DNA from: Candidatus Multivoradales bacterium
GTDB taxonomy: Bacteria > Acidobacteriota > Thermoanaerobaculia > Multivoradales > JAHEKO01
Length of the DNA: 64,000 nucleotides
Direction of reading: 5' to 3'
NCBI GenBank assembly: GCA_965212505.1
Contig: OZ243123.1
Coordinates: forward strand, 4,624,313 to 4,688,312
A model generated the notes under the pieces. That model saw only the letters and a list, made by a program, of their open reading frames with translations. It made no database searches and was not told the origin of the DNA. Of the stretch, positions 1 to 64,000 are shown one piece after another; positions within the stretch are counted from its first letter, which is position 1, and each line of letters starts with the position of its first letter. The position numbers and the translations under genes were made by a program.

Positions 1-379
1 CGTCCGAGGCGTCGATCGGCCCCTCGCGGAAGATCACTTCGTCGCGAGGGTCCGGTACGCCGGTCACGGACTCCGTGACCCAGTTCAGGAAGTGTTTCTC
101 CCCGATCGCTACGTTGAAGGCCAAGATCTCGGGAAGCTCATAGTCGTGAAGCTCCTGGATCGTGGACTCGACCTGGGCGTACTGACGCTTGTTGGTCTTG
201 ATGACCAACAGAAGCTCCTGGTCATCACAGATCTTCCCTTGCCACAGGTAGACCGAGCGATGAACTGGGAGAATGTTGACGCAGCTCGCGAGCCGGCCGA
301 TGACCAGCTCCTCGGCAATGAGGTTCGCCTGCTCCTGGTTTCCGACGGTGGTGACAACAACAATGGGTTTCAAAGCCAA
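1..379 (-). CDS. cutA: CutA divalent-cation tolerance protein (3' end beyond window start; TTG start near 377-379)
   Basis: Manual reverse translation gives KPIVVVTTVGNQEQANLIAEELVIGRLASCVNILPVHRSVYLWQGKI...LLLVIKTNKRQYAQVESTIQELHDYELPEI, which matches the CutA1 fold signature. It is missing from the ORF track (no ATG start, runs off the window edge). The sense-strand ORF 92..460 is the antisense artefact. Confidence 0.7.
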   Translation of the reverse strand, partial: MALKPIVVVTTVGNQEQANLIAEELVIGRLASCVNILPVHRSVYLWQGKICDDQELLLVIKTNKRQYAQVESTIQELHDYELPEILAFNVAIGEKHFLNWVTESVTGVPDPRDEVIFREGPIDASD

Positions 380-429
380 TGCAATCTAGCCCACGCGCTG
401 GGGGCCGTCAATCGTATTGATGGTTGGAC

Positions 430-1029
430 CTACTTCCACACTCCTGTAAGACGATCATAGTTCAGCGTTTTCACTTTCCCAGTAATGCCGTATAGACGCA
501 CCACCGTGAGGTGCGCGCGACTGTCGGTTAGATAGACGGAACCCGGGGTCGACCCTCCGAGGGGATTGAAGGAGGCGAGATCGGAGCGGTTGAATCGGAT
601 GGGGTCCTCGAGACGCTCGAGGAGCCTGGACGGGTTGGACGGGTCGGTCGGCGGCGGGCCGGAGGGGAATCCGAACCTCAGGCCATGACCCAGGTGGCGG
701 ATCCTGCGGGCGGGCCCCGCCGCAGGATCGACCCCGGAAGCGATGTCCGCGTTGAGCACGCCGTCGCCATCTCCATCTCGGTGGAGAGTGAGCGAGACGG
801 CGCCTCCTGTCTCGACGCGGAACTTGACCGCGGCGTGATCGCCGGTGCGAAGCGCTAGAGCTCGCGCCTCTCGAAGAGCTCCTGCGATCTCGGCTGCGGC
901 GGTCCGGACACGCAGCCCCGCCGACAGACGTGTGATCGCAGGCGTCGCTGCGGCGGCTAGCACCAGAGAGATGGTGAGCACCACGAGGACCTCGAGAAAC
1001 GTGAAGCCCGCTCTTCGCATCGGCGACAC
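430..1029 (-). CDS. Type II secretion / type IV pilus pseudopilin (GspH-like), prepilin N-terminal methylation domain
   Basis: N-terminus RAGFTFLEVLVVLTISLVLAAAA is the classic prepilin cleavage/methylation motif (GFTLxE plus a hydrophobic helix). Confidence 0.75.
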   Translation of the reverse strand: MSPMRRAGFTFLEVLVVLTISLVLAAAATPAITRLSAGLRVRTAAAEIAGALREARALALRTGDHAAVKFRVETGGAVSLTLHRDGDGDGVLNADIASGVDPAAGPARRIRHLGHGLRFGFPSGPPPTDPSNPSRLLERLEDPIRFNRSDLASFNPLGGSTPGSVYLTDSRAHLTVVRLYGITGKVKTLNYDRLTGVWK

Positions 1030-1035
1030 GCCCCC

Positions 1036-1356
1036 CTACCTCGAGCCGCTGCCGGCTGCCACCTTGTCGCGCAACGTCGTCTCTCCCTCGACGCTGACGT
1101 AGGGCCGAATCAGGTCGAACGTCCGGTCTCCGATTCCGGAGACGAGCAGCAGGTCCTCTGGCTTCTTGAACTTGCCGTTCTGCTCGCGGAACTCGACGAT
1201 GCGCGCCGCGACGGAGGGTCCGACCCGCGGCAGCAGGCTGAGCTGGTCCACCGAGGCGGTGTTCACATTCACCTTGCCGCTGGCGGCAACGGCTGGGGCG
1301 AGGAGGGCGAGGGCGAGGAGGGCGATCCAAGCTGCGGCCCGATAGGACGTCTTCAT
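1036..1356 (-). CDS. comEA: ComEA-like helix-hairpin-helix DNA-binding competence protein (signal peptide); start at internal ATG MKTSYRAAAW
   Basis: Signal peptide followed by VNVNTASVDQLSLLPRVGPSVAARIVEFREQNGKFKKPEDLLLVSGIG (the ComEA HhH motif). GGAGA Shine-Dalgarno sits 8 nt upstream of the ATG at 1354-1356. The upstream part of the ORF track call is R-rich and was rejected. Confidence 0.8.
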   Translation of the reverse strand: MKTSYRAAAWIALLALALLAPAVAASGKVNVNTASVDQLSLLPRVGPSVAARIVEFREQNGKFKKPEDLLLVSGIGDRTFDLIRPYVSVEGETTLRDKVAAGSGSR

Positions 1357-1765
1357 AGTCTCTCCTTCTTGAGTCGATTTGGAATGGCTTCTTTGAACTC
1401 TGCTACTGCCTGCGCTGTATCGATGCTCGGTGGACGGTCGGCACCTCCTCTCCCGAGTTGAGTCCGTATGCCCTCTCAAGCCCGTTGCCATCACGGCCGC
1501 ATCTTCCAACCGACTCATTCGATGTGACTTAGAGGCGTCCACCGCACCACGGACAGCCCCAGCCCGTCCAGACTTCTTGCACCGGCGGCGAGGCGTAGCT
1601 GGAGATCCGCCCATGACCAAAGGGGACTTCTTCGCGTCAAGCGTTGTGGACAGCTGCGCGATCGCTTGACGGCCACCTCGCGCGGTTCACTGCCGCGGAG
1701 CCACCAGCGGCTGCAATCCCGGGCAAACGCGGAACCTGGAAGGGCGCCACTGAGTCAACGCAAAG

Positions 1766-2729
1766 AATGACCCCTCGACTCGCTGTGCTTCTCTCACTCG
1801 CCGTAGCTTGCTCTCTCTCCGCCTGCACTCGCGGCCTGGCCATCGAGCCTGGCGAGACGTTTCAGGACTGTGAGGCCTGCCCGAAGATGGTCGTGATTCC
1901 ACCTGGGGATTTCCAGATGGGCGCCAAGACCGGCCGACCGCAAGAAGAGCCGCTTCACACCGTCACGATCTCGGAGTCGTTCGCCGTTGGCGTCCATCCG
2001 GTCACCGTGGCGCAGTTCCGAGCGTTCGTCGACGAGCGACCACAGGCCGTGGCGAGCGGTTGGTGCGAGGTCTACGGAGACGATGGCTCTCGCCGTCGTG
2101 AGGACAACGCCAGCTGGAGACATCCAAACTTCGAACAGGCGGACGACCACCCGGTGGTGTGCGTGAGCTGGACGGAGGCGATCCATTTTGCTCGTTGGCT
2201 CTCCACCAAGACCGGCCGCCAGTATCGACTGCTCACCGAGGCGGAGTGGGAGTACGTCGCTCGGGCAGGCTCGACAGCCGAGACCCTTGCTCAGCGCGGC
2301 GCTCTCGGTCGAGCCAATCAGGGGGCGGGTCGCGGCGAGGTCAAGTGCTGCTTCGGTGCCACGGCCGAAGGAGATCCGTGGCTCCACACCTCTCCGGTCG
2401 AGGCCTACCCGGCAAACGCCTTCGGCGTCTTCGACCTCGAAGGCAACGCGAGCGAGTTGGTCGCCGACTGCGTGAACGAAGACTATGTCGGAGCCCCTGC
2501 GGACGGCAGCGCCTGGACAACGGCCGACCGGCTGCTCACCGACTGGTCGCGGTTTGCTTGGACCCCTGTCGGCCAGTGCTTCGGAAATGTCCAACGAGGC
2601 AGAGCCTGGCCCCACCCGCCTTGGCCCGACGCCTGGTATGCGCGTCGCGGCTGGTGGTACCCCTCGCACTCGGCGAACTTCTTCGGCTTCCGAGTCGCTG
2701 CCGACCTTTCGGAAGAACCCGGCGCATAA
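1766..2729 (+). CDS. Formylglycine-generating enzyme (SUMF1/FGE-sulfatase) family lipoprotein
   Basis: Lipobox LSLAVACSLSAC. FGE domain motifs are present: MVVIPPGDFQMG, HPVVCVSWTEA, RLLTEAEWEY. The start was moved from 1644 to the ATG in front of the signal peptide. Confidence 0.8.
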
Positions 2730-2841
2730 AAGAATCGAACCTACGAGCAGCTCCATGCGCCAGCTTCAGGCTGGCGGAATAGACTCACCTGTGGAGGGCG
2801 TTGTAGAAGCGGTACCTTCTTTCGGCTAGGGTAGGGAGCCC

Positions 2842-3525
2842 ATGCAGCGCCGCCAGTCCACTCTTCGCGAATATTTCGAGGCACTCCTGATCGCAGGGAT
2901 CTTCCTCGGCTTTACGAACACCTTCGTCGTCAAGACCTTCTACATCCCGAGCGGTTCGATGGAGAACACGCTCCTGATCGGCGATCACCTGTTCGTCAAC
3001 CGATTCATTTACGGAGCGGCTCCGACGTCGCCCGAGAAGTCCCTGCTTCCGCTCCGCCCGGTCGAGCGCGGCGACATTGTGATCTTCCGATCCCCCGAAC
3101 GGCCGATGGTCGACATGGTGAAGCGATGTATCGGACTCCCCGGCGACCGGGTGGAGGTCGTGGACAAACGACTTCTCGTCAACGGCCAGCCGGTCGAAGA
3201 CTCGACCTATGCCATCCACAAGGACCCTCGTGTCATACCTGCTGCGGCAGGCCGACGCGACAACTTCGGTCCGATCGTCGTTCCGGAGGACCGGTTCTTC
3301 TGCATGGGTGACAACCGAGACGAGTCTCACGATTCGCGCTTTTGGAACGGCGTCCCGAAGCACTACGTCAAGGGCAGAGCATCCCTCGTCTATTGGTCCT
3401 TCGGCGGCGAAACCTCGGACGGAGTCTGGAGGGGCTGGGCTCACAAGGTCGGGCAACTCGCCCGCACGGTAGCCGGCTTCGTGACCAAGACTCGCTGGGG
3501 TCGTACGTTCCACATGGTCAACTAG
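2842..3525 (+). CDS. lepB: Signal peptidase I
   Basis: N-terminal TM helix, catalytic box IPSGSMENTLLIGD, box E GDNRDESHDSRFWG. Confidence 0.9.
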   Translation: MQRRQSTLREYFEALLIAGIFLGFTNTFVVKTFYIPSGSMENTLLIGDHLFVNRFIYGAAPTSPEKSLLPLRPVERGDIVIFRSPERPMVDMVKRCIGLPGDRVEVVDKRLLVNGQPVEDSTYAIHKDPRVIPAAAGRRDNFGPIVVPEDRFFCMGDNRDESHDSRFWNGVPKHYVKGRASLVYWSFGGETSDGVWRGWAHKVGQLARTVAGFVTKTRWGRTFHMVN

Positions 3526-3534
3526 ACACCAGCA

Positions 3535-4230
3535 ATGGCACGCTCAATCGGCAGGGAGTACCTCGAGGCGCTCCTGATCGCCGTGATCTTTGCGACGTTT
3601 GCACGAACCTACGTGGTTCAGGCGTTCAAGATCCCAACCGGTTCGATGGAGCAGAATCTCCTGGTCGGTGACCACATTCTGGTCAACAAGTTCCTCTACG
3701 GAGAGAGGTTGGGCCTGGTCGAGCGGTTCCTACTTCCCGCCAGAGAGGTGCGCCGGGGGGACGTTGTCGTCTTCAAGTTCCCTGAAGATCCGAGTCGAGA
3801 TTTCATCAAGCGTTGTGTAGGACTACCTGGCGATGAGATCCGAATTGTCGACAAGATCCTGCACGTGAACGGTGAACCCGTCGGAGAGACCGGATACGCC
3901 TTCCACGCGGACGAGCGTGTCTACCCGAGCTCCGTCTTCCTACCGGAGGACTACAGCCAGCGGGACAACTTCGGTCCGACCGTGGTGCCCGACGGCCACC
4001 TCTTCTTCCTAGGTGACAATCGCGACAACTCGCACGACTCGAGGTTCTGGGGAGCGGTACCGGAGGACTACGTCAAGGGACGAGCCTTCTTGGTCTACTG
4101 GTCTTTTGCGGTCGAGCAGGAACAGACCGAATGGCCCGGCTACATGAGCCGGCTCCGACAGATCTCCTCGGTGTTTTCGAGCTTTTTCTCGAAGACTCGC
4201 TGGGAGCGTAGCTTCCAGGTGGTGCGCTAG
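3535..4230 (+). CDS. lepB: Signal peptidase I (tandem paralog)
   Basis: Same motifs as the first copy: IPTGSMEQNLLVGD and GDNRDNSHDSRFWG. It starts 10 bp after the previous lepB. Confidence 0.9.
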   Translation: MARSIGREYLEALLIAVIFATFARTYVVQAFKIPTGSMEQNLLVGDHILVNKFLYGERLGLVERFLLPAREVRRGDVVVFKFPEDPSRDFIKRCVGLPGDEIRIVDKILHVNGEPVGETGYAFHADERVYPSSVFLPEDYSQRDNFGPTVVPDGHLFFLGDNRDNSHDSRFWGAVPEDYVKGRAFLVYWSFAVEQEQTEWPGYMSRLRQISSVFSSFFSKTRWERSFQVVR

Positions 4231-4256
4231 ATCTTTTTCGTATTGGAGGCCATCAC

Positions 4257-4622
4257 ATGACGAGACTCGGATCCCGCGGCGAAGGCAGGCTTGGCTGTTT
4301 TCTCTGGGCGGTCGTGCTGGGCGTGGGCATACTCATCGCAGCCAAAGCCGTCCCCGTCAAACTTGTCGACGTAGAGTTCGGCGACTACATCGAAGAGCAG
4401 GCGCAGTTCTCCGGCCGAACCGGAGGCGAAGAGCTGCGAAAACGCATCCTCAAGAAGGCCAAGGAACTCGAGATTCCTCTCGACAAGAAGAAGCTGAAGG
4501 TCACCAAGTCCACCCGCCGGGTGCAGGTAGAGTGCAGCTACACGGTGACGGTAGACCTGATCTTCCGCACCTACGACTGGACCTTCGAGCACGACATCGA
4601 CCAACAGATCTTCATCATCTAG
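4257..4622 (+). CDS. Small membrane-anchored hypothetical protein (DUF4845-like, commonly downstream of lepB)
   Basis: Single N-terminal TM (CFLWAVVLGVGILIAA). Protein-like composition, same strand, tight spacing after lepB. Confidence 0.5.
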   Translation: MTRLGSRGEGRLGCFLWAVVLGVGILIAAKAVPVKLVDVEFGDYIEEQAQFSGRTGGEELRKRILKKAKELEIPLDKKKLKVTKSTRRVQVECSYTVTVDLIFRTYDWTFEHDIDQQIFII

Positions 4623-4725
4623 AGGGCAGAGCCCCTCAACGGGCACAAAAAACCATCTGGCGGGCGCGAAATTTCCACTCGGGGCCCGCCAGTCCGCCCA
4701 TATTCGCTCGCATTGTCCACCCAGT

Positions 4726-5214
4726 ATGTCTCTCGACCTAGACCAGATCCGCCAGACGATCACTGAGTGGCTACTCGCCGAGGGTTGGCAGACGGCCGAG
4801 GGAACCGGCGAGGGGGCAGCTTGGGCACTTCGCGGTCAGGATCCCGGAGGGAAGGTTGTGATCTTCGCTCAGGAGAGTGCGTCACCACACCGTCTGCTGC
4901 TCCACGCGAGCGTTCGACTCGACCCCGCCCATGGCGAGAAGCTCCTGGCCCTCGACGAGAAGCGGCAGGAGGAGTTCTGCTGGCAGATTCGCATGAAGCT
5001 CCTCGACATGCGGGTGGACTTCCAGGGTGTTGCGATTCCCCTGGAACAGGTCAACCTGCGGATGCGGCTCTATGCAGAAGACCTGACTCGGTCTCGCTTC
5101 TTCGACACTCTCGGGTGTCTGCAGAACGCCATGCTCTTCCTGATCTGGACCGTCCGGCGCACGCTCGACGAGCCCGCGCTCGAGCGCGACGACGAAAATC
5201 TGCGCGTCAACTAG
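4726..5214 (+). CDS. Hypothetical protein
   Basis: Non-repetitive protein-like ORF, same strand as neighbours. The overlapping 4767..5357 frame is Arg-rich and was rejected. Confidence 0.4.
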   Translation: MSLDLDQIRQTITEWLLAEGWQTAEGTGEGAAWALRGQDPGGKVVIFAQESASPHRLLLHASVRLDPAHGEKLLALDEKRQEEFCWQIRMKLLDMRVDFQGVAIPLEQVNLRMRLYAEDLTRSRFFDTLGCLQNAMLFLIWTVRRTLDEPALERDDENLRVN

Positions 5215-5923
5215 AGGCGCTCGGCAGCGAAGACAGTTCCAGCCGAAGGCTCTCGAGAGCGGCGAGTGGGTCGGCAGACCGTGTCAGGGGCCGACCGATC
5301 ACCAGAAGGTCCGCACCGGAATCGAGCGCCTGCCGAGGCGTAGCGGTTCGCCTCTGATCGTCCGCCGCCGAGCCGCCGGGGCGGATCCCTGGGGTCACGA
5401 GATCAAACGACTCGGGCGAGAGGGCCCGCAGAGACGCGACCTCGCGCGGAGAACAGACTGCGCCTCGACAGCCGTGACGCTCGGCCAGCGATGCCCATCG
5501 CTCGACGCGCTCGGCCGCTTCCCCCGGAAGATCCAGCGCTTCCAACTGGGTCCTGTCGAGGTGCGTGAGCAGCGTGACTCCGAGAATCTTGAGGCGATCT
5601 CCAGCGGCCTCGGCCGCCGCCTCGATCATCGCCGGACCGCCTCCAACGTGCGCCGTCAGATAGTCGGCTCCAAGCTCGCGGGCCATCCGCACGGCGCCGG
5701 CCACGGTGTTGGGAATGTCGTGCAGCTTCAGGTCGAGAAACAGCCCTCGTGCACAGCGACGCGCAACCTCGACTCCGTCAGGGCCCCAGCGTGTGAACGC
5801 CTCCAGCCCGACCTTCAGAACGCCGACTCTCGGGCCGAACATTTCGCACCACCGCTCGAAGGTCGGCCAATCCGCGGTGTCGAGAGCAACGGCGACCTGG
5901 CGCAGGGGATCATCTCTTGTCAT
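5207..5923 (-). CDS. pyrF: Orotidine 5'-phosphate decarboxylase
   Basis: Motif DLKLHDIPNT and the overall OMP-decarboxylase TIM-barrel pattern. Start moved to the internal ATG (MTRDDPL), which overlaps the pyrD stop by 4 nt. Confidence 0.85.
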   Translation of the reverse strand: MTRDDPLRQVAVALDTADWPTFERWCEMFGPRVGVLKVGLEAFTRWGPDGVEVARRCARGLFLDLKLHDIPNTVAGAVRMARELGADYLTAHVGGGPAMIEAAAEAAGDRLKILGVTLLTHLDRTQLEALDLPGEAAERVERWASLAERHGCRGAVCSPREVASLRALSPESFDLVTPGIRPGGSAADDQRRTATPRQALDSGADLLVIGRPLTRSADPLAALESLRLELSSLPSASS

Positions 5924-7041
5924 TGCTGTTTCCTCGCCATGTCCGCACCGACTGCCTCTTCGAGGGTCTCGAAGCCATCGGCGTCGAGACGTTGTACCAG
6001 TCGCCGGAGGCAGCTGCAAACCAGGCGTGGACCTCTGTAGATCATGGCTGTGTAGATCTGGACCAGAGAGGCGCCGGCTCGAACCCGGCGGTAAACCTCG
6101 TCGCCCGAATCGACCCCGCCCACGCTGATGAGTGTCGTGTGGCCGAAGAACTCCGACGCGAGCGCTTGGAGCATCTTGTAGCTGCGGGCACGGAGCACCG
6201 CTCCGCTCAAGCCGCCCTTTCTGGCAGCTCCCGGCAGGAGGTCGTAGTCCGTCGTCGTGTTAGTTACGATCACGCCAGCGGCGCCGGCCTCGATCGCGCC
6301 CTGGACGAGCGCCAACGCTTCGGCCACCTCGAGGTCCGGAGACAGCTTCACGAGCACCGGCTCGGCGCCCAGGTCGAGACCAAGGCGCACCAGTCCCGCA
6401 ATTCGCTCGGGCGTCTGCAGGTCACGCAGACCAGGGGTGTTTGGCGAAGAGATGTTGATCACGAAGTAGTCCGCGGAGCCCTGGAATCGCCGGAACAGCT
6501 GCTCGTAGTCCGATTCGGCGTTCTCGAGCTTTGTGATGGCGTTCTTGCCCACGTTCACCCCGAGCGGGACGCGGTAGGGCCGCCCCGCGACCACCCGCCG
6601 ATGGATCGAGCCCATGCCGTCGTTGTTGAAACCGAGCGCGTTCTGCAGACTCTCTTTCTCTGGATGGCGAAAGATCCGTGGCTTCGGGTTTCCCGGCTGG
6701 GCGAGCGGCGTGACCGTACCCACCTCGACGAAGCCAAAGCCCAGGCCCTCGAAGCCGTGGATTGCCCGGGCATTCTTGTCGAAGCCCGCCGCCAAGCCGA
6801 CGGGGTTCGGGAACGTTCGGCCGAAGAGGCGCTGCTCGAGGCGCGCGCCCTCGGGGGTGCGATAGGCCGCCCGAAGGAGACCGCGCCCCGGCCCCAGCGA
6901 CGAGACGGCGCGCAGGGCGGTCATCGCCAACCCGTGAGCGCGCTCGGGTTCGAGGCGGAGAAGGAGCCTGTGCGTCAGGCCGGTTCGATAGGGCTTCGTG
7001 GGCTGCAACGTTCTCTCTGCTACGATCCGTCGGGCCTTCAT
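5920..7041 (-). CDS. pyrD: Dihydroorotate dehydrogenase (quinone), class 2
   Basis: N-terminal LEPERAH membrane-association helix, FPNPVGLAAGFDKN, GFGFVEVGTVTP, and the NISSPNTPGLR active-site loop. Confidence 0.9.
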   Translation of the reverse strand: MKARRIVAERTLQPTKPYRTGLTHRLLLRLEPERAHGLAMTALRAVSSLGPGRGLLRAAYRTPEGARLEQRLFGRTFPNPVGLAAGFDKNARAIHGFEGLGFGFVEVGTVTPLAQPGNPKPRIFRHPEKESLQNALGFNNDGMGSIHRRVVAGRPYRVPLGVNVGKNAITKLENAESDYEQLFRRFQGSADYFVINISSPNTPGLRDLQTPERIAGLVRLGLDLGAEPVLVKLSPDLEVAEALALVQGAIEAGAAGVIVTNTTTDYDLLPGAARKGGLSGAVLRARSYKMLQALASEFFGHTTLISVGGVDSGDEVYRRVRAGASLVQIYTAMIYRGPRLVCSCLRRLVQRLDADGFETLEEAVGADMARKQQ

Positions 7042-7076
7042 TATGGTCCAGCGCGACCCGACCTTGCCTGCTCTCC

Positions 7077-8834
7077 ATGAGCGCTGAACCGACTCGAGCC
7101 CCGGCCCCTTCGGAGCACCGGCTCGACCAGCTGCTGAACGCGGTTCCTGGATTCCTGCTGGGCTCTCACCTGGCGGGGTTGATGTTCTTCCTGAACCCGA
7201 GTCTCGCCTTTGGCGCCTGGCCCTTCTTGCGCGGAACGCTCCTGTATGGCGGCCTACTCGGTGCGCTCACCGGTGTCGGGCTCACTCTGATCACTCGCCG
7301 GTCACAAGGCCTCGCGCGTCGCGTCTTCCCCTGGTCTCTGGCGACCGTCTTCGCTGTCGCCGCGACGACCTACTGGGTTCACGCCTCTTATTATTCCTTC
7401 TTCGTACCGCCGGGGATGAACGCTCGGCTCATCAAGGCGGCGGGTTGGCTGACCCTCTGCGGCCTTGCGACGTTCTATACCGCCCTGCTGCATTCGATAC
7501 AGGCCAGGCCGTACAGCCGTCGCACGCGCGCGTTTCTCGCGTTCCTGGCGCTACTTTCGATGGTTGTGCTCGTCGAGAGGCGAGAGGCGTTCAAACCCAC
7601 GGTCGCCGCCGCACTGCCCTCCACCGTGGAGCGCGAAATCCGCCCAACCCTCATTGTCGTAGGGATCGAGGGGGCGACACTCGACGCGATTCTTCCGCTG
7701 GCGGGGCAGGGGCAGCTCCCCTTCTTCTCAGAGCTTCTGGCAAGCGGTACGCACGGTCGACTCTCGACCCTGTCGCCGACCTACGAGGACGCCCTCTGGA
7801 CCTCGGTCGCGAGCGGAAAGTTCCCCTACAAACACGGAGTCTTGGGTGAGCAGATCTTTCCGGCGGGCGCCCTGAGCCCAGGCTCTCTCCTCCGGCTCGT
7901 GCCCGCCGGGTTCGGCGGACCGCTCTTGCAGACGGCCGGCTACGAAGCGAGCCCTCCAGACGCCCAGAGCAAGGAGTCGTTGGTGGCCTGGGAGATTCTC
8001 GGTCGGCTGGGCGTCGACACCGGGGTCGTGGGTTGGCCCGTTTGCTACCCATCTGGAGGCGAGGTCGACTTCGCCTTCTCGGAGCGCTACTTCGACGGCG
8101 ACTTCTTCGCGGCCAGTGCGCGACCGACCGAGCTCGTCGAGCGCGGCATCTTGTTTCGGGTCTCCACGGATGACATCGACCCTGGTGTCGTCGACCAGCT
8201 CGCATTTGCCGTGCCTCACGACCTGCTCCGAGTCTTGGCGGGGGATCTTTGGCGCGAGTCTCTCACCACGTTTCTCATGGATCAGAAGGGCGGCGTGAGG
8301 GCCTGGTTTCTGATGCTTCCTGGCCTCCGAGAGGTCTCAGCCCGCTACTTCGGAAGCTACTCCGCCGTTCATTTCGAGGGCGACCAGACGCCCCTTCACC
8401 ACCAGTCGGCACAGTTCGTCACGTCCTATTATCGACATCTCGACGCGTTCTTGGCGCAGCTCTGGAATCGCGCAACCGGGCCACGGATGTTGGCGATCGT
8501 CTCGCCCTTTGGCGCCGAGTCTCCTACCGGTGTTCGTCGGCTCATGGCGAACCTGTCGGGCAAGCCGATTCCGGGGCGTTTTAATGGAGCGCCGGACGGC
8601 GTGCTCTTTCTCGCCGGAGAGGGCATCCGCCAAGGTGTCTTCCTCGAGGACGCCCATGTGATCGACATCCTGCCAACCCTCCTGTACGGGCTCCGATTCC
8701 CGATCGCAAGAGACCTCGACGGCCGGGTCCTGGTGTCCGCATTCGAGTCGTCCTTCCTGGCACGCCACCCGCTGACCTTCGTCCCGTCCTACGAGACGCT
8801 AGCGGCGGAAGCGGCGCCCGGACAAGAGCGCTAG
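7077..8834 (+). CDS. Multi-TM membrane protein with C-terminal alkaline-phosphatase-superfamily (type I phosphodiesterase/nucleotide pyrophosphatase-like) domain
   Basis: About six predicted TM helices, then TLIVVGIEGATLDAILP (AlkP-type metal-ligand motif). Start set after the pyrD stop (ATG near 7077); the upstream part of ORF 6762 is antisense to pyrD. Confidence 0.7.
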   Translation: MSAEPTRAPAPSEHRLDQLLNAVPGFLLGSHLAGLMFFLNPSLAFGAWPFLRGTLLYGGLLGALTGVGLTLITRRSQGLARRVFPWSLATVFAVAATTYWVHASYYSFFVPPGMNARLIKAAGWLTLCGLATFYTALLHSIQARPYSRRTRAFLAFLALLSMVVLVERREAFKPTVAAALPSTVEREIRPTLIVVGIEGATLDAILPLAGQGQLPFFSELLASGTHGRLSTLSPTYEDALWTSVASGKFPYKHGVLGEQIFPAGALSPGSLLRLVPAGFGGPLLQTAGYEASPPDAQSKESLVAWEILGRLGVDTGVVGWPVCYPSGGEVDFAFSERYFDGDFFAASARPTELVERGILFRVSTDDIDPGVVDQLAFAVPHDLLRVLAGDLWRESLTTFLMDQKGGVRAWFLMLPGLREVSARYFGSYSAVHFEGDQTPLHHQSAQFVTSYYRHLDAFLAQLWNRATGPRMLAIVSPFGAESPTGVRRLMANLSGKPIPGRFNGAPDGVLFLAGEGIRQGVFLEDAHVIDILPTLLYGLRFPIARDLDGRVLVSAFESSFLARHPLTFVPSYETLAAEAAPGQER

Positions 8835-8839
8835 ACCGC

Positions 8840-9253
8840 TCAGCCTTCGCGCTTTGCCGCGAGGGGCGTCACGACGCCGGAGGGGCCACCGGAATCGCTT
8901 GTGCGCTTCGGCGGTTCCATCGCGCAGCGGCCTTCGTAGAAGCCGCCCTCCTCGATCACCAGGGTCGGCGCCTGGATGTCGCCTAGAAGCCGGCCGCCGG
9001 CGTTGATTTCGATCCGCCGCTCCGCCTTCACGGTGCCCTTGAGAACACCCGAGACGTAGACGCGACCGACCTGAACGTCGCCGTCGACCTCTCCCCGCTC
9101 GCCGACCACGAGATCGCCCTTGGAGGTCACCTTTCCCTCCAACCGGCCGTCGACTCGGAACGTGTCCTCGAAGGACAGCTCACCCTGAATGCGGCTACCG
9201 GCATCCAAAAAACCGTTGAGATCGCCCTTGGCCTCGCCGTTCTTGAACATCAA
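8840..9253 (-). CDS. Bactofilin (DUF583 beta-helix cytoskeletal protein)
   Basis: Repetitive GxLxGxV beta-helix rungs (GELSFEDTFRVDGRLEGKVTSKGDLVVGERGEVDGDVQVGRVYVSGVLKGTV). It overlaps the parB stop by 4 nt on the same strand. Confidence 0.85.
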   Translation of the reverse strand: MMFKNGEAKGDLNGFLDAGSRIQGELSFEDTFRVDGRLEGKVTSKGDLVVGERGEVDGDVQVGRVYVSGVLKGTVKAERRIEINAGGRLLGDIQAPTLVIEEGGFYEGRCAMEPPKRTSDSGGPSGVVTPLAAKREG

Positions 9254-10089
9254 GCTTTCCTCTTCTTGATCAGAAGATCGAAGAGTCTCATCAACTCTTC
9301 TTCGTTGTGGAACGCGATCTGTACGGTACCGCCCGAGCCGCGCCTTCGAATTGTAACTCGCGTTTGCAGACTCCGGGTCAACCGCTCGGCCGCGGCGACC
9401 GTGTCGGCATCGACCTCGGGCGCCGCCTTCTTGGACGGTCGCGCGGAAACAAGCTTCTCCACCGCCCGAGCCGACAGCTTCCCGTCGGCGGCCTTCTTTG
9501 CGACTCGAATCTGCTCCTCTTCACTCGAGAGCGTCAGCAGCGGCCGCGCCTGGCCCGCGGTCAGTCGTCCCGCTTGGAGCAAGTCGAGCACATCTTCGGG
9601 AAGGCGAAGGAGCCGCAGCGCATTCGAAACGCTCGCTCGCGCCTTACCAACCTTGATCGCGACGTCCTCGTGCGAAAGGCCAAATTCTTCGTGAAGCCGG
9701 CGATAGGCTTCTCCCTCCTCGACCGGGTTCAGGTCGGTCCGCTGGAGATTCTCGACCAACGCCATTTCGAGCAGCTGTCGGTCGTCCGCAACTTCGCGAA
9801 TTGCCACCGGTACCTCTTCGAGGCCGGCGCGCGCGGCCGCCCGCCAGCGCCTCTCTCCGGCGACGATGGTGTAGTCGCCATCCGTACGCGGTGTTACGAC
9901 AAGCGGCTGAACGACACCCTGGCTTCGAATGGAGTTCGCCAGCTCCTCCAAGTCGGCGTCGTCGAACCGAACCCGAGGTTGGACTTTGTTCGGCTTGAGA
10001 CGCTCTAGAGGAAGCGACTGCTCGCCGGGAGATTCGATCTTCAGCAGGGCATCGAGACCGCGCCCGAGCCCTCTCTTCTTTGCACTCAT
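9250..10089 (-). CDS. parB: Chromosome partitioning protein ParB (Spo0J)
   Basis: [13 protein letters not shown]-terminus, the ParB box VQPLVV, and a HTH region. Confidence 0.9.
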
Positions 10090-10844
10090 CTGGCTCTTCT
10101 CAGCAGTTCCTGAGCCGCCGCGAGGTACGCCTCGGCGCCGCGGCTCTTGATGTCGTAATCGAGAATCGGTACGCCGTGACTTGGAGCCTCGGCGAGCCGA
10201 ACGTTTCTTGGGATGACCGACTCGAAGACTTTTCCGGCGAAGTGGCGCCGAACCTCGCCCTCGACCTCTTTCGAGAGGTTCGTTCGCTCGTCGAACATCG
10301 TCAGAAGGATGCCGGCGATACCCAACCGACGGTTCGCTCCGGACTGCACACGCCGGATCGTTGTCAGCAGCTCGCTGATGCCCTCGAGTGCATAGTACTC
10401 ACACTGCAAGGGAACCAGGACTCCATCCGCCGCGGCGAGAGCGCTCACGGTCAGGTGCCCGAGCGATGGCGGGCAATCGAGGAGCAGCACGTCGAACGAA
10501 TTGCGACTCTCCCGGATCGCGTTCGCCAGCCGGGCCTCCCACCCATCGAGCCGCACGAACTCCACCTCTACTCCGACGAGCTCCCGATCCGAGGGCACGA
10601 GGCTCAGGTTCGGAAAGCTCGTCGAACGAATCGCATCCGCGAGCGGCACACCATCAGAGAGCACGTGGTACAGCGTGGGGTGCTCCGCTTCGACGCCCAG
10701 CCCGCGACTCGCGTTTCCCTGCGGATCACAGTCGACGAGGAGTACTCGCTTCTCCAGGGCGGCGAGCGCCGCACCGAGATTGATCGCGGTCGTCGTCTTG
10801 CCGACGCCACCCTTCTGATTCACCACTGCGAGTACGTTTTGCAT
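10086..10844 (-). CDS. parA: Chromosome partitioning ATPase ParA (Soj)
   Basis: Deviant Walker A NQKGGVGKTTTAINLGAALA. Start moved to MQNVLAVV, overlapping the rsmG stop. Confidence 0.9.
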   Translation of the reverse strand: MQNVLAVVNQKGGVGKTTTAINLGAALAALEKRVLLVDCDPQGNASRGLGVEAEHPTLYHVLSDGVPLADAIRSTSFPNLSLVPSDRELVGVEVEFVRLDGWEARLANAIRESRNSFDVLLLDCPPSLGHLTVSALAAADGVLVPLQCEYYALEGISELLTTIRRVQSGANRRLGIAGILLTMFDERTNLSKEVEGEVRRHFAGKVFESVIPRNVRLAEAPSHGVPILDYDIKSRGAEAYLAAAQELLRRAR

Positions 10845-11500
10845 CAACTCGTTTGTTGTGAGGACGCCGCCCGGATCTGCTCGATCCTGCCGCGGCCTTC
10901 CCCAAGTTCTATCGAGCGCAGGCTTTCGAAACCCGCAGGTACTTCCAGCGCTGCGCTGGCCCAGACGAGGAAGGAGCCGCCCGGACGAAGCCTCCCGCCC
11001 AGAGCGCTCATCCACTCTGGTTCCAACCGGAGCGCTCGCGCCGTCACCCGATCGAAAGACTCCGGGAATGAAGACGGCAAAGCGGCGGCGACTCTAGCAT
11101 TCAGGCAGATGCACTCCAACGAGGAGCGATCCGCGACAGACCGCAGAAAGGCCCACTTACGCTGCCGGGGCTCAACAAGAACAACCTCCAGATCAGGGCG
11201 CGCCGCCGCGATCACGAGCCCCGGGAAGCCGGCACCCGACCCCACGTCGACCACAGGGCCGGCGGCGCCATCCAGAAGAGGCAGCACCGCAAGACTCTCC
11301 AGGAAGAGACGTTCCACCACCCACTGCGCCATTCCGCTGCCGACCAGCGCAACTCTGCGGTTCCAGCGCCGCAGCTCTCGATAGTGCTGATACATCGAAG
11401 CCGCGGACGCGCGAGGAATCGCAGAGGCGGAATCCCAACCCAATCGGTCAAGAAACTGGTCTTCGCTAAGATCTGGCAGCTCGACGCCCATGAAGCTCAC
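10844..11500 (-). CDS. rsmG: 16S rRNA (guanine527-N7)-methyltransferase RsmG (GidB)
   Basis: SAM-binding VVDVGSGAGFPGLVIA and the conserved gidB-parA-parB synteny. Confidence 0.85.
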   Translation of the reverse strand: MSFMGVELPDLSEDQFLDRLGWDSASAIPRASAASMYQHYRELRRWNRRVALVGSGMAQWVVERLFLESLAVLPLLDGAAGPVVDVGSGAGFPGLVIAAARPDLEVVLVEPRQRKWAFLRSVADRSSLECICLNARVAAALPSSFPESFDRVTARALRLEPEWMSALGGRLRPGGSFLVWASAALEVPAGFESLRSIELGEGRGRIEQIRAASSQQTS

Positions 11501-11532
11501 CCTCGCCCTGAGACTACCGCTGACCGCGCCCC

Positions 11533-11595
11533 TGTTTCACGGGGAACGTGACGGTGAAACAATCGAGGTTCCACGTGAATCCTGACGGTGAAACA
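11533..11595. promoter_or_regulatory. parS-like centromere motif cluster (split palindrome TGTTTCAC-N13-GTGAAACA, a 12/16 palindrome GGTTCCACGTGAATCC, and a second GTGAAACA)
   Basis: Perfect left and right halves of the TGTTTCACGTGAAACA consensus at 11533-11540 and 11554-11561, a near-palindrome at 11567-11582, and another right half at 11588-11595. All sit just upstream of rsmG-parAB. Confidence 0.45.
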
Positions 11596-11931
11596 ACAGC
11601 GGCGCTGAACCTGACAGAGTTCGAGGAGGGCTTCCTGGTCGGAATCCTCGTGGGCGAAGGGCATTTTGGGGGCGACGGCCGCCAGCCGCATGTCACCCTC
11701 CGAATGCACACCGACCACGAGGCCCTCTTCCTTTGGCTCGAAAGGCGTCTCCCTGGATCGAGGCTCTACGGGCCCTACCACCATGGCGGCCGAAGCTACT
11801 TCCAGTGGATGGCCCGCGGACCGTTCCTTCGGAAGCTCCTGCTGCCGCTCCTCGAGAGGCGGATCTCACCCGAGCTCGACACCAAAGCGTTCGAACGCTT
11901 CCAGGCGATGAAGAAACGCTACCGCCTGTAG
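11548..11931 (+). CDS. Small free-standing LAGLIDADG-like (homing-endonuclease-fold) protein, hypothetical
   Basis: Motif GFLVGILVGEGHFGG resembles LAGFVDGDGxF and is followed by an I-CreI-like hydrophobic pattern. The N-terminus is encoded by the parS-like repeats, so the true start may lie further downstream. The antisense ORF 11497..11784 is less protein-like. Confidence 0.4.
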   Translation: MTVKQSRFHVNPDGETTAALNLTEFEEGFLVGILVGEGHFGGDGRQPHVTLRMHTDHEALFLWLERRLPGSRLYGPYHHGGRSYFQWMARGPFLRKLLLPLLERRISPELDTKAFERFQAMKKRYRL

Positions 11932-13148
11932 GAATCGGAGCCGGCCGAGCGCTCTCCGGCGCTCGTGCGCACCATCACCCGCTTGAACAGCCCGCTGCCG
12001 TGACTCTCGGTCTCGACCCCCGGGTAGTCGGCCAGCGTGAGATGAACAATGCGCCGCTCATCTGGAGACATCGGCTCCAGGGTCTTCGGACGCCCCCCGT
12101 GCCGGACCTCGTCAGCCGCTCGCTGTGCCATGTCGCGCAGGCGCTCTTCGCGGATGTCGTGGTAGTTGTCGCTGTCCACTTTGCAGACTACCGAACGTCC
12201 GATCAAGCCCCGTACGACCCGCGGCAGGAGATGCTGAATAGCCAGCAGCAAACGGCCACGATCCCTCAGAAGTAGATCCTGGTCGGCTCCGCGTAGCTCG
12301 ATCTGAAGGTGCTCGTCACCCTGGAGGATCTCGCTCTCAACCACGAGGTCGGCCAACGAGAGGATGCTGTCGAGCGCCTTCGATGCGGCCTCCGCCTCTT
12401 CGCCCGTCGCTTTCGAGAACTTGGCCCCCGCGGGCACTGGCGCTTCGGCCAGCTCCACCCGGGTGCCCGCCTTGCTCCCGCCACGACCACGACGGCGGCG
12501 GCGCGAGCGACGGCGACGCGGGGGGCGGTTGTCCGACTCGTCCGCCGAACCTTCGGACTCTCGGGACGCCTCGGACTCCTCCAATCGGACGGGCGGTTCG
12601 TCGACCGTTTCGTCGGCCGGCTCGTCGACCGGCTCGTCAACGGGAGCTTCGGCCGAAACCTCGGCCGGTTGCATCCCTCGCTCTTCCGCCGGCTCCGGAT
12701 CCAGGCTCACGGCGGCGGCCATCTCAGACGGGGTCCACGACTCGGTCGGGAGCTCCGCAGAGCCCTCCTCAGAATCGGCCTCCGGCTCATCGAAGCGACC
12801 GACGGAGCTCGAGTCGTCGGTTCCCACTTCGAAACTCCACGTCGAACCGGTGGACCGATCCGCCTTCGGCTCGGGCGCGGCGTCCGCCGGCTCGACTGCG
12901 GGCTCTCGGTCGGCCGAAGTCGCGGTGGGTTCTACACTCGTCGAGATCGGCGCCACTCCCGACTCGCCACGTTTCGGGCTGAGCTCGTCCACTTCGATGA
13001 CCACCTTGCGCCGCACTTTGAGAAAGCCATGGCGCTTCTCGACGGTCTTGTAGTCGATCTCTCCCGGCAGCAGCTGAAAGTGCTGCGCGGCCTGATTCAG
13101 TGCGTGGGCCAGTGAGTCGCCCGAGAAAAAGCGTCGTTTCGAAGTCAT
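11919..13148 (-). CDS. jag: Jag/KhpB RNA-binding protein (Jag_N, KH and R3H domains) with long acidic/Pro-rich linker
   Basis: Jag_N region (FFSGDSLAHALNQAAQHFQL), a C-terminal KH/R3H region (RIVHLTLADYPGVETESHGSG), and position next to yidC. Confidence 0.8.
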   Translation of the reverse strand: MTSKRRFFSGDSLAHALNQAAQHFQLLPGEIDYKTVEKRHGFLKVRRKVVIEVDELSPKRGESGVAPISTSVEPTATSADREPAVEPADAAPEPKADRSTGSTWSFEVGTDDSSSVGRFDEPEADSEEGSAELPTESWTPSEMAAAVSLDPEPAEERGMQPAEVSAEAPVDEPVDEPADETVDEPPVRLEESEASRESEGSADESDNRPPRRRRSRRRRRGRGGSKAGTRVELAEAPVPAGAKFSKATGEEAEAASKALDSILSLADLVVESEILQGDEHLQIELRGADQDLLLRDRGRLLLAIQHLLPRVVRGLIGRSVVCKVDSDNYHDIREERLRDMAQRAADEVRHGGRPKTLEPMSPDERRIVHLTLADYPGVETESHGSGLFKRVMVRTSAGERSAGSDSYRR

Positions 13149-13176
13149 CTTTCTTCCTTCCATCTGACGTCCCGAG

Positions 13177-14888
13177 TCAGCCTGCGGCCTGTCGCTCTTT
13201 GAAGCGCTTGTACCCAAGCTGCTGAGCGATGCCCAGGACGTTGTTCGTCAGCCAGTAGAGAACCAGCCCGCTCGGGAAACCCAAAAACAGAATGGTGAAG
13301 AAGATCGGCATGAGCATGAAGATCCGACGTTGCATCGGATCGGCGGCACTCGGCGTGATCTTCTGCTGGAGAAACTGAGTGGCGCCCATGACAATGGGCA
13401 ACACGAGGAGTGGATCGGGCGATGCCAGATCCTGGATCCACCCAACCCAGGGGGCGTTGCGCAGCTCGATCGCCGTGCTCAGCAAGCTGTAGAAAGCGAA
13501 CAGAACCGGAATCTGCAGTAGAAGCGGCAAGCACCCGCCGGCGGGGTTGACCCCCTCTTGTTTATAGAGGGCCATGATCTCTTCGTTCTGCTTCCGCTGC
13601 ATCTCAGGGTTCGGGCGCCCCTGCTTGTCCTTCAGCTTGCTGCGGTACTTCTGGCGGATCGCCTGAATCTTCGGATTCAGCTGCTGCATCCGCTGCATCG
13701 ACACCACGCTCTTATGGTTGAGCGGGAAGAGAATGATGCGAATGCCCAGAGTCATGAGAATGATCGCCCAGCCGTAGTTGGAGACGATGTTGGCGTGGAT
13801 CCAACGCAACCCGATCAGGAGCGGCCGCGCGAGGAGCCGGAACGGTCCGAGCGCCACAGCCTTCTCGAGCCCGACCCCGAGCGACTCGAGATCCTCGTAG
13901 ACCTTGGGTCCCCAGTAGGCGTTGGCTTGAAGTCGGTTCGCCTGAGGTCGCACGAGAAGATCGAGCTCAGGAACGAAAGACTCCTCCTCGTCGCTCATGT
14001 CCGCCGGCCTCGAGCGAAAGCGCATCGGACTTCCCGGTTCGCCGAGAAGCGGCTCGAGCACCACCTGGTCCGGAGGGCCGCTGGTAAACACCAGCGCCGT
14101 CAGGAAGTAGGTGTCCTGGAGGCCGACCCAGCGGAGGTTCGTACCGGGGAGGATGACGGGGGCTTTCTCACCCTTCGGGTCGACCGTCTCGGTGTCGTCT
14201 TCGAGCGTTCGGTAGACGGCCGACTTCCGCTCGAAGCGATTCTCGAGCTCTTTCTCGGTCGGGTTGCGGATGCCGGGGCCCATGACGACACTCCGGCTGC
14301 GCCCGTCGTCGAACGAGATGTCGACCTCGAACAGGCTCCCGGCCGCAAACGTGAACCGCTTGGTCGCGGCACCCGCCGAGCCTCGGTAACGAAAGACGAT
14401 CTCGCCCCCGTTGCGATCCACCTGGAAGAGCACATCGTTGAGCGGCGACGGCTCGCCTCCCTGCTCCATCAACCCAAACGGATACGGCCTCGATTCACGA
14501 GCTCTCACCAGGTTGAGCGGCGCCCCGTCGCTGTTGGCGTGCTCCGCGAGCAGGAACGACACGAGCTGAGCTCCCCGGTTGGTGAACTCGGCACGGTACG
14601 TCTCGGTCTCGACGACCTCCGTCTGCTCTCTCTCGGCCGAGACCCCCAGCGCCGCCTGGGGCTCGTCGACCATCATGCTCGCCGCTGTCGATTCCGAGAC
14701 CGCGGAATCGAGAGGCGAGGTGGCGCCCGGCGGCGGCGCGCCCCCTGGCGCGATCGGACTCTGCTCCGCTGCCGGTGCCGAAGCCGGTTGGGTGAGCTGC
14801 GGCTCTTCGGTCGGCGGGAAGAGCCAGCCCCAAAGGGTTAGGACGCCGATCGAGAGAAGAATCGCGAGAAGAAAACGACGGTTGTCCA
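13177..14888 (-). CDS. yidC: Membrane protein insertase YidC
   Basis: N-terminal TM (NRRFLLAILLSIGVL), a periplasmic domain, and the conserved C-terminal five-TM core (GWAIILMTLGIRIILFPL..., PLLLQIPVLFAFYSLL). A TTG start with GAGGAG Shine-Dalgarno at 14888 is preferred over ATG 14919. Confidence 0.9.
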
Positions 14889-14899
14889 ATGCGTGCTCC

Positions 14900-15112
14900 T
14901 CAGGGCATGTCGACGCCACCCGGATGGAAGGGGTGACATCGAAGAATCCGGCCCGCCGCCTTGACCGAGCCTCTCCAGAATCCGTACTTCACGATCGCCA
15001 TCCGCGCATAGTCGGAACAACTAGGGATGAACCGGCAGGCACGCGGTAGAAGTGGTGACAAGAAGCGCTTGTAGAAACGGATCAGGCCGATCGCGGCTCG
15101 GCTCAGGAGGCT
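14900..15112 (-). CDS. yidD: Membrane protein insertion efficiency factor YidD
   Basis: [37 protein letters not shown] matches the YidD signature. Exact start is uncertain (non-ATG), and it overlaps the rnpA end. Confidence 0.7.
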
Positions 15113-15489
15113 TTGCGGCGCTCCGGCGTCAGGCTCCCGAGCTGTCTCAGAAGCTCCCGGCGGAGTCGATCGAAGCTCGCCGAAGCCATAGCCGGCTTGG
15201 CGTGAACCACCAGATCCAACGCCGGCAAACTGCTCCGCTCGCTCCATCTCCGATAGATCTCTCTGATCCGCCGCTTGAGCCGCACCCTGAGCACTGCGCC
15301 GCCGACCTTCTTGCTGACCGTCATGCCCAAACGGGCATGTCCCAGCTCGTTGGGAGCTGCATACAGAACCGCCAACGCGCCGTGCCGGCGGCGACCGGTT
15401 CGATAGCACCTCAGATAGTCGGACCGCTTGCGCAGCCGCTCTGCCCGCGTCAGGGACTCCCCGTCAGGGACCCCCGCCTTTCGGGCCAT
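15103..15489 (-). CDS. rnpA: Ribonuclease P protein component
   Basis: Basic protein with the RnpA pattern ([17 protein letters not shown]...[26 protein letters not shown]), immediately downstream of rpmH. Confidence 0.85.
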
Positions 15490-15492
15490 GGC

Positions 15493-15627
15493 CTATACGG
15501 CCAGGCGCTTGCGCCCTTTTCTACGCCGGCGCGACAGGACCGCCCGCCCCTGTCTGGTTTTCATTCGCGAGCGGAAACCGTGCTTCTTCTTGCGGCGCCG
15601 ATTGTTCGGTTGAAATGTACGTTTCAC
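15493..15627 (-). CDS. rpmH: 50S ribosomal protein L34
   Basis: Manual translation: [44 protein letters not shown], 44 aa with a GTG start. Missing from the ORF track because it is below the 60-aa cutoff. Confidence 0.85.
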
Positions 15628-15727
15628 GACTGGTTATTCCACTAGATGATTTATCGATACCTCGCTGCCGGTCCTGAAAGTGTCCGACTCGACAGCGCGG
15701 AGCCAAGCGGCTATAAACAAACGAGTT

Positions 15728-15756
15728 AATTTAACCAAAAAAGGCTCGCAGGTCAA
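15728..15756 (-). promoter_or_regulatory. Sigma70-like promoter for rpmH-rnpA-yidD-yidC-jag (TTGACC-N17-TAAATT)
   Basis: On the minus strand: -35 TTGACC, 17-bp spacer, -10 TAAATT, about 90 nt upstream of the rpmH start. Local AT-rich island. Confidence 0.45.
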
Positions 15757-16012
15757 CGGTTGATGGCGCCACCAGCAGGGATTCTCTGATGGCACATCAT
15801 GTAGTGGGCTCTGCTCCCAGAGACACGACCTGTCGACCTTCTCGTCCGGTCGGAAGCGCGACTTCGACCTCTTCGCGCCGCCCTCTTCTTTGATCGTGAG
15901 ACTGGCAGACCGACCAGGTCCTCGGCGAGGTGGCGGACTGGCACATCTCGCTCCGACCTACGGTCGCCTCTGATCAAGGTGGTGCAGCCTATTCGTGGTC
16001 GGGTACTGAAAA

Positions 16013-16102
16013 TGGCGGAGAGGGTGGGATTCGAACCCACGGATCGCTTGCACGATCAACGGTTTTCGAGACCGCCCCGTTCGACCACTCCGGCACCTCT
16101 CC
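16013..16102 (-). tRNA. tRNA-Ser (anticodon CGA)
   Basis: Manual fold gives GGAGAGG acceptor, D-arm GCCGGAGTGGTCGAACGG, anticodon loop CUCGAAA, a long variable arm, T-arm GGGTTCGAATCCCAC, and CCA encoded. About 90 nt. Confidence 0.85.
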
Positions 16103-16188
16103 GCTTTTCGATTTCAGTACTACGACGACGACCCCAACCAGCGAGCGAAGCGATGCGCCCAACGCACCGTCTGCTTCACCCGGGGTGT

Positions 16189-16396
16189 TGGCGGAATCCA
16201 GTAAGAACGGATTCGTTCCGAGCCGGCCGGCATTCAACCGACCGACGAGTACCGAATCCCACCCGCGGAGCCAACGCGACCAAAGCAAGCGCTGGCGGAA
16301 TCCAATAGGAACGGATTCGCTCCGAGTCGCTCGGCGCTTAGCCGACCGACGAGCACCGAATCCCACCCTCGGAGCCAACGCGACCAAAGGAAGCGT
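16189..16396. repeat. Two tandem ~104-bp repeat units derived from tRNA-Ser 3'-end sequence (each begins TGGCGGAATCC... and ends ...CCGAATCCCACCC-GGAGCCAACGCGACCAAAG)
   Basis: Units 16189-16292 and 16293-16396 are about 85% identical. Each carries an antisense-like and a sense-like copy of the tRNA T-arm/acceptor 3' segment, but neither folds into a cloverleaf. Confidence 0.6.
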
Positions 16397-16486
<90 letters not shown>

Positions 16487-16536
16487 GATCATCATCCGGC
16501 CCGCATGACGCGGGCCTCTCTGCCAAAGAACCGGTC

Positions 16537-16974
16537 CTACCGGCGCCGCCGCAGCTCGGCGAAGAACTCTCGAAGGAGATCGCCGCACTCTTTGGCGAGT
16601 AGGCCGCTGGTCACGTCGAGCCGATGATTGAGCCGCCGGTCGCGGACCAGATCGCCGAGACTACCGCAGAATCCAGCTTTTGGATCTGCTGCGCCGTAGA
16701 CGAGCCGCTCGATCCGACTGTTGACGAGCGCACCCGCACACATGGCACACGGCTCGAGGGTGACGTAGAGCGCGCAGCGCTCGAGGCGCCAGTCGCCCAA
16801 CGCTCGCGCCGCTTCCGCGATCGCGAGGAGCTCGGCATGCGCGAGAGGATCACCGTCGACCTCGCGCCGGTTGTGGCCGCGCCCAACCACCTGACCCTCT
16901 CGAACGACAACCGCGCCCACGGGAACCTCTCCGAGCGACTCGGCGCGTCGCGCCTGTGCGATCGCCAGCTCCAT
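16537..16974 (-). CDS. tadA: tRNA-specific adenosine deaminase TadA
   Basis: HAELLAI and the zinc motif LEPCAMCAGAL (the CDA fold). Start moved to the internal MELAIAQARR; the upstream ORF extension overlaps ffs. Confidence 0.85.
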   Translation of the reverse strand: MELAIAQARRAESLGEVPVGAVVVREGQVVGRGHNRREVDGDPLAHAELLAIAEAARALGDWRLERCALYVTLEPCAMCAGALVNSRIERLVYGAADPKAGFCGSLGDLVRDRRLNHRLDVTSGLLAKECGDLLREFFAELRRRR

Positions 16975-17094
16975 CCACTCCTGATCGTTGCCGCCCACCG
17001 AAGGTCGAGACTCCCAACGCCGGATGTTAGCCGAGCCCTCGGGCCGGTACGTGTTTACATCCCCAAGGTCTCCCAATACGATGGGTGGTGAGCA

Positions 17095-17220
17095 GGGACC
17101 GAGGAAGGGTTCGGGTCCTGTGCACCGGCGGATTCCGAACCTCGTCAGGCCCGGAAGGGAGCAGCGATAAGGTCTCTTTGCCGGGTGCCGCAGATCAACC
17201 GGAACCCTTCCTCGACCCCT
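17095..17220 (+). ncRNA. ffs: Signal recognition particle RNA (4.5S / small SRP RNA)
   Basis: Domain IV core GUCAGGCCCGGAAGGGAGCAGC matches the bacterial SRP consensus GUCAGGUCCGGAAGGAAGCAGC. A terminal helix is formed by CGAGGAAGGGUUC (5') pairing with GAACCCUUCCUCG (3'). It lies immediately upstream of dnaX, a common synteny. Confidence 0.7.
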
Positions 17221-17239
17221 GCTCCTCAGTCCCCCTCTC

Positions 17240-19336
17240 ATGGCCTATCAAGTTCTCGCCCGCAAGTGGCGGCCGCAAGATTTCTCCCAGGTGGTCGGGC
17301 AGAAGCCGATCGTCACGGCGCTCCAGAACGCCCTGACCGAAGGAAGAATCGCGCAGGCCTATCTCTTTTCGGGCATCCGCGGCGTCGGCAAGACGAGCGT
17401 CGCGCGCATTCTGGCCAAGGCGCTCAACTGCGAACAGGGACCAACGGCAACGCCGTGTAACGAGTGCACCTCGTGCACCGAGATCACGGCCAGCAGCGGC
17501 ACGAACCTCGACGTTCACGAGATCGACGCCGCCACCCACTCGAAGGTCGAGCAGGTCCGCGACCTCACCGAGGGACTCAAGTACGGCCCAGCGCGCGATC
17601 GCTACAAGGTGGTCATCCTCGACGAAATCCATCGGCTCTCGCGTCAGGCGTTCGACGCTCTGTTGAAGATTGTCGAGGAGCCTCCAGCTCATCTCGTTTT
17701 CATCTTCGCGACGACCGAATCCGAGGCGGTTCCGGTCACCATCCTCTCGCGCTGTCAGGAGTTCCGCTTCCGGCGCGTTCCGTCACAAGAGCTGGTCGCC
17801 CACCTTCGGCGCTTGAGCGACGCCGAAGAGATCGAGGTCAGCGACGCCGCTCTGCGACTGGTCGCTCGTGCCGGCGATGGTTCAGTTCGCGACTCGGTTG
17901 CGCTCCTCGACCAGTTGGCAACCTTCGGCTCGGGGAAGATCCCCGATGAAGACGCCGCGCGGCTTCTCGGCGGCGTCGACCACGCGATCTTCTTCCGGCT
18001 CCTCGGCGCGATGATCGCCGGCGACTCTCGAGAGGTCTCTTCCGTCGTCACCGATGTCGCCGACCAGGGCTGGGACCCTCGACACGTCTATACCGAGTTC
18101 CTCAACTACGGCCGCGACGCGCTCCACCTCGCGCTCGGTGGCGATGCGGCTAGCGTCGAGCTGCCGACCGAGGAGACCAAGCGCCTCGCCGACCTCGCCA
18201 AACGAGCCGGCTACGAAAACCTCCTCCGACTCGTCCACCAGATGCTCGCCAGCGAGAACACCGTGCGGCGCAGCGAGATGGGTTCGCTGGCCTTGGAGAT
18301 CTGTTGGCTCCGCGCGGCTGAGCTGCCGAAGCTCGTGCGAGTCGAGGAGATCCTCGGAGGTCGCACGCCTGACGAGTCGGGCGAGGCGGGGCCGACGACA
18401 GCAACCGAAGACCCTTCGGGCTCGGGCCGCCTGTTCGGCGGCCGCGAAGAGGGTTCGGCCGAGATCGCGGCCAAGGTCCAGGCCGAGAAGACGCCAGAGC
18501 CGGCTCCTGGGCCCGAACCCAAGCCAGAGCCGGAAGCGCCGCTCGAAGTCGAGCCCGAGACCACCAGCGCTCCGACGCCGTCGGTCGCCGAGACCGCGCC
18601 CGTTGAAGAGAAGCCGGCCGAGGCCGAGCTAGCCGAGACAAAGCCAACCGAGACCAAGCCGGCCGAGACCGAGTTGGCCGAGACCAAGTCAGCTGAGACC
18701 AAGCCAGCCGAGGCCGAGCCGACCGAGACCAAGCCAGCCGAGGCCAAGCCGGCCGAGACCAGAGAGGCCGAGGCCAAACCAACCGAGCGGGGGACTGCGA
18801 CTCCGATCGAACCCGAAGGTCCTCCCGACGACGGCGCACCTCCGATTGGAGTGGAGCCGGCCCCCGAATCGGCGGTCTCCCAGCCGCCGAAGGCCAAGCC
18901 GGAACCGGAGGTCGAGCCCGTCACGGCCGCGGTCTCTGCGCACGACAACGGTCTGGTCGGAAAGTTCCTCGACGAGGTGAGCCGGCGCAAGCTGCCGCTC
19001 GCGGCGCACCTGCGCGAAGCTCGCACCATCGCTCTCGAGGGCGACGTCCTTCGCATCTACTGCGTCCCCGGCGACCCCTGGCTCAACATGAGATCGCTCG
19101 GGCGTCCGTCGAATCGCGAAGCGCTCGACGCCGCACTTCTGGCGGTTGCCGGCGAGAGCGCCACCTGGCGAGTGGTCGAGTGCGACGACGAAGATCTTCC
19201 GGCGGCTCCCATCAAGGAGCCCGAGGTAGAGCCCGCCGTGCAGGATCCCCGCGTGCAGAAGGTCCTCGACATCTTCGGTGGCCACGTCGAACCTCTGGAC
19301 GACCCTGCGGCCGACGCCGCGGAAAGGAAGCCATGA
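17240..19336 (+). CDS. dnaX: DNA polymerase III subunits gamma/tau
   Basis: AAA+ clamp-loader motifs (GIRGVGKTS, DEIHRLS, SRC motif) plus a low-complexity PE/TKPAE-repeat linker before the tau C-terminal domain. Confidence 0.95.
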   Translation: MAYQVLARKWRPQDFSQVVGQKPIVTALQNALTEGRIAQAYLFSGIRGVGKTSVARILAKALNCEQGPTATPCNECTSCTEITASSGTNLDVHEIDAATHSKVEQVRDLTEGLKYGPARDRYKVVILDEIHRLSRQAFDALLKIVEEPPAHLVFIFATTESEAVPVTILSRCQEFRFRRVPSQELVAHLRRLSDAEEIEVSDAALRLVARAGDGSVRDSVALLDQLATFGSGKIPDEDAARLLGGVDHAIFFRLLGAMIAGDSREVSSVVTDVADQGWDPRHVYTEFLNYGRDALHLALGGDAASVELPTEETKRLADLAKRAGYENLLRLVHQMLASENTVRRSEMGSLALEICWLRAAELPKLVRVEEILGGRTPDESGEAGPTTATEDPSGSGRLFGGREEGSAEIAAKVQAEKTPEPAPGPEPKPEPEAPLEVEPETTSAPTPSVAETAPVEEKPAEAELAETKPTETKPAETELAETKSAETKPAEAEPTETKPAEAKPAETREAEAKPTERGTATPIEPEGPPDDGAPPIGVEPAPESAVSQPPKAKPEPEVEPVTAAVSAHDNGLVGKFLDEVSRRKLPLAAHLREARTIALEGDVLRIYCVPGDPWLNMRSLGRPSNREALDAALLAVAGESATWRVVECDDEDLPAAPIKEPEVEPAVQDPRVQKVLDIFGGHVEPLDDPAADAAERKP

Positions 19337-19626
19337 ATCTTCGGAAGCTGATGAAGCAAGCGCAGGAGATGCAGGACAAGATGCAGCGCGAGCTCGGAGA
19401 CCTGGTGGTCGAGTCGAGCGTCGGTGGCGGCATGATCACGATGAAGATGAATGGCCACAAGGAACTCTTGAGCGTGGCCATCGACCCCGAGGTCGTCGAC
19501 CCCGAAGACGTCACCGTGCTTCAGGATCTGATCGTCGCAGGCGTCAACGATGCGAGTCGTCGCATCGATGAGACCATGCGCGAAAAGATGGGCAACATGA
19601 CCTCCGCGCTCCCGGGACTCTTCTAG
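19333..19626 (+). CDS. ybaB: Nucleoid-associated protein YbaB/EbfC
   Basis: MNLRKLMKQAQEMQDKMQ...GGMITMKMNGHKELLSVAIDPEVV signature. ATGA overlap with the dnaX stop. Confidence 0.9.
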   Translation: MNLRKLMKQAQEMQDKMQRELGDLVVESSVGGGMITMKMNGHKELLSVAIDPEVVDPEDVTVLQDLIVAGVNDASRRIDETMREKMGNMTSALPGLF

Positions 19627-19632
19627 ACCTTC

Positions 19633-20223
19633 GTGTCGACCCAAGACCCGCTGGCGCGGCTTGTCGGCGAACTGTCGCGCCTCCCCGGCATCGGACCCAA
19701 AACGGCGACCCGTCTCGCCCACCACCTGCTCAAGATCTCGGTGGACGATGCTCGGGAACTCGCGGAGTCGATTGTCGAGGTCAAGGAGAAGCTCTTCCAC
19801 TGCTCGCAGTGCAATTCGATCACTGCGATCGATCCTTGCTCCATCTGCTCCGATCCCGAGCGTGAGCGCACGACGCTCTGTGTCGTCGAGGAGCCGTTCA
19901 ACATCCAGCCGATCGAGCGCACCGGCGAGTACCGCGGCCTCTACCACGTGCTGATGGGAGCGCTCTCGCCGCAGCGGGGCATCGGCCCGGATCAACTGCG
20001 CGTCGCTGGGCTTCTCGCTCGACTCGAGGGTGTGGAGGAGGTGCTCCTCGCCACCAACCCCGACGTCGAAGGCGAAGCGACCGCGCTCTACCTGGCGCGC
20101 CTGATCAAACCGCAGGGCCTACGGGTGACTCGCCTCGCGTTCGGCATACCGGTTGGTGGCGACATCGAGTACACCGACGAGGTGACTCTCGCGCGGTCGC
20201 TGGTCGGTCGGCGCGAGGTCTAG
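19633..20223 (+). CDS. recR: Recombination protein RecR
   Basis: HhH (LPGIGPKTATRLAHHL), C4 zinc finger (CSQCNSITAIDPCSIC), and a Toprim domain. Confidence 0.9.
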   Translation: MSTQDPLARLVGELSRLPGIGPKTATRLAHHLLKISVDDARELAESIVEVKEKLFHCSQCNSITAIDPCSICSDPERERTTLCVVEEPFNIQPIERTGEYRGLYHVLMGALSPQRGIGPDQLRVAGLLARLEGVEEVLLATNPDVEGEATALYLARLIKPQGLRVTRLAFGIPVGGDIEYTDEVTLARSLVGRREV

Positions 20224-20283
20224 GTCTCGACATCTCTCGGCACCCGGCGAGCGATCGGAACGGACCACTAGAATGGTCTCGAC

Positions 20284-20856
20284 GTGAGCACAAAGCCGCG
20301 ACAACTGAAGATCGCCTTCATCGGCACTCACGGTGTCGGCAAGACGACGCTCTGTTATGGATTGGCCGCCCGGCTCAAGGCGCGCGACCAGTCGGTGGAG
20401 GTCGTTCGTGAGGTCGCTCGCCGCTGCCCGTTGCCGATCAACCAGGAGACCGGGGTCGCCGCTCAATCGTGGATCCTGCACACGCAGATCGCCGAGGAGT
20501 TGACCGCCGAGTCGAACTACCCGGTGGTCATCTGCGATCGCAGCGTTCTCGACAACTACGTCTACATGCTGCTCGCGGCCGGACCGCAACCGGCTCTCGA
20601 GCCGCTGCTCGACACCTGGCTCCGGTCGTACGGACTCCTGGTCCACATTCCGGTCGTCGAGACCCCCTCCGCCGACGGGGTTCGCGCCACCGACCCGGCG
20701 TTCCAGCGCGCAGTGGAGGAGAGGCTCGAGAGGGAGCTCTCCGAACGCGGCCTCGCCACCCTCAGGCTCGACTCGGCGGGGCGCGACGGCTGGATCGATG
20801 CGGTCGAGCAGGAGACATTCCGCCTGCTCAACCCGCCGCAGCTACAGCTCCTCTGA
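20284..20856 (+). CDS. P-loop NTPase (AAA_28/NadR-like ATPase family) hypothetical
   Basis: Walker A GTHGVGKTT and Walker B VVICDRS. Confidence 0.6.
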   Translation: MSTKPRQLKIAFIGTHGVGKTTLCYGLAARLKARDQSVEVVREVARRCPLPINQETGVAAQSWILHTQIAEELTAESNYPVVICDRSVLDNYVYMLLAAGPQPALEPLLDTWLRSYGLLVHIPVVETPSADGVRATDPAFQRAVEERLERELSERGLATLRLDSAGRDGWIDAVEQETFRLLNPPQLQLL

Positions 20857-20859
20857 CCT

Positions 20860-21517
20860 CATGGGCACCCTCGAGCTGATCACTCTCGTCGTGACGGTCC
20901 TGGTCGCTGTGGCGGGCTTGATCGTGTTGACGGCCGTCCTCCGGCATGCGCCGCGGAGCGAGGCGGGCCAACTCGTCGGCCAAGGCGAGTTCGCCGACGC
21001 CCTCGAGTCGGCAGACGTCGGCGCTGAGGCCGAGCGTGACGAACTGCTCGCCGCCGCCATCGCAGCCAAACATCTCGGCGACTTCGAGCGCTCGCGAGCC
21101 CTCACCGAGCGAGTGTTGACCCTTGACCACGACGACGGGGAAGCGTGGTTGGAGCTAGGGCTGTCTGCGGCATATTCCGGTGATGCCGAGCGAGCGCTCG
21201 AGGCGCTGTACGAGGCCGGCCGACGACGCGCCGACCTTCTGGAGTCGATCTCTCTCCACCGAGCCTGGGTCGAGCTTCAGGCGCAAGACGCGGTCGCGGC
21301 TCGTCGACGCTTCGAGGAGATCTCCGCGCCGATCGAATCGAAGCTTCGCAGCGATCTCGGCCCGGGCGATCCACTCTTCGCAGAGTGGTTTTTTCAGGCA
21401 GCCGACCTGTGGGAAGAAAGCGGCGCACTCGAGAAAAGTGCCTGGGCGCGACGAGAGGCCCGTCGCTCCGCACCGAATAGCCCGTTGGTCGAGAGGCTCA
21501 CCCGAGAAACCGGCTAG
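20860..21517 (+). CDS. Membrane-anchored TPR-like repeat protein, hypothetical
   Basis: N-terminal TM (LITLVVTVLVAVAGLIVLTAVL) followed by helical TPR-like repeats. Start moved to MGTLELI after the upstream gene's stop. Confidence 0.5.
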
Positions 21518-21614
21518 AAGCTCCACATTTGTGGAGGCCTTCGCTCGGAATTCTGGGGCTTCTCGCGGGGACTTCTTAACAGACACCCCGGCGGGCCGTA
21601 GCCACAATTCCACC

Positions 21615-22658
21615 GTGCCAATACCGGAGAAGATCAAGGCCCTCGAACTGTTCGCCCACTTCAGCGATCAGCAGATCGACCAGCTGTGCAGCAGCCTGAC
21701 CGAGATGTCGTGCCCCGCCGGCTCGACCCTCGTCTCTCGGGACGACGAGTCGTTCGAGGTCTACCTCCTGGCGGAGGGCTCCCTACGAGTCTGGGCGACG
21801 ACGCCCATCGGCGACTTCGAGTTCACCCGTCTGGCCAAGGGCGACCTCTTCGGAGAGGGGAACTACATCGACCGCCAAGGACGTATGGGTGAAGTCCAGG
21901 CGCTCACCGACGCCGAGCTTCTGGTCTTCGGTCAGTCGGACCTGGCCGCTCTGGCGGATCTCGACGCCGGCTTCGAGCGTGCGCTCTACTGGTGCTTCTG
22001 GAAGAGTCTCTCCGCAAAGCTGCGCGCCGCGAACCTCCACCTGACGCAGTTCTTCTCGCCGGGCGTCACCGCGGGGTCGAGGACCTCGACGCCGCAGTCG
22101 GCCAACCCGAGCCGAGCCTCCCGCGTCGACATGGCGGCACGTCGCGATCTCTTCCGTGAGCAGCGGCTGCCGAGCATGGAGATCAACTTTCTCTCGTCGC
22201 TCTCTACCGAAGAGTCGTACGAGCCTGGGGAGACCATCTTCCGAGAGGGAGACGACGGCGACAAGATGTACGTGATCGCCGACGGGCAGGTGATGATCAG
22301 CAAGTCCATCCACGGCGCCGGTGAGGAGGCGCTCTCATTCCTCAAGCGCGGCGACTACTTCGGCGAGATGTCGCTCATCGACAAGCGCAGCCGTTCGGCG
22401 GATGCGAAGGCACATCCCGAAGAGGGAGCCACGGTGCTCGGGTTGCGGCACGAAGTGGTGGAACAGATTCTCGACATCGACCGACTCTCGTCGATTCGCC
22501 TACTGAAGATTCTCTGCCGGCTCGCCACCGAGCGGCTGCGCAAGATCAACGAGAAGCTCCTCGGCTGGCACCTGGTCAGCGGCGGCGCCATGGCCGCGTC
22601 TCCAGAACCCAGCGCCGATCGCCTGGTGGTGAGCCCGGACCTGAGCGAAGCCGTCTAA
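21615..22658 (+). CDS. Protein with two tandem cyclic-nucleotide-binding (CAP-effector) domains
   Basis: Two cNMP-binding signatures (GDLFGE...G and GDYFGEMSLID...RSA). The 5' part of ORF 21180 overlaps the preceding gene in another frame, so the start was taken as GTG near 21615 (uncertain). Confidence 0.6.
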   Translation: MPIPEKIKALELFAHFSDQQIDQLCSSLTEMSCPAGSTLVSRDDESFEVYLLAEGSLRVWATTPIGDFEFTRLAKGDLFGEGNYIDRQGRMGEVQALTDAELLVFGQSDLAALADLDAGFERALYWCFWKSLSAKLRAANLHLTQFFSPGVTAGSRTSTPQSANPSRASRVDMAARRDLFREQRLPSMEINFLSSLSTEESYEPGETIFREGDDGDKMYVIADGQVMISKSIHGAGEEALSFLKRGDYFGEMSLIDKRSRSADAKAHPEEGATVLGLRHEVVEQILDIDRLSSIRLLKILCRLATERLRKINEKLLGWHLVSGGAMAASPEPSADRLVVSPDLSEAV

Positions 22659-22756
22659 CTCGTCGTTCCACTGCGGATTCGGTTCGCGGCGTCGCGAACT
22701 CGGACCGGAGTTCGGGGCAAAGCGGAGGAGAGGAGCGGCGAGGCCCGCCGGTCGGT

Positions 22757-23797
22757 TCACGCGCGATCTGCCATCCGCAGGATCTTCTGAAGCAGCGACG
22801 AACTCGCGAGCTCATCGATCTCTGCCGGCGCGAACCAACCCGACTCCTCACCTTCGGCCAAACTCGAGCCGGCGTCGACCTCGCCGAAGAAGACCTCGAT
22901 CTCGAGTGCTCGGTGGGTGATCGTGTGCCGCACGCGACCGACCCTCTCACTCAGACTCCAGCTCCCTCCATAGGCGCGGCTGAGACTCGCCTCGGGGGTG
23001 GCACCGTCCCCTTCCGGCACCCAGGGCACCTCCCAAATGCCCGCCAGGAGCTCGCAGTCATCCGGCCGCCGGAAGAGTAGGGTGCGCGCACGGTCGCGAA
23101 CGACGACGCTCACGTGGCGCTCGCGGCGTGGCTTCTTGCGTTCGGCGAGAACGGGGTATCGCTCAGAATCTCCGGCCCGAAGAGCGACACAATCTTCGTC
23201 AAGCGGACAGAGCCCACACTCGGGCGAGCGCGGCTTGCAGACGGTCGCTCCGAGCTCCATGAGTGCCTGGTTGCTATCGCCGGGCCGAGCCGAATCGAGC
23301 AAGCGCCTCGCCGACTCGACCACTCGACGCCGACCGGCACTCCGTTTCGGATCTGCCTCGAGTGCCAGGTAGCGGCTCATGACTCGCTCGACGTTCCCGT
23401 CGACGACCGGCTCCACGATGCCGAACGCGATACTGCCAATCGCCGCTGCCGTGTAGGGCCCGATGCCGGGAAGCTCTCGGAGGGTCTCGATCGTGCTCGG
23501 GAACCCCGTCCCCGATGCGACGATTTGACGCGCTGCGGCATGCATTTGTCGCGCTCGTCGGTAGTAGCCCAGACCGGACCAAGCTGCGAGCACCTGATCG
23601 ACCTCGACGGCTGCCAAAGAGGCGAGGTCGGGAAAGCGCTCCAGAAAGCGCTCGAAATACGGCAGAACCGTCTCCACACGCGTCTGCTGGAGCATGATCT
23701 CGGAGATCCAGACGCGATAAGGGTCCTGGTCTCTTCGCCAGGGGAGCTCTCGCCGTGCGCTGTCGTACCAGCGGAGAAGATCCTCTGCGGCCCCCAT
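22757..23797 (-). CDS. mutY: A/G-specific adenine DNA glycosylase MutY (with C-terminal NUDIX-like domain)
   Basis: HhH-GPD (RELPGIGPYTAAAIGSIAFG), a 4Fe-4S cluster loop (CKPRSPECGLCPLDEDC), and a WISEIMLQQTRV N-terminus. Confidence 0.85.
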   Translation of the reverse strand: MGAAEDLLRWYDSARRELPWRRDQDPYRVWISEIMLQQTRVETVLPYFERFLERFPDLASLAAVEVDQVLAAWSGLGYYRRARQMHAAARQIVASGTGFPSTIETLRELPGIGPYTAAAIGSIAFGIVEPVVDGNVERVMSRYLALEADPKRSAGRRRVVESARRLLDSARPGDSNQALMELGATVCKPRSPECGLCPLDEDCVALRAGDSERYPVLAERKKPRRERHVSVVVRDRARTLLFRRPDDCELLAGIWEVPWVPEGDGATPEASLSRAYGGSWSLSERVGRVRHTITHRALEIEVFFGEVDAGSSLAEGEESGWFAPAEIDELASSSLLQKILRMADRA

Positions 23798-24295
23798 GGG
23801 AGCTCGACTGTAGCCCAGCGGCCGCCATTTTGGCGGCAGAGGCCAAAACAAGGAGAAATCGCTGGCCTTGACGCCATAGCTGACGCCACGCCGGGAGGCG
23901 CGACATCGAGCTGGCTACTTGTTTAGGAAGTGAAAGGTGGTTGAGGGGGGAGGTTCTCGGGAGGTGGGAGTTTGAGGTTCTACCCCTGTGCAAGTAGGGG
24001 ATTTAGGCGAGATCTTCTTAGGAGTGTGAAGCCTAGCGACCTCTTTCAAAGGTGAGAATAAAACTGGAAAGGGAACCTCCCCGCTAACCAGGTTCTAAAC
24101 TGCCCTCAGAACAAAGCAATCCGTGTGCCAAACCTCCCAAAAGACCTCCGCCCAAACCTCCGCTCGATGTGCCGTGTGACAAATCGCCAGAGAGGCCCAG
24201 TAGGATGTTGCACCCCGCTCGGCTGTGTAGTTACAATGACCGCCGCTTCGGCGAGATTCCAATACTCTCGGCTCGCCCTGCTGAGCCGCATTTTC

Positions 24296-24327
24296 TTTTT
24301 CCACAGGTTGTGGACGCCCTGTGGAAA
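24296..24327. promoter_or_regulatory. Inverted pair of DnaA-box-like 9-mers overlapping the dnaA start (TTTTCCACA ... TGTGGAAAC; perfect 10-bp inverted repeat TTTCCACAGG/CCTGTGGAAA)
   Basis: Each 9-mer is within 1-2 mismatches of TTATCCACA. Positioned for dnaA autoregulation. Confidence 0.5.
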
Positions 24328-24347
24328 CCAGGTGCCCTTGTCTTCGA

Positions 24348-25637
24348 ATGGCTGATTCTCTCTGGAAACGCTTACAAGATCGACTGAGGCGGGACCTGGA
24401 TCCCGATGAGTTTTCGACTTGGATCAAGCCACTCAAGGTCCGTAACGAAACTCCCGACTCGATCGAGCTAGAAGCACCCAACCAGCGGTTCCTCCACATG
24501 CTGGAGGCGAGCTATCGCCCCCAAGTGGACCGAGCCATCGCGGGCGTTGCAGACACCTCTTGCGAGGTCCTCTTTTCGGTCGAGCCGTTGGCTGTAACGG
24601 GTCAGATCGAGGCGCGTTCGAGCGACCAGTTCAACCCTCGTTACATTTTTGAAACATTCGTCGTCGGCAACTCGAATCAGTTCGCCCACGCCGCCTGCCG
24701 AGCCGTCGCCGAGACCCCGGCGAAGAGCTACAACCCGCTCTTCCTCTACGGAGGGGTCGGTCTCGGGAAGACGCACCTTCTGAACGCCATCGGCTGTCAG
24801 ATCGAGCGCGCTCGCCCCGACCTCAAGATCCTCTACCTGACCGCCGAGCAGTTCGTGAACGACCTGATCAGCTCGCTGCGCTTCAACAAGATGCCGGATT
24901 TCCGGGAGCGCTACCGCAGCATCGACCTGCTGCTGGTGGACGACATCCAGTTCCTGGCCAACAAGGAGCGCACGCAGGAGGAGTTCTTCCACACCTTCAA
25001 TACGCTCTATACGAGCCAGAAGCAGATCATCCTGTCGTCCGACTCCTCGCCCCGGAACATTCCGGCACTCGAAGAGAGGCTGCGGAGTCGGTTCGAGTGG
25101 GGCCTGATCGCCGACATTCAGCCGCCCGACCTCGAGACCAAGGTCGCCATCCTGCGACGGAAGGCCGGCAATGAACAGATCGAGCTGCCCGACGACGTGG
25201 CGCTCTTTATCGCCCGCCAGGTGCGCTCCAACATCCGCGAGCTAGAAGGCCTTCTGAATCGAGTGCTCGCCTTCTCCTCTCTGACCGCTAAGCCGCTGTC
25301 GCTCGAGCTGGCCAAGGAGACGCTCAAAGACATCCTGCCGCCGGAAGACCAGCGAACCACGGCCGGCGAGATCATCAAGTTCGTCGCGCGCCACTACGGC
25401 CTGCGGGTCACCGAGATCAAGAGCCGGAAGAACTCCCACCAGATTGTCTTCCCCCGTCAGGTCGCGATGTACCTCTGCAAGAAGCTGACGGACCTCTCCT
25501 TCCCCGAGATCGGCAAGCAGTTCAACGACAAGCATCACTCGACGGTGATGTACTCGGTGGAGAAGATCGAAGGTCAACGAGCGACCAACGAAGACCTCGA
25601 CCGGACCATCCAGAAGATGGTCGAGCACTTCAGCTAA
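24348..25637 (+). CDS. dnaA: Chromosomal replication initiator DnaA
   Basis: AAA+ motifs (GGVGLGKTHLLNAIG, LLLVDDIQFL), a C-terminal DNA-binding domain (VFPRQVAMYLCKKLT..HHSTVMY), and an N-terminal LWxxLxxxL. The internal ATG MADSLWKRL is preferred over the GTG at 24321. Confidence 0.95.
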   Translation: MADSLWKRLQDRLRRDLDPDEFSTWIKPLKVRNETPDSIELEAPNQRFLHMLEASYRPQVDRAIAGVADTSCEVLFSVEPLAVTGQIEARSSDQFNPRYIFETFVVGNSNQFAHAACRAVAETPAKSYNPLFLYGGVGLGKTHLLNAIGCQIERARPDLKILYLTAEQFVNDLISSLRFNKMPDFRERYRSIDLLLVDDIQFLANKERTQEEFFHTFNTLYTSQKQIILSSDSSPRNIPALEERLRSRFEWGLIADIQPPDLETKVAILRRKAGNEQIELPDDVALFIARQVRSNIRELEGLLNRVLAFSSLTAKPLSLELAKETLKDILPPEDQRTTAGEIIKFVARHYGLRVTEIKSRKNSHQIVFPRQVAMYLCKKLTDLSFPEIGKQFNDKHHSTVMYSVEKIEGQRATNEDLDRTIQKMVEHFS

Positions 25638-25657
25638 CGCGTCGCGACTGGGCGAAC

Positions 25658-28327
25658 CTACTGAAGGTCGGGGAAGGCCTCGGCCCAGTTCTGGACCACG
25701 ATCACATCCGAGCGCCGAGCGCTCAGCTCCTTGACGGCAAGGAACGTCTCCCCGTCGGGGGCGACCTCCCACCCCCGCCCGAGCACGAAGTCGGCACCGT
25801 CCATGTCGAAGAGGACACGGGGCGCGCCCAGGCGGACTTCCGGTAGAGCCGAGACATCCGCAGCCATCATCGCGTTCTGCGTGGTGGGCCGGATCTCGCC
25901 GTAGTACTCCGTCTGCATCAGTCGCTGCCACCAGTAGAGAGCGTGACCATCGGGCGACCACCTGGGATCGCCACCGCCCTTCTGAGAGACCTGCCATCGC
26001 CCCTCGAGGCTGGGGAATCGCGTCAGGTAGACCTCGCTCCTTCCGGACTCGTTCGACTGGTAGGCGAGCAGGGTGCCGTCGGGGGAGAGCTCTGGGTTGA
26101 CGTAGCGCTTCGGTCCCACGAAGACCGGCACCGGGCTGCGGTCGCCGGCCAGGTCCATCTTCAGGATGTCCTGCTGAAGACGCACATCCCAGGTTGCGTA
26201 GACCATCGTCCCACCGTCGGGGCTAAAGGTGAACCGCCCGCCACCCTGACCGAGATCTTCCGGCTCCCGCGAGCCCTCGACGCCCATCAGCATGATGCGG
26301 TTCTTCTCGGGGTCCCAGTCCATCTGCTGGCGGCGCCAGAAGACGACCTGCCGACCGTCCGGTGTCCAAGCCGGTCCAGCGCTGTCGTGCTCTCCCTGAG
26401 TCAGGCGCCGCTCGGTCTGGCGGACTCGATCGTAGACGTAGATGTTGGAGATCCAGGTCTCCAGGGTCGCTTTGGCGTACACGATGCGACCGCCGTCCGG
26501 CGAGACCCGAGGCGTGTACAGATCTTCGGTCGGTGGCCCCTCGACCGCCACGATCTTTCCCTCGAGATCGACCCAAACTAGCTGCGTCGACACCCCTTCC
26601 GCGCGTGTGAGGTACGCCAGCTTGCCGTCGCTCGAGAGAGCAGGTAGAACACCTCCCGCAGCGATCAAGCGCGGCTCGCCCGTGACCTCCAGGCTCTCGG
26701 TGGAGAACGACATCGCGTAGATCCCCGGGTTGCTGCCCCATCGGCTGAAGAGCAGCTGTCCAGCGGGCGAATAGGCGAGACCCCAGAGATTGGTGTCTCG
26801 GTCGAAGACGTGGATCTCTTCGCGCTGTCCGTTCCGGATCGCCTCGAGCTTGCCGACCGCTCGCGTCTCGTGGGGGTTGACCAAGAGCGTCTCTCCATCC
26901 GGCAAGAGGATGAGATCGTGAAGATCGACGAGATTCTCGTCCGGCTCCAAGATCTGCTTGAGATCCCCGCCACCGACCGAGAGCTCATAGAGCCCTCCTC
27001 GCCATTTCGAGAGGAAGATCTTTCCGGACGGCGACCACGCTCCGCTCAGAACGCGGAACCCCTCAGGCAGCGAGGCGACGACCCGTTCTCGGAGCGTCTC
27101 GGCGTCGAGCCTCCACAACTTCTCGTCCTTCTGGTAGGCCAGCTCCTTCCCGTTCGGCGACCAGAACGGCGAGGAGATGCCGATCAGATCCGGATGTGTT
27201 CGCGGCTCGATCTGATCCAGATCGCGAATGCTGAGCTTCGTTCGTTCAAGCAGAAAGACGCGCGCACCGTCGGGCGAGAGGATCGGGCCGAACTCCATGC
27301 CGGCCTCGTGCTCGCCCACTTTGAATCGGTGAACCGGTAGCTCGACTCCGACCTCCGGTCGATTGAGAAGGCCGAACCCGAGCGCCAGCGCCGCGATCGC
27401 CCATGGAAGGAGGCGTAGCCAGATGGGCGTGCTGCGACTCGAGGTGGGATCCGGCTCGGGCGACTCGGTCGATTCGTCTTGCCAGCGAGCGATCGCGATC
27501 CTCGCCTCCCCGATCGCTTGGAGTCGATCTCGAGCCCCCTTTTCGAAGCAGCGCTCGAGAAGTTCTCTGATCCGCGAAGGGGTCTCTTTCGGAAGCGAAC
27601 TCCAATCCGCTTCGCGCGCGAGGATGCCGGCGAGGGTGTCCGACACCGTGCCGGCGCTCCAGACCGGGCGCCCGGTGAGCATCTCCATGAGGATGACTCC
27701 GAAGGCCCAGATGTCCGACCGTCGGTCGGCGGGTTCACCTCGCGCCTGTTCGGGCGACATGTACGCCGCGGTTCCCATCAGGAGGCCCGCAGTGGTCATG
27801 TTCGCTGTCAAGGTCGGCGAGTTGGTCATCGACGGCGCGACCTCGTCAGGCGTCTCGTCGAGCGCCTTGGCCAGACCGAAGTCGAGGATCTTCAATGTGC
27901 CGTCGGGTGCCAGCTTGACGTTGGCCGGCTTCAAGTCGCGATGAACGATGCCGCGTTCGTGCGCACTCTCCAGCCCTTCGGCGATCTGGGCGGCGATCTC
28001 GAGAGCGTCGGCGAGTGGCACCGGTCCGCGGTCCAAGCGCTCGGCGAGCGTCTCGCCCTCGACCAGTTCCATGACGAGGAAGTGCGCACCCTCGTGCGAG
28101 TCGACGTCGTGGATCGAAGCGACGTTCGGATGGTTGAGAGCGGCCAAGAGTCGAGCCTCCCGCTCGAATCGCGCCAACCGTTCCGCGTCGTCGGTGAATC
28201 CGTCCGGCAGAACCTTCACCGCCACCTCTCGGCCGAGCCGCGAGTCGGTGGCTCGATAGACCACGCCCATGCCGCCCTCGCCGAGCTTGGCCGTCAGTTG
28301 GAAGTGGGAGAGCGTCTTACCGATCAT
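25658..28327 (-). CDS. Ser/Thr protein kinase fused to TolB-like (PD40/WD40) beta-propeller repeats
   Basis: Hanks kinase motifs (GEGGMGVVY, VAVK, HRDLKPANV, DFGLA, APE), a TM segment, then repeated SPDG/WSPDG beta-propeller blades. Start taken as MIGKTLSHF. Confidence 0.85.
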   Translation of the reverse strand: MIGKTLSHFQLTAKLGEGGMGVVYRATDSRLGREVAVKVLPDGFTDDAERLARFEREARLLAALNHPNVASIHDVDSHEGAHFLVMELVEGETLAERLDRGPVPLADALEIAAQIAEGLESAHERGIVHRDLKPANVKLAPDGTLKILDFGLAKALDETPDEVAPSMTNSPTLTANMTTAGLLMGTAAYMSPEQARGEPADRRSDIWAFGVILMEMLTGRPVWSAGTVSDTLAGILAREADWSSLPKETPSRIRELLERCFEKGARDRLQAIGEARIAIARWQDESTESPEPDPTSSRSTPIWLRLLPWAIAALALGFGLLNRPEVGVELPVHRFKVGEHEAGMEFGPILSPDGARVFLLERTKLSIRDLDQIEPRTHPDLIGISSPFWSPNGKELAYQKDEKLWRLDAETLRERVVASLPEGFRVLSGAWSPSGKIFLSKWRGGLYELSVGGGDLKQILEPDENLVDLHDLILLPDGETLLVNPHETRAVGKLEAIRNGQREEIHVFDRDTNLWGLAYSPAGQLLFSRWGSNPGIYAMSFSTESLEVTGEPRLIAAGGVLPALSSDGKLAYLTRAEGVSTQLVWVDLEGKIVAVEGPPTEDLYTPRVSPDGGRIVYAKATLETWISNIYVYDRVRQTERRLTQGEHDSAGPAWTPDGRQVVFWRRQQMDWDPEKNRIMLMGVEGSREPEDLGQGGGRFTFSPDGGTMVYATWDVRLQQDILKMDLAGDRSPVPVFVGPKRYVNPELSPDGTLLAYQSNESGRSEVYLTRFPSLEGRWQVSQKGGGDPRWSPDGHALYWWQRLMQTEYYGEIRPTTQNAMMAADVSALPEVRLGAPRVLFDMDGADFVLGRGWEVAPDGETFLAVKELSARRSDVIVVQNWAEAFPDLQ

Positions 28328-28559
28328 CCGCGGTGCCTTCGGACCCCTGGGAGGCCCTCGCCGCCAACCGCTGTCCATTCGACAGCGCGTACTCCCTTCC
28401 TGCCAGGTGTAATGGATAGTAGCGAATCTGCTCGCGGACGGGGTTCTCTGGAAGCGCTGGCGAGCCTGCTAACCGCCTTCGACGAGCTGCTATACGCCAT
28501 CTCAGGGAGCCCCGAACACACCCAAGTCGTCGCAGACCCAGGCTGGCCACCGAGGGTGT

Positions 28560-28830
28560 CGAGGGGCGAAAAAGAGACCCGGCCCACGGGGAGCGCCTGT
28601 GCGAGAGGCTGTGGATCTCCGCGTCATTCCTCTGTGAAGAACTTGTGGATTCTGACGACCCTTCGGTCTTCCTCCATCGCTCCACAACTCATCCACAGGC
28701 CTTTTCCTCGATCTGCGGTGGGCAAGAGTGCTTTCGTGGTCCGACTTCGAGTGAAATCCTTCGTTTCGACAGCCCCTACTACGACTACTTCTATACTAAG
28801 ATTCTGTTTCTTCTAGTCGGAGTAGATCTC
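28560..28830. promoter_or_regulatory. Candidate oriC: DnaA-box cluster plus AT-richer unwinding-element-like segment immediately upstream of dnaN
   Basis: TGTGGATCT (28609-28617), TGTGGATTC (28643-28651), and TCATCCACA (28688-28696) are each within 2 mismatches of TTATCCACA. They are followed by locally AT-rich CTTCTATACTAAGATTCTGTTTCTTCTAG before the dnaN Shine-Dalgarno. Confidence 0.5.
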
Positions 28831-28831
28831 T

Positions 28832-29929
28832 ATGGAAATTCGCGTAAATCGCAGTCACTTTCTGGGGGAGCTGGGTCCCATGCAAGGGATCGTGGAGCGT
28901 CGTACGACGATTCCGGTCCTCTCTCACATCCTTCTCACCACCGCCGAAGACCGTTTCAACATGGCGGCTACAGATCTGGACGTCTCGCTGACTTCGTCGT
29001 GCGATGCGGAGATCATCGGGGAAGGAGGGATTGCGGTTCAGGCGCGGAAGTTCGTCGAGATCATCCGCGCGGTCAACGCGGAAGAGGTGCGACTGGTCCT
29101 CGAGGACGAGAAGCGTCTCGGTATCGAGGCCGGGAATTCACGCTTCAAGATCAACGGCCTCTCGCCTGAGGACTTCCCAACGCTGCCGAGCGTTCCGAAC
29201 GACGACGCGGTCGAGATTCCGTTCGCTGCGGTGAAGCGCATGATCTCCAGAGTGATCTTCGCGGTGTCGACGGAAGAGTCGCGCTTCCAGCTCAACGGTG
29301 CTCTGCTGGGCTTCAAAGACGGTGCCCTCGAGATGGTCGCGACCGACGGCCACCGCCTCGCGCTGATCGAGAACGGTCTCGAGAACGGCGTCGCTGCCGA
29401 CGGCGTACTGGTACCGCGCAAGGCGCTCCAGGAGCTGATGCGCTTTGAGGGTGACGAGACGATTTCGTTCAGTCGGAGTGATCACCATCTCTCCTTCCGA
29501 CTCGGTCGCCGCGAGCTGATCTGTCGCATCCTCGAGGGGACGTTCCCCGACTACGAGCGCGTCATCTCCAAGGATAATGACAAGCAGGTGATGTTCGATC
29601 GGAAGACTCTGGCCGAGGCCGTTCAGCGCGTGGCGCTGCTCACCGGCGATCGCGCACGCGCCGTGCGGATGAGCTTCTCCGACGGCAAGCTCATGATCTC
29701 GGCGGCCAACCCGGATCTGGGCGAGGCGGTCGAGGAGCTCGAGTGCAACTTCGCGGGCGGTGAGCTGAGGATCGGCATCAACCCCGACTACATGAATCAG
29801 TTCTTGTCGGCGGTCGACACCGATCAGGTGCGCTTCGAGCTCAAGGACGAGAACACGCAGTGCGTCGGCTTCCCGGTCGACGGGTCGGACGAGCGATACC
29901 TCTGCGTGATCATGCCGATGCGCGTCTAG
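28832..29929 (+). CDS. dnaN: DNA polymerase III beta sliding clamp
   Basis: Three-domain clamp; MEIRVNRSHFLGELGPMQGIVERRTTIPVLSHILL is a typical DnaN N-terminus. Confidence 0.95.
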   Translation: MEIRVNRSHFLGELGPMQGIVERRTTIPVLSHILLTTAEDRFNMAATDLDVSLTSSCDAEIIGEGGIAVQARKFVEIIRAVNAEEVRLVLEDEKRLGIEAGNSRFKINGLSPEDFPTLPSVPNDDAVEIPFAAVKRMISRVIFAVSTEESRFQLNGALLGFKDGALEMVATDGHRLALIENGLENGVAADGVLVPRKALQELMRFEGDETISFSRSDHHLSFRLGRRELICRILEGTFPDYERVISKDNDKQVMFDRKTLAEAVQRVALLTGDRARAVRMSFSDGKLMISAANPDLGEAVEELECNFAGGELRIGINPDYMNQFLSAVDTDQVRFELKDENTQCVGFPVDGSDERYLCVIMPMRV

Positions 29930-29941
29930 TCTGACGCGCAG

Positions 29942-31015
29942 GTGACCGAGTCCACCCTCACTCGCCTCTACAGTCGCGACTTCCGCAACCTCGAAGAGCT
30001 CTCCTGGCAACCGGGCCAGGGGCGGCATCTGCTGCTCGGCGACAACGGCGCCGGCAAGACGAGCTTGCTCGAGGCGCTGTATGTGCTCGCGACGACGCGT
30101 AGCTTCCGGGCCTCCCGGCTCGCCGACTGCGCACGACACGATACGGAGAGCTTTCGCCTCGGCGGAGAGATCGCCGGAGACGCGCGAACCGAGCTCGAGC
30201 TGGTCCTGGGCCCGGAAGGAACGTCCCGTCGCCTCAACGGGAGCCCAGCGAGCCTCCAAGAGCATCTCTCGGTTCTTCCGCTGGTCGCCTGGACGGCCGC
30301 CGATCTCGAGTGGATTTCGGGCGCGCCGGCTGCGCGGCGTCGACTGATCGACCGCGGTGTCGTCGGTTTGACTCCGGCGGCCATCGTGTCGCTCTCTCGC
30401 TACCGTCGAGCCTTGGAACACAAACGGGCACTTCTCGCGCATCGGGAGACCGGACTCGAGGCTTGGAACGAGGTTCTCGCCGAGGCGGCCGACGACCTCA
30501 TTCGCCGGCGGCGTGCACACGTCGAGGCGCTATCTGAAGCGCTCGCCGAGCTACTCGAAGAGTGCGAGATCGAGCTTCCCTCGATCTCACTCACCTATCG
30601 CCCGTCTCCGGCGAACGGTGGGCGCGGTCTCGACGAGACGCTGGCGGCCATCGAGTCTCACCGTTCGAGTGAAGTCGATCGGCGGTCGCCGCTGGTCGGG
30701 CCCCACCGAGACGAGCTCGACATTCGGTGGGGCGGTCATGGTGCGCGCAAGGTCGCCTCCGCCGGAGAGAGGAAGCTTCTCGGACTTGCGATCACTGCTG
30801 CCAGTGCGCGACTGCTCGCGGCCTCGGGCCGTACTCCGGTACTACTTCTGGACGACCTGGACGCTGCGCTCGACAGTCGTCGTCTCGGCGCCGTCTGGTC
30901 GTTCTTCGAGCCCTTCGAGCAACTCTTCGTGACTTCGAATCGAGCCGCTGTATGGGAGCGATTCGACCTCTCGAGCGCCTGGAATCTCACCTGTGGAAAA
31001 CTCTCCCCACGGTAA
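29942..31015 (+). CDS. recF: DNA replication and repair protein RecF
   Basis: Walker A GDNGAGKTSLLEA, an ABC signature, and Walker B LLLDDLDA. Confidence 0.9.
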   Translation: MTESTLTRLYSRDFRNLEELSWQPGQGRHLLLGDNGAGKTSLLEALYVLATTRSFRASRLADCARHDTESFRLGGEIAGDARTELELVLGPEGTSRRLNGSPASLQEHLSVLPLVAWTAADLEWISGAPAARRRLIDRGVVGLTPAAIVSLSRYRRALEHKRALLAHRETGLEAWNEVLAEAADDLIRRRRAHVEALSEALAELLEECEIELPSISLTYRPSPANGGRGLDETLAAIESHRSSEVDRRSPLVGPHRDELDIRWGGHGARKVASAGERKLLGLAITAASARLLAASGRTPVLLLDDLDAALDSRRLGAVWSFFEPFEQLFVTSNRAAVWERFDLSSAWNLTCGKLSPR

Positions 31016-31050
31016 GACTCTAAACTACTGAATACAAACACTTTATATCC

Positions 31051-31078
31051 TTGCTCTCGCGACCTTTGGTGATATAAT
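31051..31078 (+). promoter_or_regulatory. Sigma70-like promoter upstream of gyrB (TTGCTC-N16-TATAAT) followed by ~195-nt leader
   Basis: Consensus -10 TATAAT at 31073-31078 with -35 TTGCTC at 31051-31056, inside an AT-rich island in an otherwise GC-rich region. Confidence 0.45.
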
Positions 31079-31273
31079 CGAAGGCGTTCCATCCCGCCCC
31101 GGAGGGGTCGCTTCGAGCGAGCCGCAAAAGGGGCCTTCCAGAGAGAGCGTTTGAGCGCGCGAGACAGGCGAATCGAGGGCCCGATGCAGACGGGCCGTGG
31201 CGTGAAGTGCACCCGCGGTCTGAGCTTGCCGGCTGTCGAACCGCCGTACCGAAGGACACCTACGGGAGCCTAA

Positions 31274-33700
<2,427 letters not shown>

Positions 33701-33718
33701 GAAAACGGAAGAGCACTC

Positions 33719-36226
<2,508 letters not shown>

Positions 36227-36337
36227 GCCGCTCCGGCGCACTTCGTCACATAGCGATAGCCAGATTAGTGGCCGGCGCGAGCCGTGGCTATACTGGCCAC
36301 TCTTCGATTCAGTTGGTGACATCGGGCCGCCGGCACC

Positions 36338-37843
36338 TTGGCCGGAGCTCTCATGATGGGAACGTCCTCGCATCGGGGTGGGACTCTCCGCCGCTCGGCG
36401 GCGGGAGGGTTGATTTTGCTCGTCGGCTGGGGGCAGCCGCTCACTCCTGCGGAGATCGTCGTCGACAATGGCTGCAGCCTGGCCGACGCAATCGAGTCGG
36501 CGAACACGGACGCCGCGATCGGCGAATGCGTAGCGGGCGACGGCCCGGACACCATCCGATTGACTGAAAGCGTCGAGATCTCGAGTGCGTTACCGGCAGT
36601 CACCGCGACGGTGACTTTCGAAGGGGCCAACTTCGAGATCCGTCGAGATGAGACGGCTCCCGATTTCCGCATTCTCGAGTTCAAGGGCGGTATCAACTCA
36701 CGCCTCGAGAACGTCACCATCTCCAACGGTCGTTCCGACCGTGGCGGGGGCGTGTACCACAACGCCCAGAGCCTCACCCTCGTGAACGTCACGATGACCA
36801 ACAACGTTGCGCTCTCGCGAGGGGGTGCTCTCTACAGTGGCTGGGACACGATCGATACTCGACTCGTCGGCTCGACCGTCTCCGGCAACACATCAGGTTT
36901 GAGCGGAGGTGGCATCTTCGTCGGCGACTACGGCGACCTGACGCTCACCGCCAGCACCATCTCCGGCAACGTCGCGGGAACCTGGGGTGGCGGCATCGCG
37001 GGCGGAACGTACACATCGATGACGCTGATCAACAGCACGATCTCCGAGAACATTGCAGAGGATGGTGAAGGCGGCGCCATCTACAAGGCCTACGGCTATC
37101 AGGACATCGTGCTGCGGAACTCGAGCGTGATCAACAACTCCGCTTCGGCTACCACCGGCGGCATCTACTACGACACGTTTGGCCCGACCGACCTGATCGT
37201 CTCGAATTCGATCGTGGCAGCAAACTCCGGCCTGAACTGTCAGTACATGACGCCGGTGAACCTCGGTGGCAATTTCGACGACGACGGCAGCTGTGGCTTC
37301 GCGACCGCGTTACCGGGTGTGGACTTCGATCTGGCGCTTGTCGACAACGGCGGTCCGACGAAGACGCACAGACTCTTGCGCGACAGCGTTGCGATCGACG
37401 CCGGCGTCGACTGTGAGCAGCCCTTGGACCAGCGGGGATTCTTGCGCGACCTGCCCTGCGACAGCGGCTCGACCGAGTTCGGCAAGGCACCAGCAGGCGG
37501 TTCGATCGAGGGCCTGGCCGGCCGCGACGTGAGCTGCAAGAACCTGGATACGGGGTTCAGCTCGAGTTTCGCGCTCGGCGGCGCCGACTCGTGGAGCTGC
37601 CGCGGCCTGGGCGTCGAGCTCGGTGATCGCGTCGAGCAGTCGGTCTCGGCGCGCGTCGTCGACGGAGCCGCGGGCTCGATCATCGGCCTGACCGGCCGGA
37701 GCGTCTTCTGTGCAAACCTGACGACGGGAGATGGCGTCAACTTCCCGATCGTCGCGACGTCAGCCTGGGACTGCGAAGCGGCCGGCCTGGTCGTCAACCC
37801 GGGAGACCGGGTTCGCATTGAGTTCTCGGGACAGGATCCTTGA
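36338..37843 (+). CDS. Secreted right-handed parallel beta-helix repeat protein (choice-of-anchor-Q / Pmp-like GGxIY repeats) with two C-terminal Cys-paired ~50-aa modules
   Basis: N-terminus CSLADAIESANTD...C..GDGPDTIRL. Repeated rungs (NxS/T, GGGVY, GGAIY, GGGIF). Two C-terminal modules (G.S..C.NL.TG......W.C...GL...PGDRV). Confidence 0.7.
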   Translation: MAGALMMGTSSHRGGTLRRSAAGGLILLVGWGQPLTPAEIVVDNGCSLADAIESANTDAAIGECVAGDGPDTIRLTESVEISSALPAVTATVTFEGANFEIRRDETAPDFRILEFKGGINSRLENVTISNGRSDRGGGVYHNAQSLTLVNVTMTNNVALSRGGALYSGWDTIDTRLVGSTVSGNTSGLSGGGIFVGDYGDLTLTASTISGNVAGTWGGGIAGGTYTSMTLINSTISENIAEDGEGGAIYKAYGYQDIVLRNSSVINNSASATTGGIYYDTFGPTDLIVSNSIVAANSGLNCQYMTPVNLGGNFDDDGSCGFATALPGVDFDLALVDNGGPTKTHRLLRDSVAIDAGVDCEQPLDQRGFLRDLPCDSGSTEFGKAPAGGSIEGLAGRDVSCKNLDTGFSSSFALGGADSWSCRGLGVELGDRVEQSVSARVVDGAAGSIIGLTGRSVFCANLTTGDGVNFPIVATSAWDCEAAGLVVNPGDRVRIEFSGQDP

Positions 37844-37878
37844 TCCGCCCTCACGACTCCAATAGAAGGAGCATCGCA

Positions 37879-39393
37879 ATGAAAGGCAAACTGACAACTC
37901 TCAGGGACCGACGCTTTGCGCGTTTCGGCTCTATTTTGCTCACGGGTGCCTTCTTGCTGCAGCAGCCCCTGAGCACGGCGACGATCACGGTGAGCGGTGG
38001 GTGCACGCTCGCTGACGCCATCACCGCAGCCAACACCGACACGGCGACCGGCGCCTGTGCGGCCGGCGCTGGCGCCGACACCATCGAGCTCACGGAGGAC
38101 GTGACCCTTATGTCGGTGTTGCCGGTGGTGACCGATGACGTGACCATCGAGGGGAACGACGCCACGATCGGTCGTGACCCGGCCGCTCCCGACTTCCGCA
38201 TTCTGCAGTTCGACCTCGACGGGGACATCGCACTGCGAAACGTCAAGATCACCAACGGCATTGCGGTCGACGGAGGCGGAATTTTCAACGGAGCAGACAA
38301 CCTGACGCTCTTCAACACCACGGTTATCGGCAACGAAGCGACGAGTCGTGGCGGTGGTATCTACAGCGACTTCAACACCCTCAACTTCTTGATGCAGGCG
38401 AGCACGGTTGCCGACAACGACGCGAACAAGGGCGCTGGCCTGTACACGGGATTCGGCGCCTGGTCGACGATTGAGAACTCGACGGTCTCGGGCAACTCGG
38501 CAGGCGACAACGGCGGCGGCATCTACAACGCGATGTACGCCGAGCTCTTCATCACCAACAGCACAATCTCGGGCAACGACTCGGGTGATCGAGGCGGTGG
38601 TCTCTACAACCAGTTCTACGCCGGTGACATGAACCTCGTTGCGACGACCATCTCTGGCAATTCGGCGATCGACGGCGGAGGGGTCTACGCCTACCCGTCC
38701 TTCGATGCGACAGAGGGGCACTACACGGACCTGAACCTGACCAACACGCTGATCGCAAACAACGTCGGTGGCAACTGCCTCGGCGACAACCAGCACGATC
38801 TGGGCGGCAACTTCGACGACGACGGTACCTGCCTCGGCGCCTCTGCAGTGGTTGCAGACGTCGACTTCGACACCACCCTGGCGAACAACGGTGGTCCGAC
38901 CCTCACCCACGCTCTGTTTCCAGGCGGTGCGCCGATCAACACCGGCGGCGCCTGCGGAATCGCCGCCGACCAGCGGGGCTTCGCGCGAGACGTGCTCTGC
39001 GACAGCGGAGCGGTCGAGTTCGGAGCCGCACCGGTGGGCGGTTCGATTCGCGACATCCGTGGCATCACAGCTACCTGCCGGAACAACACGACCGGCAGCG
39101 ACGTCACCTTCGGACTCGGCCCTGGTGTGAACACGTGGGACTGCGAGGCACAGGGCCTTGCGGTCAGCCCGGGCGACGTCGTCACGCAGTCGGTGCAAGG
39201 AGGCATGATCGACGGCGTCGGTGGCACCGTCATCGGCCTGGCCGCCGACCGTGTAGCGTGCCGAAACACCTCGACCGGGCAGAGCGTAAACCTGCTCTTG
39301 AATGGCGACCCGAGCTGGGACTGCTTGGAAGCGGGCCTGACCGCGAGCCCGGGCGACCGGATCCGGATGATTTCTCGAGGGCAGGTTCCGTAG
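37879..39393 (+). CDS. Secreted parallel beta-helix repeat protein, tandem paralog of the preceding gene
   Basis: Same architecture: CTLADAITAANTD...C..GAGADTIEL, GGGIY/GGGLY/GGGVY rungs, and two C-terminal W-C...PGD modules. Start taken at MKGKLTTL. Confidence 0.7.
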   Translation: MKGKLTTLRDRRFARFGSILLTGAFLLQQPLSTATITVSGGCTLADAITAANTDTATGACAAGAGADTIELTEDVTLMSVLPVVTDDVTIEGNDATIGRDPAAPDFRILQFDLDGDIALRNVKITNGIAVDGGGIFNGADNLTLFNTTVIGNEATSRGGGIYSDFNTLNFLMQASTVADNDANKGAGLYTGFGAWSTIENSTVSGNSAGDNGGGIYNAMYAELFITNSTISGNDSGDRGGGLYNQFYAGDMNLVATTISGNSAIDGGGVYAYPSFDATEGHYTDLNLTNTLIANNVGGNCLGDNQHDLGGNFDDDGTCLGASAVVADVDFDTTLANNGGPTLTHALFPGGAPINTGGACGIAADQRGFARDVLCDSGAVEFGAAPVGGSIRDIRGITATCRNNTTGSDVTFGLGPGVNTWDCEAQGLAVSPGDVVTQSVQGGMIDGVGGTVIGLAADRVACRNTSTGQSVNLLLNGDPSWDCLEAGLTASPGDRIRMISRGQVP

Positions 39394-39473
39394 TCGAGTC
39401 GGCCCGCGAGTTGTCTGGCGGGCGGGATATCGTAGCGCTCGCCTGGGAGAGCGGATCTCCGTGGGCATCTGCC

Positions 39474-40871
39474 ATGTGCGCACTCCGCCATTGGATACTC
39501 GTTCCGGTTCTCGCTCTTCCGCTCGCCGGGTGTGGCGGGGCCGAACAGACCTCTGACGCCCTCGATACCAGGGCCTTCGGGCCCGAGGTGCGGCGACAGA
39601 TCGACGAGGCGTATCGGGCGGCTCTCGAGGCTCCCGACGATGCCGAGTTGCAGGGACGGTTGGGCATGACCCTTCACGCCTATCAGCAATACAACCCTGC
39701 GGCGGACGCCTACCGCCTCGCCGCCGAGCTCGACCCCGAGGTCTTCCGCTGGCGCTATTACCTGGCGCGAGCGGTTGGCGCGGCCGGCCGAAGCTCCGAG
39801 GCGCTGGCTCTCATGAACACCGCGGTGGAACTCCGGCCGGAGTACTCGCCCGCGCTCGTCAGTCTGGGAGATCTTCTGATGGAAGCGGGTGATCTCGAGA
39901 CGGCGCTAGAGAACTACACCCGCGCGGTCGAGCTCGACGAGCAGTCTGCGCGCGCGCGCTATGGTCTGGCCAAGGTACTTCGGGCGGTCGGCGACGATCT
40001 CGCCGCGCTCGAGTCGTTTCGAGAGACGCTCCGCCTTTCCCCCTCCTTCGGCGCCGCTCACCACGCGATCGGAATGCTCTACCGAGACCTCGGCGAGTCG
40101 GAACTCGCCGCTGAGCATCTCGAACTGGGCGCAAAGCACCGAACGGTGCGAGCGCGTGCCCGCGACACGCTGATGGTTGCCATCAGCTCTCTCCTTTCGG
40201 GGGCCGGAGATCTCACCAAGGTAGCGGTCGAGATGTTTGGCAACGGAAACACGGAAGGGGCTCTCACAAAGCTGCGCGAAGCGGTCGAACTCGATCCGGA
40301 GTTTGTCCCCGCCCGCGTCAACCTGGTCAAGATTCTCGGAGACCTGGGACGCTATGAAGAGGCCGAGTCGCACTACGAGGCGGCGATCGCTACCACCCCG
40401 AACGCCCAGCAGGCACGGTTCAACTACGCCCGAATGCTCATTCAGCAGACTCGCCTGCGAGAGGCACAGACCGAGCTCGAGACGGTGGTCGGTATCAACC
40501 CCCACCTTGCCGATGCTCAGGTTCTCTTGGGATCGCTCTTCGAAGAGAATGGCCATCTCCCCGAGGCTCGTGCTCGCTACGAGCTGGCGGTCGCATCGAA
40601 GCCGGCACATCCGCAGGCCAACCTCATGCTGGTGAAGCACCGACTCGCCGCCGGTGATCTCGCGAGCGCTGACGAACATGCGCAGCGTCTGCTCGAAGCG
40701 GACACCAAGAGCCTGCCAATTCTCGCCTACCGCCTCGGTCTCTTCTACGAGCAGGCCGGTCAGCGCACGCGAGCGATCGAGATCCTTCGGTGGACACGGA
40801 ACCAAGCCGAGGCGGCGGGTCGGGAGCGATTGGTGCAGGAGATCGATGGTCGGCTGGAGGCGTGGGGTTGA
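39474..40871 (+). CDS. TPR-repeat lipoprotein
   Basis: Lipobox ALPLAGCGG followed by at least eight TPR-like helical repeats. The upstream part of ORF 39135 is R-rich and was rejected. Confidence 0.7.
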   Translation: MCALRHWILVPVLALPLAGCGGAEQTSDALDTRAFGPEVRRQIDEAYRAALEAPDDAELQGRLGMTLHAYQQYNPAADAYRLAAELDPEVFRWRYYLARAVGAAGRSSEALALMNTAVELRPEYSPALVSLGDLLMEAGDLETALENYTRAVELDEQSARARYGLAKVLRAVGDDLAALESFRETLRLSPSFGAAHHAIGMLYRDLGESELAAEHLELGAKHRTVRARARDTLMVAISSLLSGAGDLTKVAVEMFGNGNTEGALTKLREAVELDPEFVPARVNLVKILGDLGRYEEAESHYEAAIATTPNAQQARFNYARMLIQQTRLREAQTELETVVGINPHLADAQVLLGSLFEENGHLPEARARYELAVASKPAHPQANLMLVKHRLAAGDLASADEHAQRLLEADTKSLPILAYRLGLFYEQAGQRTRAIEILRWTRNQAEAAGRERLVQEIDGRLEAWG

Positions 40872-42562
40872 GACTCGCCGTCGCTGTTCTCGTCGTCGGG
40901 CTTGCTCTCGGCTGCGGCTCGCCGCCAGTGCCGCCTGAGACCGGAACTCCCTGGTTCTCCGATGTCGCGAAAGAGATCGGTCTCGACTTCCAACACTTCC
41001 TCGGTTCGACCGGAGAGTTCTACTTCCCGGAGACCGCCGCCGGAGGCGCCGCATTCCTGGACTACGACGGCGATGGTGACCTCGACGTTTTCATCCCGCA
41101 GGGCGCGATGCTGGACAGCTCGGTAGCCGCAGCCGACTCGCGCTTCCCGCCCGACCCGACGAGCTGGCCGGGCGATCGTCTCTATCGGAACGACCTGTCG
41201 GGCGATACGCCTCGGTTTGTCGACGTTTCCAGGCAGGCGGGAATCGATGTGCCTGGCTACGGTATGGGCGCGACGACGGGAGACTACGACCGGGACGGCG
41301 ACGTCGACCTCTACGTCACTCGCTTCGGATCCAACACGCTCTATCGGAACGACGGAGCAGGGCGCTTCGAGGACGTGACCGTGGCGGGGCTCGACGACGA
41401 CCGCTGGAGCGCCGGCGCAGCGTTCGCAGACTACGACGGCGACGGCGACCTCGACCTCTATGTGGCGACCTACGTCGACTTCACCGTCGCGGGCGCCCGC
41501 CCCTGCGCCGGCCCGGCGGGCCAACGCGACTACTGCGGCCCGATGACCTACCAGGCGCTACCGGATCGACTGCTGCGCAACGACGGCGCCGATCAATTTA
41601 CCGACGTCACCGCCGAGGCCGGTCTGCACTCGACGTTCGGTTCGGGCCTGGGTGTCGTGGCCGCAGACTTCGACGGCGACGAGCGAGTCGACTTCTTCGT
41701 CGCCAACGACCAGCGCGCGAATCAGCTGTGGAGGAACCTCGGCGACGGTACTTTCGAGGACATCGCACTCCTGTCCGGCACGGCGGTCAACGAAGATGGG
41801 CAGGCCGAGGCGAGTATGGGACTGGCGGTCGGCGACATCGACCAGGACGGCGACGACGACCTGCTCATTACTCACCTCGAAGGCGAGACGAACACGCTCT
41901 ATCTGAACCAAGGCGGCGGCTTCTTCGCCGACGTCACGACGGAGCGTGGCCTGGCCACCGCAAGCCGACCGTTCACCGGCTTCGGCACCGCGTGGATCGA
42001 CTTCGACCACGACGGTGCGCTCGACCTCTTCGTAGCCAACGGTGCGGTCAAGACGATCGGAGCGCAACGCGGCCGCGAGCCGTTTCCGTTCAACCAGACG
42101 AACCAGCTCCTGCGCAACGTTGGCGACGGCCGCTACGAGGATGTGAGCGATCGGGCAGGGCGGATCTTTGAGGTCGCCGAGGTGAGTCGCGGAGCGGCGC
42201 TCGGCGACGTCGATCTGGACGGCGATGTAGACCTGCTGATGGCGAACATCAACGGCCCGGCGCGCCTGCTGCGCAACGAACTTCCCGACGGCGGCAACTG
42301 GTTGATGGCGAGCGCCGCGGAGAGCGGTGCGGGAGCCGACGTGGTGAGCGCGAGGATCGGCGCCGTGGTGGGACAGCGAACCCTGTGGCGAACGACCCGA
42401 ACGGACGGTAGCTATCTCAGCTCTCATGCTCCTCAGGCGCACTTCGGTCTCGGAACGGCCACGACCCTCGACGTCGAGGCGGCTTGGTCCGGGGAGGAGC
42501 GTGTTCGCTGGTCGGAGTTGCCGGCCAACCGGCACGTCCGCTTCTACCGCGCCGGCTCCTAG
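40870..42562 (+). CDS. FG-GAP repeat / ASPIC-UnbV (CRTAC1-like) lipoprotein
   Basis: Seven D-x-D-x-D-G FG-GAP calcium-binding repeats (DYDGDGDLDVFIP etc.) and a C-terminal UnbV_ASPIC-like tail. TTG start overlaps the TPR gene stop. Lipobox LALGCGS. Confidence 0.8.
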
Positions 42563-42638
42563 CGACGTGAGCTGACTTGCGGGGAGTCGTCGAAGCGCCG
42601 CGAGACGACCGATAGCATCTGGGTGGGAGACGGGCACG

Positions 42639-43253
42639 ATGAGCGATACCGAACACGAGCGCCCCGAGCTCTCGCCCGAAGAGCCAGAGCTCGCGACCGG
42701 CCAGCTCTATCGGCTCGCCTGGTTCTTCTACCTGTTTCTGGCGGTCGGGGGGGTGCTCTGGATCGGTCTGCGGGAAGGGGCGATTCCGCTCAGCCTCTTC
42801 CTGTCGCTCGACTCGTGGCCGGTGGATCTGGGACTCGGAGTTGCAACCGGTGCGCTTCTGGTCGGAGGGTGGCGCGGACTGGCAAGCCTGTCCCAACGCG
42901 CCCGCGATCTCGAGGACGAGCTCGGCAAGATGCTCGGCCCGCTCGCACCGGCCGAGATCGTGGCGCTCGCCCTCCTTTCGGGTTTTGCCGAGGAGCTCTT
43001 CTTCCGCGGCGCCATGCAGGCGTCCTGGGGCTGGTTGGTGACGACCATCATCTTCGCGTTGATCCACACCGGCCCCGGCCCGGCCTACCGGACGTGGACG
43101 CTCTTCGCTGCGGTCGCCGGCCTCGCGCTGGGTGGGTTGATGCTCTGGCGCGGCAACCTCCTGGCCCCGGTGGTGGCCCATGTGCTCGTGAACGGCGTCA
43201 ACCTGCGGTGGCTGATCGTCGCTCCGCCGGAGAGCGACACTCGCGGCGACTAG
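42639..43253 (+). CDS. CPBP family intramembrane glutamic endopeptidase (CAAX protease-like)
   Basis: EELFFRG, FALIHTG, and HVLVNG motifs in a multi-TM protein. Confidence 0.8.
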   Translation: MSDTEHERPELSPEEPELATGQLYRLAWFFYLFLAVGGVLWIGLREGAIPLSLFLSLDSWPVDLGLGVATGALLVGGWRGLASLSQRARDLEDELGKMLGPLAPAEIVALALLSGFAEELFFRGAMQASWGWLVTTIIFALIHTGPGPAYRTWTLFAAVAGLALGGLMLWRGNLLAPVVAHVLVNGVNLRWLIVAPPESDTRGD

Positions 43254-43338
43254 AAGCGGTCTTCATGGGTAGGGTGCGCCCCCGGCTTCGCTGCTAGACT
43301 CTCTTTCCCAAAACGACCGACGGGAGGAGCGAGCGTAG

Positions 43339-44718
43339 ATGGGCACCGACAGCCAGGATGTCTTCGCGAGGATCGATCGCGAGAAGGAGAGCTACCTCGA
43401 GGAGTTGAAGGAGTTTCTCCGGATCCCCTCGATTTCGACCAAGCCGGAACATGCGGACGACGTTCGCCAGGCCGGAGAGTGGGTGCGGGACAAGCTGACC
43501 GACGCCGGTCTCGAGGCGGAGCTCATCGAGACCGACGGCTATCCGCTGGTCTACGGCGAGTGGAACGGCGCGCCCGGCAAGCCGACGGTTCTCTTCTACG
43601 GCCACTACGACGTACAGCCGCCGGAGCCGCTCGAGGAGTGGCGCAACCCGCCGTTCGAGCCGACCGTCGAGGGCGACCAACTGGTCGCGCGAGGAGCGAC
43701 CGACGACAAGGGGCAGACCTACGCCCAGGTCAAGGCGGTCGCCGCTCTTCTGGCCGAGCGCGGCTCCTTGCCGGTCAACGTCAAGTTCCTGATCGAGGGC
43801 GAGGAGGAGAGCGGTGGCGAGGCGATCGACAAATACGTTCGCGACGACGGCGGCGATCGGCTCGCTTGTGATTCGGTAGTGATCTGCGACACCTCGATGT
43901 ACTCCCCGGGTCAGCCCTCGTTGCTCTACGGCCTGAAGGGTCTCGCCTACATGGAGATCCTGGTCACCGGCCCGAACCACGACCTTCATTCGGGGACCTT
44001 CGGTGGCGGTGTCACCAACCCGGCCAATGCGCTCTCGACGATCATCTCCCGCCTATGGGACGCCGACACCGGTCGGATCGCCATCGAGGGCTTCTACGAC
44101 GACGTGAAGGACCTCGAGGACTGGGAGCGGGAGCAGTGGGGAGCGCTGCCCTTCGACGAGACCGAGTATCGTGCCGAGCTCGGCGTCGAGGAGACGTTCG
44201 GAGAAGAGGGGTACTCGACCGTCGAACGTGTCTGGGGCCGACCGACCCTCGACGTCAACGGACTCTGGAGTGGCTACCAGGGCGAGGGCGCCAAGACGGT
44301 GCTGCCTTCGATCGCCGGCGCCAAGGTCTCCATGCGCCTGGTGCCTCACCAGGATCCCGAGAAGATCGCGCGGCTCTTTGTCGAGCACGTGGAGCGCGTC
44401 AAGCCCAAGGGCGTTACGGTCGAGGTGCGCGACCTGCACGGAGCGCAGCCGGTACTGATCGAAACCTCGGGTGCTATCGCCGACGCCGCTACCGGCGCCC
44501 AGGAAGACGTCTGGGGCAAGGCGCCCTACAAGATTCGCGAGGGCGGCTCGATTCCGGTCGTCGCAACGTTTGCGGAGGTGCTCAGCGTGCCGGTTCTCCT
44601 GGTCGGACTCGGCCTGCCGGACGATCGCCTCCATTCGCCGAACGAGAAGTTCAATCTCAGCTGCTTCTACAACGGCATCAAGACCATCGCACGTCTGCTC
44701 GATCGAGCGGGCGTCTGA
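43339..44718 (+). CDS. M20 family metallo-dipeptidase (dipeptidase/ArgE/DapE superfamily)
   Basis: YGHYDVQP metal-binding motif, GATDDKGQ, and EGEEESGG catalytic/ligand motifs. Confidence 0.85.
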   Translation: MGTDSQDVFARIDREKESYLEELKEFLRIPSISTKPEHADDVRQAGEWVRDKLTDAGLEAELIETDGYPLVYGEWNGAPGKPTVLFYGHYDVQPPEPLEEWRNPPFEPTVEGDQLVARGATDDKGQTYAQVKAVAALLAERGSLPVNVKFLIEGEEESGGEAIDKYVRDDGGDRLACDSVVICDTSMYSPGQPSLLYGLKGLAYMEILVTGPNHDLHSGTFGGGVTNPANALSTIISRLWDADTGRIAIEGFYDDVKDLEDWEREQWGALPFDETEYRAELGVEETFGEEGYSTVERVWGRPTLDVNGLWSGYQGEGAKTVLPSIAGAKVSMRLVPHQDPEKIARLFVEHVERVKPKGVTVEVRDLHGAQPVLIETSGAIADAATGAQEDVWGKAPYKIREGGSIPVVATFAEVLSVPVLLVGLGLPDDRLHSPNEKFNLSCFYNGIKTIARLLDRAGV

Positions 44719-44729
44719 GGAACATCCGA

Positions 44730-45283
44730 TGAGCGAGGGTGTGGAGAGTCAAGAGCGCGAGCTGAAGTTCCCCTGTGAGGGGCTCGACGGCATTCGCGAA
44801 CGTCTCATCGAGCTCGAGGCCGAGCGGCTTCAGGCATCAGCACTCGAGGAGAACCTGCTCTTCGATCGCGGTGGCGAGCTGCAGTCGAACGGCTCTCTCC
44901 TGAGGCTGCGGGTAGACGCCCACGGCACCCGGTTGACCTATAAGGGGCCGGCGACGTTCGAAGGCGAAGTCAAGGTGCGTCAGGAGCTCGAGCTCAAGGT
45001 CGACGACAGCGATCAGGCGCGGGCGTTGCTCGAGCAGCTCGGCTACAAGGCGTCCGCTCGCTACCAGAAGTACCGCGAGGAGTGGCAGCTCGGCGGTGTG
45101 ATCATCGCTCTCGATCACACGCCGGTCGGGGACTTCGCCGAGTTCGAAGGCGACGGCGCCGAGAAGGTTGCGACCCGCTGCCGTTGCGACATCGAGCATG
45201 CGGAGCGGCGGAACTATCTCCAGATCTACAAGGACTACCGCGAGCAGCACCCCGACGCGCCCGCGGACATGGTCTTCCCTTGA
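44730..45283 (+). CDS. CYTH domain protein (CyaB/thiamine-triphosphatase-like)
   Basis: N-terminal ExExK (ELKFP) plus a beta-barrel pattern typical of CYTH. Start moved to MSEGVESQ. Confidence 0.7.
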
Positions 45284-45324
45284 GCCGACTGAATCTCGGC
45301 CGCGCTGCGTGATGGCCTCGACCG

Positions 45325-46371
45325 GTGGCTGAGAGTCCTTTTCGCGCCGTCGTGTTGGCCGCGGGCCTCGGTACCCGGCTTCGGCCCCTGACAGAGTTCG
45401 AACCCAAGCCGGTACTGCCGGTCGGCGGCCGACCCTTGATCGCCCACACCTTGGCGCGCTTGGAGGCGGCCGGCTGCGAGGCCACCGCCCTCAATCTGCA
45501 TCACCTCGGAGAGCGCGTTCGTGAACAGCTGGGCGACTCGTTCGGGTCGATGCCACTCACCTACTCTCCGGAGACCGAACTCCTCGGCACGCTCGGCGCG
45601 CTGGCGCCGCTGCGCGACTTCTGGGCCGAGACCGAAGTCCTGGTCATCGTGAACGGCGACAGCCTTTGCAAATGGCCGATCCGCCAGCTGGTCAAGAGAC
45701 ATCGTCGCAAAGCCGCTGACGTGACCCTCATGCTCTCGCGGCGCGCAAAGGTCGAGGAGTACGGCGGCGGTGTCGGCGTGGCGAAGGGGGGCGCAGTGGT
45801 GTCGATCCGGGGAGAGCAGGCCTGGGGCGATGTCGAGAGGCGTCGGGTCTATGCGGGGGCGCAGGCGATCTCGCCGGCTCTTCTCGAGGGCATGCCGACG
45901 AAGCCACTCGACTTTGTTCCCGACCTTTGGGAACCGATGCTCGAAGAGGGGCGCTCGATTGACAGCTACGAGTCACGGGCACGCTGGTTCGAGAGTGGGA
46001 CTCCCGAGCTCTACCTGCGATCCGTACGCGGCTGGGTCGGCCGGAGTTGGCTACCGAGTTGGATGCGCGGCTCGTGGATTGCGCCCGAGGCGTCGGTGCA
46101 CGACAACGCCCGCATCACGCGGTCCGTGATCGAGAACGACGCAGTGGTCGAGCACGGCGCTCTCGTCGAGCGGTCACTGGTACTGCCGGGCGCGTGCGTA
46201 CGACGCGGCTGCTCGGTGCGACACTCGATTGTCGGCTTCGGTGTCGAGCTGGCTCCCGAGACCAGTGTCGAGCGCCGTCTGGTGACTCCGGAGCGCGCCG
46301 AAGTGCCCCCGCGGCCGGTCGACTCGCTCGTCGGCGGGCTCGTCTACTCCCCGCTGCGACCGTCCGCCTGA
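45325..46371 (+). CDS. Sugar-phosphate nucleotidyltransferase with C-terminal left-handed beta-helix domain
   Basis: N-terminal VVLAAGLGTRLRPLT (the NTP-transferase G-rich loop) and C-terminal hexapeptide repeats. Confidence 0.75.
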   Translation: MAESPFRAVVLAAGLGTRLRPLTEFEPKPVLPVGGRPLIAHTLARLEAAGCEATALNLHHLGERVREQLGDSFGSMPLTYSPETELLGTLGALAPLRDFWAETEVLVIVNGDSLCKWPIRQLVKRHRRKAADVTLMLSRRAKVEEYGGGVGVAKGGAVVSIRGEQAWGDVERRRVYAGAQAISPALLEGMPTKPLDFVPDLWEPMLEEGRSIDSYESRARWFESGTPELYLRSVRGWVGRSWLPSWMRGSWIAPEASVHDNARITRSVIENDAVVEHGALVERSLVLPGACVRRGCSVRHSIVGFGVELAPETSVERRLVTPERAEVPPRPVDSLVGGLVYSPLRPSA

Positions 46372-46560
46372 GGCGCGAAGGAATCGCGTCGTCGCGGCCC
46401 TCCTACCCGTAGGGGCGCGCCGTCAGCGGCACCGTTTCGAGAACTCCTCTATGGACACCCAACCCGGTAACTCCCGAGACGACACCTTCTCCCCGCCGCC
46501 GCGGCGCGCCCTGATTGCTCTCCTCGCCCCGGCGGCACCGGTCGGAAGACGAGGTAGAGT

Positions 46561-47253
46561 TTGCTCGCTGTGGCGACACCAACCAGCTTCCAACTTCTCG
46601 TCTTCGACTGGGACGGAACCCTGGTCGACTCGATCGGCCGAATCGTCGAGTGCACCCAGGCCAGCCTTCGCGACGTCGGCATCGACACGCCAGACGAAGA
46701 GCGGATTCGGATGTCGATCGGCCTGGGCATTCGCGCGATGGTCGATTCGTTCCTGCCCGGTTGTGACGACGCGACCTTTCACAAGATCTGCGACGCCTAT
46801 CGAGGCAATTGGCGCGAGACGTTCTCGCGCGACCCGGTGCTGTTCGACGGAGTCCGCGAAGCGTTGAACGACATGGAAGACGGCGGCTATCTACTGGCGG
46901 TTGCGACGGCCAAGAGCCGTTGGGGTCTGACGCAAGACCTCGAGGCGACCGGCTTGACCACCTTCTTCCACGGCTCGCGAACCGCAGATGAGAGTCAGTC
47001 GAAGCCGCACCCGGCGATGCTGCTCGAGCTCCTCGACGAGTTCGGCGTTCGCGCCGATCAGGCCCTGATGGTGGGCGACACCGTCCACGACCTGCAGATG
47101 GCCCAGAACGCTTCGGTCGCCGGCCTGGGTGTGACCACCGGGTCGCACGAGCGTGAGGATCTGGGCGTGGTCGAGACAATCGACGTTCTGGACGGAGTGA
47201 GCAACATGCCGGCGTGGCTTCGCGAGCTCGAAGGTTCGGAGCCTCGGCCTTGA
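46561..47253 (+). CDS. HAD-superfamily hydrolase (phosphoglycolate phosphatase-like)
   Basis: Motif I FDWDGTLVDS, motif II VATAKS, and motif IV GDTVHD. Confidence 0.8.
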   Translation: MLAVATPTSFQLLVFDWDGTLVDSIGRIVECTQASLRDVGIDTPDEERIRMSIGLGIRAMVDSFLPGCDDATFHKICDAYRGNWRETFSRDPVLFDGVREALNDMEDGGYLLAVATAKSRWGLTQDLEATGLTTFFHGSRTADESQSKPHPAMLLELLDEFGVRADQALMVGDTVHDLQMAQNASVAGLGVTTGSHEREDLGVVETIDVLDGVSNMPAWLRELEGSEPRP

Positions 47254-49721
47254 AGCGATCGACCGGCCTCGTCTTGGCGTTGCTAGCCGCGGTCGCGCTC
47301 CTGCCGGGTCCGCCGACGCCCGACCCACAGTTTGGGCAGCGACCCTTCGATCGACCCGACCAGGCGGCCGAGTTCGCTCGCGCAAAGCGGTTGGCCGGGA
47401 GCGGTATCTCCGATCCCGCCTCTGCGTACCGGAAGGCGCGCGCACACGTCGCCGAGATGCCGGTCTACTCGACGCGCCGCGACGTTCTGTCCGCCGCCCC
47501 CGAGACGCCGCGCAAGGTGACGTCGAACATCGACACCTGGACGGCCCTCGGCCCGGGCAATGTCGGCGGCCGCACTCGAACGCTCGCGATCCACCCGAAA
47601 AAGCCGAAGATCATGTACGCCGGTGGCGTGTCGGGCGGAATCTGGAAGACCAAGAACAACGGTCGCAAGTGGCAGCCGATCGGCGACGAGCTGACCAACA
47701 TCGCGGTCAACGTGCTCGCCCTCGACCCCGAGAGTCCGAACGTGGTCTACGCGGGCACCGGAGAGGGTTACTTCCGCGAGGAGGTGCGAGGCACCTCGCT
47801 GCCGCTCCGAGGCGGGGGCATCTTCAAGACCGAAGACGGGGGTGACAGCTGGCGACGGCTCGAGTCGACCTCTGGAGCGAACTTCTTCTGGGTCAACGAC
47901 CTCGTCATCAGTCACCTCGATAGTTCGCGTCTCTACGCGGCGACCCGCAAGGGCGTCTTCCGATCCAGAGATGGTGGCGAGAGCTGGAAGCGGGTGTTGA
48001 AGACCAAGGTGAAGGGCGGCTGTCTCGATCTCGCCGCACGCACCGACCTGGACACCGACTATCTACTGGCCTCTTGTGGAACGCTCGCGCAGGCCAAGGT
48101 TCATAGGAAGGTCGACGCCAACTCCGCCGGCTCCTGGAGCGTCGTGCTCAGCGAGGGTCCGGAGATGGGGCGCACGTCTCTGGCGTTTGCGCCGTCCGAT
48201 CAGAGTGTCGTGTACGCGGTTTCAGCGAGTAACGTCCCTGGCCCGGGAGGTCTGTTCGAGCAGGCGCTGCACGCGGTCTTCCGTTCGGACGAAGGCGGGG
48301 CGCCGAACAGCTGGCGAGCGACCGTGCGCAATCGCGATCCGCGCACGATCAACACGTTGTTGCTCAGCAATCCGATCATCGCCGTGCTCGAGGAATGCGG
48401 CTTCCAGGGGCCAAACGACAACCTGGCGATGGGTTGGTACGTCAACATGATCACTGTCGATCCGCGCGACCCCGATCGGGTCTGGGTCGCTGGGGTCGAC
48501 CTCTTCCGCTCAGATGATGGCGGTGAACGCTGGAACCCCGTCACCTACTGGTGGGCGGGCAGCGGCAACTCGAACTGGGTGCACGCCGATCAGCATCGCC
48601 TCGTCTTCCATCCGAAGAAGAAGCGGACGGCCTTCTCGCTCAACGACGGCGGCATTGCGCGCACACGCAACGCCGATGCGTTTGTGCCCGACAGCGACTT
48701 CGGCATCTGCTCGCCGGGGGTGGCCGGCGTGTCCTGGAAGCGCCTCAACAACAGCTACGGAGTGACGCAGTTCTACCATGGCACGGCCTTCCCGGACGGC
48801 CGCACTTACATGGCCGGCGCCCAGGACAACGGCACCGTGCTGGGAAGTGACGGCTCCGGGAACAACGGTTGGGTTTCGGTCTTCGGCGGCGACGGCGGTT
48901 ATTCGGCCGTCGACCCGCGCGACACCAACGTTCTCTATGTGACCTTCCAGAACGGCGAGGTCCGCAAGTCGTCTGACGGCGGATTCAACTTCCAGTCCGC
49001 GACCGCCGGTATCGACGATCTGCCGCTCAACGACTCATCGAACTTCCGAGCCTTCGGTGACTTCTTCCTGTTCATCGCGCCGCTGACCCTGGACCAGAAC
49101 GACCCCGATCGTCTCTGGACCGGCGGCACCCGGCTGTGGCGTACCGACGACGCGGCGGCCAACTGGCAGGGTGCGAGTGAACGCCTGAACTCGGGCGGCA
49201 AGGCGAGCGCCATCGCCGTCGCCGAAGGGAACTCCGACGTCGTGCTCGTGGGTTCCGACACCGGCCACATCTACCGCAGTACTGCGGCGACCTCGGCCGA
49301 CGAGGGAACCGTTTGGGACTCGACCCGCCCGCGGCAGGGGTTCGTCTCATCGGTAGCCTACGACCCGACCGACGCAAGTGTCGCCTACGCGACCTACGCC
49401 GGCTTCGGCGGCGCACACGTCTGGCGCAGTGACGACGGTGGCGCGACCTGGAACTCCATCGATGGTGGTGGTGCCGGTTCGGTGCCCGACGTCCCGGTGC
49501 ACTCGATTGTCGTCGACCCGACGCGGCCTGAGCGCCTCTACATCGGCACCGACCTGGGCGTGATGGCCTCGACGGACGGCGGCGCGACCTGGGCGGTCGA
49601 GAACACCGGCTTCGCCAACGCGGTCACCGAGTGGCTGTCGATCAACAGCGACCGCTCGACCGACGCCTATCTGTTTGCGTTCACGCACGGCCGTGGCGCC
49701 TGGCGCGTGCCGCTCGAGTAG
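47250..49721 (+). CDS. Secreted BNR/Asp-box repeat (sortilin/Vps10-like beta-propeller) protein
   Basis: Signal peptide plus at least five S-x-D-x-G-x-T/S-W Asp-box motifs (SRDGGESW, TEDGGDSW, SDDGGERW, SDDGGATW, STDGGATW). A TTG start at the HAD gene stop is likely. Confidence 0.75.
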   Translation: MKRSTGLVLALLAAVALLPGPPTPDPQFGQRPFDRPDQAAEFARAKRLAGSGISDPASAYRKARAHVAEMPVYSTRRDVLSAAPETPRKVTSNIDTWTALGPGNVGGRTRTLAIHPKKPKIMYAGGVSGGIWKTKNNGRKWQPIGDELTNIAVNVLALDPESPNVVYAGTGEGYFREEVRGTSLPLRGGGIFKTEDGGDSWRRLESTSGANFFWVNDLVISHLDSSRLYAATRKGVFRSRDGGESWKRVLKTKVKGGCLDLAARTDLDTDYLLASCGTLAQAKVHRKVDANSAGSWSVVLSEGPEMGRTSLAFAPSDQSVVYAVSASNVPGPGGLFEQALHAVFRSDEGGAPNSWRATVRNRDPRTINTLLLSNPIIAVLEECGFQGPNDNLAMGWYVNMITVDPRDPDRVWVAGVDLFRSDDGGERWNPVTYWWAGSGNSNWVHADQHRLVFHPKKKRTAFSLNDGGIARTRNADAFVPDSDFGICSPGVAGVSWKRLNNSYGVTQFYHGTAFPDGRTYMAGAQDNGTVLGSDGSGNNGWVSVFGGDGGYSAVDPRDTNVLYVTFQNGEVRKSSDGGFNFQSATAGIDDLPLNDSSNFRAFGDFFLFIAPLTLDQNDPDRLWTGGTRLWRTDDAAANWQGASERLNSGGKASAIAVAEGNSDVVLVGSDTGHIYRSTAATSADEGTVWDSTRPRQGFVSSVAYDPTDASVAYATYAGFGGAHVWRSDDGGATWNSIDGGGAGSVPDVPVHSIVVDPTRPERLYIGTDLGVMASTDGGATWAVENTGFANAVTEWLSINSDRSTDAYLFAFTHGRGAWRVPLE

Positions 49722-49853
49722 CTCCGGGCTCGTCTGGCGCACTCCTCCCGTCCTGTAGCGGGAAGGGCATGCACGGAGATCGACAGTCGCTCGTAAACCA
49801 ACCGACGGGAGAGGCTCGGGCTAGAATCGGCTCTTTCCCGGAAGGAGGGGTCG

Positions 49854-50387
49854 ATGACTGGAGGGGCACAGCGGAGCTCGAGGCTCGGACTCATCATTGG
49901 GGTCGCGGCGTTTGCGGGCGGCCTCTGGCTGCTACTCAACGCCATGAACGTCGGCGTGCCGGAGTTCAAGCGGCTGTGGCCGTCTCTCTTCATCGTTGCG
50001 GCGGTCGCGGCGTTGGTGGACTATTTCTTCCTCAAGCGCGTCCCCAGCTCGGCGGGTTGGATGGTGACCTTCTTCGGTTTCGGGGTCCTCGGATTCGCGC
50101 TGACGCTCGGCTACACCGACATGGGCAAGATCCTCGACTGGCTACCGAGCTTCCCGACCATCGCCGGGGTCGGGTTGCTGACTACGTGGATGGCGGGCGG
50201 CCGCCAGTCGACGAACCTACCGGTCGCCGGGATGGTCCTCGTCGGACTCGGCGTCCTCGGGTTCGCGGCGAGATTCGACTTCTTGCGCAAGATCCTGCCC
50301 TCGGCGCAAGTCATCTGGGCGCTCCTCTTCCTGCTCGGCGGCGCCTGGTTGGTCTGGCGCTATGTCATCCGCGCCAAGAACGACTAG
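49854..50387 (+). CDS. Integral membrane protein, hypothetical
   Basis: Five to six predicted TM helices; protein-like composition. Confidence 0.6.
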   Translation: MTGGAQRSSRLGLIIGVAAFAGGLWLLLNAMNVGVPEFKRLWPSLFIVAAVAALVDYFFLKRVPSSAGWMVTFFGFGVLGFALTLGYTDMGKILDWLPSFPTIAGVGLLTTWMAGGRQSTNLPVAGMVLVGLGVLGFAARFDFLRKILPSAQVIWALLFLLGGAWLVWRYVIRAKND

Positions 50388-50741
50388 GTGGCGACTGAAG
50401 CCGAAAAGCTCTTCGAACTCTGCCGCTCGCTCGCGGGTGTCACGGAAGACGTGAAGTGGGAGAAGAACTTGGTCTTTTCGGTCGGCGAGAAGATGTTCTG
50501 CGTATTCGGCCTGCCGGACGCCGAGACGATGAGTCTCAAGGTTGATGGCGAGGCCTTCGAGGCGCTGACCGAGCGACCGGGCATCAAGCCGGCTCCGTAT
50601 CTCGCGCGCCACTCCTGGATCTTCCTCGAGTCGCTCGACGCGCTGCCGCGCGACTTCCTCGAAGAGCTCATCGAGCGCTCCCACCTTTTGGTAGCGGCCA
50701 AGCTGTCGAAGAAACTGCGCGCGCGGCTCAGGATCGCCTAG
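50388..50741 (+). CDS. MmcQ/YjbR family DNA-binding protein
   Basis: Size and the conserved pattern (VTEDVKWEKNLVFSVGEKMFCVF...PYLARHSWI). Confidence 0.7.
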   Translation: MATEAEKLFELCRSLAGVTEDVKWEKNLVFSVGEKMFCVFGLPDAETMSLKVDGEAFEALTERPGIKPAPYLARHSWIFLESLDALPRDFLEELIERSHLLVAAKLSKKLRARLRIA

Positions 50742-50834
50742 CGGATTCGTCTTCCCGGGCCTCTTGCGCCGAACGCGCCTCGCCGCATAGGTTTGGCAGA
50801 GGGCCGAAACCTGAACGAGGTCGAGGGGAGAACC

Positions 50835-51773
50835 ATGAAGTACCTGTGCCTGAGCATGATCGTGCTGACACTCGTCGCGCTGGCGCCGCCGCCGGCAGCC
50901 GCGCACGACACCATGTCCATGGCCGAGCTGCTGCAGGCGTTCGGCTGGGACTTCGAGACCGCCGAGATCACCGTCGAGCAGGTGGGCGAGAACCTCTGGG
51001 TGCTGTTCGGGCTCGGAGGCAACGTCCTCGCGTCGATCAGTCCGCAGGGGGTCCTGATCGTCGACGACCAGTTTCCGGAGCTGATGCCGAAGATCAAGGC
51101 CGCGATCGCCGAACTTGGTGGCGGCGATGTCGACTTCGCCATCAACACGCACTGGCACTTCGATCATGCCGACGGCAACAAAGTGCTGGGCGAGGAGGGG
51201 ACCTGGTTGGTCTCGCAAATCAACTCGCGCGAGATGATGCTCGACACCCACACCATCGACCTGGTCGGTGCTGCTGTCGACCAGCCCGCCTATCCGAGCG
51301 AGGCGCTGCCGGTGATCACCTACGTCGACGAGATGCAGTTCTTCTTCAACGACGAGCGCATCGACCTGGTGCACTTCGGGCCAGCCCACACCACCGGCGA
51401 CACGGTGGTGATCTTTCGCGGCCACAACGTCGTGCACATGGGAGACGTCTTCAACAACACCGGCTATCCGTTCATCGACGCCGGCAATGGCGGCAGCCTG
51501 GATGGTCTCATCACCTTCTGCCGGGCGGTGCTCGACCGCATCGACCCGGGCACCGTCGTCGTGCCGGGACACGGTCCGGTAGCGACCTACGCCGAGCTCG
51601 ACGCCTACACCTCGATGTTGGCCACCATTCGCGACCGCATGCAGGCCCTCATCGACCGAGGGGCGAGCTTGAGCGACATCATCGAGGCCAAGCCGACGGC
51701 GGAGTGGGACGACAAGATGGGCGACCCGGCCCGTGTTCTCGATCGCGCCTACCTGAGCATGACGCGTCACTAG
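50835..51773 (+). CDS. MBL-fold metallo-hydrolase (subclass B3-like), secreted
   Basis: Signal peptide, the HxHxDH motif (NTHWHFDHADG), and a distal His (VPGHG). Confidence 0.8.
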   Translation: MKYLCLSMIVLTLVALAPPPAAAHDTMSMAELLQAFGWDFETAEITVEQVGENLWVLFGLGGNVLASISPQGVLIVDDQFPELMPKIKAAIAELGGGDVDFAINTHWHFDHADGNKVLGEEGTWLVSQINSREMMLDTHTIDLVGAAVDQPAYPSEALPVITYVDEMQFFFNDERIDLVHFGPAHTTGDTVVIFRGHNVVHMGDVFNNTGYPFIDAGNGGSLDGLITFCRAVLDRIDPGTVVVPGHGPVATYAELDAYTSMLATIRDRMQALIDRGASLSDIIEAKPTAEWDDKMGDPARVLDRAYLSMTRH

Positions 51774-51810
51774 AGGCTGCTGCAGGCTCTATCTCGAGCC
51801 GCTCGACGCG

Positions 51811-53025
51811 CTAGCGCCGGAGTTTCTCGATCAGGCCGAAAACCTCGTCGACCTGCTCCCAGCCGGTACGCATGAGGAACGTGTTGTTGCGCCCGTAGGA
51901 CTTGGCCCCGACGATGAAGAAGTTCGGCTCCGGGTTCACGAGCGTGTCCGCTCCGTGACTCTCCTGGGCGAGACAGTCTCCGCTGCTCGAGCCGAGGAGT
52001 GCTGCGGCAAGCTTCATCGGGCCGCTGGTGGCGTAGCACTCGTGGACTTGCAGCTGTCGGTAGAGGCTGTGATCGCCGACAAATCCTGTGAGCGAGACCA
52101 TGCGGTCTACATCGAGGGTCGTCCGCTCGCCGCTGCGATGGCGGAGTGTCACTTTGTAGCTGCCGTTGGTCGCGGAGATCGACTCGACCACCACGCCCAG
52201 CTCGGTCTTCACCCGGGAGCTTTCCTCGGCGATCTTTTGCGCACGACGAGTGAGACGGGCGCGCTCCGGCAGCGGATCGTCCGGGTCGACGTGCCAGCGA
52301 GGGCTCTCCGAGCGGAGCGCCCAGGTCACCTCGGTGCCCGGGAAGCGCTCGGCCAGCCAGGCCAGGTCGACGACTGCGGTCTGCGCTGAGTGCCCGGCGC
52401 CGACCAGGAGGATCTTTTTCCCCGCCCACCGGCTCTCGTCGCGCACGAGGTCTGGGATGTGGCGCTCGATCGCCGCGGCCGCCGCCTCTTCTCCAGGGGC
52501 TTCGATACCGCCGTCGCCGAGTGCGTTCGGGTGACCCCAAGAGCCGGTGCAGTCCAAGACGACGTCCGCGTGCTCGACCCTTTCGCGCCCATGCTCGTCC
52601 TCGACCAACAGGCGGAACGGCTGTGCGCGGCGCTCCTCGGAGCCGATCTCCTCGTGCTTGAGTAGCCCCTCGCGTCCCACTCGCTTGACCCGCGTACCGG
52701 TTCTCACGTGCGGGGCGACCTGCGGGAGCTCCGCGATCGGGGCGAAGACCGTCTCGACCAGTTCGCTACCGGTGGGACAGTCCGGGTCGTCCTCGGCTGG
52801 CAGTCCCGCTCCGGTCCCTGCCAGTGCGCGACGCATTCGAGGCGAAATGTCCAATCCCCACGGGGTGAAGAGACGCACGTGGCCCCAGCGACGAACGCTC
52901 GAACAGACCTCGGAGCCGGCTTCGTAAACAGTGAACGAGCAGTCGCTTTCTTGGGCTGCGAGGGCTGCTTCGAGTCCTACGGGGCCCGCGCCCAGAATGG
53001 CGATGTGCGGTGTTTCGGAGCTCAT
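51811..53025 (-). CDS. FAD/NAD(P)-binding oxidoreductase (flavin monooxygenase-like)
   Basis: N-terminal Rossmann IAILGAGPVGLEAALAA and a second GxGxxA (LVGAGHSAQTA). Confidence 0.7.
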   Translation of the reverse strand: MSSETPHIAILGAGPVGLEAALAAQESDCSFTVYEAGSEVCSSVRRWGHVRLFTPWGLDISPRMRRALAGTGAGLPAEDDPDCPTGSELVETVFAPIAELPQVAPHVRTGTRVKRVGREGLLKHEEIGSEERRAQPFRLLVEDEHGRERVEHADVVLDCTGSWGHPNALGDGGIEAPGEEAAAAAIERHIPDLVRDESRWAGKKILLVGAGHSAQTAVVDLAWLAERFPGTEVTWALRSESPRWHVDPDDPLPERARLTRRAQKIAEESSRVKTELGVVVESISATNGSYKVTLRHRSGERTTLDVDRMVSLTGFVGDHSLYRQLQVHECYATSGPMKLAAALLGSSSGDCLAQESHGADTLVNPEPNFFIVGAKSYGRNNTFLMRTGWEQVDEVFGLIEKLRR

Positions 53026-53028
53026 GGG

Positions 53029-54135
53029 TCAGTACCTTGAAGAAGCCCGCTCCTTGGCGGGGAGGATTTCCAAGCAGGTGGTCCACCATCCGGTGAGGAC
53101 GGTCTCGACGAACTCTTCCGGCAGCTCTTCGACTCGCATCTCTGCCGCGAGCGCGTCGTGATCGTAGGCGAGCGGAACCAGCTCGACCGCAAGCCCTTCC
53201 GATCTCTCTTCGAGCATGGCGTACCAGACGTGAGTGTTGCCATCGTTTGCCGGCCGGCCGATGACACCTACGTTGACGACGTCGCCGCCGGAGGGCAGTT
53301 TGCGGTGCCATGGCAGACCGGTGTGGGTACAAAGGAAGCCGTCCGCCTTCTCCTGGCCGAGAAGCACTTCGAGGAACGCTGTCGGTGTCGTGGAAAGAAA
53401 CAGGAACTCGTTGATCTGTCGGGGTGAGCCGTGGACCAGCAACAGTTCGCGATCGCCGACGCGCACACGCCGTCGCTCCGGCAGCTCCCCCATCCACTCC
53501 TTGAACTCGGGCGCGCAATTGCGGGCTGTGTAGTTGTACGAGAGCTCTGCGAAGTGGTTGTCGCGCGGATCCGTGTAGCCGCAGTTGCAGTCCTCGTGGC
53601 CGGTTGCCAGCGACTGCTCGTAGTTGCCCTGAAGGGTCGACACGCCCCCCTCGTCGAGCAGTGGTCGGACCCGGTTCGGATTGGGCCCGAAGCCGCCCAG
53701 ATCTCCGAGGCAGTAGATCGCCTCGGCCCCTCGCCGGGTCGCGTCGTCGAGGAGAGCGGTCAAGCCGTAGTGGTTGTTGTAGACGCCGCCAAAGACTGCG
53801 ATCCGCGAGTACGGCCCCTCTACCGGAGTCTCGTCGTCCGAAATCGCCAAGAAGCTGTCGACCTCTTCGGCGCGCCCTTCCGGCGAGAGCTCGCGACCGG
53901 CCTTCGCGGTCGCCTCTCGGAACTCACCCAGCGGCACCAACCTCTCCCCCCAGGTCGCAAGACCACGATGCACGGTCAGAGGCGACGAGTCGCGCCGCTT
54001 CTTGTCTCGATCGTCCTTTGGAGTTCTCGGGCTCATTCGGAGGAACCAAGAGAGGGGCTCGTCAAACAACTGGCCATCGACGCAAGTCCGACAGGAGGGT
54101 TTGTCAAGGGAGGGCTCTCCCTTGACCCCAATCAA
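53029..54135 (-). CDS. Metallophosphoesterase (calcineurin-like) family protein
   Basis: GDLGGFGPNP and GNYE/GH motifs typical of the calcineurin fold. Four-nt gap to the upstream oxidoreductase. Confidence 0.7.
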   Translation of the reverse strand: MIGVKGEPSLDKPSCRTCVDGQLFDEPLSWFLRMSPRTPKDDRDKKRRDSSPLTVHRGLATWGERLVPLGEFREATAKAGRELSPEGRAEEVDSFLAISDDETPVEGPYSRIAVFGGVYNNHYGLTALLDDATRRGAEAIYCLGDLGGFGPNPNRVRPLLDEGGVSTLQGNYEQSLATGHEDCNCGYTDPRDNHFAELSYNYTARNCAPEFKEWMGELPERRRVRVGDRELLLVHGSPRQINEFLFLSTTPTAFLEVLLGQEKADGFLCTHTGLPWHRKLPSGGDVVNVGVIGRPANDGNTHVWYAMLEERSEGLAVELVPLAYDHDALAAEMRVEELPEEFVETVLTGWWTTCLEILPAKERASSRY

Positions 54136-54153
54136 CTCTCTCCCTTGATTCGG

Positions 54154-54951
54154 TCACGTCTTGCAACTCACTCCGAACACATGGCACGTCCAGCAGGCCG
54201 GATGCCCCATCTCGAACGGCCCCAGCGTGTCGGCGATCGCCTCGCCCATCTTGCCGTCGGGCTCGTTGACCAGAATCGGGCAGACCCACACCCCTTGATC
54301 GGTGACCATTCGGCAGCCGCTGCATTGCAAGTGCGACCAGCCGTCGGATGGCGTGTCGCCCTCGCGCAACCGCTGCCAGCTCTCGTAGGCGCCGCCGCGT
54401 TCGGCCTCGGCGCCCATGCGGAAGACGGGTAGCATCTTGAGCCGCGGCTTCTCGATGCCCATCTCGCTCAGGAGCTCGAAGAAGCGCAGGCGACCCTCTC
54501 GAGAGGCGTTTTGATCGTGCACCTCGGTGACCGTGATCACGGGATTGATCCCCGCTCGGTAGAGGTTGGAGATCCCGCCGAGAATCCGCACGAACGTCCC
54601 TTCGCCTCGAATCGGGTCGTTCGTGGCGGCGTCGTAGCCGTCCATCGACACTCTGAAGTCGAGAGAGTAGTCGCTCGCCGTGGCGAGTTTCGCGAGTCGC
54701 TCGCAGCGCACCGGATCGAGAAGTAGACCGTTGGTGAGAACCGTCGCCGGGCCGTACTCGAGAGTCCTCGCGAGGATGGCCTCCATCTCGGAATTGAGGA
54801 ACGGCTCGCCGCCGGTGAAGTAGTACTCCTTCACCCCCAGGCGCGCGCCCTCTTCGAGATAGGGCACAACCTCTTCCAACGACAACCCATCGTGAGTGTG
54901 GTTGGTCGGCGAGCTCGAGACGAAGCAGTGCGTGCACGCGAGATTGCACAC
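54154..54951 (-). CDS. arsS: ArsS-like radical SAM protein (arsenosugar-biosynthesis type), Cys-rich C-terminus; true start probably upstream (frame open to ~55104 without ATG/GTG/TTG)
   Basis: CNLACTHCF radical SAM cluster motif, a GGEP SAM-binding motif, and a C-terminal Cys-rich tail (CSGCRMV...CP...HPACWTCHVFGVSC). Positioned immediately downstream of arsM. Confidence 0.7.
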   Translation of the reverse strand: MCNLACTHCFVSSSPTNHTHDGLSLEEVVPYLEEGARLGVKEYYFTGGEPFLNSEMEAILARTLEYGPATVLTNGLLLDPVRCERLAKLATASDYSLDFRVSMDGYDAATNDPIRGEGTFVRILGGISNLYRAGINPVITVTEVHDQNASREGRLRFFELLSEMGIEKPRLKMLPVFRMGAEAERGGAYESWQRLREGDTPSDGWSHLQCSGCRMVTDQGVWVCPILVNEPDGKMGEAIADTLGPFEMGHPACWTCHVFGVSCKT

Positions 54952-55034
54952 CGTACCGGCGATCTGAAACCAGAGGGTGTCCAGCGAGCGGAGCTCGACC
55001 TTCGGTGCAGCCCGCGCGACCTCGATCGGCTGAC

Positions 55035-56189
55035 TCAGCAGCAGTCTCCCGGTTCGCAGCAGGCCTTGGCCTCGGTGGTTGCGTCGTATTCGAGCCCTTT
55101 CGTTTCACGAGGGTGCCGAAGGACCGTGCGCGAGCAGTCGAACGGCTCGGCGGCCTCGAGCGGAACCTCCTCGAGCGGATCGACGAAGTCGAAGTGCTCG
55201 CGATAGGGCTCGCGCTTGTAGATGTTGTAGGTCTTGTCGCAGACAGCGTAGCGGTGGCCACGCTCCATGCGGTGATCGTCGTCGTCGAGGACCTCTTTGA
55301 ACGGACCGCGATAGACCACCGCCTGGTTGCGCTCGACGCAGGGCCCTTCTTTGCCCTTGAACGCCTCGACGGTGAGCGAACGGAACTCGATGCCCTCGAC
55401 GGTGCGCCACGGCTCTTCCTGCCGTTCGAGCACTCGCACGCCGTAGAAGCCGACCTCTTCGAACGCTTTCAGAAATCCGTCTTCGGTGAAGGCGCCAGAG
55501 ATACAGCCACTCCAGAGATCCGCGTCCGTCTGCATGGAGAGCGGTACATCTTCGTCGCTCACAATGTCCGAGATCACCGCGCGACCGCCGTTGTTCAGCA
55601 CTCGGTAGATCTCTTCGAAGAGCTCGCGCTTGCGCGAGTTGTCGACCAGGTTCAGCACGCAGTTCGACACCACCACGTCGACCGAGTCGTCGGCGACCAA
55701 CGGCCGGCTCCGGCGAAGCTCTTCGCTCAACCCTTCGATCTCGAGCAGGCCCTCGACGTCGGTAACCGGCGTCGAGCCGAGGCGCTCCTCGAGTAGGTCG
55801 AGGTCTAGGGCGAGGTCCTGAATCCGCCCTCGGCGAAATTCGACGTTCGAGAAGCCGATGCGCTCGGCGACCACCGGTACGTTGCGACGTGCGACATCGA
55901 GCATGTCGGGCGTCATGTCGACGCCGATCACCTTGCCCTGCGCTCCCACCACCTGGGCTGCGATGAAGCAGATCTTCCCTGTTCCGCTCCCCAGGTCGAG
56001 CACGGTCTCGCCTTCGTTCAGGAAGCGGCTCGGATCACCGCAACCGTAGTCGCGCTCGAGAACCTCGCTCGGGATCACCTCCAAGTAGCGAGGGTCGTAG
56101 TCGACCGGGCAGCAGAGCTCCGGCACCTGGGTCTGGGCGCCGGCGCTGTAGCGCTCTTTGACGGCCCGCTCTGTATTGGCAACTGTCAT
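55035..56189 (-). CDS. arsM: Arsenite S-adenosylmethionine methyltransferase ArsM with Cys-rich C-terminal tail
   Basis: VKERYSAGAQ..CCPVDYD (N-terminal Cys pair), GCGDP, VLDLGSGTG, GVDMTPDMLDVAR, VVVSNCVLNL, and WSGCISGA (third As-binding Cys) match the characterized ArsM pattern. C-terminus ends KACCEPGDCC. Confidence 0.85.
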   Translation of the reverse strand: MTVANTERAVKERYSAGAQTQVPELCCPVDYDPRYLEVIPSEVLERDYGCGDPSRFLNEGETVLDLGSGTGKICFIAAQVVGAQGKVIGVDMTPDMLDVARRNVPVVAERIGFSNVEFRRGRIQDLALDLDLLEERLGSTPVTDVEGLLEIEGLSEELRRSRPLVADDSVDVVVSNCVLNLVDNSRKRELFEEIYRVLNNGGRAVISDIVSDEDVPLSMQTDADLWSGCISGAFTEDGFLKAFEEVGFYGVRVLERQEEPWRTVEGIEFRSLTVEAFKGKEGPCVERNQAVVYRGPFKEVLDDDDHRMERGHRYAVCDKTYNIYKREPYREHFDFVDPLEEVPLEAAEPFDCSRTVLRHPRETKGLEYDATTEAKACCEPGDCC

Positions 56190-56306
56190 CTAGATTCCAC
56201 TCCAGTCTCTGGCGGAGCCCTCTCCGCCGTTCAAGAAGTCGTCTCGCATCGATGCGCGAGGGGGCGACCGGCTTGGCGGTCGCGCGTCGTTGGGTCTCGG
56301 TCGGCT

Positions 56307-57038
56307 CTAGGCCGGCGGACCGCGAAGCGATCGAGTCGGTCGATAGCCAGTTGCGGTGACGCCCACGAGAGCGGGTGCCAGGGGGGTACAGAGGGCGAGG
56401 AGCGCGGCGCGCAACTCTCGCAAGAGCCCCTGCCAGCGCGGTGCCTGTTCTCGAGCGATCCAGGCGAGAAGATCTCGAGCGCGATCGAGATCACGCAATG
56501 GCTCGAGAAGGTAGACCTCGAGGCCGCGCTCTTCGAGCGCCCTGCGAAGGGTGGCGAGCGTAGCGTGGCAACACCAGTGAACGCTCGCTAGCTCAGCATC
56601 GAGGCAGATGTTGGTTGCGAGCAGGTAGAAGCCGCCGTCGGGAGACGGTCCGAGTACGACGCGCCGGCGTGAAGACCCGAGCCGGCCGAGCGCTTCCCGC
56701 ACGTGGCGAGACTCAAGCCCCGGCACGTCGGAGCCCACCGCCACGACCGGTCCGTCCGCTTCCAGGCGTGCTGCCGAAAGAGCGTTTCGGAATCTCTCGC
56801 CGAACGAGGCGCCCGTCTGGCGAATCATGTGAGCCCCGGGCTCGGTCAGCTGCGGCTCGGTCGTAGCAACCTGAAGCCGGCAACCGGAAGTTCGCCCGGC
56901 GGTCAAAGCCGCGTCGAGGCTCTCCCGCAGAACGCTTCGTGTCAGCCCGTCGAATCGTCTCGGCAGGAGCCGCCGCTGCGCACACTCACTCGCGGGAGTT
57001 CGGGCAAAGACGAGCAGACTCGGCTGGTGGGCTGTCAT
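56307..57038 (-). CDS. DUF2064 (TIGR04282-type, glycosyltransferase-like nucleotidyltransferase fold) protein associated with arsenosugar clusters
   Basis: LLVFARTP N-terminus and DGGFYLLA motif typical of DUF2064. Located upstream of arsM on the same strand. Confidence 0.6.
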   Translation of the reverse strand: MTAHQPSLLVFARTPASECAQRRLLPRRFDGLTRSVLRESLDAALTAGRTSGCRLQVATTEPQLTEPGAHMIRQTGASFGERFRNALSAARLEADGPVVAVGSDVPGLESRHVREALGRLGSSRRRVVLGPSPDGGFYLLATNICLDAELASVHWCCHATLATLRRALEERGLEVYLLEPLRDLDRARDLLAWIAREQAPRWQGLLRELRAALLALCTPLAPALVGVTATGYRPTRSLRGPPA

Positions 57039-57128
57039 CTAGAAGGTGGGTACGAAGCGAGGGCGTTTGCGGATCGCTTCGGATGCGGCAGTCTATCTTG
57101 GCTCTCCGTTCGCTATGATCTCCCGGCT

Positions 57129-57548
57129 TTGGCCAGATACCTCGCGATCTCGCTGCCGCTCCTGGTACTCCTGATGGGCGGATTCACCTTCGTACTCGGC
57201 GCCGTCGGATTGAGCCCCTCTCTCGCCTCGTTGGAGCGAGCGGGTCTGGCGCGGCCCGAGGCGCTGCCGATCGGCCTCTCCGTTGCGGGTTGGCTGATCG
57301 AGACGCTCGCCCTGACGGCGCTCTTTCTCTTGATTCAAGATCGCACCGGCGCCTGGTGGATCGACGGCCTGGTCGCGGGCATGATCGGATGGGTCTTCCG
57401 CGGTCCGATCCTGGTGTTGACGATCGTTTCGACCAGTCGTCTCGGCGTCGACCCCTGGTGGCCGATGGCCCTGCGGCTCCTGCTGCTCTACTCGATCTGT
57501 GGCCTCGCCCTCGCGATGATCGCCCGATCGGTTGGGCTCGAGCGATGA
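57129..57548 (+). CDS. Small multi-TM membrane protein, hypothetical (TTG start; ATGA-coupled to the type III PKS)
   Basis: Four predicted TM helices. The stop overlaps the PKS start. No ATG in frame; TTG proposed. Confidence 0.4.
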   Translation: MARYLAISLPLLVLLMGGFTFVLGAVGLSPSLASLERAGLARPEALPIGLSVAGWLIETLALTALFLLIQDRTGAWWIDGLVAGMIGWVFRGPILVLTIVSTSRLGVDPWWPMALRLLLLYSICGLALAMIARSVGLER

Positions 57549-58627
57549 GCGGCGCACCACGAGTGGTCGCGGTCGGCAGTGCGTTTCCAGAGCACTACTA
57601 CGAGCAGGAAGAGCTCCTGGCGGCCTTCCGCCGCGTCTGGGCGCCGAAGATCTTCAACCTTGCACGACTCGAACGACTCCACCGTAACGTATTGGTCGGG
57701 AATCGCCATCTGGCACTGCCGCTCGAGAAGTACGAAGAGCTCGAGACGTGGGGCCAGGCGAACGACGCTTGGATCGAGGTGGCGCAGGACGTCGGCGCGC
57801 GCGCTGTCTCCGACGCCCTCGAGCGCGCCGGTCTGTCGGTCGAGGACCCTGCGGCGATCTTCTTCGTGACGGTCACCGGTGTCGCCACGCCGTCGATCGA
57901 TGCTCGGTTGATCAACCGACTCGGTCTCTCGTCGAGCATCAAGCGCAACCCGATCTTTGGTCTCGGCTGTGTGGCGGGAGCCGCCGGCATCGCCCGCGCG
58001 TCGGACTACGTGCGTGCCTTCCCCGATCAGGTCGCTGTACTGCTCTCGGTCGAGCTCTGCTCCTTGACCCTCCAGCAGAAGGACTTCTCGGTGGCCAACC
58101 TGATCTCCTCCGGACTCTTCGGAGACGGTGCGGCCGCAGCGGTTGTTGCCGGGGCCGAGTGCCCGTTGAACGACGCCCCTAGGGGGCCTCGAGTGGTCGC
58201 GACTCGCTCGATCTTCTACCCCGACTCCGAGCGGGTGATGGGCTGGGACATCTCGGAGAGCGGCTTCCAAGTTGTGCTCTCACCAGAGGTCCCTGAAGTC
58301 GTGCGACAGTTTCTTCGGCGCGACGTCGATGCGTTTCTCGGCGATCTCGACTTGGAGGTTGGCGACATCAACTCGTGGGTTGCCCACCCCGGCGGTCCGA
58401 AGGTCCTTCAGGCGATGGAAGAGTCGCTCGAGATCGAGGGCGGCGAGAAGGGGGCACTCGGCGTCACCTGGCGGAGCCTCAAAGAGGTCGGCAACCTCTC
58501 CTCCACCTCCGTGCTGCTAGTGCTCCAAGAGACGATGGCCGAGCACCGCCCCGAGCCTGGGAGCCTAGGAATGCTCCTCGCCCTCGGTCCGGGTTTCTGT
58601 TCGGAACTTGTGCTCCTCGAGTGGTAG
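57545..58627 (+). CDS. Type III polyketide synthase (chalcone/stilbene synthase superfamily)
   Basis: Catalytic Cys in GLGCVAGAAG, His in WVAHPGGPKVL, and Asn in GNLSSTSV. About 361 aa. Confidence 0.85.
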   Translation: MSGAPRVVAVGSAFPEHYYEQEELLAAFRRVWAPKIFNLARLERLHRNVLVGNRHLALPLEKYEELETWGQANDAWIEVAQDVGARAVSDALERAGLSVEDPAAIFFVTVTGVATPSIDARLINRLGLSSSIKRNPIFGLGCVAGAAGIARASDYVRAFPDQVAVLLSVELCSLTLQQKDFSVANLISSGLFGDGAAAAVVAGAECPLNDAPRGPRVVATRSIFYPDSERVMGWDISESGFQVVLSPEVPEVVRQFLRRDVDAFLGDLDLEVGDINSWVAHPGGPKVLQAMEESLEIEGGEKGALGVTWRSLKEVGNLSSTSVLLVLQETMAEHRPEPGSLGMLLALGPGFCSELVLLEW

Positions 58628-59101
58628 CTACGGCGTCGCGTCGAGGAGCGAGCACCAGAAGGTCACGGCGGTGAGCTTCTTGTTGCCCTTGAGGTTCAGC
58701 TCGGCGACCAGCGCCACCTGCTGGGCGAAGCCCGCTCGACGCGGGATCGGATAGTCGAAGGTCACGATGCCGTTCTTGTTGGTCTTGGCGGTCTGATCTT
58801 CGAACACTTCGATCTCCGCGTAGGTGTTGGCGTCGACCAGTCGCGCCGAGACGGTCCCCTTCACGCCTTTGCGCGGCTCGCTGCTCACAAGGGCGTCGAT
58901 TGCACAGGTGGCGGACAGCTCGTCCTCGAGGATGCCGCCAACCACGACAGGGCCAGGTTCCTCGACGTCCTTGGCCTTGGTCTCCTGGTCGTGGGTGACC
59001 GTCGACGCGGCGTTGTTCGTTCCGGTATCGGCGCCCAGAGGAGAGAGGGCGAAGAGGAAGAACACGAGCGCGAAAGCGAGCCTGCACGAGAGCTTCGTCA
59101 T
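58628..59101 (-). CDS. Small secreted hypothetical protein
   Basis: Signal peptide (MTKLSCRLAFALVFFLFALSPLGA). Paralogous to the next gene. Confidence 0.5.
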   Translation of the reverse strand: MTKLSCRLAFALVFFLFALSPLGADTGTNNAASTVTHDQETKAKDVEEPGPVVVGGILEDELSATCAIDALVSSEPRKGVKGTVSARLVDANTYAEIEVFEDQTAKTNKNGIVTFDYPIPRRAGFAQQVALVAELNLKGNKKLTAVTFWCSLLDATP

Positions 59102-59112
59102 TCGTCGTCCTC

Positions 59113-59616
59113 CTAGCTGCAGGCCGGGTCGCTCGACCCGTTGCAGAGATCGCCAAAGCCGTAGATACAGCGCAAGCGAATCTCGTCGGTTTTCTTCTTG
59201 TTGACGGGGTCGGCGGTCGCGGTGAGCACCGAGTTCGCGGGAGCGGCGCCGAGAAGTGGCGGCACCACGATCGGCTTCGTCCATCCGTCTTTCTTCGTGC
59301 GCTTGGTTTCCGTGGTGTCACTCAAGAGATTGCGCTCCGCATCGTGAATACGGAAGCGCACGTCCGACTTGACTCCTTTGAGAGCGCCGAACACCGCGCA
59401 GCGGATCTCCTTGGCCTGGCCGCTGGAGGCCGAGAGTGGTATCAGCACGGTCAGCACACCGCTCGAGAAGGTGTTGGCGGCCGCCTCGGCGTCTTTGGTC
59501 TGTGCGGCCTCGGCCTCGCTGAAGCGACGGACCTCGGCGGCACCGGCTGAGTCAACCGGGGCGAACGAGCACAGCACGACCGCGACGAGCGAGAGGATGG
59601 TGCACCTGCGAGTCAT
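59113..59616 (-). CDS. Small secreted hypothetical protein (paralog)
   Basis: Signal peptide. Shares the C..F.AL.KGVK...R..DA...........T.KT.K.G pattern with the neighbouring gene. Confidence 0.5.
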   Translation of the reverse strand: MTRRCTILSLVAVVLCSFAPVDSAGAAEVRRFSEAEAAQTKDAEAAANTFSSGVLTVLIPLSASSGQAKEIRCAVFGALKGVKSDVRFRIHDAERNLLSDTTETKRTKKDGWTKPIVVPPLLGAAPANSVLTATADPVNKKKTDEIRLRCIYGFGDLCNGSSDPACS

Positions 59617-59685
59617 CGTTCCTCCTTTCCTCTCGGGTGAGCGCATACAGCCTACAGCACGCCTCTCCGGCGGATGAAAGGAGCC

Positions 59686-60522
<837 letters not shown>

Positions 60523-60747
60523 GGTGATCGAACCTATCGCGGATCTTGAGGACCGACAATTGTAGCTTCCGCTTGGCGAAGCGGGATCGTGGATCGGGGG
60601 ACCGTCTGTGCCGTGAAGCGCCAACATCGCGGATGCCGCTGCATTCCCGGTGGATAGAATCGAATGTACTCCTACAACTTGCAGCGACTCGTCCCTCGAC
60701 TGCCGGTTGTGGTCTAGAAACCCGCTTGTGAGGGGTGGAGGTGTTAG

Positions 60748-61872
60748 ATGCCAAGACGAGCAGCACTCATGGCGGCGCAGACGATTCTGATTCTCTGGGC
60801 ACATCAGGCATTGGCGACTGCCCCGCTCCCGGTGACGCCAAAAGCCGAAGCTGGTGGGGGTGTCGCCACGATGTTTACGCCCTGCCCGACGTTCCATTGG
60901 GTAGAGAGCCCTGAAGCCCGTCGATACGAGCTGGTCGTCTTCGACGCGGAGGCGTCCGAGCTCTATCGGGTCGAGCTCCCCGCGGGCGCCCAGATGTGGA
61001 CTCCGACAATCGACCGTTGTTTTGAGCCTGGTCTTCAGTACGCCTGGGCTTTGCGCGCCGTCGTAGACGAGTCGACTGAGCTCTGGTCCGATGTTGTGCT
61101 CTTTCGGGTCACGCGCCCAGGCGCTTTGACGAGAGGCCGGCGATCCGACAATGAAGAGCTTCCCATCTCGCCGGCTCCCAGTGAGTCGAGCGGCACTCAG
61201 TCGCCGCCGCCGAGTTCACCGCTGCCGACCGAAGGCCCTGGTCTCCTCGCCCCAGAGCGTCAGCGAGTCGTGTCGGGCGAGCAAACGAAGACGGCCGGTA
61301 TCTCGATCAGCTCTGCGATCAGCGTCGACGACAACCTCCACGCGACAACCGGTGACACGCCGACGCTCCGCCTGGAGCAAGACGGCTCTGGCAGCTTCAC
61401 TCCACAGACTTGGGACATCCGAGCGAACGAGACAGACTTCCGCATCGTAGATGTCGACGCCGACGAGACGCGCTTCAGGATCGATCGATCGAGCGGGCTG
61501 GTAAGCGGCGCCTTCGCAATCGCCTCCGATTGGATCACGCCAAGCACCTATACCGGTTCCGATGTCTTTGGGGTCCTCAATTTTCGAGCGGTTATCTCCG
61601 CCCCGGAGATCACCCAGGAGGTGATCGATTCGGGCGCAGTTGTCGTCTATGGGAATCTGCTGTCCTATGCGGTGGGTTTCTGGCCGCCAGGAGAGGTCGC
61701 CCAGTTGCCGATCACGACGGTTTATGTCGCGGGCGACATTTTCTACGAGGACCGATGGTCGTACCGCTTGAACCCGGGTTCGCTGGAGATTCACGTCACG
61801 AATAACGAGGATCTCTACTCGACGTTCCCTTCGGGGGCAGAGTTTCGGTACGTGGTGATACCGCCCCCTTAG
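60748..61872 (+). CDS. Secreted hypothetical protein
   Basis: Signal peptide (LILWAHQALATAP); protein-like composition. No recognisable domain. Confidence 0.5.
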   Translation: MPRRAALMAAQTILILWAHQALATAPLPVTPKAEAGGGVATMFTPCPTFHWVESPEARRYELVVFDAEASELYRVELPAGAQMWTPTIDRCFEPGLQYAWALRAVVDESTELWSDVVLFRVTRPGALTRGRRSDNEELPISPAPSESSGTQSPPPSSPLPTEGPGLLAPERQRVVSGEQTKTAGISISSAISVDDNLHATTGDTPTLRLEQDGSGSFTPQTWDIRANETDFRIVDVDADETRFRIDRSSGLVSGAFAIASDWITPSTYTGSDVFGVLNFRAVISAPEITQEVIDSGAVVVYGNLLSYAVGFWPPGEVAQLPITTVYVAGDIFYEDRWSYRLNPGSLEIHVTNNEDLYSTFPSGAEFRYVVIPPP

Positions 61873-62069
61873 CGGCCACGTGACGCCGCGTCCGACTTGG
61901 CCGGAGTGGAACGGCGTGCGAGCCCGAGATCAGGTGGCCCGAGGCCTGCGGTCCGAGCTTCAAGATGACGAGAAGTCGCAGGAGACAGGGTCAGCGGCTG
62001 AGGAGGGCGAAACGTCTCGAGCGCCGAGGTCGCGCGCGAGTGCGAGAAGCCGCGACATAATCACCCGCG

Positions 62070-62648
62070 GTGCTGGACATCCTCGCTCTCGATAGCCGAA
62101 CCCTTTACCTGCTCCTGATCGTCGCGATTGTTCTCGAGCGGCTGGTGGAGCTGCGCATCACCCAACGGAACCTCGCCTGGGCGATGCAGAACGGCGGCAT
62201 CGAAGCGGGGCGCGGGCACTACCCGGTGATGGTCGCGCTGCACACGGCGTTCTTGATTGCCGGGCCGGCCGAAGTCCTCTTGCTCGACAGACCGTTCATC
62301 GCGGGGCTCGGCTTCCCGATGCTGGCGGTCGTCCTTCTCGGCATGGGGCTCCGCTACTGGGCGGTCACGACGCTCGGCAAGCGATGGACGACACGGGTGG
62401 TGTGCGTGCCGGGCCTGCCGGTCGTCACGGGTGGGCCGTATCGATTCGTGCGCCACCCAAACTACGTGGCGGTGGTGCTCGAGATCTTCGCGCTGCCGCT
62501 CGTCCACTCAGCGTGGCTGACGGCGCTGGTGTTCACGGTTGCGAACCTCTTCCTGCTGCGCACTCGTATTCGGGTCGAGGAAGAGGCGCTCGAGGAGTTC
62601 AACGACTACCGAGAAGGTTTTCGCGCGGCGCGGGCGAGTTCGACATGA
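62070..62648 (+). CDS. Isoprenylcysteine carboxyl methyltransferase (ICMT) family membrane methyltransferase
   Basis: Multi-TM with the C-terminal GPYRFVRHPNY...E motif characteristic of ICMT/PEMT-fold methyltransferases. Confidence 0.8.
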   Translation: MLDILALDSRTLYLLLIVAIVLERLVELRITQRNLAWAMQNGGIEAGRGHYPVMVALHTAFLIAGPAEVLLLDRPFIAGLGFPMLAVVLLGMGLRYWAVTTLGKRWTTRVVCVPGLPVVTGGPYRFVRHPNYVAVVLEIFALPLVHSAWLTALVFTVANLFLLRTRIRVEEEALEEFNDYREGFRAARASST

Positions 62649-62884
62649 CGGCCGAAGAGATCCTGAGCGAGATTCGACAGCTCGCGCGCGAACGGTTGGC
62701 GTTGGAGATGACGGTCGAGCCGGCGAGTCGGCTGGTCGAAGATCTGGGGCTCGATTCGCTGCGACTCCAGGCGCTCGCGATCGAGGTCGAGAATCACTTT
62801 CGGATCTGCCTCGAGCCCGAGGACGAAGAGTCGATCCGCACCATCGGCGATCTCGTCTCGACGATCGACGGGAAGTTGGCGTGA
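62644..62884 (+). CDS. Acyl carrier protein
   Basis: About 80 aa with the phosphopantetheine attachment motif LGLDSL. Overlaps the ICMT stop and the FAAL start. Confidence 0.75.
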
Positions 62885-64000
62885 CGGCGGAGCCATCGCT
62901 CGTGGCGCGAGTCGCCGGCACCTTGAGCGAGTCCCTGGCGCGAGCGGCGCTCGATCCCGCGACCGGCGTACGACTCGTCGATCGCCGGGAGGCCGAGACC
63001 TGGCTGCCGTGGTCCGAAGTGCTGTCGACTGCGGAGCGGGTTGCGGGAGGGCTGCAGGCGTCCGGCGTCGAGCCCGGAGACCGAGTCGGTCTGATCTTCG
63101 GTACCGGTCGTGAGCTGATCGAAGCCTACTTCGGCGCCTCGCTCGCCGGAGCCATCCCGGCCAGCCTCGCGCCGCCACCGCGACTCGGCGGCCTCGAGGG
63201 TTACGTCGAGCGGGTGAGGGCGATGTTGAGCGCCGCCGACGCGAAGCTGGTTCTCGCCGAAGACCGATCGAAGCGCCGCCTCGGAGACGCGGTCGATCCG
63301 ACTCCGATGCGAACACTTGCGGAGCTCCCGGAAGGAAAACGAGTCGATCTGCCGCCCGTGAGTCCAGGCGACGTGGCGATGATTCAGTTCTCTTCGGGAA
63401 CCGAGCTCAAACCCAAGCCGGCGGCGCTTTCGCATCGAGCGATTCTCGGACAGGCGAGGCTCTTGAACGGCTACTGGCCGGAGACCGGCGTCACGCACCG
63501 CGGCTGCTCTTGGCTGCCGCTCTACCACGACATGGGGTTGATCGGCTGCCTGTTGGTGGCTCTCGAGCGGCCGGGGGAGTTGGTACTCCTGCCGCCCGAG
63601 GTGTTCGCGGCGCGACCGGCGATCTGGCTGCGAACGATCTCGCGTTACCAGGCAACCATCTCACCCGCCACGAACTTCGCCTATGCCCACTGTCTCGACT
63701 CCATTCGCGACGACGAGCTAGAAGGGGTCGATCTGTCGAGCTGGAGCGTGGCGCTCAACGGCGCCGAGCCGATCAGCGCCGACGTCATGCGCCGCTTCGC
63801 TGAGCGCTTCGCCCGATGGGGCTTCCCCGCCGAAGCGTTGACACCGGTTTACGGCCTCGCGGAGGCGTCGTTGGCGGTGACGTTTTCGGAGGTCGACTCG
63901 CCCTTCTCGAGTCGCCGCTTCGATCGCGAGCGACTCGCCGAGGGCTGTCGCGTGAAGGAAGACTCGGACGGGCGGGAGCTGGTTTCGGTCGGCTCGCCGG
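62881..64000 (+). CDS. Fatty acyl-AMP ligase / AMP-dependent synthetase (continues beyond window end)
   Basis: Manual translation from the GTG at 62881 gives an AMP-binding enzyme. The motif IQFSSGTELKPKPAALSH resembles the T[SG]-S[G]-G-[ST]-[TE]-G-x-[PALIVM]-K signature and is followed by YGLAEAS. No stop before 64000, so it is absent from the ORF track. Confidence 0.75.
   Translation, partial: MTAEPSLVARVAGTLSESLARAALDPATGVRLVDRREAETWLPWSEVLSTAERVAGGLQASGVEPGDRVGLIFGTGRELIEAYFGASLAGAIPASLAPPPRLGGLEGYVERVRAMLSAADAKLVLAEDRSKRRLGDAVDPTPMRTLAELPEGKRVDLPPVSPGDVAMIQFSSGTELKPKPAALSHRAILGQARLLNGYWPETGVTHRGCSWLPLYHDMGLIGCLLVALERPGELVLLPPEVFAARPAIWLRTISRYQATISPATNFAYAHCLDSIRDDELEGVDLSSWSVALNGAEPISADVMRRFAERFARWGFPAEALTPVYGLAEASLAVTFSEVDSPFSSRRFDRERLAEGCRVKEDSDGRELVSVGSP

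Follow-up and report, generated by a model that had tools for sequence, protein, structure and literature searches.

Gene order at the dnaA–dnaN locus

Open reading frame (ORF) calls and Pfam searches revealed the order dnaA (plus strand), a Ser/Thr kinase gene (minus strand), dnaN (plus strand), recF and gyrB in the window, i.e. the whole 64-kb (64,000 nt) stretch of DNA analysed here. By comparison of DnaA, which is 64–78% identical to Thermoanaerobaculia DnaA, the host genome belongs to this class of the Acidobacteriota. The genes of the locus and the junction between dnaA and the kinase gene are located as follows.

22757..23851, minus strand: mutY-like glycosylase gene (Pfam HhH-GPD and NUDIX_4), conserved left neighbour of the dnaA region
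24348..25637, plus strand: dnaA, 429 aa from the probable start ATG 24348; the ORF reaches back to GTG 24321
25638..25657, no strand: exactly 20 bp separating the stop codons of dnaA and the kinase gene, which converge here; left insertion junction
25658..28327, minus strand: inserted Hanks-type Ser/Thr receptor kinase gene, intact, 889 aa from the probable start Met18
28832..29929, plus strand: dnaN (beta clamp), 365 aa, Pfam DNA_pol3_beta domains 1–3
29942..31015, plus strand: recF, in the usual order after dnaN
31277..33700, plus strand: gyrB, in the usual order after recF

The adjacency of dnaA and dnaN, with the origin between them, is among the most stable gene orders in bacteria. In the window, dnaA, dnaN, recF and gyrB are all present, on one strand and in the usual order, and a 2.67-kb antisense gene lies where dnaA and dnaN would otherwise adjoin across a non-coding spacer. 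A preliminary description of this DNA had likewise seen the pair parted by an antisense gene encoding a kinase with a TolB propeller; ORFs and Pfam confirm all three genes, and the ~20 bp it gave between the kinase and dnaA stop codons proved to be 20 bp (25638–25657). Its ~450-bp gap between kinase gene and dnaN holds when counted from the first ATG (453 bp) but grows to 504 bp from Met18. DnaA itself carries the domains Bac_DnaA (1.2e-71), DnaA_N and DnaA_C (Bac_DnaA_C). Its translation probably begins at ATG 24348 (MADSLWKRLQ) and not at GTG 24321, because relatives align from the former and three DnaA-box cores occupy 24297–24328. Neither strand of 25638–25657 contains a canonical intrinsic terminator. 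A bidirectional terminator between the two stop codons was rejected: shuffled sequences fold as well as the plus strand does, and the minus strand, although its fold shows some stability (z = –2.3), has no U-tract.

Among relatives, 135 distinct acidobacterial loci contain both genes (26 of them Thermoanaerobaculia-like, DnaA identity 64–78%), and in all 135 dnaN directly follows dnaA on the same strand, at distances of 109–738 bp and with no gene in between. Another 22 loci without dnaN, all ending at most 450 bp past dnaA, were left out of this count. The kinase-split arrangement is hence seen in one of 136 lineages, a singular interruption of a preserved order and no product of chance, and the synteny comparison proposed earlier finds the kinase between dnaA and dnaN in none of the 135. 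Since the pair is intact and without an intervening gene throughout these loci, the kinase gene is a lineage-specific insertion. Parsimony favors insertion over loss as the direction of change; a split arrangement that was ancestral and lost elsewhere was ruled out on the same grounds, with 135/135 loci adjacent. The closest relatives reached a DnaA identity of 72–78% in the genome collection and 73% in the metagenome collection, and none has the kinase at this position.

The flanking order is largely shared. The mutY-like gene occupies the same position in those Thermoanaerobaculia-like relatives whose loci extend far enough, and dnaN–recF–gyrB is common to most of these relatives, the exceptions being L001 (recF undetected) and L082 (dnaN followed by neither recF nor gyrB). 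At the same spot as the insertion, L003 and L007 possess ~480 bp and ~220 bp, respectively, of extra non-coding DNA. Relative L082 (contig Ga0315336_1000012, covered to 4.6 kb past dnaN) has another Ser/Thr kinase gene converging on dnaN, the two stop codons being ~15 bp apart; its product combines HAMP with a kinase domain at the C-terminus (37% identical in this domain), and the gene occupies a different position from the one studied here. Ser/Thr kinase genes were not enriched near dnaA, with four in 2.07 Mb of dnaA-centred loci.

A predicted receptor kinase and its leader

The kinase gene and the non-coding DNA upstream of it comprise the following parts.

~27515-28300, minus strand: kinase domain (Pfam Pkinase)
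~27362-27424, minus strand: transmembrane segment (hydropathy peak)
~25661-27310, minus strand: TolB/PD40-like propeller (Pfam PD40 and TolB structure matches)
28328..28575, minus strand: non-coding leader, or promoter region, of the kinase gene, 248 bp, part of the inserted block

The antisense ORF (25658..28378, 906 aa) matched Pkinase (1.5e-49) and PD40 (1.2e-24) in Pfam, with scores of 169.2 bits for the kinase domain PF00069 (cut-off 31.7; residues 27–288 of the 906-aa ORF) and 86.1 bits for the propeller repeats PF07676 (cut-off 20.9). Translation probably starts at Met18 (28327, MIGKTLSHFQL), because the database copy, P0001, is 889 aa long and the nearest homologue aligns from this residue. 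The ORF, domains and transmembrane segment of the 906-aa protein described at first therefore stand, while its length is probably 889 aa. In this shorter numbering, the catalytic motifs GEGGMG, VAVK, HRD, DFG and SPE lie at positions 16, 35, 129, 149 and 191; judged by its catalytic domain and motifs, the protein is a Hanks-type Ser/Thr protein kinase. A single hydrophobic segment (residues ~302–322) separates the kinase and propeller halves and predicts a periplasmic location for the propeller. The C-terminal half matches solved TolB propellers, e.g. 2hqs_A (E 4.1e-16 over ~230 residues).

A comparable build is known from Mycobacterium tuberculosis PknD, a receptor Ser/Thr kinase with an extracytoplasmic beta-propeller sensor. 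Both proteins have an N-terminal Hanks kinase, a single transmembrane helix and a C-terminal propeller outside the cytoplasm (predicted for the present kinase). Yet the propeller is of the PD40/TolB type here and of the NHL type in PknD, and the protein in the window is a member of a very large acidobacterial family of paralogous sensor kinases. Indeed, more than 8000 homologues were found, the next best after the self match being 49% identical. With P0002 (49% identity), the kinase aligns end to end without a frameshift. A frameshifted ORF, considered earlier as a possible annotation error, is thereby discounted: the reading frame is intact and aligns with the nearest homologue to the last residues. 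The closest homologues (49–41% identity) are scattered, the four nearest residing in four unrelated neighbourhoods and two of these four adjoining another kinase paralogue; no paralogue was found elsewhere inside the 64-kb window. Most likely, the kinase does what its thousands of paralogues do, sensing a periplasmic cue and phosphorylating cytoplasmic targets. Its gene points away from the origin, converging on dnaA, and is therefore co-directional with the leftward replication fork.

Kinase gene and leader form an added block of ~2.94 kb (25640–28575). The leader (28328–28575; GC 64.5%) has a GC3 of 0.62–0.69 in all six frames, compared with ~0.8 in genes, and a hidden small gene within it was ruled out, as no frame showed coding-type GC3. 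It falls outside the block alignable with relatives and, compared with the spacers of relatives and with all loci retrieved, showed no significant similarity; likewise, no homology to these was found for the dnaA 3′ junction. An Rfam search of the whole window at gathering thresholds returned nothing but two tRNAs and an SRP RNA, all distant from the locus, and a search of 23700–28900 at E up to 1 returned nothing credible.

The retained spacer and its origin-like module

Adjoining dnaN, the segment 28576–28831 aligns collinearly with the entire spacers (mostly 231–300 bp) of 20 relatives and agrees with them in where the boxes lie, in the tandem pair 11 bp apart, in the box-GC-CTN repeats and in its AT-rich end. 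By this alignment, the ancestral spacer is kept intact next to dnaN. The earlier suggestion that an insertion split an ancestral dnaA–dnaN pair is thus borne out, both by the adjacency in 135/135 loci and by the relatives’ whole spacer being recognisable beside dnaN. Its elements, together with the boxes upstream of dnaA, are listed below.

24297..24328, no single strand: upstream DnaA-box cores TTTTCCACA (plus), GCGTCCACA (minus) and GTTTCCACA (minus), just upstream of the dnaA ATG
28576..28831, plus strand: ancestral dnaA–dnaN spacer with oriC-like module and dnaN 5′ region, GC 54%, ~255 bp
28610-28618, minus strand: DnaA box AGATCCACA, cluster 28610..28697
28644-28652, minus strand: DnaA box GAATCCACA, same cluster
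28678-28686, plus strand: DnaA box CGCTCCACA, same cluster
28689-28697, plus strand: DnaA box TCATCCACA, same cluster, 11 bp from CGCTCCACA
28763..28793, plus strand: candidate unwinding module (box / GC spacer / CTA-repeat)
28763-28771, plus strand: degenerate proximal box GTTTCGACA, 3 mismatches to TTATCCACA
28772-28775, plus strand: GC spacer GCCC between proximal box and repeats
28776-28793, plus strand: CTA CTA CGA CTA CTT CTA; 3′-GAT-5′-type DnaA-trios on the complementary strand
28794..28822, plus strand: AT-rich stretch holding a –10-like TAAGAT (28797-28802) and the dnaN ribosome-binding site (RBS) GGAG (28819-28822)

Four TCCACA cores lie within 88 bp (28610–28697), and this cluster and the one at 24297–24328, likely an autoregulatory or upstream box cluster, are the two densest of their kind in the 64-kb window. 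Relatives show the same arrangement, with two boxes pointing leftward and a tandem pair pointing rightward. As for unwinding, a basal system has been described as a DnaA box at most 16 bp from at least three NAN trios (PMC8287927). Box and trios of this description occur at 28763–28793, where five of six triplets have a central A on the complementary strand. Because this published criterion is permissive and the box has three mismatches, support for the trio module comes mainly from relatives, in which box, 4-nt GC spacer and CTN repeats are likewise placed at –61 to –76 relative to the dnaN ATG. GC content is lowest (35–42%) at 28768–28830, and the cumulative G–C minimum of the 64-kb window falls at 28960. 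These sequence signals and their conservation suggest that 28576–28831 is a functional origin.

The predicted origin resembles the Bacillus subtilis type: an origin-like module downstream of dnaA and directly upstream of dnaN, in which rightward boxes lead via a short GC spacer to trinucleotide repeats of the CTA type and on to AT-rich DNA, with a second box cluster upstream of dnaA. It differs in that a 2.94-kb antisense block parts dnaA from the module and in that the proximal box is degenerate. With this block in between, dnaA and dnaN therefore cannot be co-transcribed as they are in B. subtilis. Work in that species shows that the stretch separating dnaA from the proximal boxes tolerates replacement as well as extension by hundreds of base pairs (PMC6669920).

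Upstream of the dnaN start (20–55 nt), TAnnnT was present in 26 of 26 sequences (at –50 to –20) and TGnTAnnnT in 18 of 26, compared with a mean of 0.6 and a maximum of 4 in shuffled controls; the –10-like element of the window is without the TG of the extended form found in most relatives. As a sigma-70 consensus scan of 23800–29000 found no promoter, it is this conservation that argues for a dnaN promoter. Given a conserved TAnnnT-type element upstream of dnaN in relatives, a proximal promoter probably served dnaN before the insertion. That a split-off dnaN needs a promoter of its own, as pointed out previously, is sound reasoning, but the need is probably not a new one, the element being found in 26/26.

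Origin and meaning of the insertion

We interpret the arrangement as a tolerated lineage-specific insertion next to the chromosomal origin, not as new replication control (probability roughly 0.8); most likely, one gene from a large family of paralogous sensor kinases came to lie in the one permissive spot beside oriC. The ancestral order would have been mutY(–)/dnaA/~250-bp spacer/dnaN/recF/gyrB, with a spacer that combined DnaA boxes and a DnaA-trio-like unwinding module (box / GC spacer / trios) with a promoter-like element close to dnaN. The ~2.94-kb block would have inserted into the short non-conserved interval, a few bases long, that separates the stop codon of dnaA from the first DnaA box, bringing in a complete membrane receptor kinase gene (predicted product: a Hanks kinase in the cytoplasm and a TolB-like beta-propeller in the periplasm, joined by one transmembrane helix) along with 248 bp of its own upstream non-coding DNA, and leaving the origin/dnaN module intact beside dnaN. 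Read-through from the dnaA promoter into dnaN–recF–gyrB should no longer be possible, so that these genes would be expressed from the conserved element 20–40 nt before the dnaN RBS, an element that probably already served dnaN expression earlier.

Alternatively, the kinase might have been recruited beside oriC, regulating replication initiation or being regulated with it, which we consider unlikely. DnaA at the boxes could control the divergent kinase promoter; DnaA, DnaN or a regulator of initiation could be a substrate of the kinase; or origin opening could be aided by transcription of the kinase gene leading away from oriC. In favour of such coupling, the kinase leader adjoins the DnaA-box cluster, the start codon lying 283 bp from the nearest box, and the intact kinase gene is read in the direction leading away from the origin. 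A Ser/Thr kinase gene also converges on dnaN in L082, which could hint at a non-random association, and such genes are otherwise sparse near dnaA (the four in 2.07 Mb). There is also precedent in B. subtilis, where the Hanks-type kinase YabT phosphorylates the replication controller YabA (PMC5871692). However, the arrangement occurs in 1 of 136 lineages, the kinase of L082 differs in architecture and position, and the present kinase is a predicted periplasmic sensor from a family of thousands that shows no association with replication. The co-regulation with origin firing proposed earlier fares no better: the nearest homologues sit in four unrelated contexts, and the DnaA boxes nearest the kinase are ancestral rather than gained with it, because they are conserved in relatives that lack the gene. 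A kinase–replication link is thus not supported, and a functional one is probably absent.

In its fullest form, which appears quite improbable, the coupling would have the kinase join the regulatory neighbourhood of the origin and tie an envelope signal to initiation through a DnaA-responsive promoter, supercoiling and maybe factor phosphorylation. If so, the kinase promoter in the 248-bp leader would respond to DnaA occupancy; transcription of the kinase away from oriC, replacing read-through from dnaA, would alter supercoiling and origin opening; and the L082 kinase would represent a second, independent recruitment of a kinase to the dnaA–dnaN locus.

Under the preferred reading of a tolerated insertion, the block may stem from a resident paralogue that was relocated or duplicated. 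Recent arrival of foreign DNA, by a mobile element or horizontal transfer, is unlikely, even though the block is a discrete unit with a leader unmatched in relatives and a kinase whose best non-self match is 49% identical. This value equals the ordinary divergence of orthologues from the nearest sampled relatives (MutY mostly 48–59%, RecF 37–55%), and a resident origin therefore fits equally well. The base composition of the insert is native, its GC and GC3 being indistinguishable from those of neighbouring core genes (GC1/2/3 of 0.68/0.47/0.81 for the kinase gene, 0.60/0.38/0.82 for dnaA and 0.64/0.38/0.84 for gyrB). The kinase is the sole gene of the block, which contains no mobility gene (transposase, integrase) and no tRNA; direct or inverted repeats flanking it were limited to short matches at chance level, with no target duplication or terminal repeats. 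It thus lacks the mobility gene, repeats and deviant composition of a mobile element or genomic island. That mobile DNA can enter this spacer is indicated by IS6110, for which a 1998 report and Turcios et al. 2009 appear in the reference list of PMC3701491. As in the insertions so listed, more than 1 kb of extra DNA is tolerated here in an origin-containing dnaA–dnaN spacer, as a lineage marker and not a conserved feature; in contrast to them, the insert is no insertion sequence but a complete cellular signalling gene of native composition.

Misjoining of the kinase segment into the spacer during metagenome-derived assembly or binning is very unlikely: although the source is apparently a single 5.12-Mb contig of an uncultured lineage and the arrangement is unique, both junctions lie in unique sequence without a repeat to mislead an assembler, composition and GC3 match the flanking genes, and a chimera would require two precise breakpoints within 3 kb that deliver exactly one gene plus leader, with the stop codon of dnaA undamaged on one side and the ancestral spacer undamaged on the other.

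In Escherichia coli, oriC is flanked by gidA, reading away from it, and mioC, reading towards it; the kinase gene is similarly transcribed away from the predicted origin directly beside it. Actinobacteria have an origin-proximal pknA/pknB Ser/Thr kinase cluster within a few tens of kilobases of dnaA. Those genes are conserved and do not lie between dnaA and dnaN, whereas the kinase gene described here is confined to one lineage.

Most likely, one among very many sensor-kinase paralogues was caught up in a neutral rearrangement, and the importance of the event is accordingly modest. Viewed as a natural experiment, this genome suggests that neither an adjacent dnaA nor transcription arriving from it is needed for the origin core or for dnaN expression, and it marks the handful of bases that follow the dnaA stop codon, up to the first DnaA box, as a permissive insertion site. 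The comparison also brings out a conserved candidate origin architecture for Thermoanaerobaculia, an uncultured class: trios of the CTA type, preceded by a GC spacer and a DnaA box, stand at a fixed distance of ~61–76 nt from the dnaN start.

Gene order between mutY and gyrB

ORF listing and Pfam scans of the window bore out, with small coordinate corrections, the preliminary description of an antisense kinase gene lying between dnaA and dnaN.

Genes of the window around dnaA (ORF listing and Pfam) and RNA genes (Rfam)
16016-16102, - strand, tRNA gene
16400-16486, - strand, tRNA gene
17109-17207, + strand, small SRP RNA
21180-22658, + strand, cyclic-nucleotide-binding protein gene
22757-23851, - strand, mutY
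24321-25637 (ORF), + strand, dnaA
25658-28378 (ORF), - strand, gene for a Pkinase and PD40 protein (906 aa)
28832-29929, + strand, dnaN
29942-31015, + strand, recF
31277-33700, + strand, gyrB

The true dnaA start is likely ATG 24348 rather than the ORF start at 24321, because DnaA proteins of relatives align from this ATG and three DnaA-box cores occupy 24297-24328. Similarly, Met18 (28327) of the 906-aa ORF is the likely kinase start, since the database copy of the protein (P0001) has 889 aa and the alignment with the nearest homologue begins at Met18. Only 20 bp separate the dnaA and kinase stop codons in the sequence, and no canonical terminator was found between these convergent genes; their transcripts probably overlap. 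The kinase possesses all catalytic motifs (GEGGMG, VAVK, HRD, DFG, SPE), a single hydrophobic segment (residues ~302-322) and a C-terminal half matching solved TolB propellers (E 4e-16), which together point to an intact receptor-type Ser/Thr kinase; the alignment with its nearest homologue extends from Met18 to the C-terminal end without frameshift.

A 445-aa ORF on the + strand (27479-28816) lies antisense to the kinase gene and continues over its leader and the DnaA boxes; we rejected it as a gene, as it is a typical high-GC artefact and a mis-annotation risk. Rfam gave no matches in the window besides the two tRNA genes and the small SRP RNA. Just 5′ of the three boxes at the dnaA start lies a terminator-like hairpin (CGGCTCG...CGAGCCG) with a T-run (24269-24288, + strand), for which neither a preceding + strand gene nor an Rfam RNA that it could terminate was found.

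dnaA-dnaN adjacency among relatives

Seeded with DnaA, a scan covering one genome per species returned Acidobacteriota, the best matches (64-78% identity) being labelled Thermoanaerobaculia; a scan of metagenome contigs with DnaA yielded none closer (best 73%). When DnaA, DnaN, RecF, GyrB, MutY and both kinase halves were mapped onto all 160 loci, dnaN followed dnaA on the same strand in 135 of the 135 distinct loci holding both genes, at a distance of 109-738 bp (for the 26 Thermoanaerobaculia-like loci, 234-738 bp and mostly <300 bp). All 22 loci that gave no dnaN match end ≤450 bp after dnaA. The order cNMP-mutY-(sppA)-dnaA-dnaN-recF-gyrB is retained in most of the class, with recF undetected in locus L001 and both recF and gyrB missing after dnaN in locus L082.

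The dnaA-dnaN synteny break is real and rare (1/136 in the phylum sample). Far from the arrangement being universal among relatives, the kinase occupied the gap in 0 of the 135 loci, and no other gene was found there in any mapped locus. Given this adjacency, parsimony suggests that the kinase gene was inserted secondarily in the lineage of the window, in agreement with the earlier proposal that an ancestral dnaA-dnaN pair had been split.

Locus L082, which encodes the most similar DnaN (74.5%), carries an 854-aa HAMP and C-terminal Ser/Thr kinase gene (8677-11241, - strand) convergent with dnaN (7564-8661), with ~15 bp between the stop codons; neither recF nor gyrB was found in the 4.6 kb that follow. 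L082 represents a second, independent break in origin gene order, involving a different kinase.

A retained origin-like module and a probable dnaN promoter

When the 260 bp preceding dnaN in the window were aligned with those of 20 relatives, 28576-28831 proved collinear with the whole spacer of the relatives.

Elements of the module, common to the window and relatives
28610-28618, - strand, leftward box
28644-28652, - strand, leftward box
28678-28686 and 28689-28697, + strand, two rightward TCCACA boxes, 11 bp apart
28763-28771, proximal box GTTTCGACA (TCCACA or TCCGCA in relatives)
between proximal box and CTN triplets, 4-nt GC spacer
28776-28793, CTN triplets (CTA CTA CGA CTA CTT CTA in the window)
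3′ of the CTN triplets, AT-rich stretch, then ribosome-binding site

Where the proximal box could be anchored, it lies 61-76 nt from the dnaN ATG. Throughout the 64-kb window, TCCACA cores cluster at two sites only (24300-24325 and 28610-28697); the cumulative G-C minimum falls at 28960 and GC content is lowest (35-42%) at 28768-28830. We take CTA on the box strand to correspond to 3′-GAT-5′ on the other strand, partly by analogy with the B. subtilis sequence. The window's box, GC spacer and CTA-repeat layout agrees with the basal unwinding system as published (PMC8287927), in which at least three trios, with the consensus 3′-GAT-5′ on the bound strand, lie ≤16 bp from a DnaA box; this criterion is permissive, and the window's proximal box is weak. 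The argument for the retained segment 28576-28831 as a candidate origin therefore rests mainly on class-wide conservation. The B. subtilis unwinding region likewise lies between dnaA and dnaN (PMC6669920). With an origin at ~28.8 kb, the kinase gene would be co-directional with the leftward fork and dnaA head-on to it, the latter as in every relative.

The kinase leader (28328-28575, 248 bp) has a GC content of 64.5% vs. 54% in the conserved part, shows coding-type GC3 in no reading frame and matched nothing in relatives or any fetched locus. As 28576-28831 is collinear with relatives and the leader is unlike that module, the inserted block would span ~25640-28575 and comprise the kinase gene with its own leader. 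Its site is the short non-conserved stretch from the dnaA stop codon to the first box. At this very spot, two relatives have extra DNA before the box cluster (~480 bp in L003, spacer 11342-12079, 738 bp, without coding signal; ~220 bp in L007, spacer 480 bp), hence the spot tolerates additions.

With the antisense kinase gene in between, dnaN cannot be reached by simple dnaA read-through, and in this respect the earlier notion that dnaN needs its own promoter holds. It is probably not a new need, though: TAnnnT occurs 20-50 nt before the dnaN ATG in 26/26 sequences, and the extended TGnTAnnnT in 18/26 (shuffled controls: mean 0.6, maximum 4), the window having TAAGAT (28797-28802) without TG. 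A proximal dnaN promoter thus probably predates the insertion, an inference still, as a strict sigma-70 scan of 23800-29000 found no promoter. The conserved TGnTAnnnT (-55 to -20 from the dnaN ATG) overlaps the AT-rich end of the module; a single stretch may serve as both promoter and unwinding element.

Source of the kinase gene and competing readings

A tolerated insertion next to an origin/dnaN module that stayed intact is the best explanation for the synteny break; added DNA at this site has a precedent in IS6110, which inserts in the dnaA-dnaN region of M. tuberculosis (references in PMC3701491). The locus is valuable mainly as a natural test of an origin's dependence on its neighbors, and through the comparison, which revealed a conserved architecture of the putative origin in Thermoanaerobaculia.

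The suggestion that the kinase is co-regulated with origin firing found no backing. Functional coupling to replication could draw on the gene's closeness to the boxes, its transcription away from oriC, the other, HAMP-containing kinase gene convergent with dnaN in L082 and a precedent for replication regulators as targets of Hanks kinases (PMC5871692), but is very unlikely: the boxes are ancestral, the arrangement is unique, and the surroundings of dnaA show no enrichment in Ser/Thr kinase genes (4 in 2.07 Mb). No link between what the protein does and replication emerged.

As to the source of the tolerated insertion, the kinase family is very large (>8000 matches, a lower bound), and the full architecture is present in each of the 120 best. 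Among the matches listed, the best non-self one (P0002) has 49% identity, comparable to the divergence of MutY (mostly 48-59%) and RecF (37-55%) between the window and its nearest sampled relatives; P0002 might even be the orthologue, still in the original neighborhood. The next four homologues examined lie in four unrelated neighborhoods, two of them near another paralogue. Recent arrival of foreign DNA is highly improbable, as the insert lacks mobile-element marks (no flanking repeats or mobility gene were found) and compositional deviation, its GC1/2/3 (0.68/0.47/0.81) matching flanking core genes. The simplest account is that a resident sensor-kinase gene was relocated or duplicated via illegitimate recombination; a donor genome of similar composition could also have supplied it by transfer. 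An assembly chimera is very unlikely, with two clean junctions, both in unique sequence, bounding exactly one complete gene.

The left side of dnaA is variable, too: the signal-peptide-peptidase gene sppA (Peptidase_S49) lies between mutY and dnaA in ~17 Thermoanaerobaculia-like relatives (e.g. L082, 4147-5856; L001, 8199-9842), and is absent there from the window (23852-24347) and from L004, L007, L011, L013, L014, L017, L018 and L022. Finally, three MAGs titled 'uncultured Bifidobacterium' or 'Bifidobacteriaceae' (L026, L063, L066) carry Vicinamibacteria-like dnaA(-dnaN-gyrB) loci, with DnaA ~50% identical to that of the window; these bins are probably mislabelled or contaminated.

Follow-up and report, generated by a model that had tools for sequence, protein, structure and literature searches.

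In a judgment that we would call evenly balanced, the five-gene cassette described here may be a variant, not described before, of the organoarsenical pathway that combines ArsM with a radical SAM enzyme. Since it pairs an ArsM-type methyltransferase with a radical SAM enzyme other than ArsS, its product would probably be an organoarsenic compound that nobody has described. The cassette, which is common in soil Acidobacteria, lies in a stretch of 64,000 nucleotides from a Candidatus Multivoradales bacterium (the window) and occupies the minus strand from 57038 to 51811, exactly where the first-pass annotation had placed five tightly spaced, co-directional genes. The first two of these are 117 nt apart, as are the third and fourth; the second and third share a 2-nt stop/start overlap, and 3 nt separate the fourth from the fifth. 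First comes a DUF2064 protein (PF09837; 243 aa, 56307..57038), followed by an ArsM-family SAM-dependent methyltransferase of BgArsM-type architecture (384 aa, 55035..56189); these two belong to an optional module. The remaining three are core genes: a radical SAM enzyme of an unnamed SPASM/twitch-type family (294 aa, 54154..55038), an atypical metallophosphoesterase-fold protein (Metallophos_2; 335 aa, 53029..54036) and a two-dinucleotide-binding (two-Rossmann) flavoprotein (Pyr_redox_3 plus Pyr_redox_2; 404 aa, 51811..53025). Among the approximately 50 coding-like ORFs scanned over the whole window, which were all but a few shorter than 120 aa, there is no arsR, arsB/acr3 or arsC domain, nor is there an arsenate reductase that could convert imported arsenate, and the ORFs and the Pfam scan reveal no permease gene in the cassette, arsQ included. 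The earlier description of an arsenic-linked locus with no resistance genes nearby, resembling biosynthesis rather than a resistance operon, agrees with what we find.

By alignment, the methyltransferase is ArsM-like, with a full set of four putative arsenic-binding cysteines. It has the SAM-binding Rossmann fold, and several Methyltransf_* Pfam domains match it; of the catalytic cysteines of CmArsM (Cys44, Cys72, Cys174 and Cys224; PDB 4fr0), the last three align to C50, C177 and C229, and a CC pair at 26/27 falls 3-4 residues off the Cys44 column. C26, C27, C50, C177 and C229 are invariant across 120 homologues. The 24/127/52 spacing of Cys26/50/177/229 is that of BgArsM, a protein of about 378 aa whose cysteines are Cys30/54/181/233 (PMC8552651). 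The C-terminal tail is also Cys-rich (CCEPGDCC), and the original arsM call, which had cited both the arsenic-binding cysteines and a CC-rich tail, survives with no ArsM cysteine missing. The best model is NF040538 (arsinothricin ArsM), matched in one stretch over residues 19-337 at 346.5 bits, below the cut-off of 500; NF008823 (arsenite methyltransferase) gives 201.1 bits against a cut-off of 263, and NF038099 (arsenosugar ArsM) 118.9 against 400. Some homologues are named 'arsenite methyltransferase' by JGI.

Ahead of the CxxxCxxC motif (C31/C35/C38), the radical SAM reading frame offers none of the start codons ATG, GTG and TTG; translation likely begins with the CTG at 55038, a codon preceded by GGGAGA and overlapping the stop of the methyltransferase gene. 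A partial TIM-barrel radical SAM core is joined to a C-terminal Cys-rich auxiliary-cluster domain, the layout of SPASM/twitch proteins, and the cysteine-rich C terminus reported earlier is indeed present, with the pattern C239-x13-C253...C282-x2-C285-x6-C292 (GVSC-KT); the protein ends ...CWTCHVFGVSCKT. C292 is invariant in all 81 complete sequences of the family. A radical SAM core with a C-terminal Cys-rich domain and a last GxxC/U site is also the layout of ArsS, in whose selenoprotein forms GxxU is the selenocysteine site (PMC13188914). The protein had been called ArsS-like, and we reject its identification as ArsS: it scores 38.5-45.1 bits with TIGR04167 (ArsS), far below the cut-off of 300, and the best E-value among five members of its family is 6.4e-16. 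What does stand is distant homology. The two families align by hhalign with a probability of 97.9% (E 5e-13, 223 columns, 23% identity), and the ArsS pattern, C250-x14-C265...C305-x2-C308-x7-C316 (GSSC), fits with ours a common plan, C-x13/14-C ... C-x2-C-x6/7-C, with the ending GVSC in the window family and GSSC in ArsS; because hhalign left the tails unaligned, this correspondence was judged by pattern only. Nor is the window protein ArsL, since it lacks the RCCLKC tail; ArsL has 428 aa and its CxxxCxxC at residue 194, whereas the window protein has 294 aa and the motif at 31-38. With all other curated families, too, the score stays below the cut-off; the highest, 99 bits (cut-off 380), is to the unrelated and uncharacterised Rv1681 family.

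Comparison of loci reverses the earlier picture of the cassette, in that the methyltransferase and DUF2064 genes are its dispensable part. Among 48 fully flanked loci, almost all of them from MAGs, the radical SAM gene is accompanied by the metallophosphoesterase in 46 and by the flavoprotein gene in 44. These three, the radical SAM enzyme, the atypical metallophosphoesterase and the FMO/YpdA-like flavoprotein, form a constant core, and at least 416 species-level genomes, for the most part Thermoanaerobaculia, carry the radical SAM family and conserve the core; the phosphoesterase and flavoprotein had been taken for possible additional tailoring steps, a description that their place in the core overturns. 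The methyltransferase gene is missing from 22 of the 48 loci and the DUF2064 gene from 25 (it is present in 23, four of which have no methyltransferase). With a Pst-type oxyanion importer in about a third of loci, these genes make up an optional module that stands before or inside the core; it is between the phosphoesterase and flavoprotein genes in L020, L022, L025, L030, L032, L090, L143 and L151. The importer occurs only alongside the methyltransferase (15 of 26 loci with it, none of 22 without it). In locus L003 its PstC exceeds the curated cut-off (224 against 196), and PstS (132 against 207), PstA (156 against 193) and PstB (268 against 343) fall under theirs. The Pst genes belong to these related loci and not to the window. 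The pairing of methyltransferase and radical SAM genes that the first reading had stressed is real and conserved: the stop of one overlaps the start of the other in the window, in L001 and in L005, the gene order and overlapping frames are kept in distant taxa, and the two genes are translationally coupled.

The phosphoesterase ORF is open to 54135, and homologues begin at the ATG at 54036; it matches Metallophos_2 at 30.6 bits (cut-off 27), and its nearest solved relatives are the uncharacterised archaeal MPEs 2gju and 1nnw. Calcineurin-like metallophosphoesterases build a dinuclear metal site from five motifs, DxH, GD, GNH[DE], H and GHxH. Here (numbering of the 368-aa ORF) motif I is replaced by GGxYNN and motif III is GNYE, the GD (D145), GN (N171), H235 and H271 are kept, and four extra cysteines, C142, C183, C185 and C354, are invariant. 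The flavoprotein resembles SMFMO/ArsO/YpdA-type enzymes, with 45 bits to YpdA and E=1.8e-4 to ArsO in NCBIfam; a PDB profile search gives weak hits throughout, to the SMFMO-type monooxygenases 4usq and 4usr and to TrxR-like reductases. It has conserved C330 and C351 and no CxxC motif. In the optional module, the DUF2064 protein passes PF09837 (68.3 bits, cut-off 25.8) and is a relative of CofC/MobA-type nucleotidyltransferases (28.7 bits to CofC). Its earlier assignment to DUF2064/TIGR04282 therefore holds for the former and, for the latter ('arsenosugar biosynthesis glycosyltransferase'), only as a relationship, the score of 94.6 falling short of 134.

With 22 of 48 loci lacking the methyltransferase, the core might have nothing to do with arsenic, provided that no arsM lies elsewhere in those genomes. 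The core could instead modify, for example, an alkylresorcinol/quinone-type lipid made by a neighbouring polyketide synthase (PKS) operon, or a tetrapyrrole, the DUF2064/ArsM/Pst genes being a separate module for arsenic tolerance and phosphate uptake that has entered the operon on repeated occasions. We consider this somewhat unlikely, yet it is the alternative that fares best. Divergent from the cassette, on the plus strand, is a type III PKS gene (360 aa, 57545..58627; Pfam Chal_sti_synt_N and Chal_sti_synt_C), which adjoins the cassette in 43 of the 48 loci and whose functional link to it is possible. Between the two lies the gene of a small membrane protein of about 140-150 aa (57114..57548, plus strand), with no Pfam or NCBIfam match and a homologue in 34 of 48 loci, in either orientation; its link to the cassette is uncertain. 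Three inserted genes part the PKS gene from the rest of a phenolic-lipid (Srs-like) operon on the plus strand (62070..64000), namely an ICMT-type methyltransferase (62070-62648; Pfam ICMT, 96 bits), an ACP (approximately 62660-62884) and a fatty acyl-AMP ligase (FAAL) running from 62896 to the window end, where it is cut off, the last two located by tblastn with genes of L004. Srs-type operons combine a type III PKS, an ICMT-like methyltransferase and a flavin hydroxylase with FAAL and ACP, exactly the set of the divergent operon, which is a neighbour outside the five genes; the adjacency is frequent in Acidobacteriota and absent from L001 and several metagenome loci. A tetrapyrrole is a candidate substrate because ferrochelatase often follows the core, being directly downstream in 27 of 48 loci and in 20 of the 22 without the methyltransferase. 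The region is, moreover, an insertion hot spot (defence-like ATPase/DUF4276, Fic, Schlafen and FKBP genes), and in the radical SAM tree the loci that have the module are interspersed with closely related ones that lack it.

Other observations argue against a core unrelated to arsenic. Translational coupling ties the methyltransferase to the radical SAM gene, and in some loci the module lies within the core operon itself. Of 24 metagenome loci found through the methyltransferase and with adequate flanks, 10 have a window-type radical SAM gene beside it, nine a true ArsS and five neither, so that 19 adjoin one of two radical SAM types, a pattern not to be expected of an ArsM that detoxifies on its own. 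Locus L001 (a 12-Mb genome, possibly of a myxobacterium, with NRPS genes nearby) keeps all five genes and has no PKS gene, and the radical SAM protein is far under the cut-offs of AhbD and NirJ (55 bits against 500).

The first-pass annotation proposed that the radical SAM enzyme works as ArsS, adding a 5'-deoxyadenosyl group to dimethylarsenite made by the methyltransferase and so leading to arsenosugars. We think this unlikely, and nothing supports an arsenosugar product, although the intuition came close, to judge from the distant ArsS homology, the matching cysteine plan and the company kept by the methyltransferase's relatives. Methyltransferases 62-71% identical to the window's adjoin true ArsS in other lineages (TIGR04167 425-439 bits in L095, L107 and other loci); in this sister clade, genuine ArsS takes the slot downstream of the methyltransferase that the radical SAM gene occupies in the window. 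The methyltransferase tree has an ArsS-coupled and a window-type-coupled group, a split that may reflect host phylogeny and not the partner enzyme. As with SsArsM/SsArsS of Synechocystis, an ArsM-type gene is immediately upstream of a radical SAM gene whose product has a Cys-rich GxSC end, and as in the ArsM/ArsS arsenosugar pathway, a DUF2064/TIGR04282-type protein is present and resistance genes are absent. Against these likenesses stand the TIGR04167 score and the identity of 23% already given. ArsS needs DMAs(III), a poor fit to a methyltransferase dispensable in about half of the loci. The constant partners also differ: the ArsS-type loci examined carry TIGR04283, VTT/DedA, Lpd-like, PitA(-like) or MIP genes, and neither the phosphoesterase nor the FMO-like flavoprotein, whereas no TIGR04283 glycosyltransferase is found in the window. 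Transporters at ArsS-type loci are PitA-like or MIP channels, not Pst.

Plain detoxification, with ArsM methylating arsenite for volatilisation beside unrelated neighbours, would agree with the full set of catalytic cysteines and with some of the JGI names, but is very improbable given that arsR, acr3/arsB and arsC were not found among the scanned ORFs of the window, that the arsenite methyltransferase model is missed (201 bits against 263) and that gene order and overlapping frames with the radical SAM gene are kept in distant taxa. A role for the radical SAM enzyme in the maturation of a ribosomal peptide (RiPP) is scarcely credible, even though its nearest folds include the maturases SkfB, ChlB, SuiB and CteB and its NCBIfam matches include ScmE/F, MftC and StsB (57-65 bits): every family score is far under its cut-off, a RiPP recognition element, protease and exporter are absent, and no conserved small ORF adjoins the gene, whose upstream neighbour may be the methyltransferase, PstB, DUF2064 or the small membrane protein. 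SPASM/twitch enzymes such as BlsE, SkfB, MoaA, anSME and SuiB serve peptide, sugar or cofactor pathways, whereas the context here is arsenic-linked.

If the cassette is a variant organoarsenical route, as we prefer to read it, the radical SAM enzyme would join a SAM-derived fragment to a trivalent arsenical and so form a C-As bond; the fragment could be 5'-deoxyadenosyl, as in ArsS, or another, as in ArsL. The invariant C-terminal CxxC...GxSC tail would hold the arsenical, although the shared cysteine plan is the general SPASM/twitch one, so the tail may simply hold an auxiliary Fe-S cluster. Since the core is found without the methyltransferase, the enzyme would probably take inorganic As(III) first, and the methyltransferase, where present, would then methylate the mono-substituted arsenical. 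This is the order of ArsL, in which methylation follows the step on As(III) and is optional, and such an order suits a dispensable methyltransferase. The arsQML genes of Burkholderia gladioli offer further parallels, in that NF040538 is the closest model, the cysteine spacing of BgArsM is identical, and ArsL, too, binds arsenic through a C-terminal cysteine tail; the arsinothricin locus, however, pairs ArsL with the ArsQ permease, and the window cassette has neither and carries extra core genes. The Pst-like transporter might supply arsenate, although the usual interpretation of such genes in arsenic islands is selective uptake of phosphate. As a guess, the flavoprotein could be an oxygenase that turns As(III) into As(V), or could serve to recycle thiols, and the DUF2064 nucleotidyltransferase-like protein and the phosphoesterase could process a nucleotide-like or phosphoester-like intermediate.

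A bolder proposal, which we regard as a long shot, is that the radical SAM enzyme belongs to an independent family, the third among radical SAM enzymes to form C-As bonds beside those of ArsS and ArsL, working on inorganic As(III) imported on purpose through a dedicated Pst-like transporter, and that its product would be joined to the alkylresorcinol/quinone-type lipid of the PKS operon. If this were true, soil Acidobacteria, which are abundant, would contain bacterial arsenolipids of a new class.

The five-gene cassette of the window may direct the biosynthesis of an organoarsenical by way of a new C-As bond-forming radical SAM enzyme, a reading to which we give about even credence. Pfam and NCBIfam assigned a domain to each of five minus-strand ORFs running from 57038 to 51811, as the first-pass annotation had described: a DUF2064 protein (56307-57038), an ArsM-like methyltransferase (MT; 55035-56189), a radical SAM protein (rSAM; 54154-55038), a metallophosphoesterase-fold protein (MPE; 53029-54036), and a two-Rossmann flavoprotein (FLAV; 51811-53025). 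The G+C content of the window is approximately 64%. No Rfam family matched within 51.0-58.8 kb, and promoter and terminator scans returned nothing exceeding shuffled controls.

The identification of MT as an ArsM, proposed from its arsenic-binding cysteines and CC-rich tail, is supported by alignment with CmArsM (PDB 4fr0), in which Cys72, Cys174, and Cys224 correspond to C50, C177, and C229 of MT and the CC pair at 26/27 adjoins the Cys44 column; a set of 120 homologues shows little or no variation at these cysteines or in the C-terminal CC..CC tail. The spacing of cysteines 26/50/177/229 is exactly that of BgArsM, where they occupy positions 30/54/181/233 (PMC8552651). The top model, NF040538 (arsinothricin-type ArsM), gave 346.5 bits (cut-off 500), followed by 201 bits (cut-off 263) for generic arsenite methyltransferases and 119 bits (cut-off 400) for arsenosugar ArsM. 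The DUF2064 protein had been read as a companion of arsenosugar clusters, and it is indeed related to TIGR04282, although its 94.6 bits fall under the cut-off of 134. MPE lacks motif I (DxH), retains D145, N171, H235, and H271, and carries four additional invariant cysteines; the closest proteins of known structure are archaeal and uncharacterised. FLAV weakly resembles SMFMO/ArsO/YpdA-type enzymes and has no CxxC motif.

The start of the rSAM gene requires comment. Its frame is open upstream to 55104, and the first ATG, GTG, or TTG is a GTG at 54951, one codon ahead of the CxxxCxxC motif, whereas homologues begin approximately 25-35 residues before that motif, using any of these three codons; the window peptide ...AAPKVELRSLDTLWFQIAGTVCNLACTHC is conserved throughout. 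We infer that translation starts at CTG 55038, since this codon shares bases with the MT stop codon (CTGA) and has GGGAGA ahead of it. P0133, a database protein with 100% identity, has only 237 residues and lacks CxxxCxxC, which suggests a mis-call of the gene in that entry.

The most informative analysis is a comparison anchored on MT. Among 80 metagenome loci with close MT relatives, 24 were adequately flanked; 10 of these encode the window-type rSAM, 9 encode another radical SAM protein directly downstream, and 5 have neither, so that this MT clade is typically (19/24) coupled to a radical SAM enzyme. The other protein is genuine ArsS (425-439 bits; cut-off 300), and the genes that accompany it encode a TIGR04283 glycosyltransferase, an Lpd/MerA-like flavoprotein, a VTT/DedA protein, a PitA-like transporter, or a MIP channel. 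With one exception, the MT tree separates an ArsS-coupled group from a window-type-coupled group, a split to which host phylogeny may add. Judged from these sequences, a different enzyme is in the ArsS slot in the window lineage. The ArsS-type loci (L095, L107, L114, L122, L126, L128, L135, L136, and L155, all from metagenomes) are themselves non-cyanobacterial ArsM-ArsS clusters with varying extras, including a second radical-SAM-like protein of 483 aa and an EamA transporter.

Anchoring on rSAM gives a view of the remaining genes. When genomes, one for each species, were scanned by pattern, at least 416 proved to encode rSAM; most of them are MAGs of Thermoanaerobaculia and other Acidobacteriota. 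Many metagenome contigs encode it as well. The best 80 loci, nearly all from Thermoanaerobaculia, Acidobacteriota, or Holophagales MAGs, were searched with the cassette proteins by tblastn, and 48 were fully flanked. MPE is present in 46 of the 48, FLAV in 44, a divergent type III PKS in 43, a downstream ferrochelatase in 27, MT in 26, DUF2064 in 23, and a Pst-type ABC transporter in 15, every one of them with MT (0/22 without it). These counts define a constant core of rSAM, MPE, and FLAV, with DUF2064, MT, and Pst as an optional module, and they reverse the earlier view that MPE and the flavoprotein may be additional tailoring enzymes. Loci with and without the module are mixed among close relatives on the rSAM tree, which indicates that it has been gained or lost repeatedly. 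In L020, L022, L025, L030, L032, L090, L143, and L151 the module sits inside the core operon, between MPE and FLAV. Another locus, L001 (a 12-Mb genome, possibly of a myxobacterium, with NRPS genes nearby), reads DUF2064-MT-rSAM-MPE-FLAV-ferrochelatase and has no PKS gene. Among the Pst proteins of locus L003, PstC scores above its cut-off and PstS, PstA, and PstB are divergent.

The existence of loci without MT, the synteny with PKS and ferrochelatase genes, and the many unrelated insertions in the region all favor a different explanation, in which the function of the core does not involve arsenic and an arsenic/phosphate module invaded it; we consider this unlikely, but it is the most serious of the alternatives. 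Ferrochelatase is found in 20 of the 22 loci without MT, a link that may be functional or may be no more than conserved gene order. In L001 the gene (12309-13352) encodes a genuine ferrochelatase (TIGR00109, 297 bits) and follows FLAV after a 7-nt gap; the window has no ferrochelatase, and a convergent metallo-beta-lactamase-fold gene (50793-51773) stands at that place instead. Several related loci carry an AAA_21/AAA_15 (OLD/AbiEii-like) ATPase and a DUF4276 protein between FLAV and ferrochelatase (L035:13068-14930, L063:13093-14916, L040:13165-14334, and L081:12992-14248); the pair looks like a defense or toxin module, and we rejected these genes as members of the pathway.

The first-pass annotation took MT and rSAM for an ArsM/ArsS pair. 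The adjacency is typical, as we have seen, but rSAM scores only 38-45 bits against the ArsS model (TIGR04167; cut-off 300). The uncharacterised Rv1681 family gives its top match (99 bits; cut-off 380), and generic SPASM/twitch enzymes come next; NCBIfam release 20 contains no model for this large and highly conserved family (70-85% identity), whose members are named generically in the sources and called only "radical SAM protein" by annotation pipelines. Profile-profile alignment nevertheless relates the window-type rSAM to ArsS (probability 97.9%, E 5e-13, 23% identity over 223 columns) from CxxxCxxC through the first C-terminal cysteine pair. Judged by eye, the ArsS tail C250-x14-C265 ... 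C305-x2-C308-x7-C316 (GSSC) also corresponds to C239-x13-C253 ... C282-x2-C285-x6-C292 (GVSC, two residues before the C-terminus) in rSAM. C292 is invariant in 81 of 81 complete sequences, and in ArsS-family selenoproteins the selenocysteine site is GxxU (PMC13188914). ArsL likewise binds arsenic through a C-terminal cysteine motif, although rSAM is much the shorter of the two and lacks the RCCLKC tail. The arrangement of cysteines that rSAM shares with ArsS is also generic among twitch/SPASM enzymes, and the tail may do no more than house an auxiliary Fe-S cluster. That rSAM is isofunctional with ArsS, with an arsenosugar as the product, strikes us as improbable.

Of approximately 50 coding-like ORFs scanned with Pfam across the entire window, none is an arsR, arsB/acr3, or arsC gene, which bears out the absence claimed earlier, and we regard plain arsenic detoxification as very doubtful. 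RiPP maturation can be dismissed almost entirely, there being no conserved precursor ORF. A role for rSAM in heme synthesis (AhbD/NirJ), prompted by the ferrochelatase neighbor, was rejected at approximately 50 bits against cut-offs of at least 500.

If the cassette does make an organoarsenical, rSAM would join a SAM-derived fragment to a trivalent arsenical held by its cysteine tail, creating the C-As bond. The order of steps may resemble that of ArsL, with rSAM acting on As(III) and methylation following as an option; this fits better than the ArsS order, in which dimethylarsenite is needed first, because the core exists without MT. In loci that have it, the Pst-like importer would serve to take up arsenate. 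The part of FLAV may be either to convert As(III) to As(V) by oxygenation or to recycle thiols, and DUF2064, which is nucleotidyltransferase-like, may process a nucleotide-like intermediate together with MPE.

Rce1-like protease, M20 peptidase, CYTH, NTP-transferase, and HAD hydrolase genes lie downstream of the cassette (42639-47253) in an order that matches most related Thermoanaerobaculia loci, which places the cassette within a conserved chromosomal backbone and not in an obvious mobile island. The chromosomal replication-origin region occupies 10086-36226, with a parA-like gene, jag (R3H), yidC, and rnpA on the minus strand and dnaX, recR, dnaA (24321-25637), dnaN, recF, gyrB, and gyrA on the plus strand; the cumulative GC skew is lowest at approximately 28-32 kb, and dnaA is approximately 26-30 kb from the cassette. 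On the other side, an Srs-like phenolic-lipid operon (small membrane protein, type III PKS ... ICMT, ACP, FAAL) is interrupted at 58628-62069 by three inserted genes. One, on the minus strand, is a tandem-FKBP lipoprotein-like gene (59686-60897); the other two are unknown ORFs of 218 and 374 aa. At this site relatives have other insertions (Fic, Schlafen/AlbA_2, FKBP, DUF6263).

To our knowledge, the only radical SAM enzymes known to form C-As bonds are ArsS, which acts in arsenosugar synthesis, and ArsL, which acts in that of the antibiotic arsinothricin. Organoarsenical pathways that combine ArsM with a radical SAM enzyme are thus already known, and the cassette would be an undescribed version of them; our literature search found no published description of it. 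By sequence comparison, the evidence points to a third radical SAM partner for ArsM-type methyltransferases, widespread and as yet unnamed. If so, these bacteria make a novel organoarsenical, some with a dedicated oxyanion importer, a capacity that would bear on environmental arsenic speciation and could bring to light a bioactive arsenical or radical SAM chemistry of a new kind.

Follow-up and report, generated by a model that had tools for sequence, protein, structure and literature searches.

A gene set for making lipids and a probable arsenic-handling gene set lie head-to-head in this soil bacterium, and the arrangement is conserved in dozens of its relatives. We analyzed a window of 64,000 nucleotides from its chromosome. 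The two divergent operons form a conserved bidirectional unit whose most likely basis is shared regulation of separate products, a reading that we hold tentatively and at slightly less than even confidence. Co-regulated but chemically separate modules are more likely than the single arsenolipid pathway put forward in the original prediction.

The minus-strand operon runs from a DUF2064 gene through those for an ArsM-like methyltransferase, a radical SAM enzyme and a metallophosphoesterase-like protein to that for a flavoprotein. The plus-strand operon comprises a small membrane protein and a type III PKS, with an ICMT-methyltransferase/ACP/FAAL set 3.4 kb beyond. The gene models for ArsM (384 aa) and the PKS (360 aa) are identical to recorded proteins, both from one 5.12-Mb contig. 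The features are:

51811-53025, minus strand: flavoprotein, two-dinucleotide-binding (Pyr_redox_2/3, FMO/YpdA-like; PF13738 49 bits, PF07992 48 bits)
53029-54135, minus strand: metallophosphoesterase-like protein, PF1291/PH1616 type (Pfam Metallophos_2 30.6 bits)
54154 to about 55040, minus strand: radical SAM enzyme (Pfam Radical_SAM 74.8 bits)
55035-56189, minus strand: ArsM-like SAM methyltransferase (NCBIfam NF040538 346 bits, cut-off 500)
56307-57038, minus strand: DUF2064 protein, CofC/MobA-like nucleotidyl-/glycosyl-transferase fold (Pfam DUF2064 68 bits)
57039-57128: divergent intergenic region, 90 bp, two conserved -10-like motifs
57129-57548, plus strand: polytopic membrane protein, 139 aa, TTG start
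57545-58627, plus strand: type III PKS, long-chain alkylpyrone/alkylresorcinol type (Chal_sti_synt_N 75 bits, Chal_sti_synt_C 62 bits)
58628-61872, both strands: insertion of four unrelated genes splitting the PKS operon
62070-62648, plus strand: ICMT/PEMT-family membrane O-methyltransferase (Pfam ICMT 96 bits)
62645-62884, plus strand: acyl carrier protein (PP-binding 27 bits; DSL motif in the translation)
62881-64000, plus strand, running off the window end: fatty acyl-AMP ligase (AMP-binding 166 bits)

The predicted gap of about 90 bp between opposite strands was measured as 90 bp, from the DUF2064 ATG (57038) to the membrane-protein TTG (57129). No ArsR, ArsC or Acr3 gene was found in the cluster in this window.

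To assess conservation, we compared 80 loci anchored on the radical SAM gene, 56 of which have at least 8 kb of flank (species-level genomes). The PKS operon is present in 46/80 of these loci and stands head-to-head in 37 of the 56 with full flanks; likewise, the radical SAM operon adjoins the PKS in 18 of 26 PKS-anchored metagenome contigs. The comparison across genomes proposed with the original prediction thus revealed co-localization, and the physical linkage of the two operons is supported. The head-to-head spacer has a median length of 126-199 bp and is longer than 700 bp in just 2/47 and 3/25 loci. The same length is exceeded in 7/36 and 6/57 loci at the PKS-ICMT junction, where the genes are adjacent in most loci with a median gap of 15-24 bp, and in 26/32 and 11/12 loci at the FADox-HAD junction of the backbone. 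The head-to-head junction is therefore as tight as intra-operon junctions and far tighter than the synteny around it near the origin.

The window also contains dnaN-recF-gyrB-gyrA, with a GC-skew minimum at ~28-32 kb, and the backbone that holds the paired operons, at 16-28 kb from the replication origin, is strongly syntenic. The two operons could thus be unrelated neighbors by descent only, side by side near the origin of an ancestral Thermoanaerobaculia chromosome, an explanation that we regard as rather unlikely. In most related loci the cluster is flanked by the same backbone (gyrA ... M20-CYTH-NTP-transferase-HAD), whose presence goes together with that of the PKS (25/6/7/10), and the PKS operon is simply missing from the same site in three loci (L018, L071 and L073). 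The pairing is confined to Thermoanaerobaculia (Acidobacteriota); in other lineages the radical SAM genes have no adjacent PKS. It is limited to one class and to a syntenic origin-proximal site, and part of its conservation stems from gene order passed down by descent. However, descent alone sits uneasily with foreign genes having entered the FADox-HAD junction in 26/32 loci versus 2/47 at the head-to-head spacer, and with the inverted membrane-protein gene, which in five loci runs with the radical SAM operon yet stays inside the unit. It also fits poorly with two loci in which a canonical-type ArsM lies near a PKS operon devoid of radical SAM genes: that in L151 passes the curated cut-off, and that in L110, beside an ArsR-type regulator, falls just below it. 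The chance of this was roughly estimated as <1e-3, taking two cases among ~12 loci and assuming one arsM per ~4000 genes.

Within the spacer, GTTCGCTATGATC at 57108-57120 is located 8 nt upstream of the TTG start of the membrane-protein gene, and a TAGACT-type box lies on the minus strand at about 57090-57098. Both -10-like motifs recur in the spacers of 36 related loci, regardless of which gene leads the radical SAM operon, and are conserved in spacers as short as 51 bp; a consensus promoter scan of the 90-bp spacer gave no match. The divergent geometry and these short motifs suggest that the two operons are co-regulated. The conserved motifs, the ArsM genes of L151 and L110 and the inversion of the membrane-protein gene together argue for some functional tie, and the regulatory linkage is probable.

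In the minus-strand operon the conserved anchor is the radical SAM enzyme, and the invariant core consists of this enzyme and the cysteine-bearing metallophosphoesterase-like protein (genes adjoining in 74/80 loci), usually followed by the FMO-like flavoprotein (adjoining the radical SAM gene in 55/80). The enzyme carries the cluster motif CX3CX2C (CNLACTHC), and six further conserved C-terminal cysteines suggest an auxiliary cluster domain. Its best NCBIfam match is the Rv1681 family (99 bits). It has more than 7000 homologues, the top 120 of which are 73-85% identical to the window enzyme, leaving out one further entry that is the source genome's own truncated call. Identity with ArsS was ruled out by the TIGR04167 score (44.8 bits versus a cut-off of 300), and identity with ArsL by a different architecture (length and motif position). 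The enzyme belongs to a family of its own, which is new and very conserved. Of the ArsM/ArsS pair originally proposed, the ArsM-like methyltransferase is present but its radical SAM neighbor is not ArsS; nor is such a pair a conserved element, ArsM being found in only 24/56 full-flank loci (33/80 overall). The window sequence has no ATG, GTG or TTG start upstream of the cluster motif, so in this genome the radical SAM gene could be poorly expressed or inactive.

The metallophosphoesterase-like protein likely starts at the Met codon at 54036. It matches PDB entries 2gju, 1nnw and 3rqz, has a degenerate motif I (GGVYNNH), and carries a Cys-x-Cys and a third cysteine (Cys183, Cys185 and Cys354) invariant in 94 homologues. 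The flavoprotein, encoded by the final gene of the operon, shows a weak ArsO-like match (21 bits) and no relative found in the PDB; it is a candidate for oxygenating a trivalent organoarsenical. In this operon ArsM is an accessory gene. Its product scores below the cut-off of its best model, NF040538, which describes the arsinothricin-type ArsM, and below that of PRK11873 (201 bits, cut-off 263). It has As(III)-binding cysteines, with Cys26/27, 50, 177 and 229 conserved in 45 homologues, and a Cys-rich C-terminal tail (CCEPGDCC). DUF2064, the leading gene here, is likewise accessory (31/80 loci); its product scores 94.6 bits against TIGR04282, 'arsenosugar biosynthesis glycosyltransferase' (cut-off 134).

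ArsM, a Pst-type (or PiT) phosphate/arsenate transporter and/or DUF2064 are added to the operon in ~40% of species. At least three gene orders place ArsM and PstSCAB inside the operon, sister loci on the radical SAM tree differ in having them, and in Acidobacteria bacterium Mor1 a PiT transporter replaces Pst. ArsM accompanies the core genes without a PKS in other clades, including Longimicrobiales MAGs. These transporters within the operon and the canonical-type ArsM beside PKS operons lacking radical SAM genes support an arsenic role, as do the PKS-free association of ArsM with the core genes, the type of the DUF2064 protein and the conserved cysteines. Half of the radical SAM operons, on the other hand, have no nearby ArsM or transporter, so arsenic may not be what the core genes act on at all. 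They might instead tailor a phenolic lipid or quinone, or have another role, with ArsM/Pst cassettes exploiting a convenient, perhaps phosphate-starvation-induced, promoter; we consider this distinctly improbable. ArsM, Pst and DUF2064 are all absent in 23/56 loci, and Pst and PiT are primarily phosphate transporters. Alkylresorcinols can serve as phosphorus-free membrane lipids, as in Azotobacter cysts, which also counts for a role outside arsenic metabolism. The failure of the radical SAM enzyme against the ArsS model and its difference from ArsL (PMC8552651) point the same way. Against this, the core genes are PKS-free in 19/56 loci, with ArsM immediately upstream in nine of the 19, including another phylum; ArsM is inserted at several positions in the operon, beyond the promoter alone; and a DUF2064 of the arsenosugar-associated type co-occurs.

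The minus-strand operon shares features with two known systems. In the Synechocystis arsenosugar pathway, as outlined from Cheng et al. (2021; cited in PMC12159101), ArsM acts with ArsS, a radical SAM enzyme that adenosylates dimethylarsenite. Set against that outline, the window likewise has adjoining ArsM and radical SAM genes and a presumed logic of methylation plus radical As-C bond formation, whereas its constant partners, the metallophosphoesterase-like protein and the flavoprotein, do not belong to the ArsS system. A TIGR04282-type protein, of a family tied by NCBI to arsenosugar synthesis, is a further likeness. Unlike the Synechocystis proteins, however, the radical SAM enzyme falls outside the ArsS family, ArsM is nearer the arsinothricin type (346 bits) than the arsenosugar type (119 bits), and half of the radical SAM loci do without ArsM. 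In Burkholderia gladioli arsQML (PMC8552651), arsM is directly followed by the radical SAM gene, the same order as here, in a short SAM-dependent pathway, and the best model of the window ArsM is that of arsinothricin ArsM. In contrast, ArsL has 428 aa with CX3CX2C at residues 194-201 (PMC8552651), whereas the window enzyme has ~295 aa, the motif around residue 30 and a C-terminal domain rich in cysteines; the window also lacks an ArsQ permease, and its ArsM scores below the equivalog cut-off.

The plus-strand operon probably encodes an ordinary phenolic-lipid pathway, to which a flavin hydroxylase is added in relatives. The 139-aa membrane protein has no known family in Pfam or NCBIfam. Its stop overlaps the PKS start (ATGA), and among its 85 homologous ORFs in related loci the gene is co-directional with the PKS in 55 two-operon and 17 PKS-only loci. 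The nearest solved structure to the PKS is M. tuberculosis Pks11 (327 bits), then CylI, and the Cys/His/Asn triad motifs (GLGCVAG, HPGGPKV and GNLSSTS) are present in its translation. ICMT, found in 37/80 loci, corresponds to the methyltransferase of alkylresorcinol clusters; its stop overlaps the ACP ATG, and the FAAL GTG start overlaps the ACP stop. The ACP scores 35-49 bits against several NCBIfam ACP models, every one under cut-off, and the partial FAAL 254 bits against NF006624. In one relative (L081), genes for a FAD_binding_3 hydroxylase and a B12-type radical SAM protein come next in the operon. The predicted FAAL-ACP is thus present near the PKS, together with ICMT, but is not contiguous with it. 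The intervening genes encode two small secreted proteins and a tandem-FKBP lipoprotein (BamJ-like; FKBP_C 164 bits, BamJ NF053689 144 bits, cut-off 100) on the minus strand and, on the plus strand, a secreted protein of 374 aa. Apart from FKBP in L001, none of them is conserved among the related loci, and they lie outside the conserved unit.

The same combination of type III PKS, membrane O-methyltransferase, ACP and FAAL characterizes the alkylresorcinol/alkylquinone clusters, namely SrsABC of Streptomyces griseus, FtpA with FAAL and ACP of Myxococcus xanthus, and the mycobacterial Pks11/polyketide quinones (PMC10896814). The flavin hydroxylase of the relatives is a further likeness. Characterized Srs/Ftp-type clusters work without arsenic, and the literature consulted on these clusters makes no mention of a radical SAM/ArsM partner operon (PMC10896814). 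The window differs from them in the membrane protein translationally coupled to the PKS and in the conserved divergent partner operon of the radical SAM + ArsM type.

A single pathway would take the organoarsenical produced by ArsM together with the radical SAM enzyme and attach it to, or build it on, the PKS-derived phenolic lipid, yielding a new class of arsenic-containing lipid. The SPASM-like radical SAM enzyme could make an alkyl-chain carbon radical that captures As(III), or DUF2064 could link an arsenosugar-like unit glycosidically to the phenol. We consider this unlikely, although the physical linkage stands and is as tight as within an operon, the membrane protein is common to both transcription units in some loci, an ArsM lies independently beside PKS operons in L151 and L110, and in L164 the pair is retained although its right-hand context changed. 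Bisenarsan of Streptomyces lividans and S. coelicolor is an earlier example of an organoarsenical bearing a PKS-derived acyl chain, and its cluster combines PKS, arsenic-related and phosphate/phosphonate-type ABC transporter genes in one locus (PMC4943196, PMC12159101). However, its As-C bond arises by an AroA/PEP-mutase-like route rather than by SAM enzymes, its PKS is type I, its cluster has ArsR regulators and resistance genes that are absent from the window, and none of its proteins is homologous to the window core genes. The presence of ArsM and of the PKS is uncorrelated (counts 15/22/9/10, odds ratio about 0.76, 56 loci), and the modules are separable. ArsM and the core genes occur in other clades without a PKS, so they cannot depend on a PKS-specific substrate. 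The PKS operon is also found without radical SAM genes in unrelated contexts, DUF2064 is lacking in many loci with a PKS and occurs in loci without one, no enzyme dedicated to joining an arsenical to a lipid was identifiable, and four unrelated genes interrupt the PKS operon in this genome.

The lack of correlation between ArsM and the PKS, the solitary PKS operons elsewhere and the arsenic-free Srs/Ftp clusters point to separate products. On the plus strand, FAAL would load a fatty acid onto the ACP and the Pks11-like PKS would extend it to an alkylresorcinol or alkylpyrone, followed by O-methylation of the ring and, in relatives, hydroxylation towards an alkylquinone. The likeliest role of the minus-strand operon is to turn arsenic into a non-volatile organoarsenical: As-C bond formation would fall to the radical SAM enzyme, as it does to ArsS and ArsL, ArsM would add methyl groups, and the flavoprotein would oxidize As(III) to As(V). 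The back-to-back promoters would share regulation, plausibly responding to arsenate exposure or phosphate limitation.

We mapped the genes of the two head-to-head operons in the window from long ORFs with high GC3, combined with profile searches. The resulting gene models are listed below.

Gene models of the radical SAM operon and the PKS operon
51811-53025, minus strand: Pyr_redox-type flavoprotein, radical SAM operon
53029-54135, minus strand: Metallophos_2-like protein, radical SAM operon
54154 to about 55040, minus strand: radical SAM enzyme, radical SAM operon
55035-56189, minus strand: ArsM-like methyltransferase, radical SAM operon
56307-57038, minus strand: DUF2064 protein, radical SAM operon
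57129-57548, plus strand: 139-aa membrane protein without family, start 90 bp from the DUF2064 start codon
57545-58627, plus strand: type III PKS, ATGA overlap with the membrane-protein gene
58628-61872, both strands: four unrelated genes splitting the PKS operon
62070-62648, plus strand: ICMT-family methyltransferase, first of a translationally coupled trio
62645-62884, plus strand: ACP, middle of the trio
62881 to the window end, plus strand: FAAL, last of the trio

The five minus-strand genes, from DUF2064 to the flavoprotein, form a single tight array. The ArsM and PKS gene models are identical to database proteins, both from one contig, which indicates that the physical layout, including the 90-bp spacer, is correct. 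The gene map confirmed the arrangement described in the original prediction, with the two operons on opposite strands, about 90 bp between the arsenic cluster and the membrane-protein/PKS operon, and FAAL and ACP nearby; the expected lipid genes are all present, although four unrelated genes interrupt their operon here. These four encode two small secreted proteins without family, a tandem-FKBP lipoprotein scoring 144 bits with the BamJ model (cut-off 100), and a secreted protein of 374 aa, also without family. Only the FKBP gene is common to the closest relative, L001 (L-numbers denote related loci from genome or metagenome scans).

The PKS matched the N- and C-terminal Chal_sti_synt models with 75 and 62.5 bits (cut-offs 27), and the Cys-His-Asn triad was seen in the translation within the motifs GLGCVAG, HPGGPKV and GNLSSTS. 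It is nearest to M. tuberculosis Pks11 (327 bits) and CylI, and on this sequence basis is predicted to be a type III PKS of the alkylresorcinol/alkylpyrone type. The set of PKS, ICMT, ACP and FAAL matches that of the Srs/Ftp alkylresorcinol/alkylquinone clusters (PMC10896814). The best model for FAAL, a protein cut by the window end, was NF006624 (254 bits, cut-off 600). In L081 and most loci FAAL is followed by a FAD_binding_3 hydroxylase gene, which lies beyond the window end here, and in L081 a B12-type radical SAM gene also continues the operon. A homologue search with the 139-aa membrane protein yielded 25 close relatives, none of them annotated, and a local profile search gave no match outside the loci already collected. 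The idea that it universally accompanies the core radical SAM genes was rejected, as the membrane protein is missing from all PKS-less loci except L062.

On the opposite strand, the ArsM-like protein matched Methyltransf_31 with 100.7 bits and has a conserved Cys-rich tail; the As(III)-binding cysteines of ArsM, Cys26/27, Cys50, Cys177 and Cys229, are all found in it, with conservation of at least 93% among 45 homologues. Its best model was the arsinothricin-type ArsM, NF040538 (346 bits, cut-off 500), with lower scores for PRK11873 (201, cut-off 263) and AsSugarArsM (119, cut-off 400). As judged by these scores, the methyltransferase is ArsM-like and falls outside every curated NCBIfam ArsM subfamily. 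The Metallophos_2-like protein belongs to an uncharacterised PF1291/PH1616-like group, has a degenerate first metal motif, and carries an invariant Cys-x-Cys and a third invariant cysteine; a PDB search with it returned only uncharacterised PF1291/PH1616-type proteins. A PDB sequence search with the flavoprotein gave no match.

The radical SAM enzyme is about 295 aa long, with the canonical CX3CX2C motif present as CNLACTHC near residue 30 and six more conserved C-terminal cysteines. The original prediction had taken it for ArsS, forming an ArsM/ArsS pair. As in the ArsS system, the motif is accompanied by an adjoining arsM, which lies directly upstream of the radical SAM gene; however, the enzyme scored 44.8 bits with the ArsS model TIGR04167 (cut-off 300), aligning over residues 38-185 of the generic radical SAM core only. 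This score rules out ArsS, and the ArsS half of the pair was dropped. ArsL moves the 3-amino-3-carboxypropyl group of SAM onto As(III). This assignment was ruled out by architecture, ArsL being a 428-aa protein with CX3CX2C at residues 194-201 (PMC8552651). The best NCBIfam match was the uncharacterised Rv1681 family (99 bits), and a PDB sequence search returned generic radical SAM matches only (SkfB, BlsE, viperin and MoaA). An AlphaFold model from a 20-sequence alignment was poor, with a mean pLDDT of 57 and values below 35 in the C-terminal domain. The family is very conserved and is found repeatedly in metagenomes from soil and sediment. Of its more than 7000 matches, the top 120 share 73-85% identity with the window enzyme, apart from one additional entry, the truncated gene call of the source genome itself. 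Only two routes to As-C bonds by radical SAM enzymes, ArsS and ArsL, have been described (PMC12159101); the family of this region is a candidate third.

The start of the radical SAM gene is unusual in the window. In its frame, no ATG, GTG or TTG occurs between the upstream stop and CX3CX2C (54940-55110, minus strand), and the possible starts are CTG and ATC codons only, overlapping the arsM stop. The database gene call for this genome (P0009), at 237 aa, is truncated and does not include the cluster motif. The missing start could be explained by translational coupling or a near-cognate start codon, or else by start-codon loss or an error in sequencing.

We assessed the co-localization of the two operons across genomes by scanning one genome per species with a family alignment of the radical SAM enzyme. 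This gave 80 loci with 10-kb flanks, nearly all from MAGs of other Acidobacteriota or of Thermoanaerobaculia, an abundant and essentially uncultured class; a few came from Longimicrobiales MAGs and one from Acidobacteria bacterium Mor1. As determined by tblastn with every window protein, the metallophosphoesterase-like gene accompanies the radical SAM gene in 74/80 loci and the flavoprotein gene in 55/80. The PKS gene is found beside it in 46 of the 80 loci, followed by the genes for the membrane protein (38), ICMT (37), ACP (35), FAAL (33), ArsM (33) and DUF2064 (31). Upstream flank of 8 kb or more is available for 56 loci, and in 37 of them the PKS operon is head-to-head with the radical SAM operon. 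In a reverse, PKS-anchored scan of metagenomes, the radical SAM operon was present in 18 of 26 contigs with at least 4 kb upstream. The radical SAM and PKS operons are thus conserved neighbours in both data sets, whereas the original prediction would have been refuted by a lack of conserved co-localization.

One explanation for this pairing is mere inherited neighbourhood. The replication-origin region of the chromosome, at 24285-36226 in the window, carries dnaN (28826-29929), recF (29930-31015), gyrB (31274-33700) and gyrA (33701-36226), and a 451-aa ORF at 24285-25637 that may be dnaA; the cumulative GC-skew minimum falls at about 28-32 kb. The dnaN/recF/gyrB/gyrA genes at 28.8-36.2 kb together with this minimum place the cluster close to the replication origin. 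A backbone running from gyrA to the M20, CYTH, NTP-transferase and HAD genes flanks the cluster in most related loci, and PKS presence follows backbone presence, so that some of the conservation reflects simple synteny inside a single class. The head-to-head spacer, in contrast, is short, with a median gap of 126-199 bp, and exceeds 700 bp in only 2/47 genome and 3/25 metagenome loci, whereas the flavoprotein-HAD junction of the backbone has a median of about 2.1-2.2 kb and exceeds 700 bp in 26/32 genome and 11/12 metagenome loci. The PKS-ICMT junction, which lies within the PKS operon, has a median of 15-24 bp, with gaps above 700 bp in 7/36 genome and 6/57 metagenome loci. The bidirectional junction is therefore protected at least as well as an intra-operon junction, and we consider mere neighbourhood rather unlikely. 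In L018, L071 and L073 the PKS operon is absent, and a 505-aa B12-type radical SAM gene, normally the end of the PKS operon, lies immediately next to the radical SAM operon; the PKS genes thus behave as an insertion/deletion between two retained radical SAM genes.

The protected spacer contains conserved sequence. The element GTTCGCTATGATC at 57108-57120 is conserved in the equivalent spacers of 36 loci; it includes a TATGAT box that ends about 10 nt ahead of the membrane-protein TTG start. On the other side, most relatives have a CGTATAnnCT box some 10-15 nt ahead of the ATG that opens the radical SAM operon, and the membrane-protein TTG start is overlapped in many relatives by a mini-ORF of five codons (MIxxL). 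The two boxes suggest back-to-back promoters giving leaderless or very short-leader transcripts. A scan of 51-64 kb of the window for consensus promoters and terminators found nothing above chance. Pho-box and ArsR-operator identities were rejected for the intergenic motifs, as the matches are weak and the conserved sequence is partly coding.

The arsenic assignment of the radical SAM operon was considered separately. ArsM occurs in 24 of the 56 full-flank loci and is hence outside the conserved core, and its presence shows an odds ratio of about 0.76 with that of PKS (two-by-two counts 15, 22, 9 and 10). The accessory modules within the operon are DUF2064, ArsM and a 3.4-kb PstSCAB-type ABC transporter. 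They sit downstream of the conserved promoter-like motif. At least three arrangements were seen, in which the modules precede the radical SAM gene or follow the metallophosphoesterase-like gene, and their presence varies between sister loci on the tree of the radical SAM protein; 23 of the 56 loci have none. In L060 (Acidobacteria bacterium Mor1, CP011806), a PHO4/PiT transporter at 4741-5973 lies behind ArsM and replaces Pst, so that a second, unrelated transporter family has been recruited. The PiT gene of L060 comes after the DUF2064, flavoprotein and ArsM genes; the radical SAM and metallophosphoesterase-like genes are on the other strand. In a PKS-less clade that includes Longimicrobiales MAGs, the ArsM, radical SAM, metallophosphoesterase-like and flavoprotein genes form a unit. 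Two members of this clade (L043, 7908-8633; L058, 7862-8635) encode a protein with cyclic-nucleotide-binding and FHA domains directly upstream of ArsM, possibly an operon regulator. Organoarsenical function is the best reading of the operon because ArsM has been recruited repeatedly in differing arrangements, two unrelated phosphate/arsenate transporter families have been recruited, and DUF2064 is of the type that NCBI links to arsenosugar synthesis. We regard this assignment as probable, with considerable room for doubt.

Several loci bear on whether arsenic genes and the lipid operon are coupled. In L151, a canonical-type ArsM (4367-5269; 288 bits on the arsenite methyltransferase model, cut-off 263) is divergent from the membrane-protein/PKS pair, and in L110 an ArsM (218-1293; 246 bits, same cut-off) lies 2.2 kb upstream and adjoins an ArsR-type regulator. 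Neither PKS operon has the core radical SAM genes. L151 retains the HAD backbone gene, and a different arsM thus seems to have taken the place of the whole radical SAM operon there. By a rough estimate, it is very unlikely that ArsM of another type stands beside two such operons by chance. In one subclade, with five loci (L011, at 9482-9913, and L015, L019, L096 and L104), the membrane-protein gene has the inverted orientation and stands first in the radical SAM operon rather than the PKS operon, co-directional with the former and 58 bp upstream of it. L164 keeps the PKS/radical SAM pair despite a changed downstream context. In this locus (11545-20921; same as L005) the metallophosphoesterase-like and flavoprotein genes are missing after the radical SAM gene, and a bacterial microcompartment locus with DeoC/RpiB and aldehyde dehydrogenase is found instead, along with two purine nucleoside phosphorylases, a pyrimidine nucleoside phosphorylase and cytidine deaminase. 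These nucleoside genes would be of interest if the radical SAM product were a 5'-modified adenosine.

The canonical-type ArsM genes of L151 and L110, the inverted membrane-protein gene and the pair kept in L164 also speak for a single pathway, in which the conserved bidirectional unit would make a new class of arsenolipid. Arsenic would enter via the cluster's own Pst or PiT transporter and be methylated by ArsM, and the new SPASM-like radical SAM family would form the carbon-arsenic bond, either on a lipid of the alkylresorcinol type, which the FAAL, ACP and type III PKS genes would build, or in a product later attached to this lipid. However, each module also occurs alone: the core radical SAM genes lack PKS in 19/56 loci, and the PKS operon lacks radical SAM genes in 6-8/26 contigs, where its neighbours are desaturase and enoyl-CoA hydratase, glycosyltransferase, type II secretion genes or a PQQ/ankyrin protein. 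Among the loci examined, no PKS/radical SAM pairing was seen outside Thermoanaerobaculia, and no candidate enzyme for coupling an arsenical to a lipid is consistently present in the related loci. Characterised homologous lipid clusters need no arsenic (PMC10896814). We therefore consider the single pathway improbable; of the arsenolipid claim in the original prediction, the pairing stands and a tie to arsenic is indicated, while the one-pathway conclusion does not follow from them. The data favour two co-regulated modules with separate products over either a single pathway or mere neighbourhood, a reading that we hold tentatively and that falls a little short of probable in itself. The original interpretation is partly supported: the two operons are a conserved, divergently arranged pair, with indications that they are functionally linked to arsenic.

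To our knowledge, the genes that make arsenolipids are not known. The searchable literature yielded neither a gene cluster to which arsenolipid synthesis has been assigned nor an account of the radical SAM/PKS bidirectional cluster. The bisenarsan cluster of Streptomyces (PMC12159101, PMC4943196) is a related precedent with entirely different enzymes. If the single pathway were true, bacterial genes for a lipid-soluble arsenic compound would have been identified for the first time, and a biosynthetic lipid link would open arsenolipid biosynthesis to experiment. A purely regulatory link would leave the radical SAM operon as a strong lead to new organoarsenic chemistry in Acidobacteriota. Compact natural variants, such as L013, which lacks ArsM, and L015 or L050, which have both ArsM and Pst, provide ready constructs. 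The main value of the region lies in a new radical SAM family, a candidate for a third route to As-C bonds, and in natural constructs with which the arsenolipid question can be tested.

Follow-up and report, generated by a model that had tools for sequence, protein, structure and literature searches.

The window, that is the whole 64,000-nt stretch of DNA analysed here, contains a cluster of five genes encoding a DUF2064 protein, an ArsM-like methyltransferase, a radical SAM (rSAM) protein, a metallophosphoesterase and a flavoprotein, and this cluster adjoins a type III PKS. It is conserved, uncharacterised and widespread in Thermoanaerobaculia. All features of the arsM–rSAM region described below lie on the minus strand. 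The ArsM-like gene (55035–56189), identified from the ORF list and from matches to Pfam Methyltransf_31 and other families, encodes a SAM-dependent methyltransferase of 384 aa. The protein ends with ...TTEAKACCEPGDCC, followed by the TGA at 55037–55035, and the ArsM proteins of relatives share both this length and this tail. It scores below the curated cut-offs (346.5 against 500 for NF040538, 201.1 against 263 for PRK11873). Its translation contains the motifs CC..Y, YGCG, SNCVLNL and WSGCISGA, the cysteines of which may correspond to those of the As(III) site of ArsM.

The rSAM gene follows. Delimited by the start used in the sister lineages, as located by DNA alignment with loci L001–L004, it spans 54154–55062 and comprises 302 codons, the first of which is CTG; its 3′ end is certain (stop 54154–54156) and its 5′ end is the one that we infer. 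The protein belongs to the rSAM superfamily, with a PF04055 score of 74.8 bits against a gathering threshold of 29.5 and a [4Fe-4S] motif CX3CX2C (CNLACTHC, 54925–54948). The original prediction had labelled it ArsS-like, a label for which we found no support: the score against TIGR04167 (ArsS) is 44.8 bits, the NCBIfam cut-off being 300, and the generic rSAM core alone aligns. The best NCBIfam match, to the Rv1681 family, is also below its cut-off (99.4 against 380), and a sequence search of solved structures with the rSAM protein returned generic rSAM-core matches only (BlsE, SkfB and viperin).

Reading the rSAM frame codon by codon, we found an in-frame TGA at 55105–55107, inside the arsM coding sequence, then 51 sense codons without any ATG, GTG or TTG, then a GTG at 54949–54951, immediately followed by TGC AAT CTC GCG TGC ACG CAC TGC (C-N-L-A-C-T-H-C). 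This open frame, offset by −1 from that of arsM, covers the final 70 nt of the arsM gene. A lack of canonical starts over about 50 codons and an overlap of about 70 nt in another frame had both been predicted, and both are confirmed. The near-cognate codons of the stretch are CTG at 55062, 55059, 55044, 55041, 55038 and 54984, ATC at 55026 and 54963, and ATA at 55089; the five CTG counted earlier, together with ATC and ATA, fit only the portion that precedes the conserved block, as the whole stretch holds six CTG, two ATC and one ATA. Given that 5.3% of codons in the reading frames of the operon are canonical starts, a start-free run of 51 codons has an expected probability of 0.06. The absence of starts is not unusual by itself; it is meaningful because a conserved coding segment has its 5′ end there. 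Among the approximately 27 ORFs of the window supported by GC3, the rSAM gene is the only one that combines the lack of a start with a coding-like leader (GC3 0.84), and the GC3 scan revealed no further start-less gene in the 64 kb. A borderline ORF at 5920–7266 was considered as a second case and rejected, as it has a normal ATG start (translation MKARRIV...).

We examined where the homologues that bear the Fe-S motif begin. Their called N-termini lie 22 to 59 residues before the first cluster cysteine in 119/119 sequences, and none begins at MCNLAC. The segment between the arsM stop and the GTG (54952–55034, GC3 0.84) comprises a variable linker and, after it, the conserved block PKVELRSLDTLWFQIAGT, in which LDTLWFQ..GT is invariant in 24 sequences. 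Against six relatives, the dN/dS ratio of the 20 codons preceding GTG 54951 is 0.09–0.33 (median about 0.17), as compared with 0.08–0.22 for the next 100 codons of the gene body; purifying selection acts on the upstream codons just as it does on the body of the gene. The homologous N-termini and the upstream selection together indicate that GTG 54951, although it is the first canonical in-frame start, is not the start of the gene; it encodes instead the conserved valine that precedes the first cluster cysteine. A protein beginning with MCNLAC would lack PKVELRSLDTLWFQ, which is encoded upstream of this GTG, and with it the invariant LDTLWFQ..GT and the predicted β1 strand leading into the cluster loop (54958–54978). 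This strand is placed at residues 29–35 by an AF2 model whose confidence is low (pLDDT 60, with values below 40 in the C-terminal third). GTG 54951 is also devoid of a Shine–Dalgarno (SD) sequence (−2.7 kcal/mol). A genuine start at this codon is therefore very improbable, and the earlier view that the segment upstream of it is coding, and that a first cluster cysteine at residue 2 is implausible, is well founded.

The annotation of the source genome uses a GTG located even further inside the gene (54865–54867), yielding a 237-aa product (P0009, MPYLEEGA...) without the Fe-S motif. This public call is a truncation artefact of the missing canonical start, and its product would pass for one that is broken or has no function. 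The rSAM protein should instead be modelled with about 290–302 aa and a non-standard start codon.

The −1 offset of a frame that stays open across the last 70 nt of arsM raised the alternative of a −1 frameshift close to the arsM stop, either programmed or a sequencing artefact, producing an ArsM-rSAM fusion; indeed, in the relative L043 the two genes read as one ORF. Fusion is not borne out. Both frames are intact and colinear with those of relatives, which also excludes an indel error, and the arsM tail and stop are laid out as in these relatives. No slippery heptamer of the X XXY YYZ type occurs among the arsM-frame codons 55104–55035, and the local RNA fold is ordinary (MFE −55.5, with shuffled sequences averaging −54.4; z = −0.28). 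The relatives occupy all three phases, with spacers of 9–55 nt, showing that fusion is not a trait of the family. Homologue lengths are 286–322 aa, and the best 120 as a whole, all stand-alone proteins, span just 237–322 aa. The L043 fusion itself results from a 1-nt deletion in the arsM tail, downstream of which AGGAG-N6-ATG is intact. A frameshift is thus hardly credible here. Selenocysteine read-through of either TGA was likewise rejected, the frames downstream being non-coding overlaps.

The DNA alignment with L001–L004 revealed a GTG in the relatives where the window has CTG at 55060–55062, 25 nt before the arsM stop. In a neighbour-joining tree of ArsM and rSAM the window is sister to L001, L002 and L003, which share its gene phase and have no spacer. 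The GTG of these sister lineages is built from the third base of an arsM alanine codon and the TG of the next cysteine codon (GCG TGC). The G-to-C difference at 55062 converts the alanine codon from GCG to GCC and is therefore synonymous in arsM. L004 and the independent L112 have no canonical start other than the aligned GTG ahead of the conserved block. L001–L003 carry, in addition, a TTG at 21 codons from the cysteine, which could be their real start. At this alanine codon GCG is found as well in the outgroups L005, L166 and L167, in which it does not fall in the rSAM frame, so that the GTG may be inherited rather than selected. Moreover, the N-terminal peptide VLRTGRLLL of the relatives is the arsM tail read in another frame, and its conservation is thus uninformative on the rSAM start.

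As a single substitution would restore the start of the relatives, we considered that the true base at 55062 might be G and the gene an ordinary one, with an error in the base call or consensus of its source, a single 5.12-Mb contig that is possibly long-read based. Yet this base is a synonymous third position of arsM, at which natural differences are common at the dS of 0.6–1.4 that separates the window from its relatives, while a consensus error at any one given base is very rare, and members of the family have C there more often than any other base. Such an error appears improbable.

Two CTG codons deserve consideration as the start. The first, CTG 55062, is preceded at 7 nt by an SD-like tetramer GAGG (55070–55073; duplex with the anti-SD, −5.9 kcal/mol), which is not statistically distinctive. 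We rejected the idea that the GAC-to-GAG change creating this GAGG is a compensation, since Glu/GAG is present there in the other-phase relatives L005 and L043. The second, CTG 55038 (55036–55038), overlaps the arsM stop as CTGA and is followed by a serine codon; GGGAG (55046–55050), encoded by the arsM codons for PGD, lies 7 nt upstream of it (−7.4 kcal/mol, an energy matched or beaten by 13% of background positions). A start at this codon would give an extension of 30 residues before the first cysteine, which is a mode of the family. The distance to arsM would be the CTGA overlap (55038–55035) with CTG 55038, and a 28-nt overlap with CTG 55062. We also rejected the argument for a homologous start at CTG 55038 drawn from MTEPIQ in P0003 and (L)SQPIE in the window: this resemblance may be due to chance, because the ATG of P0003 lies 55 nt after its arsM stop. 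An ATC at 55024–55026, 9 nt after the arsM stop and without an SD, is a third, weaker near-cognate candidate. SD hybridisation energies did not discriminate among the candidate codons, 13–24% of background positions scoring as well, and the genuine starts of the operon themselves have weak SDs.

Same-phase relatives start mostly at the arsM stop: TGATG is found in 7 loci, L016 has a TTG at −4 and L017 a GTG at +2. This arrangement fits translational coupling. We favour, with moderate confidence, the reading that the rSAM protein is translated from a near-cognate codon, CTG 55062 or CTG 55038, probably coupled to the translation of arsM. The rSAM start would then be located inside the arsM-like gene or at its very end. 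A silent change of GCG to GCC in arsM would have turned a GTG start like that of the sister lineages into CTG 55062–55060, and the enzyme would most likely still be made, at low efficiency. Initiation could take place at this CTG, with GAGG 7 nt upstream, or at one of the three CTGs beside the arsM stop, above all the CTG 55038 of the CTGA overlap with its GGGAG; in either case ribosomes fresh from arsM translation would help. Initiation itself, its codon and its coupling are what we infer; selected coding sequence upstream of every canonical start, and a CTG where orthologues have a canonical start, are two marks of a gene with a near-cognate start. Of the three explanations originally proposed, rare CTG or ATC initiation linked to arsM termination is therefore the best supported, CTG 55062 being the counterpart of the sister GTG, and the frameshift or fusion is not supported. 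Initiation at CTG is a known, ordinary phenomenon: in E. coli, CUG initiates at about 1–2% of the AUG level (bioRxiv 10.1101/063800), and termination-reinitiation coupling at gene overlaps has been described (PMC6728339).

Alternatively, the arsM-neutral G-to-C change may have removed the only usable start, leaving the rSAM gene silent or nearly so, as a very young pseudogene. A canonical start is indeed absent, and in E. coli near-cognate codons are only 0.02–3% as active as AUG (bioRxiv 10.1101/063800). The nearest relatives, at dS 0.6–1.4, are so distant that a recent inactivation would leave no trace, and a search of the protein database, GTDB genomes and JGI metagenomes for relatives above about 86% identity, with which the change from GTG to CTG could be dated, returned none. 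A canonical start is missing in 2 of about 164 loci, and this proportion of about 1% is as expected of a deleterious or transient state; the low frequency fits mutation or error as well as mechanism. Against a recent loss, the rSAM gene shows no decay: it has no frameshift and no stop, and it keeps 142/142 of the positions that are invariant in 23 homologues. The remainder of the five-gene cluster is intact too, and several near-cognate codons with SD-like motifs are found at sites where coupling could operate. Finally, L080, the second start-less locus, is an independent case with a strong SD: in place of the GTG of its sister L078 it carries a CTG, 5 nt after AAGGAG. Recent start loss is a possible, if rather unlikely, alternative.

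Near-cognate initiation may also extend beyond this gene. Two independent members of the rSAM family, in the window and in L080 (AAGGAG-N5-CTG), carry an SD-like motif followed by CTG at the position of the sister's GTG. Regular use of CTG as a start codon in Thermoanaerobaculia-type Acidobacteriota is nevertheless doubtful. Were it true, through relaxed start discrimination or obligate CUGA reinitiation, standard gene callers would consistently cut short or overlook a whole class of genes in such genomes, and coupling at a weak codon would determine the ArsM:rSAM ratio. The locus illustrates how a synonymous change in one gene can abolish the start codon of the following gene that overlaps it; such a start-less state can persist within an otherwise intact operon.

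One near-cognate start is the AUU of infC, encoding IF3, which is conserved and autoregulatory and at which low initiation depends on the discrimination exerted by IF3. The rSAM gene would share with infC a near-cognate start, and nothing suggests regulation in the window. Other counterparts are hda and yfjD of E. coli, which start with CTG (EcoGene 3.0, PMC3531124): there too, conserved coding sequence lies upstream of the first ATG, GTG or TTG, CTG occupies the expected start, and automatic annotation picks a downstream codon. Unlike in these two genes, the CTG of the window is a putative start, a lineage-specific replacement of GTG that lies inside the upstream gene. The pair also resembles coupled overlapping pairs of the ATGA or TGATG type (PMC6728339, PMC12548453), in that the genes are same-strand neighbours in one operon, that relatives use TGATG (7 loci) or starts a few nt from the arsM stop, and that an SD-like GGAG is encoded in the tail of the upstream gene. 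In contrast to such pairs, the stop codon is overlapped by CTG (CTGA) and not by ATG, GTG or TTG, the coupling is a presumed one, and the alternative start implies a 28-nt overlap, beyond the usual 1 or 4 nt.

An rSAM gene directly after an ArsM-type gene is also found in the ArsM/ArsS arsenosugar pair of Synechocystis and the ArsM/ArsL arsinothricin pair of Burkholderia gladioli (PMC8552651), and a further likeness is the adjacent DUF2064 protein, related to TIGR04282 ('arsenosugar biosynthesis glycosyltransferase'). The rSAM protein of the window, of about 300 aa with its motif at residues 39–46 (Cys39/43/46), is set apart by published architecture from BgArsL, which has 428 aa and its CX3CX2C at Cys194/198/201 (PMC8552651). 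Unlike either pair, the cluster of the window also holds the metallophosphoesterase and flavoprotein genes and adjoins the type III PKS. Its product is possibly an organoarsenical, and the cluster is of greater interest than the start-codon problem.

The radical SAM gene (rSAM), whose 3' end lies at 54154 on the minus strand, is directly preceded by the gene of an ArsM-like methyltransferase (arsM, 56189..55035, minus strand, 384 aa), which ends in ...TTEAKACCEPGDCC followed by TGA 55037-55035. Codon reading of the rSAM frame on the minus strand gave a TGA at 55107-55105, then 51 sense codons without ATG, GTG or TTG, up to GTG 54951-54949, with TGC AAT CTC GCG TGC ACG CAC TGC directly 3' of it. 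The open frame covers the final 70 nt of arsM and is in -1 relative to it. All this agrees with the original prediction, which named the right near-cognate codons but miscounted them: the stretch holds six CTG, two ATC and one ATA, not five, one and one. At this composition, about 6% of coding stretches should contain no canonical start over 51 codons, and the run is meaningful solely through its position. A GC3 scan covering the entire window gave rSAM as the sole likely gene with a coding-like start-less leader (GC3 0.84); a borderline ORF at 5920-7266, considered as a second case, has an ordinary ATG start.

Homologues were searched among 5.8 billion proteins, and the best 120 of thousands of matches were examined. 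They are 286-322 aa long, with a single exception of 237 aa. Of these, 119 carry the cluster motif; their called N-termini precede its first Cys by 22-59 residues, the modes being 35 and 30, and none starts one residue before this Cys, the MCNLAC position that had been judged implausible. An alignment of 24 sequences shows no variation at residues L27, D28, T29, L30, W31, F32, Q33, G36 and T37. Comparison of the window with six relatives gave dN/dS values of 0.09-0.33 (median about 0.17) for the 20 codons ahead of the Cys and of 0.08-0.22 for the following 100 codons, showing that the upstream codons are under selection. Radical SAM barrels have their first strand just ahead of the cluster loop, and an AlphaFold model, of low confidence given its mean pLDDT of 60, places a strand at T29-A35 (TLWFQIA) immediately ahead of this loop. 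N-terminus positions, invariant residues, upstream dN/dS and modelled strand all point upstream: GTG 54951 is excluded as the real start and the true 5' end of rSAM is upstream of it. The short protein, P0009 (237 aa), comes from a 5.12-Mb contig and matches the window at 100% identity; it is the call made for rSAM in the source genome itself. It starts at an internal GTG (54867-54865, minus strand; MPYLEEGA...), lacks the CX3CX2C Fe-S motif and is an annotation artefact.

The closest relatives by ArsM+rSAM are the loci L001 and L002/L003, to which the window is sister in an NJ tree; L004 has an identical junction layout. These four loci share five-gene synteny and phase, have no spacer, and their rSAM is called from a GTG 25 nt ahead of the arsM stop, so that the two genes overlap by 28 nt. 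On DNA alignment, CTG 55062-55060 of the window occupies the exact position of this GTG, and in the arsM frame the same site reads GCG in the relatives versus GCC in the window, both Ala. The loss of the canonical start is thereby traced to a substitution of CTG for GTG that leaves the ArsM sequence unchanged. The GTG is the sole canonical start ahead of the conserved block (LDTLWFQ..GT, just before the first cluster Cys) in L004 and in an unrelated short contig, L112, where it lies directly 3' of an in-frame TGA. Three caveats apply: the relatives' N-terminal peptide VLRTGRLLL is the -1 reading of the arsM tail (A)CCEPGDCC*, so that its conservation follows from that of the tail; the Ala codon GCG also occurs in outgroups L005, L166 and L167, out of frame for rSAM; and L001-L003 carry an additional TTG 21 codons ahead of the Cys. 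Compared with a natural synonymous difference, a base-call error at 55062 has a far lower prior probability, and the family most often carries C here.

The proposed frameshift or ArsM-rSAM fusion is not supported by the junction: arsM tail, arsM stop and rSAM frame are colinear with the relatives, which indicates that there is no indel. A slippery heptamer is absent, RNA folding shows nothing unusual (z = -0.28) and the family is not fused among the best 120 homologues. In one locus (L043, DASPJI010000286.1) arsM and rSAM form a single ORF because one nucleotide is missing from the arsM tail (TGCTG-GAGCC in place of TGCTGCGAGCC). An intact rSAM start, AGGAG-N6-ATG, persists behind the deletion, and this ORF suggests an error of assembly or a mutation rather than a designed fusion.

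The arsM-rSAM junction is a labile one: relatives have rSAM in each of the three phases with respect to arsM, and in L165-L168 it starts at an ATG behind a spacer of 9-55 nt. Relatives that share the window's phase start at the arsM stop or a few nt away: seven loci have TGATG, L106 and L107 an ATG at -7, L016 a TTG at -4 (the sole candidate there) and L017 a GTG at +2. A GGAG-like motif ahead of these starts corresponds to arsM tail codons for (E/G)PG(D/E). This start-at-stop layout is that described for translationally coupled gene pairs (PMC6728339; PMC12548453).

The best-supported reading, to which we give chances slightly better than even, is that rSAM would be initiated at a near-cognate codon, tied to arsM translation. 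At the arsM stop, where relatives in this phase start, the window reads CTG CTG CTG AGT. Further upstream, CTG 55062 (minus strand) is preceded by GAGG at a distance of 7 nt (-5.9 kcal/mol) and would give a 38-residue extension. CTG 55038 (minus strand), which overlaps the arsM TGA as CTGA, follows GGGAG at the same distance of 7 nt (-7.4 kcal/mol) and would yield (M)S... with 30 residues; MS is the most frequent N-terminal dipeptide in the family and 30 residues one of its two length modes. ATC 55026 (minus strand), without a Shine-Dalgarno-like motif, would give 26 residues. The Shine-Dalgarno energies are not distinctive, equal scores occurring at 13%-24% of operon positions, and the operon's genuine starts are weak. 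Of the three explanations originally offered, coupled CTG/ATC initiation is the best supported, a CTG being aligned to the relatives' GTG, and all three codons are candidates. In E. coli, CUG, AUA, AUC and AUU initiate at 1-2% of AUG, or 0.02-3% depending on the construct (bioRxiv 10.1101/063800), and hda and yfjD are two chromosomal genes with verified CTG starts (PMC3531124). On this reading the case is a further example of something already known, together with an annotation artefact, and not a new mechanism.

The main rival is a recent start loss that left rSAM silent. No frameshift or internal stop was found in the window's rSAM, which keeps all 142 positions invariant in 23 homologues (individual homologues break 0-7); this argues against long-standing inactivation. 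As the nearest relative is at dS 0.6-1.4, a very recent inactivation is compatible with an intact gene. The neighbouring genes are intact, and no rSAM paralogue was found within the window. Among about 164 related loci, a canonical start ahead of the conserved block is missing only in the window and in L080 (JBHENW010000200.1, a Thermoanaerobaculia MAG), an independent, distant lineage. L080 reads CAGGAAGGAGCTTCA CTG at the point where its sister L078 reads CAGGAAGGTGGGTCATCC GTG; a strong Shine-Dalgarno motif (AAGGAG) lies 5 nt ahead of this CTG, about 40 codons ahead of the Cys motif, and the conserved block reads YPFVPS.SLDTLW. Two further genes were examined in these loci: a canonical start is missing from 1 of 70 downstream flavoprotein genes (L083) and from none of 39 arsM genes; from these counts the start-less state has a frequency of about 1%. 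It is rare, yet occurs twice with CTG in the expected place. In L083 (about 5060-5100), an in-frame TGA is followed by five codons, GCC ACG TCC CGC CGG, and then by the Rossmann motif RRIVVIGAGP.

By its PF04055 match (74.8 bits), the rSAM protein is a radical SAM enzyme. Its earlier ArsS-like label is not upheld (TIGR04167, 44.8 against a cut-off of 300); its best NCBIfam match, the Rv1681 family, is far under cut-off (99 versus 380), the solved structures BlsE, SkfB and viperin match through the generic core only, and ArsL has a different architecture (PMC8552651). The methyltransferase is ArsM-like by its NF040538 score (346 versus 500) and its cysteine motifs (CC, YGCG, SNCV, GCISGA), though under the curated cut-offs. 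These genes belong to an operon (57038..51811, minus strand) encoding a DUF2064 protein related to TIGR04282 (94.6 versus 134), the methyltransferase, rSAM, a metallophosphoesterase and the flavoprotein (FAD/NAD(P) oxidoreductase). Divergent from it, on the plus strand (57290-58627), are a chalcone-synthase-like type III PKS and a small membrane protein, the whole region spanning 51811-58627. Synteny is kept in many Thermoanaerobaculia and other Acidobacteriota MAGs, and the cluster also occurs in some Longimicrobiales and Polyangiaceae MAGs. No cluster protein reaches the curated ArsS, ArsM or TIGR04282 cut-offs; the product is possibly an organoarsenical.

Other starts in the cluster also deserve mention. 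The DUF2064 (57038) and arsM (56189) starts on the minus strand, ttctagATGACAGCC and atctagATGACAGTT, have the common context tCTAG ATG ACAG, neither with a strong Shine-Dalgarno-like motif, which may be chance. The longest metallophosphoesterase ORF (53029-54135, minus strand) runs from TTG 54135 and encodes 368 aa, against 335 aa in relatives; the likely start is ATG 54036 (MSPRTPKDD...), leaving a 118-nt gap behind the rSAM stop, as in L001. For the type III PKS (57290-58627, plus strand), the longest ORF encodes 445 aa from a TTG, and the 359-aa length of relatives fits an internal ATG start (MSGAPRVVAVGSAF...).
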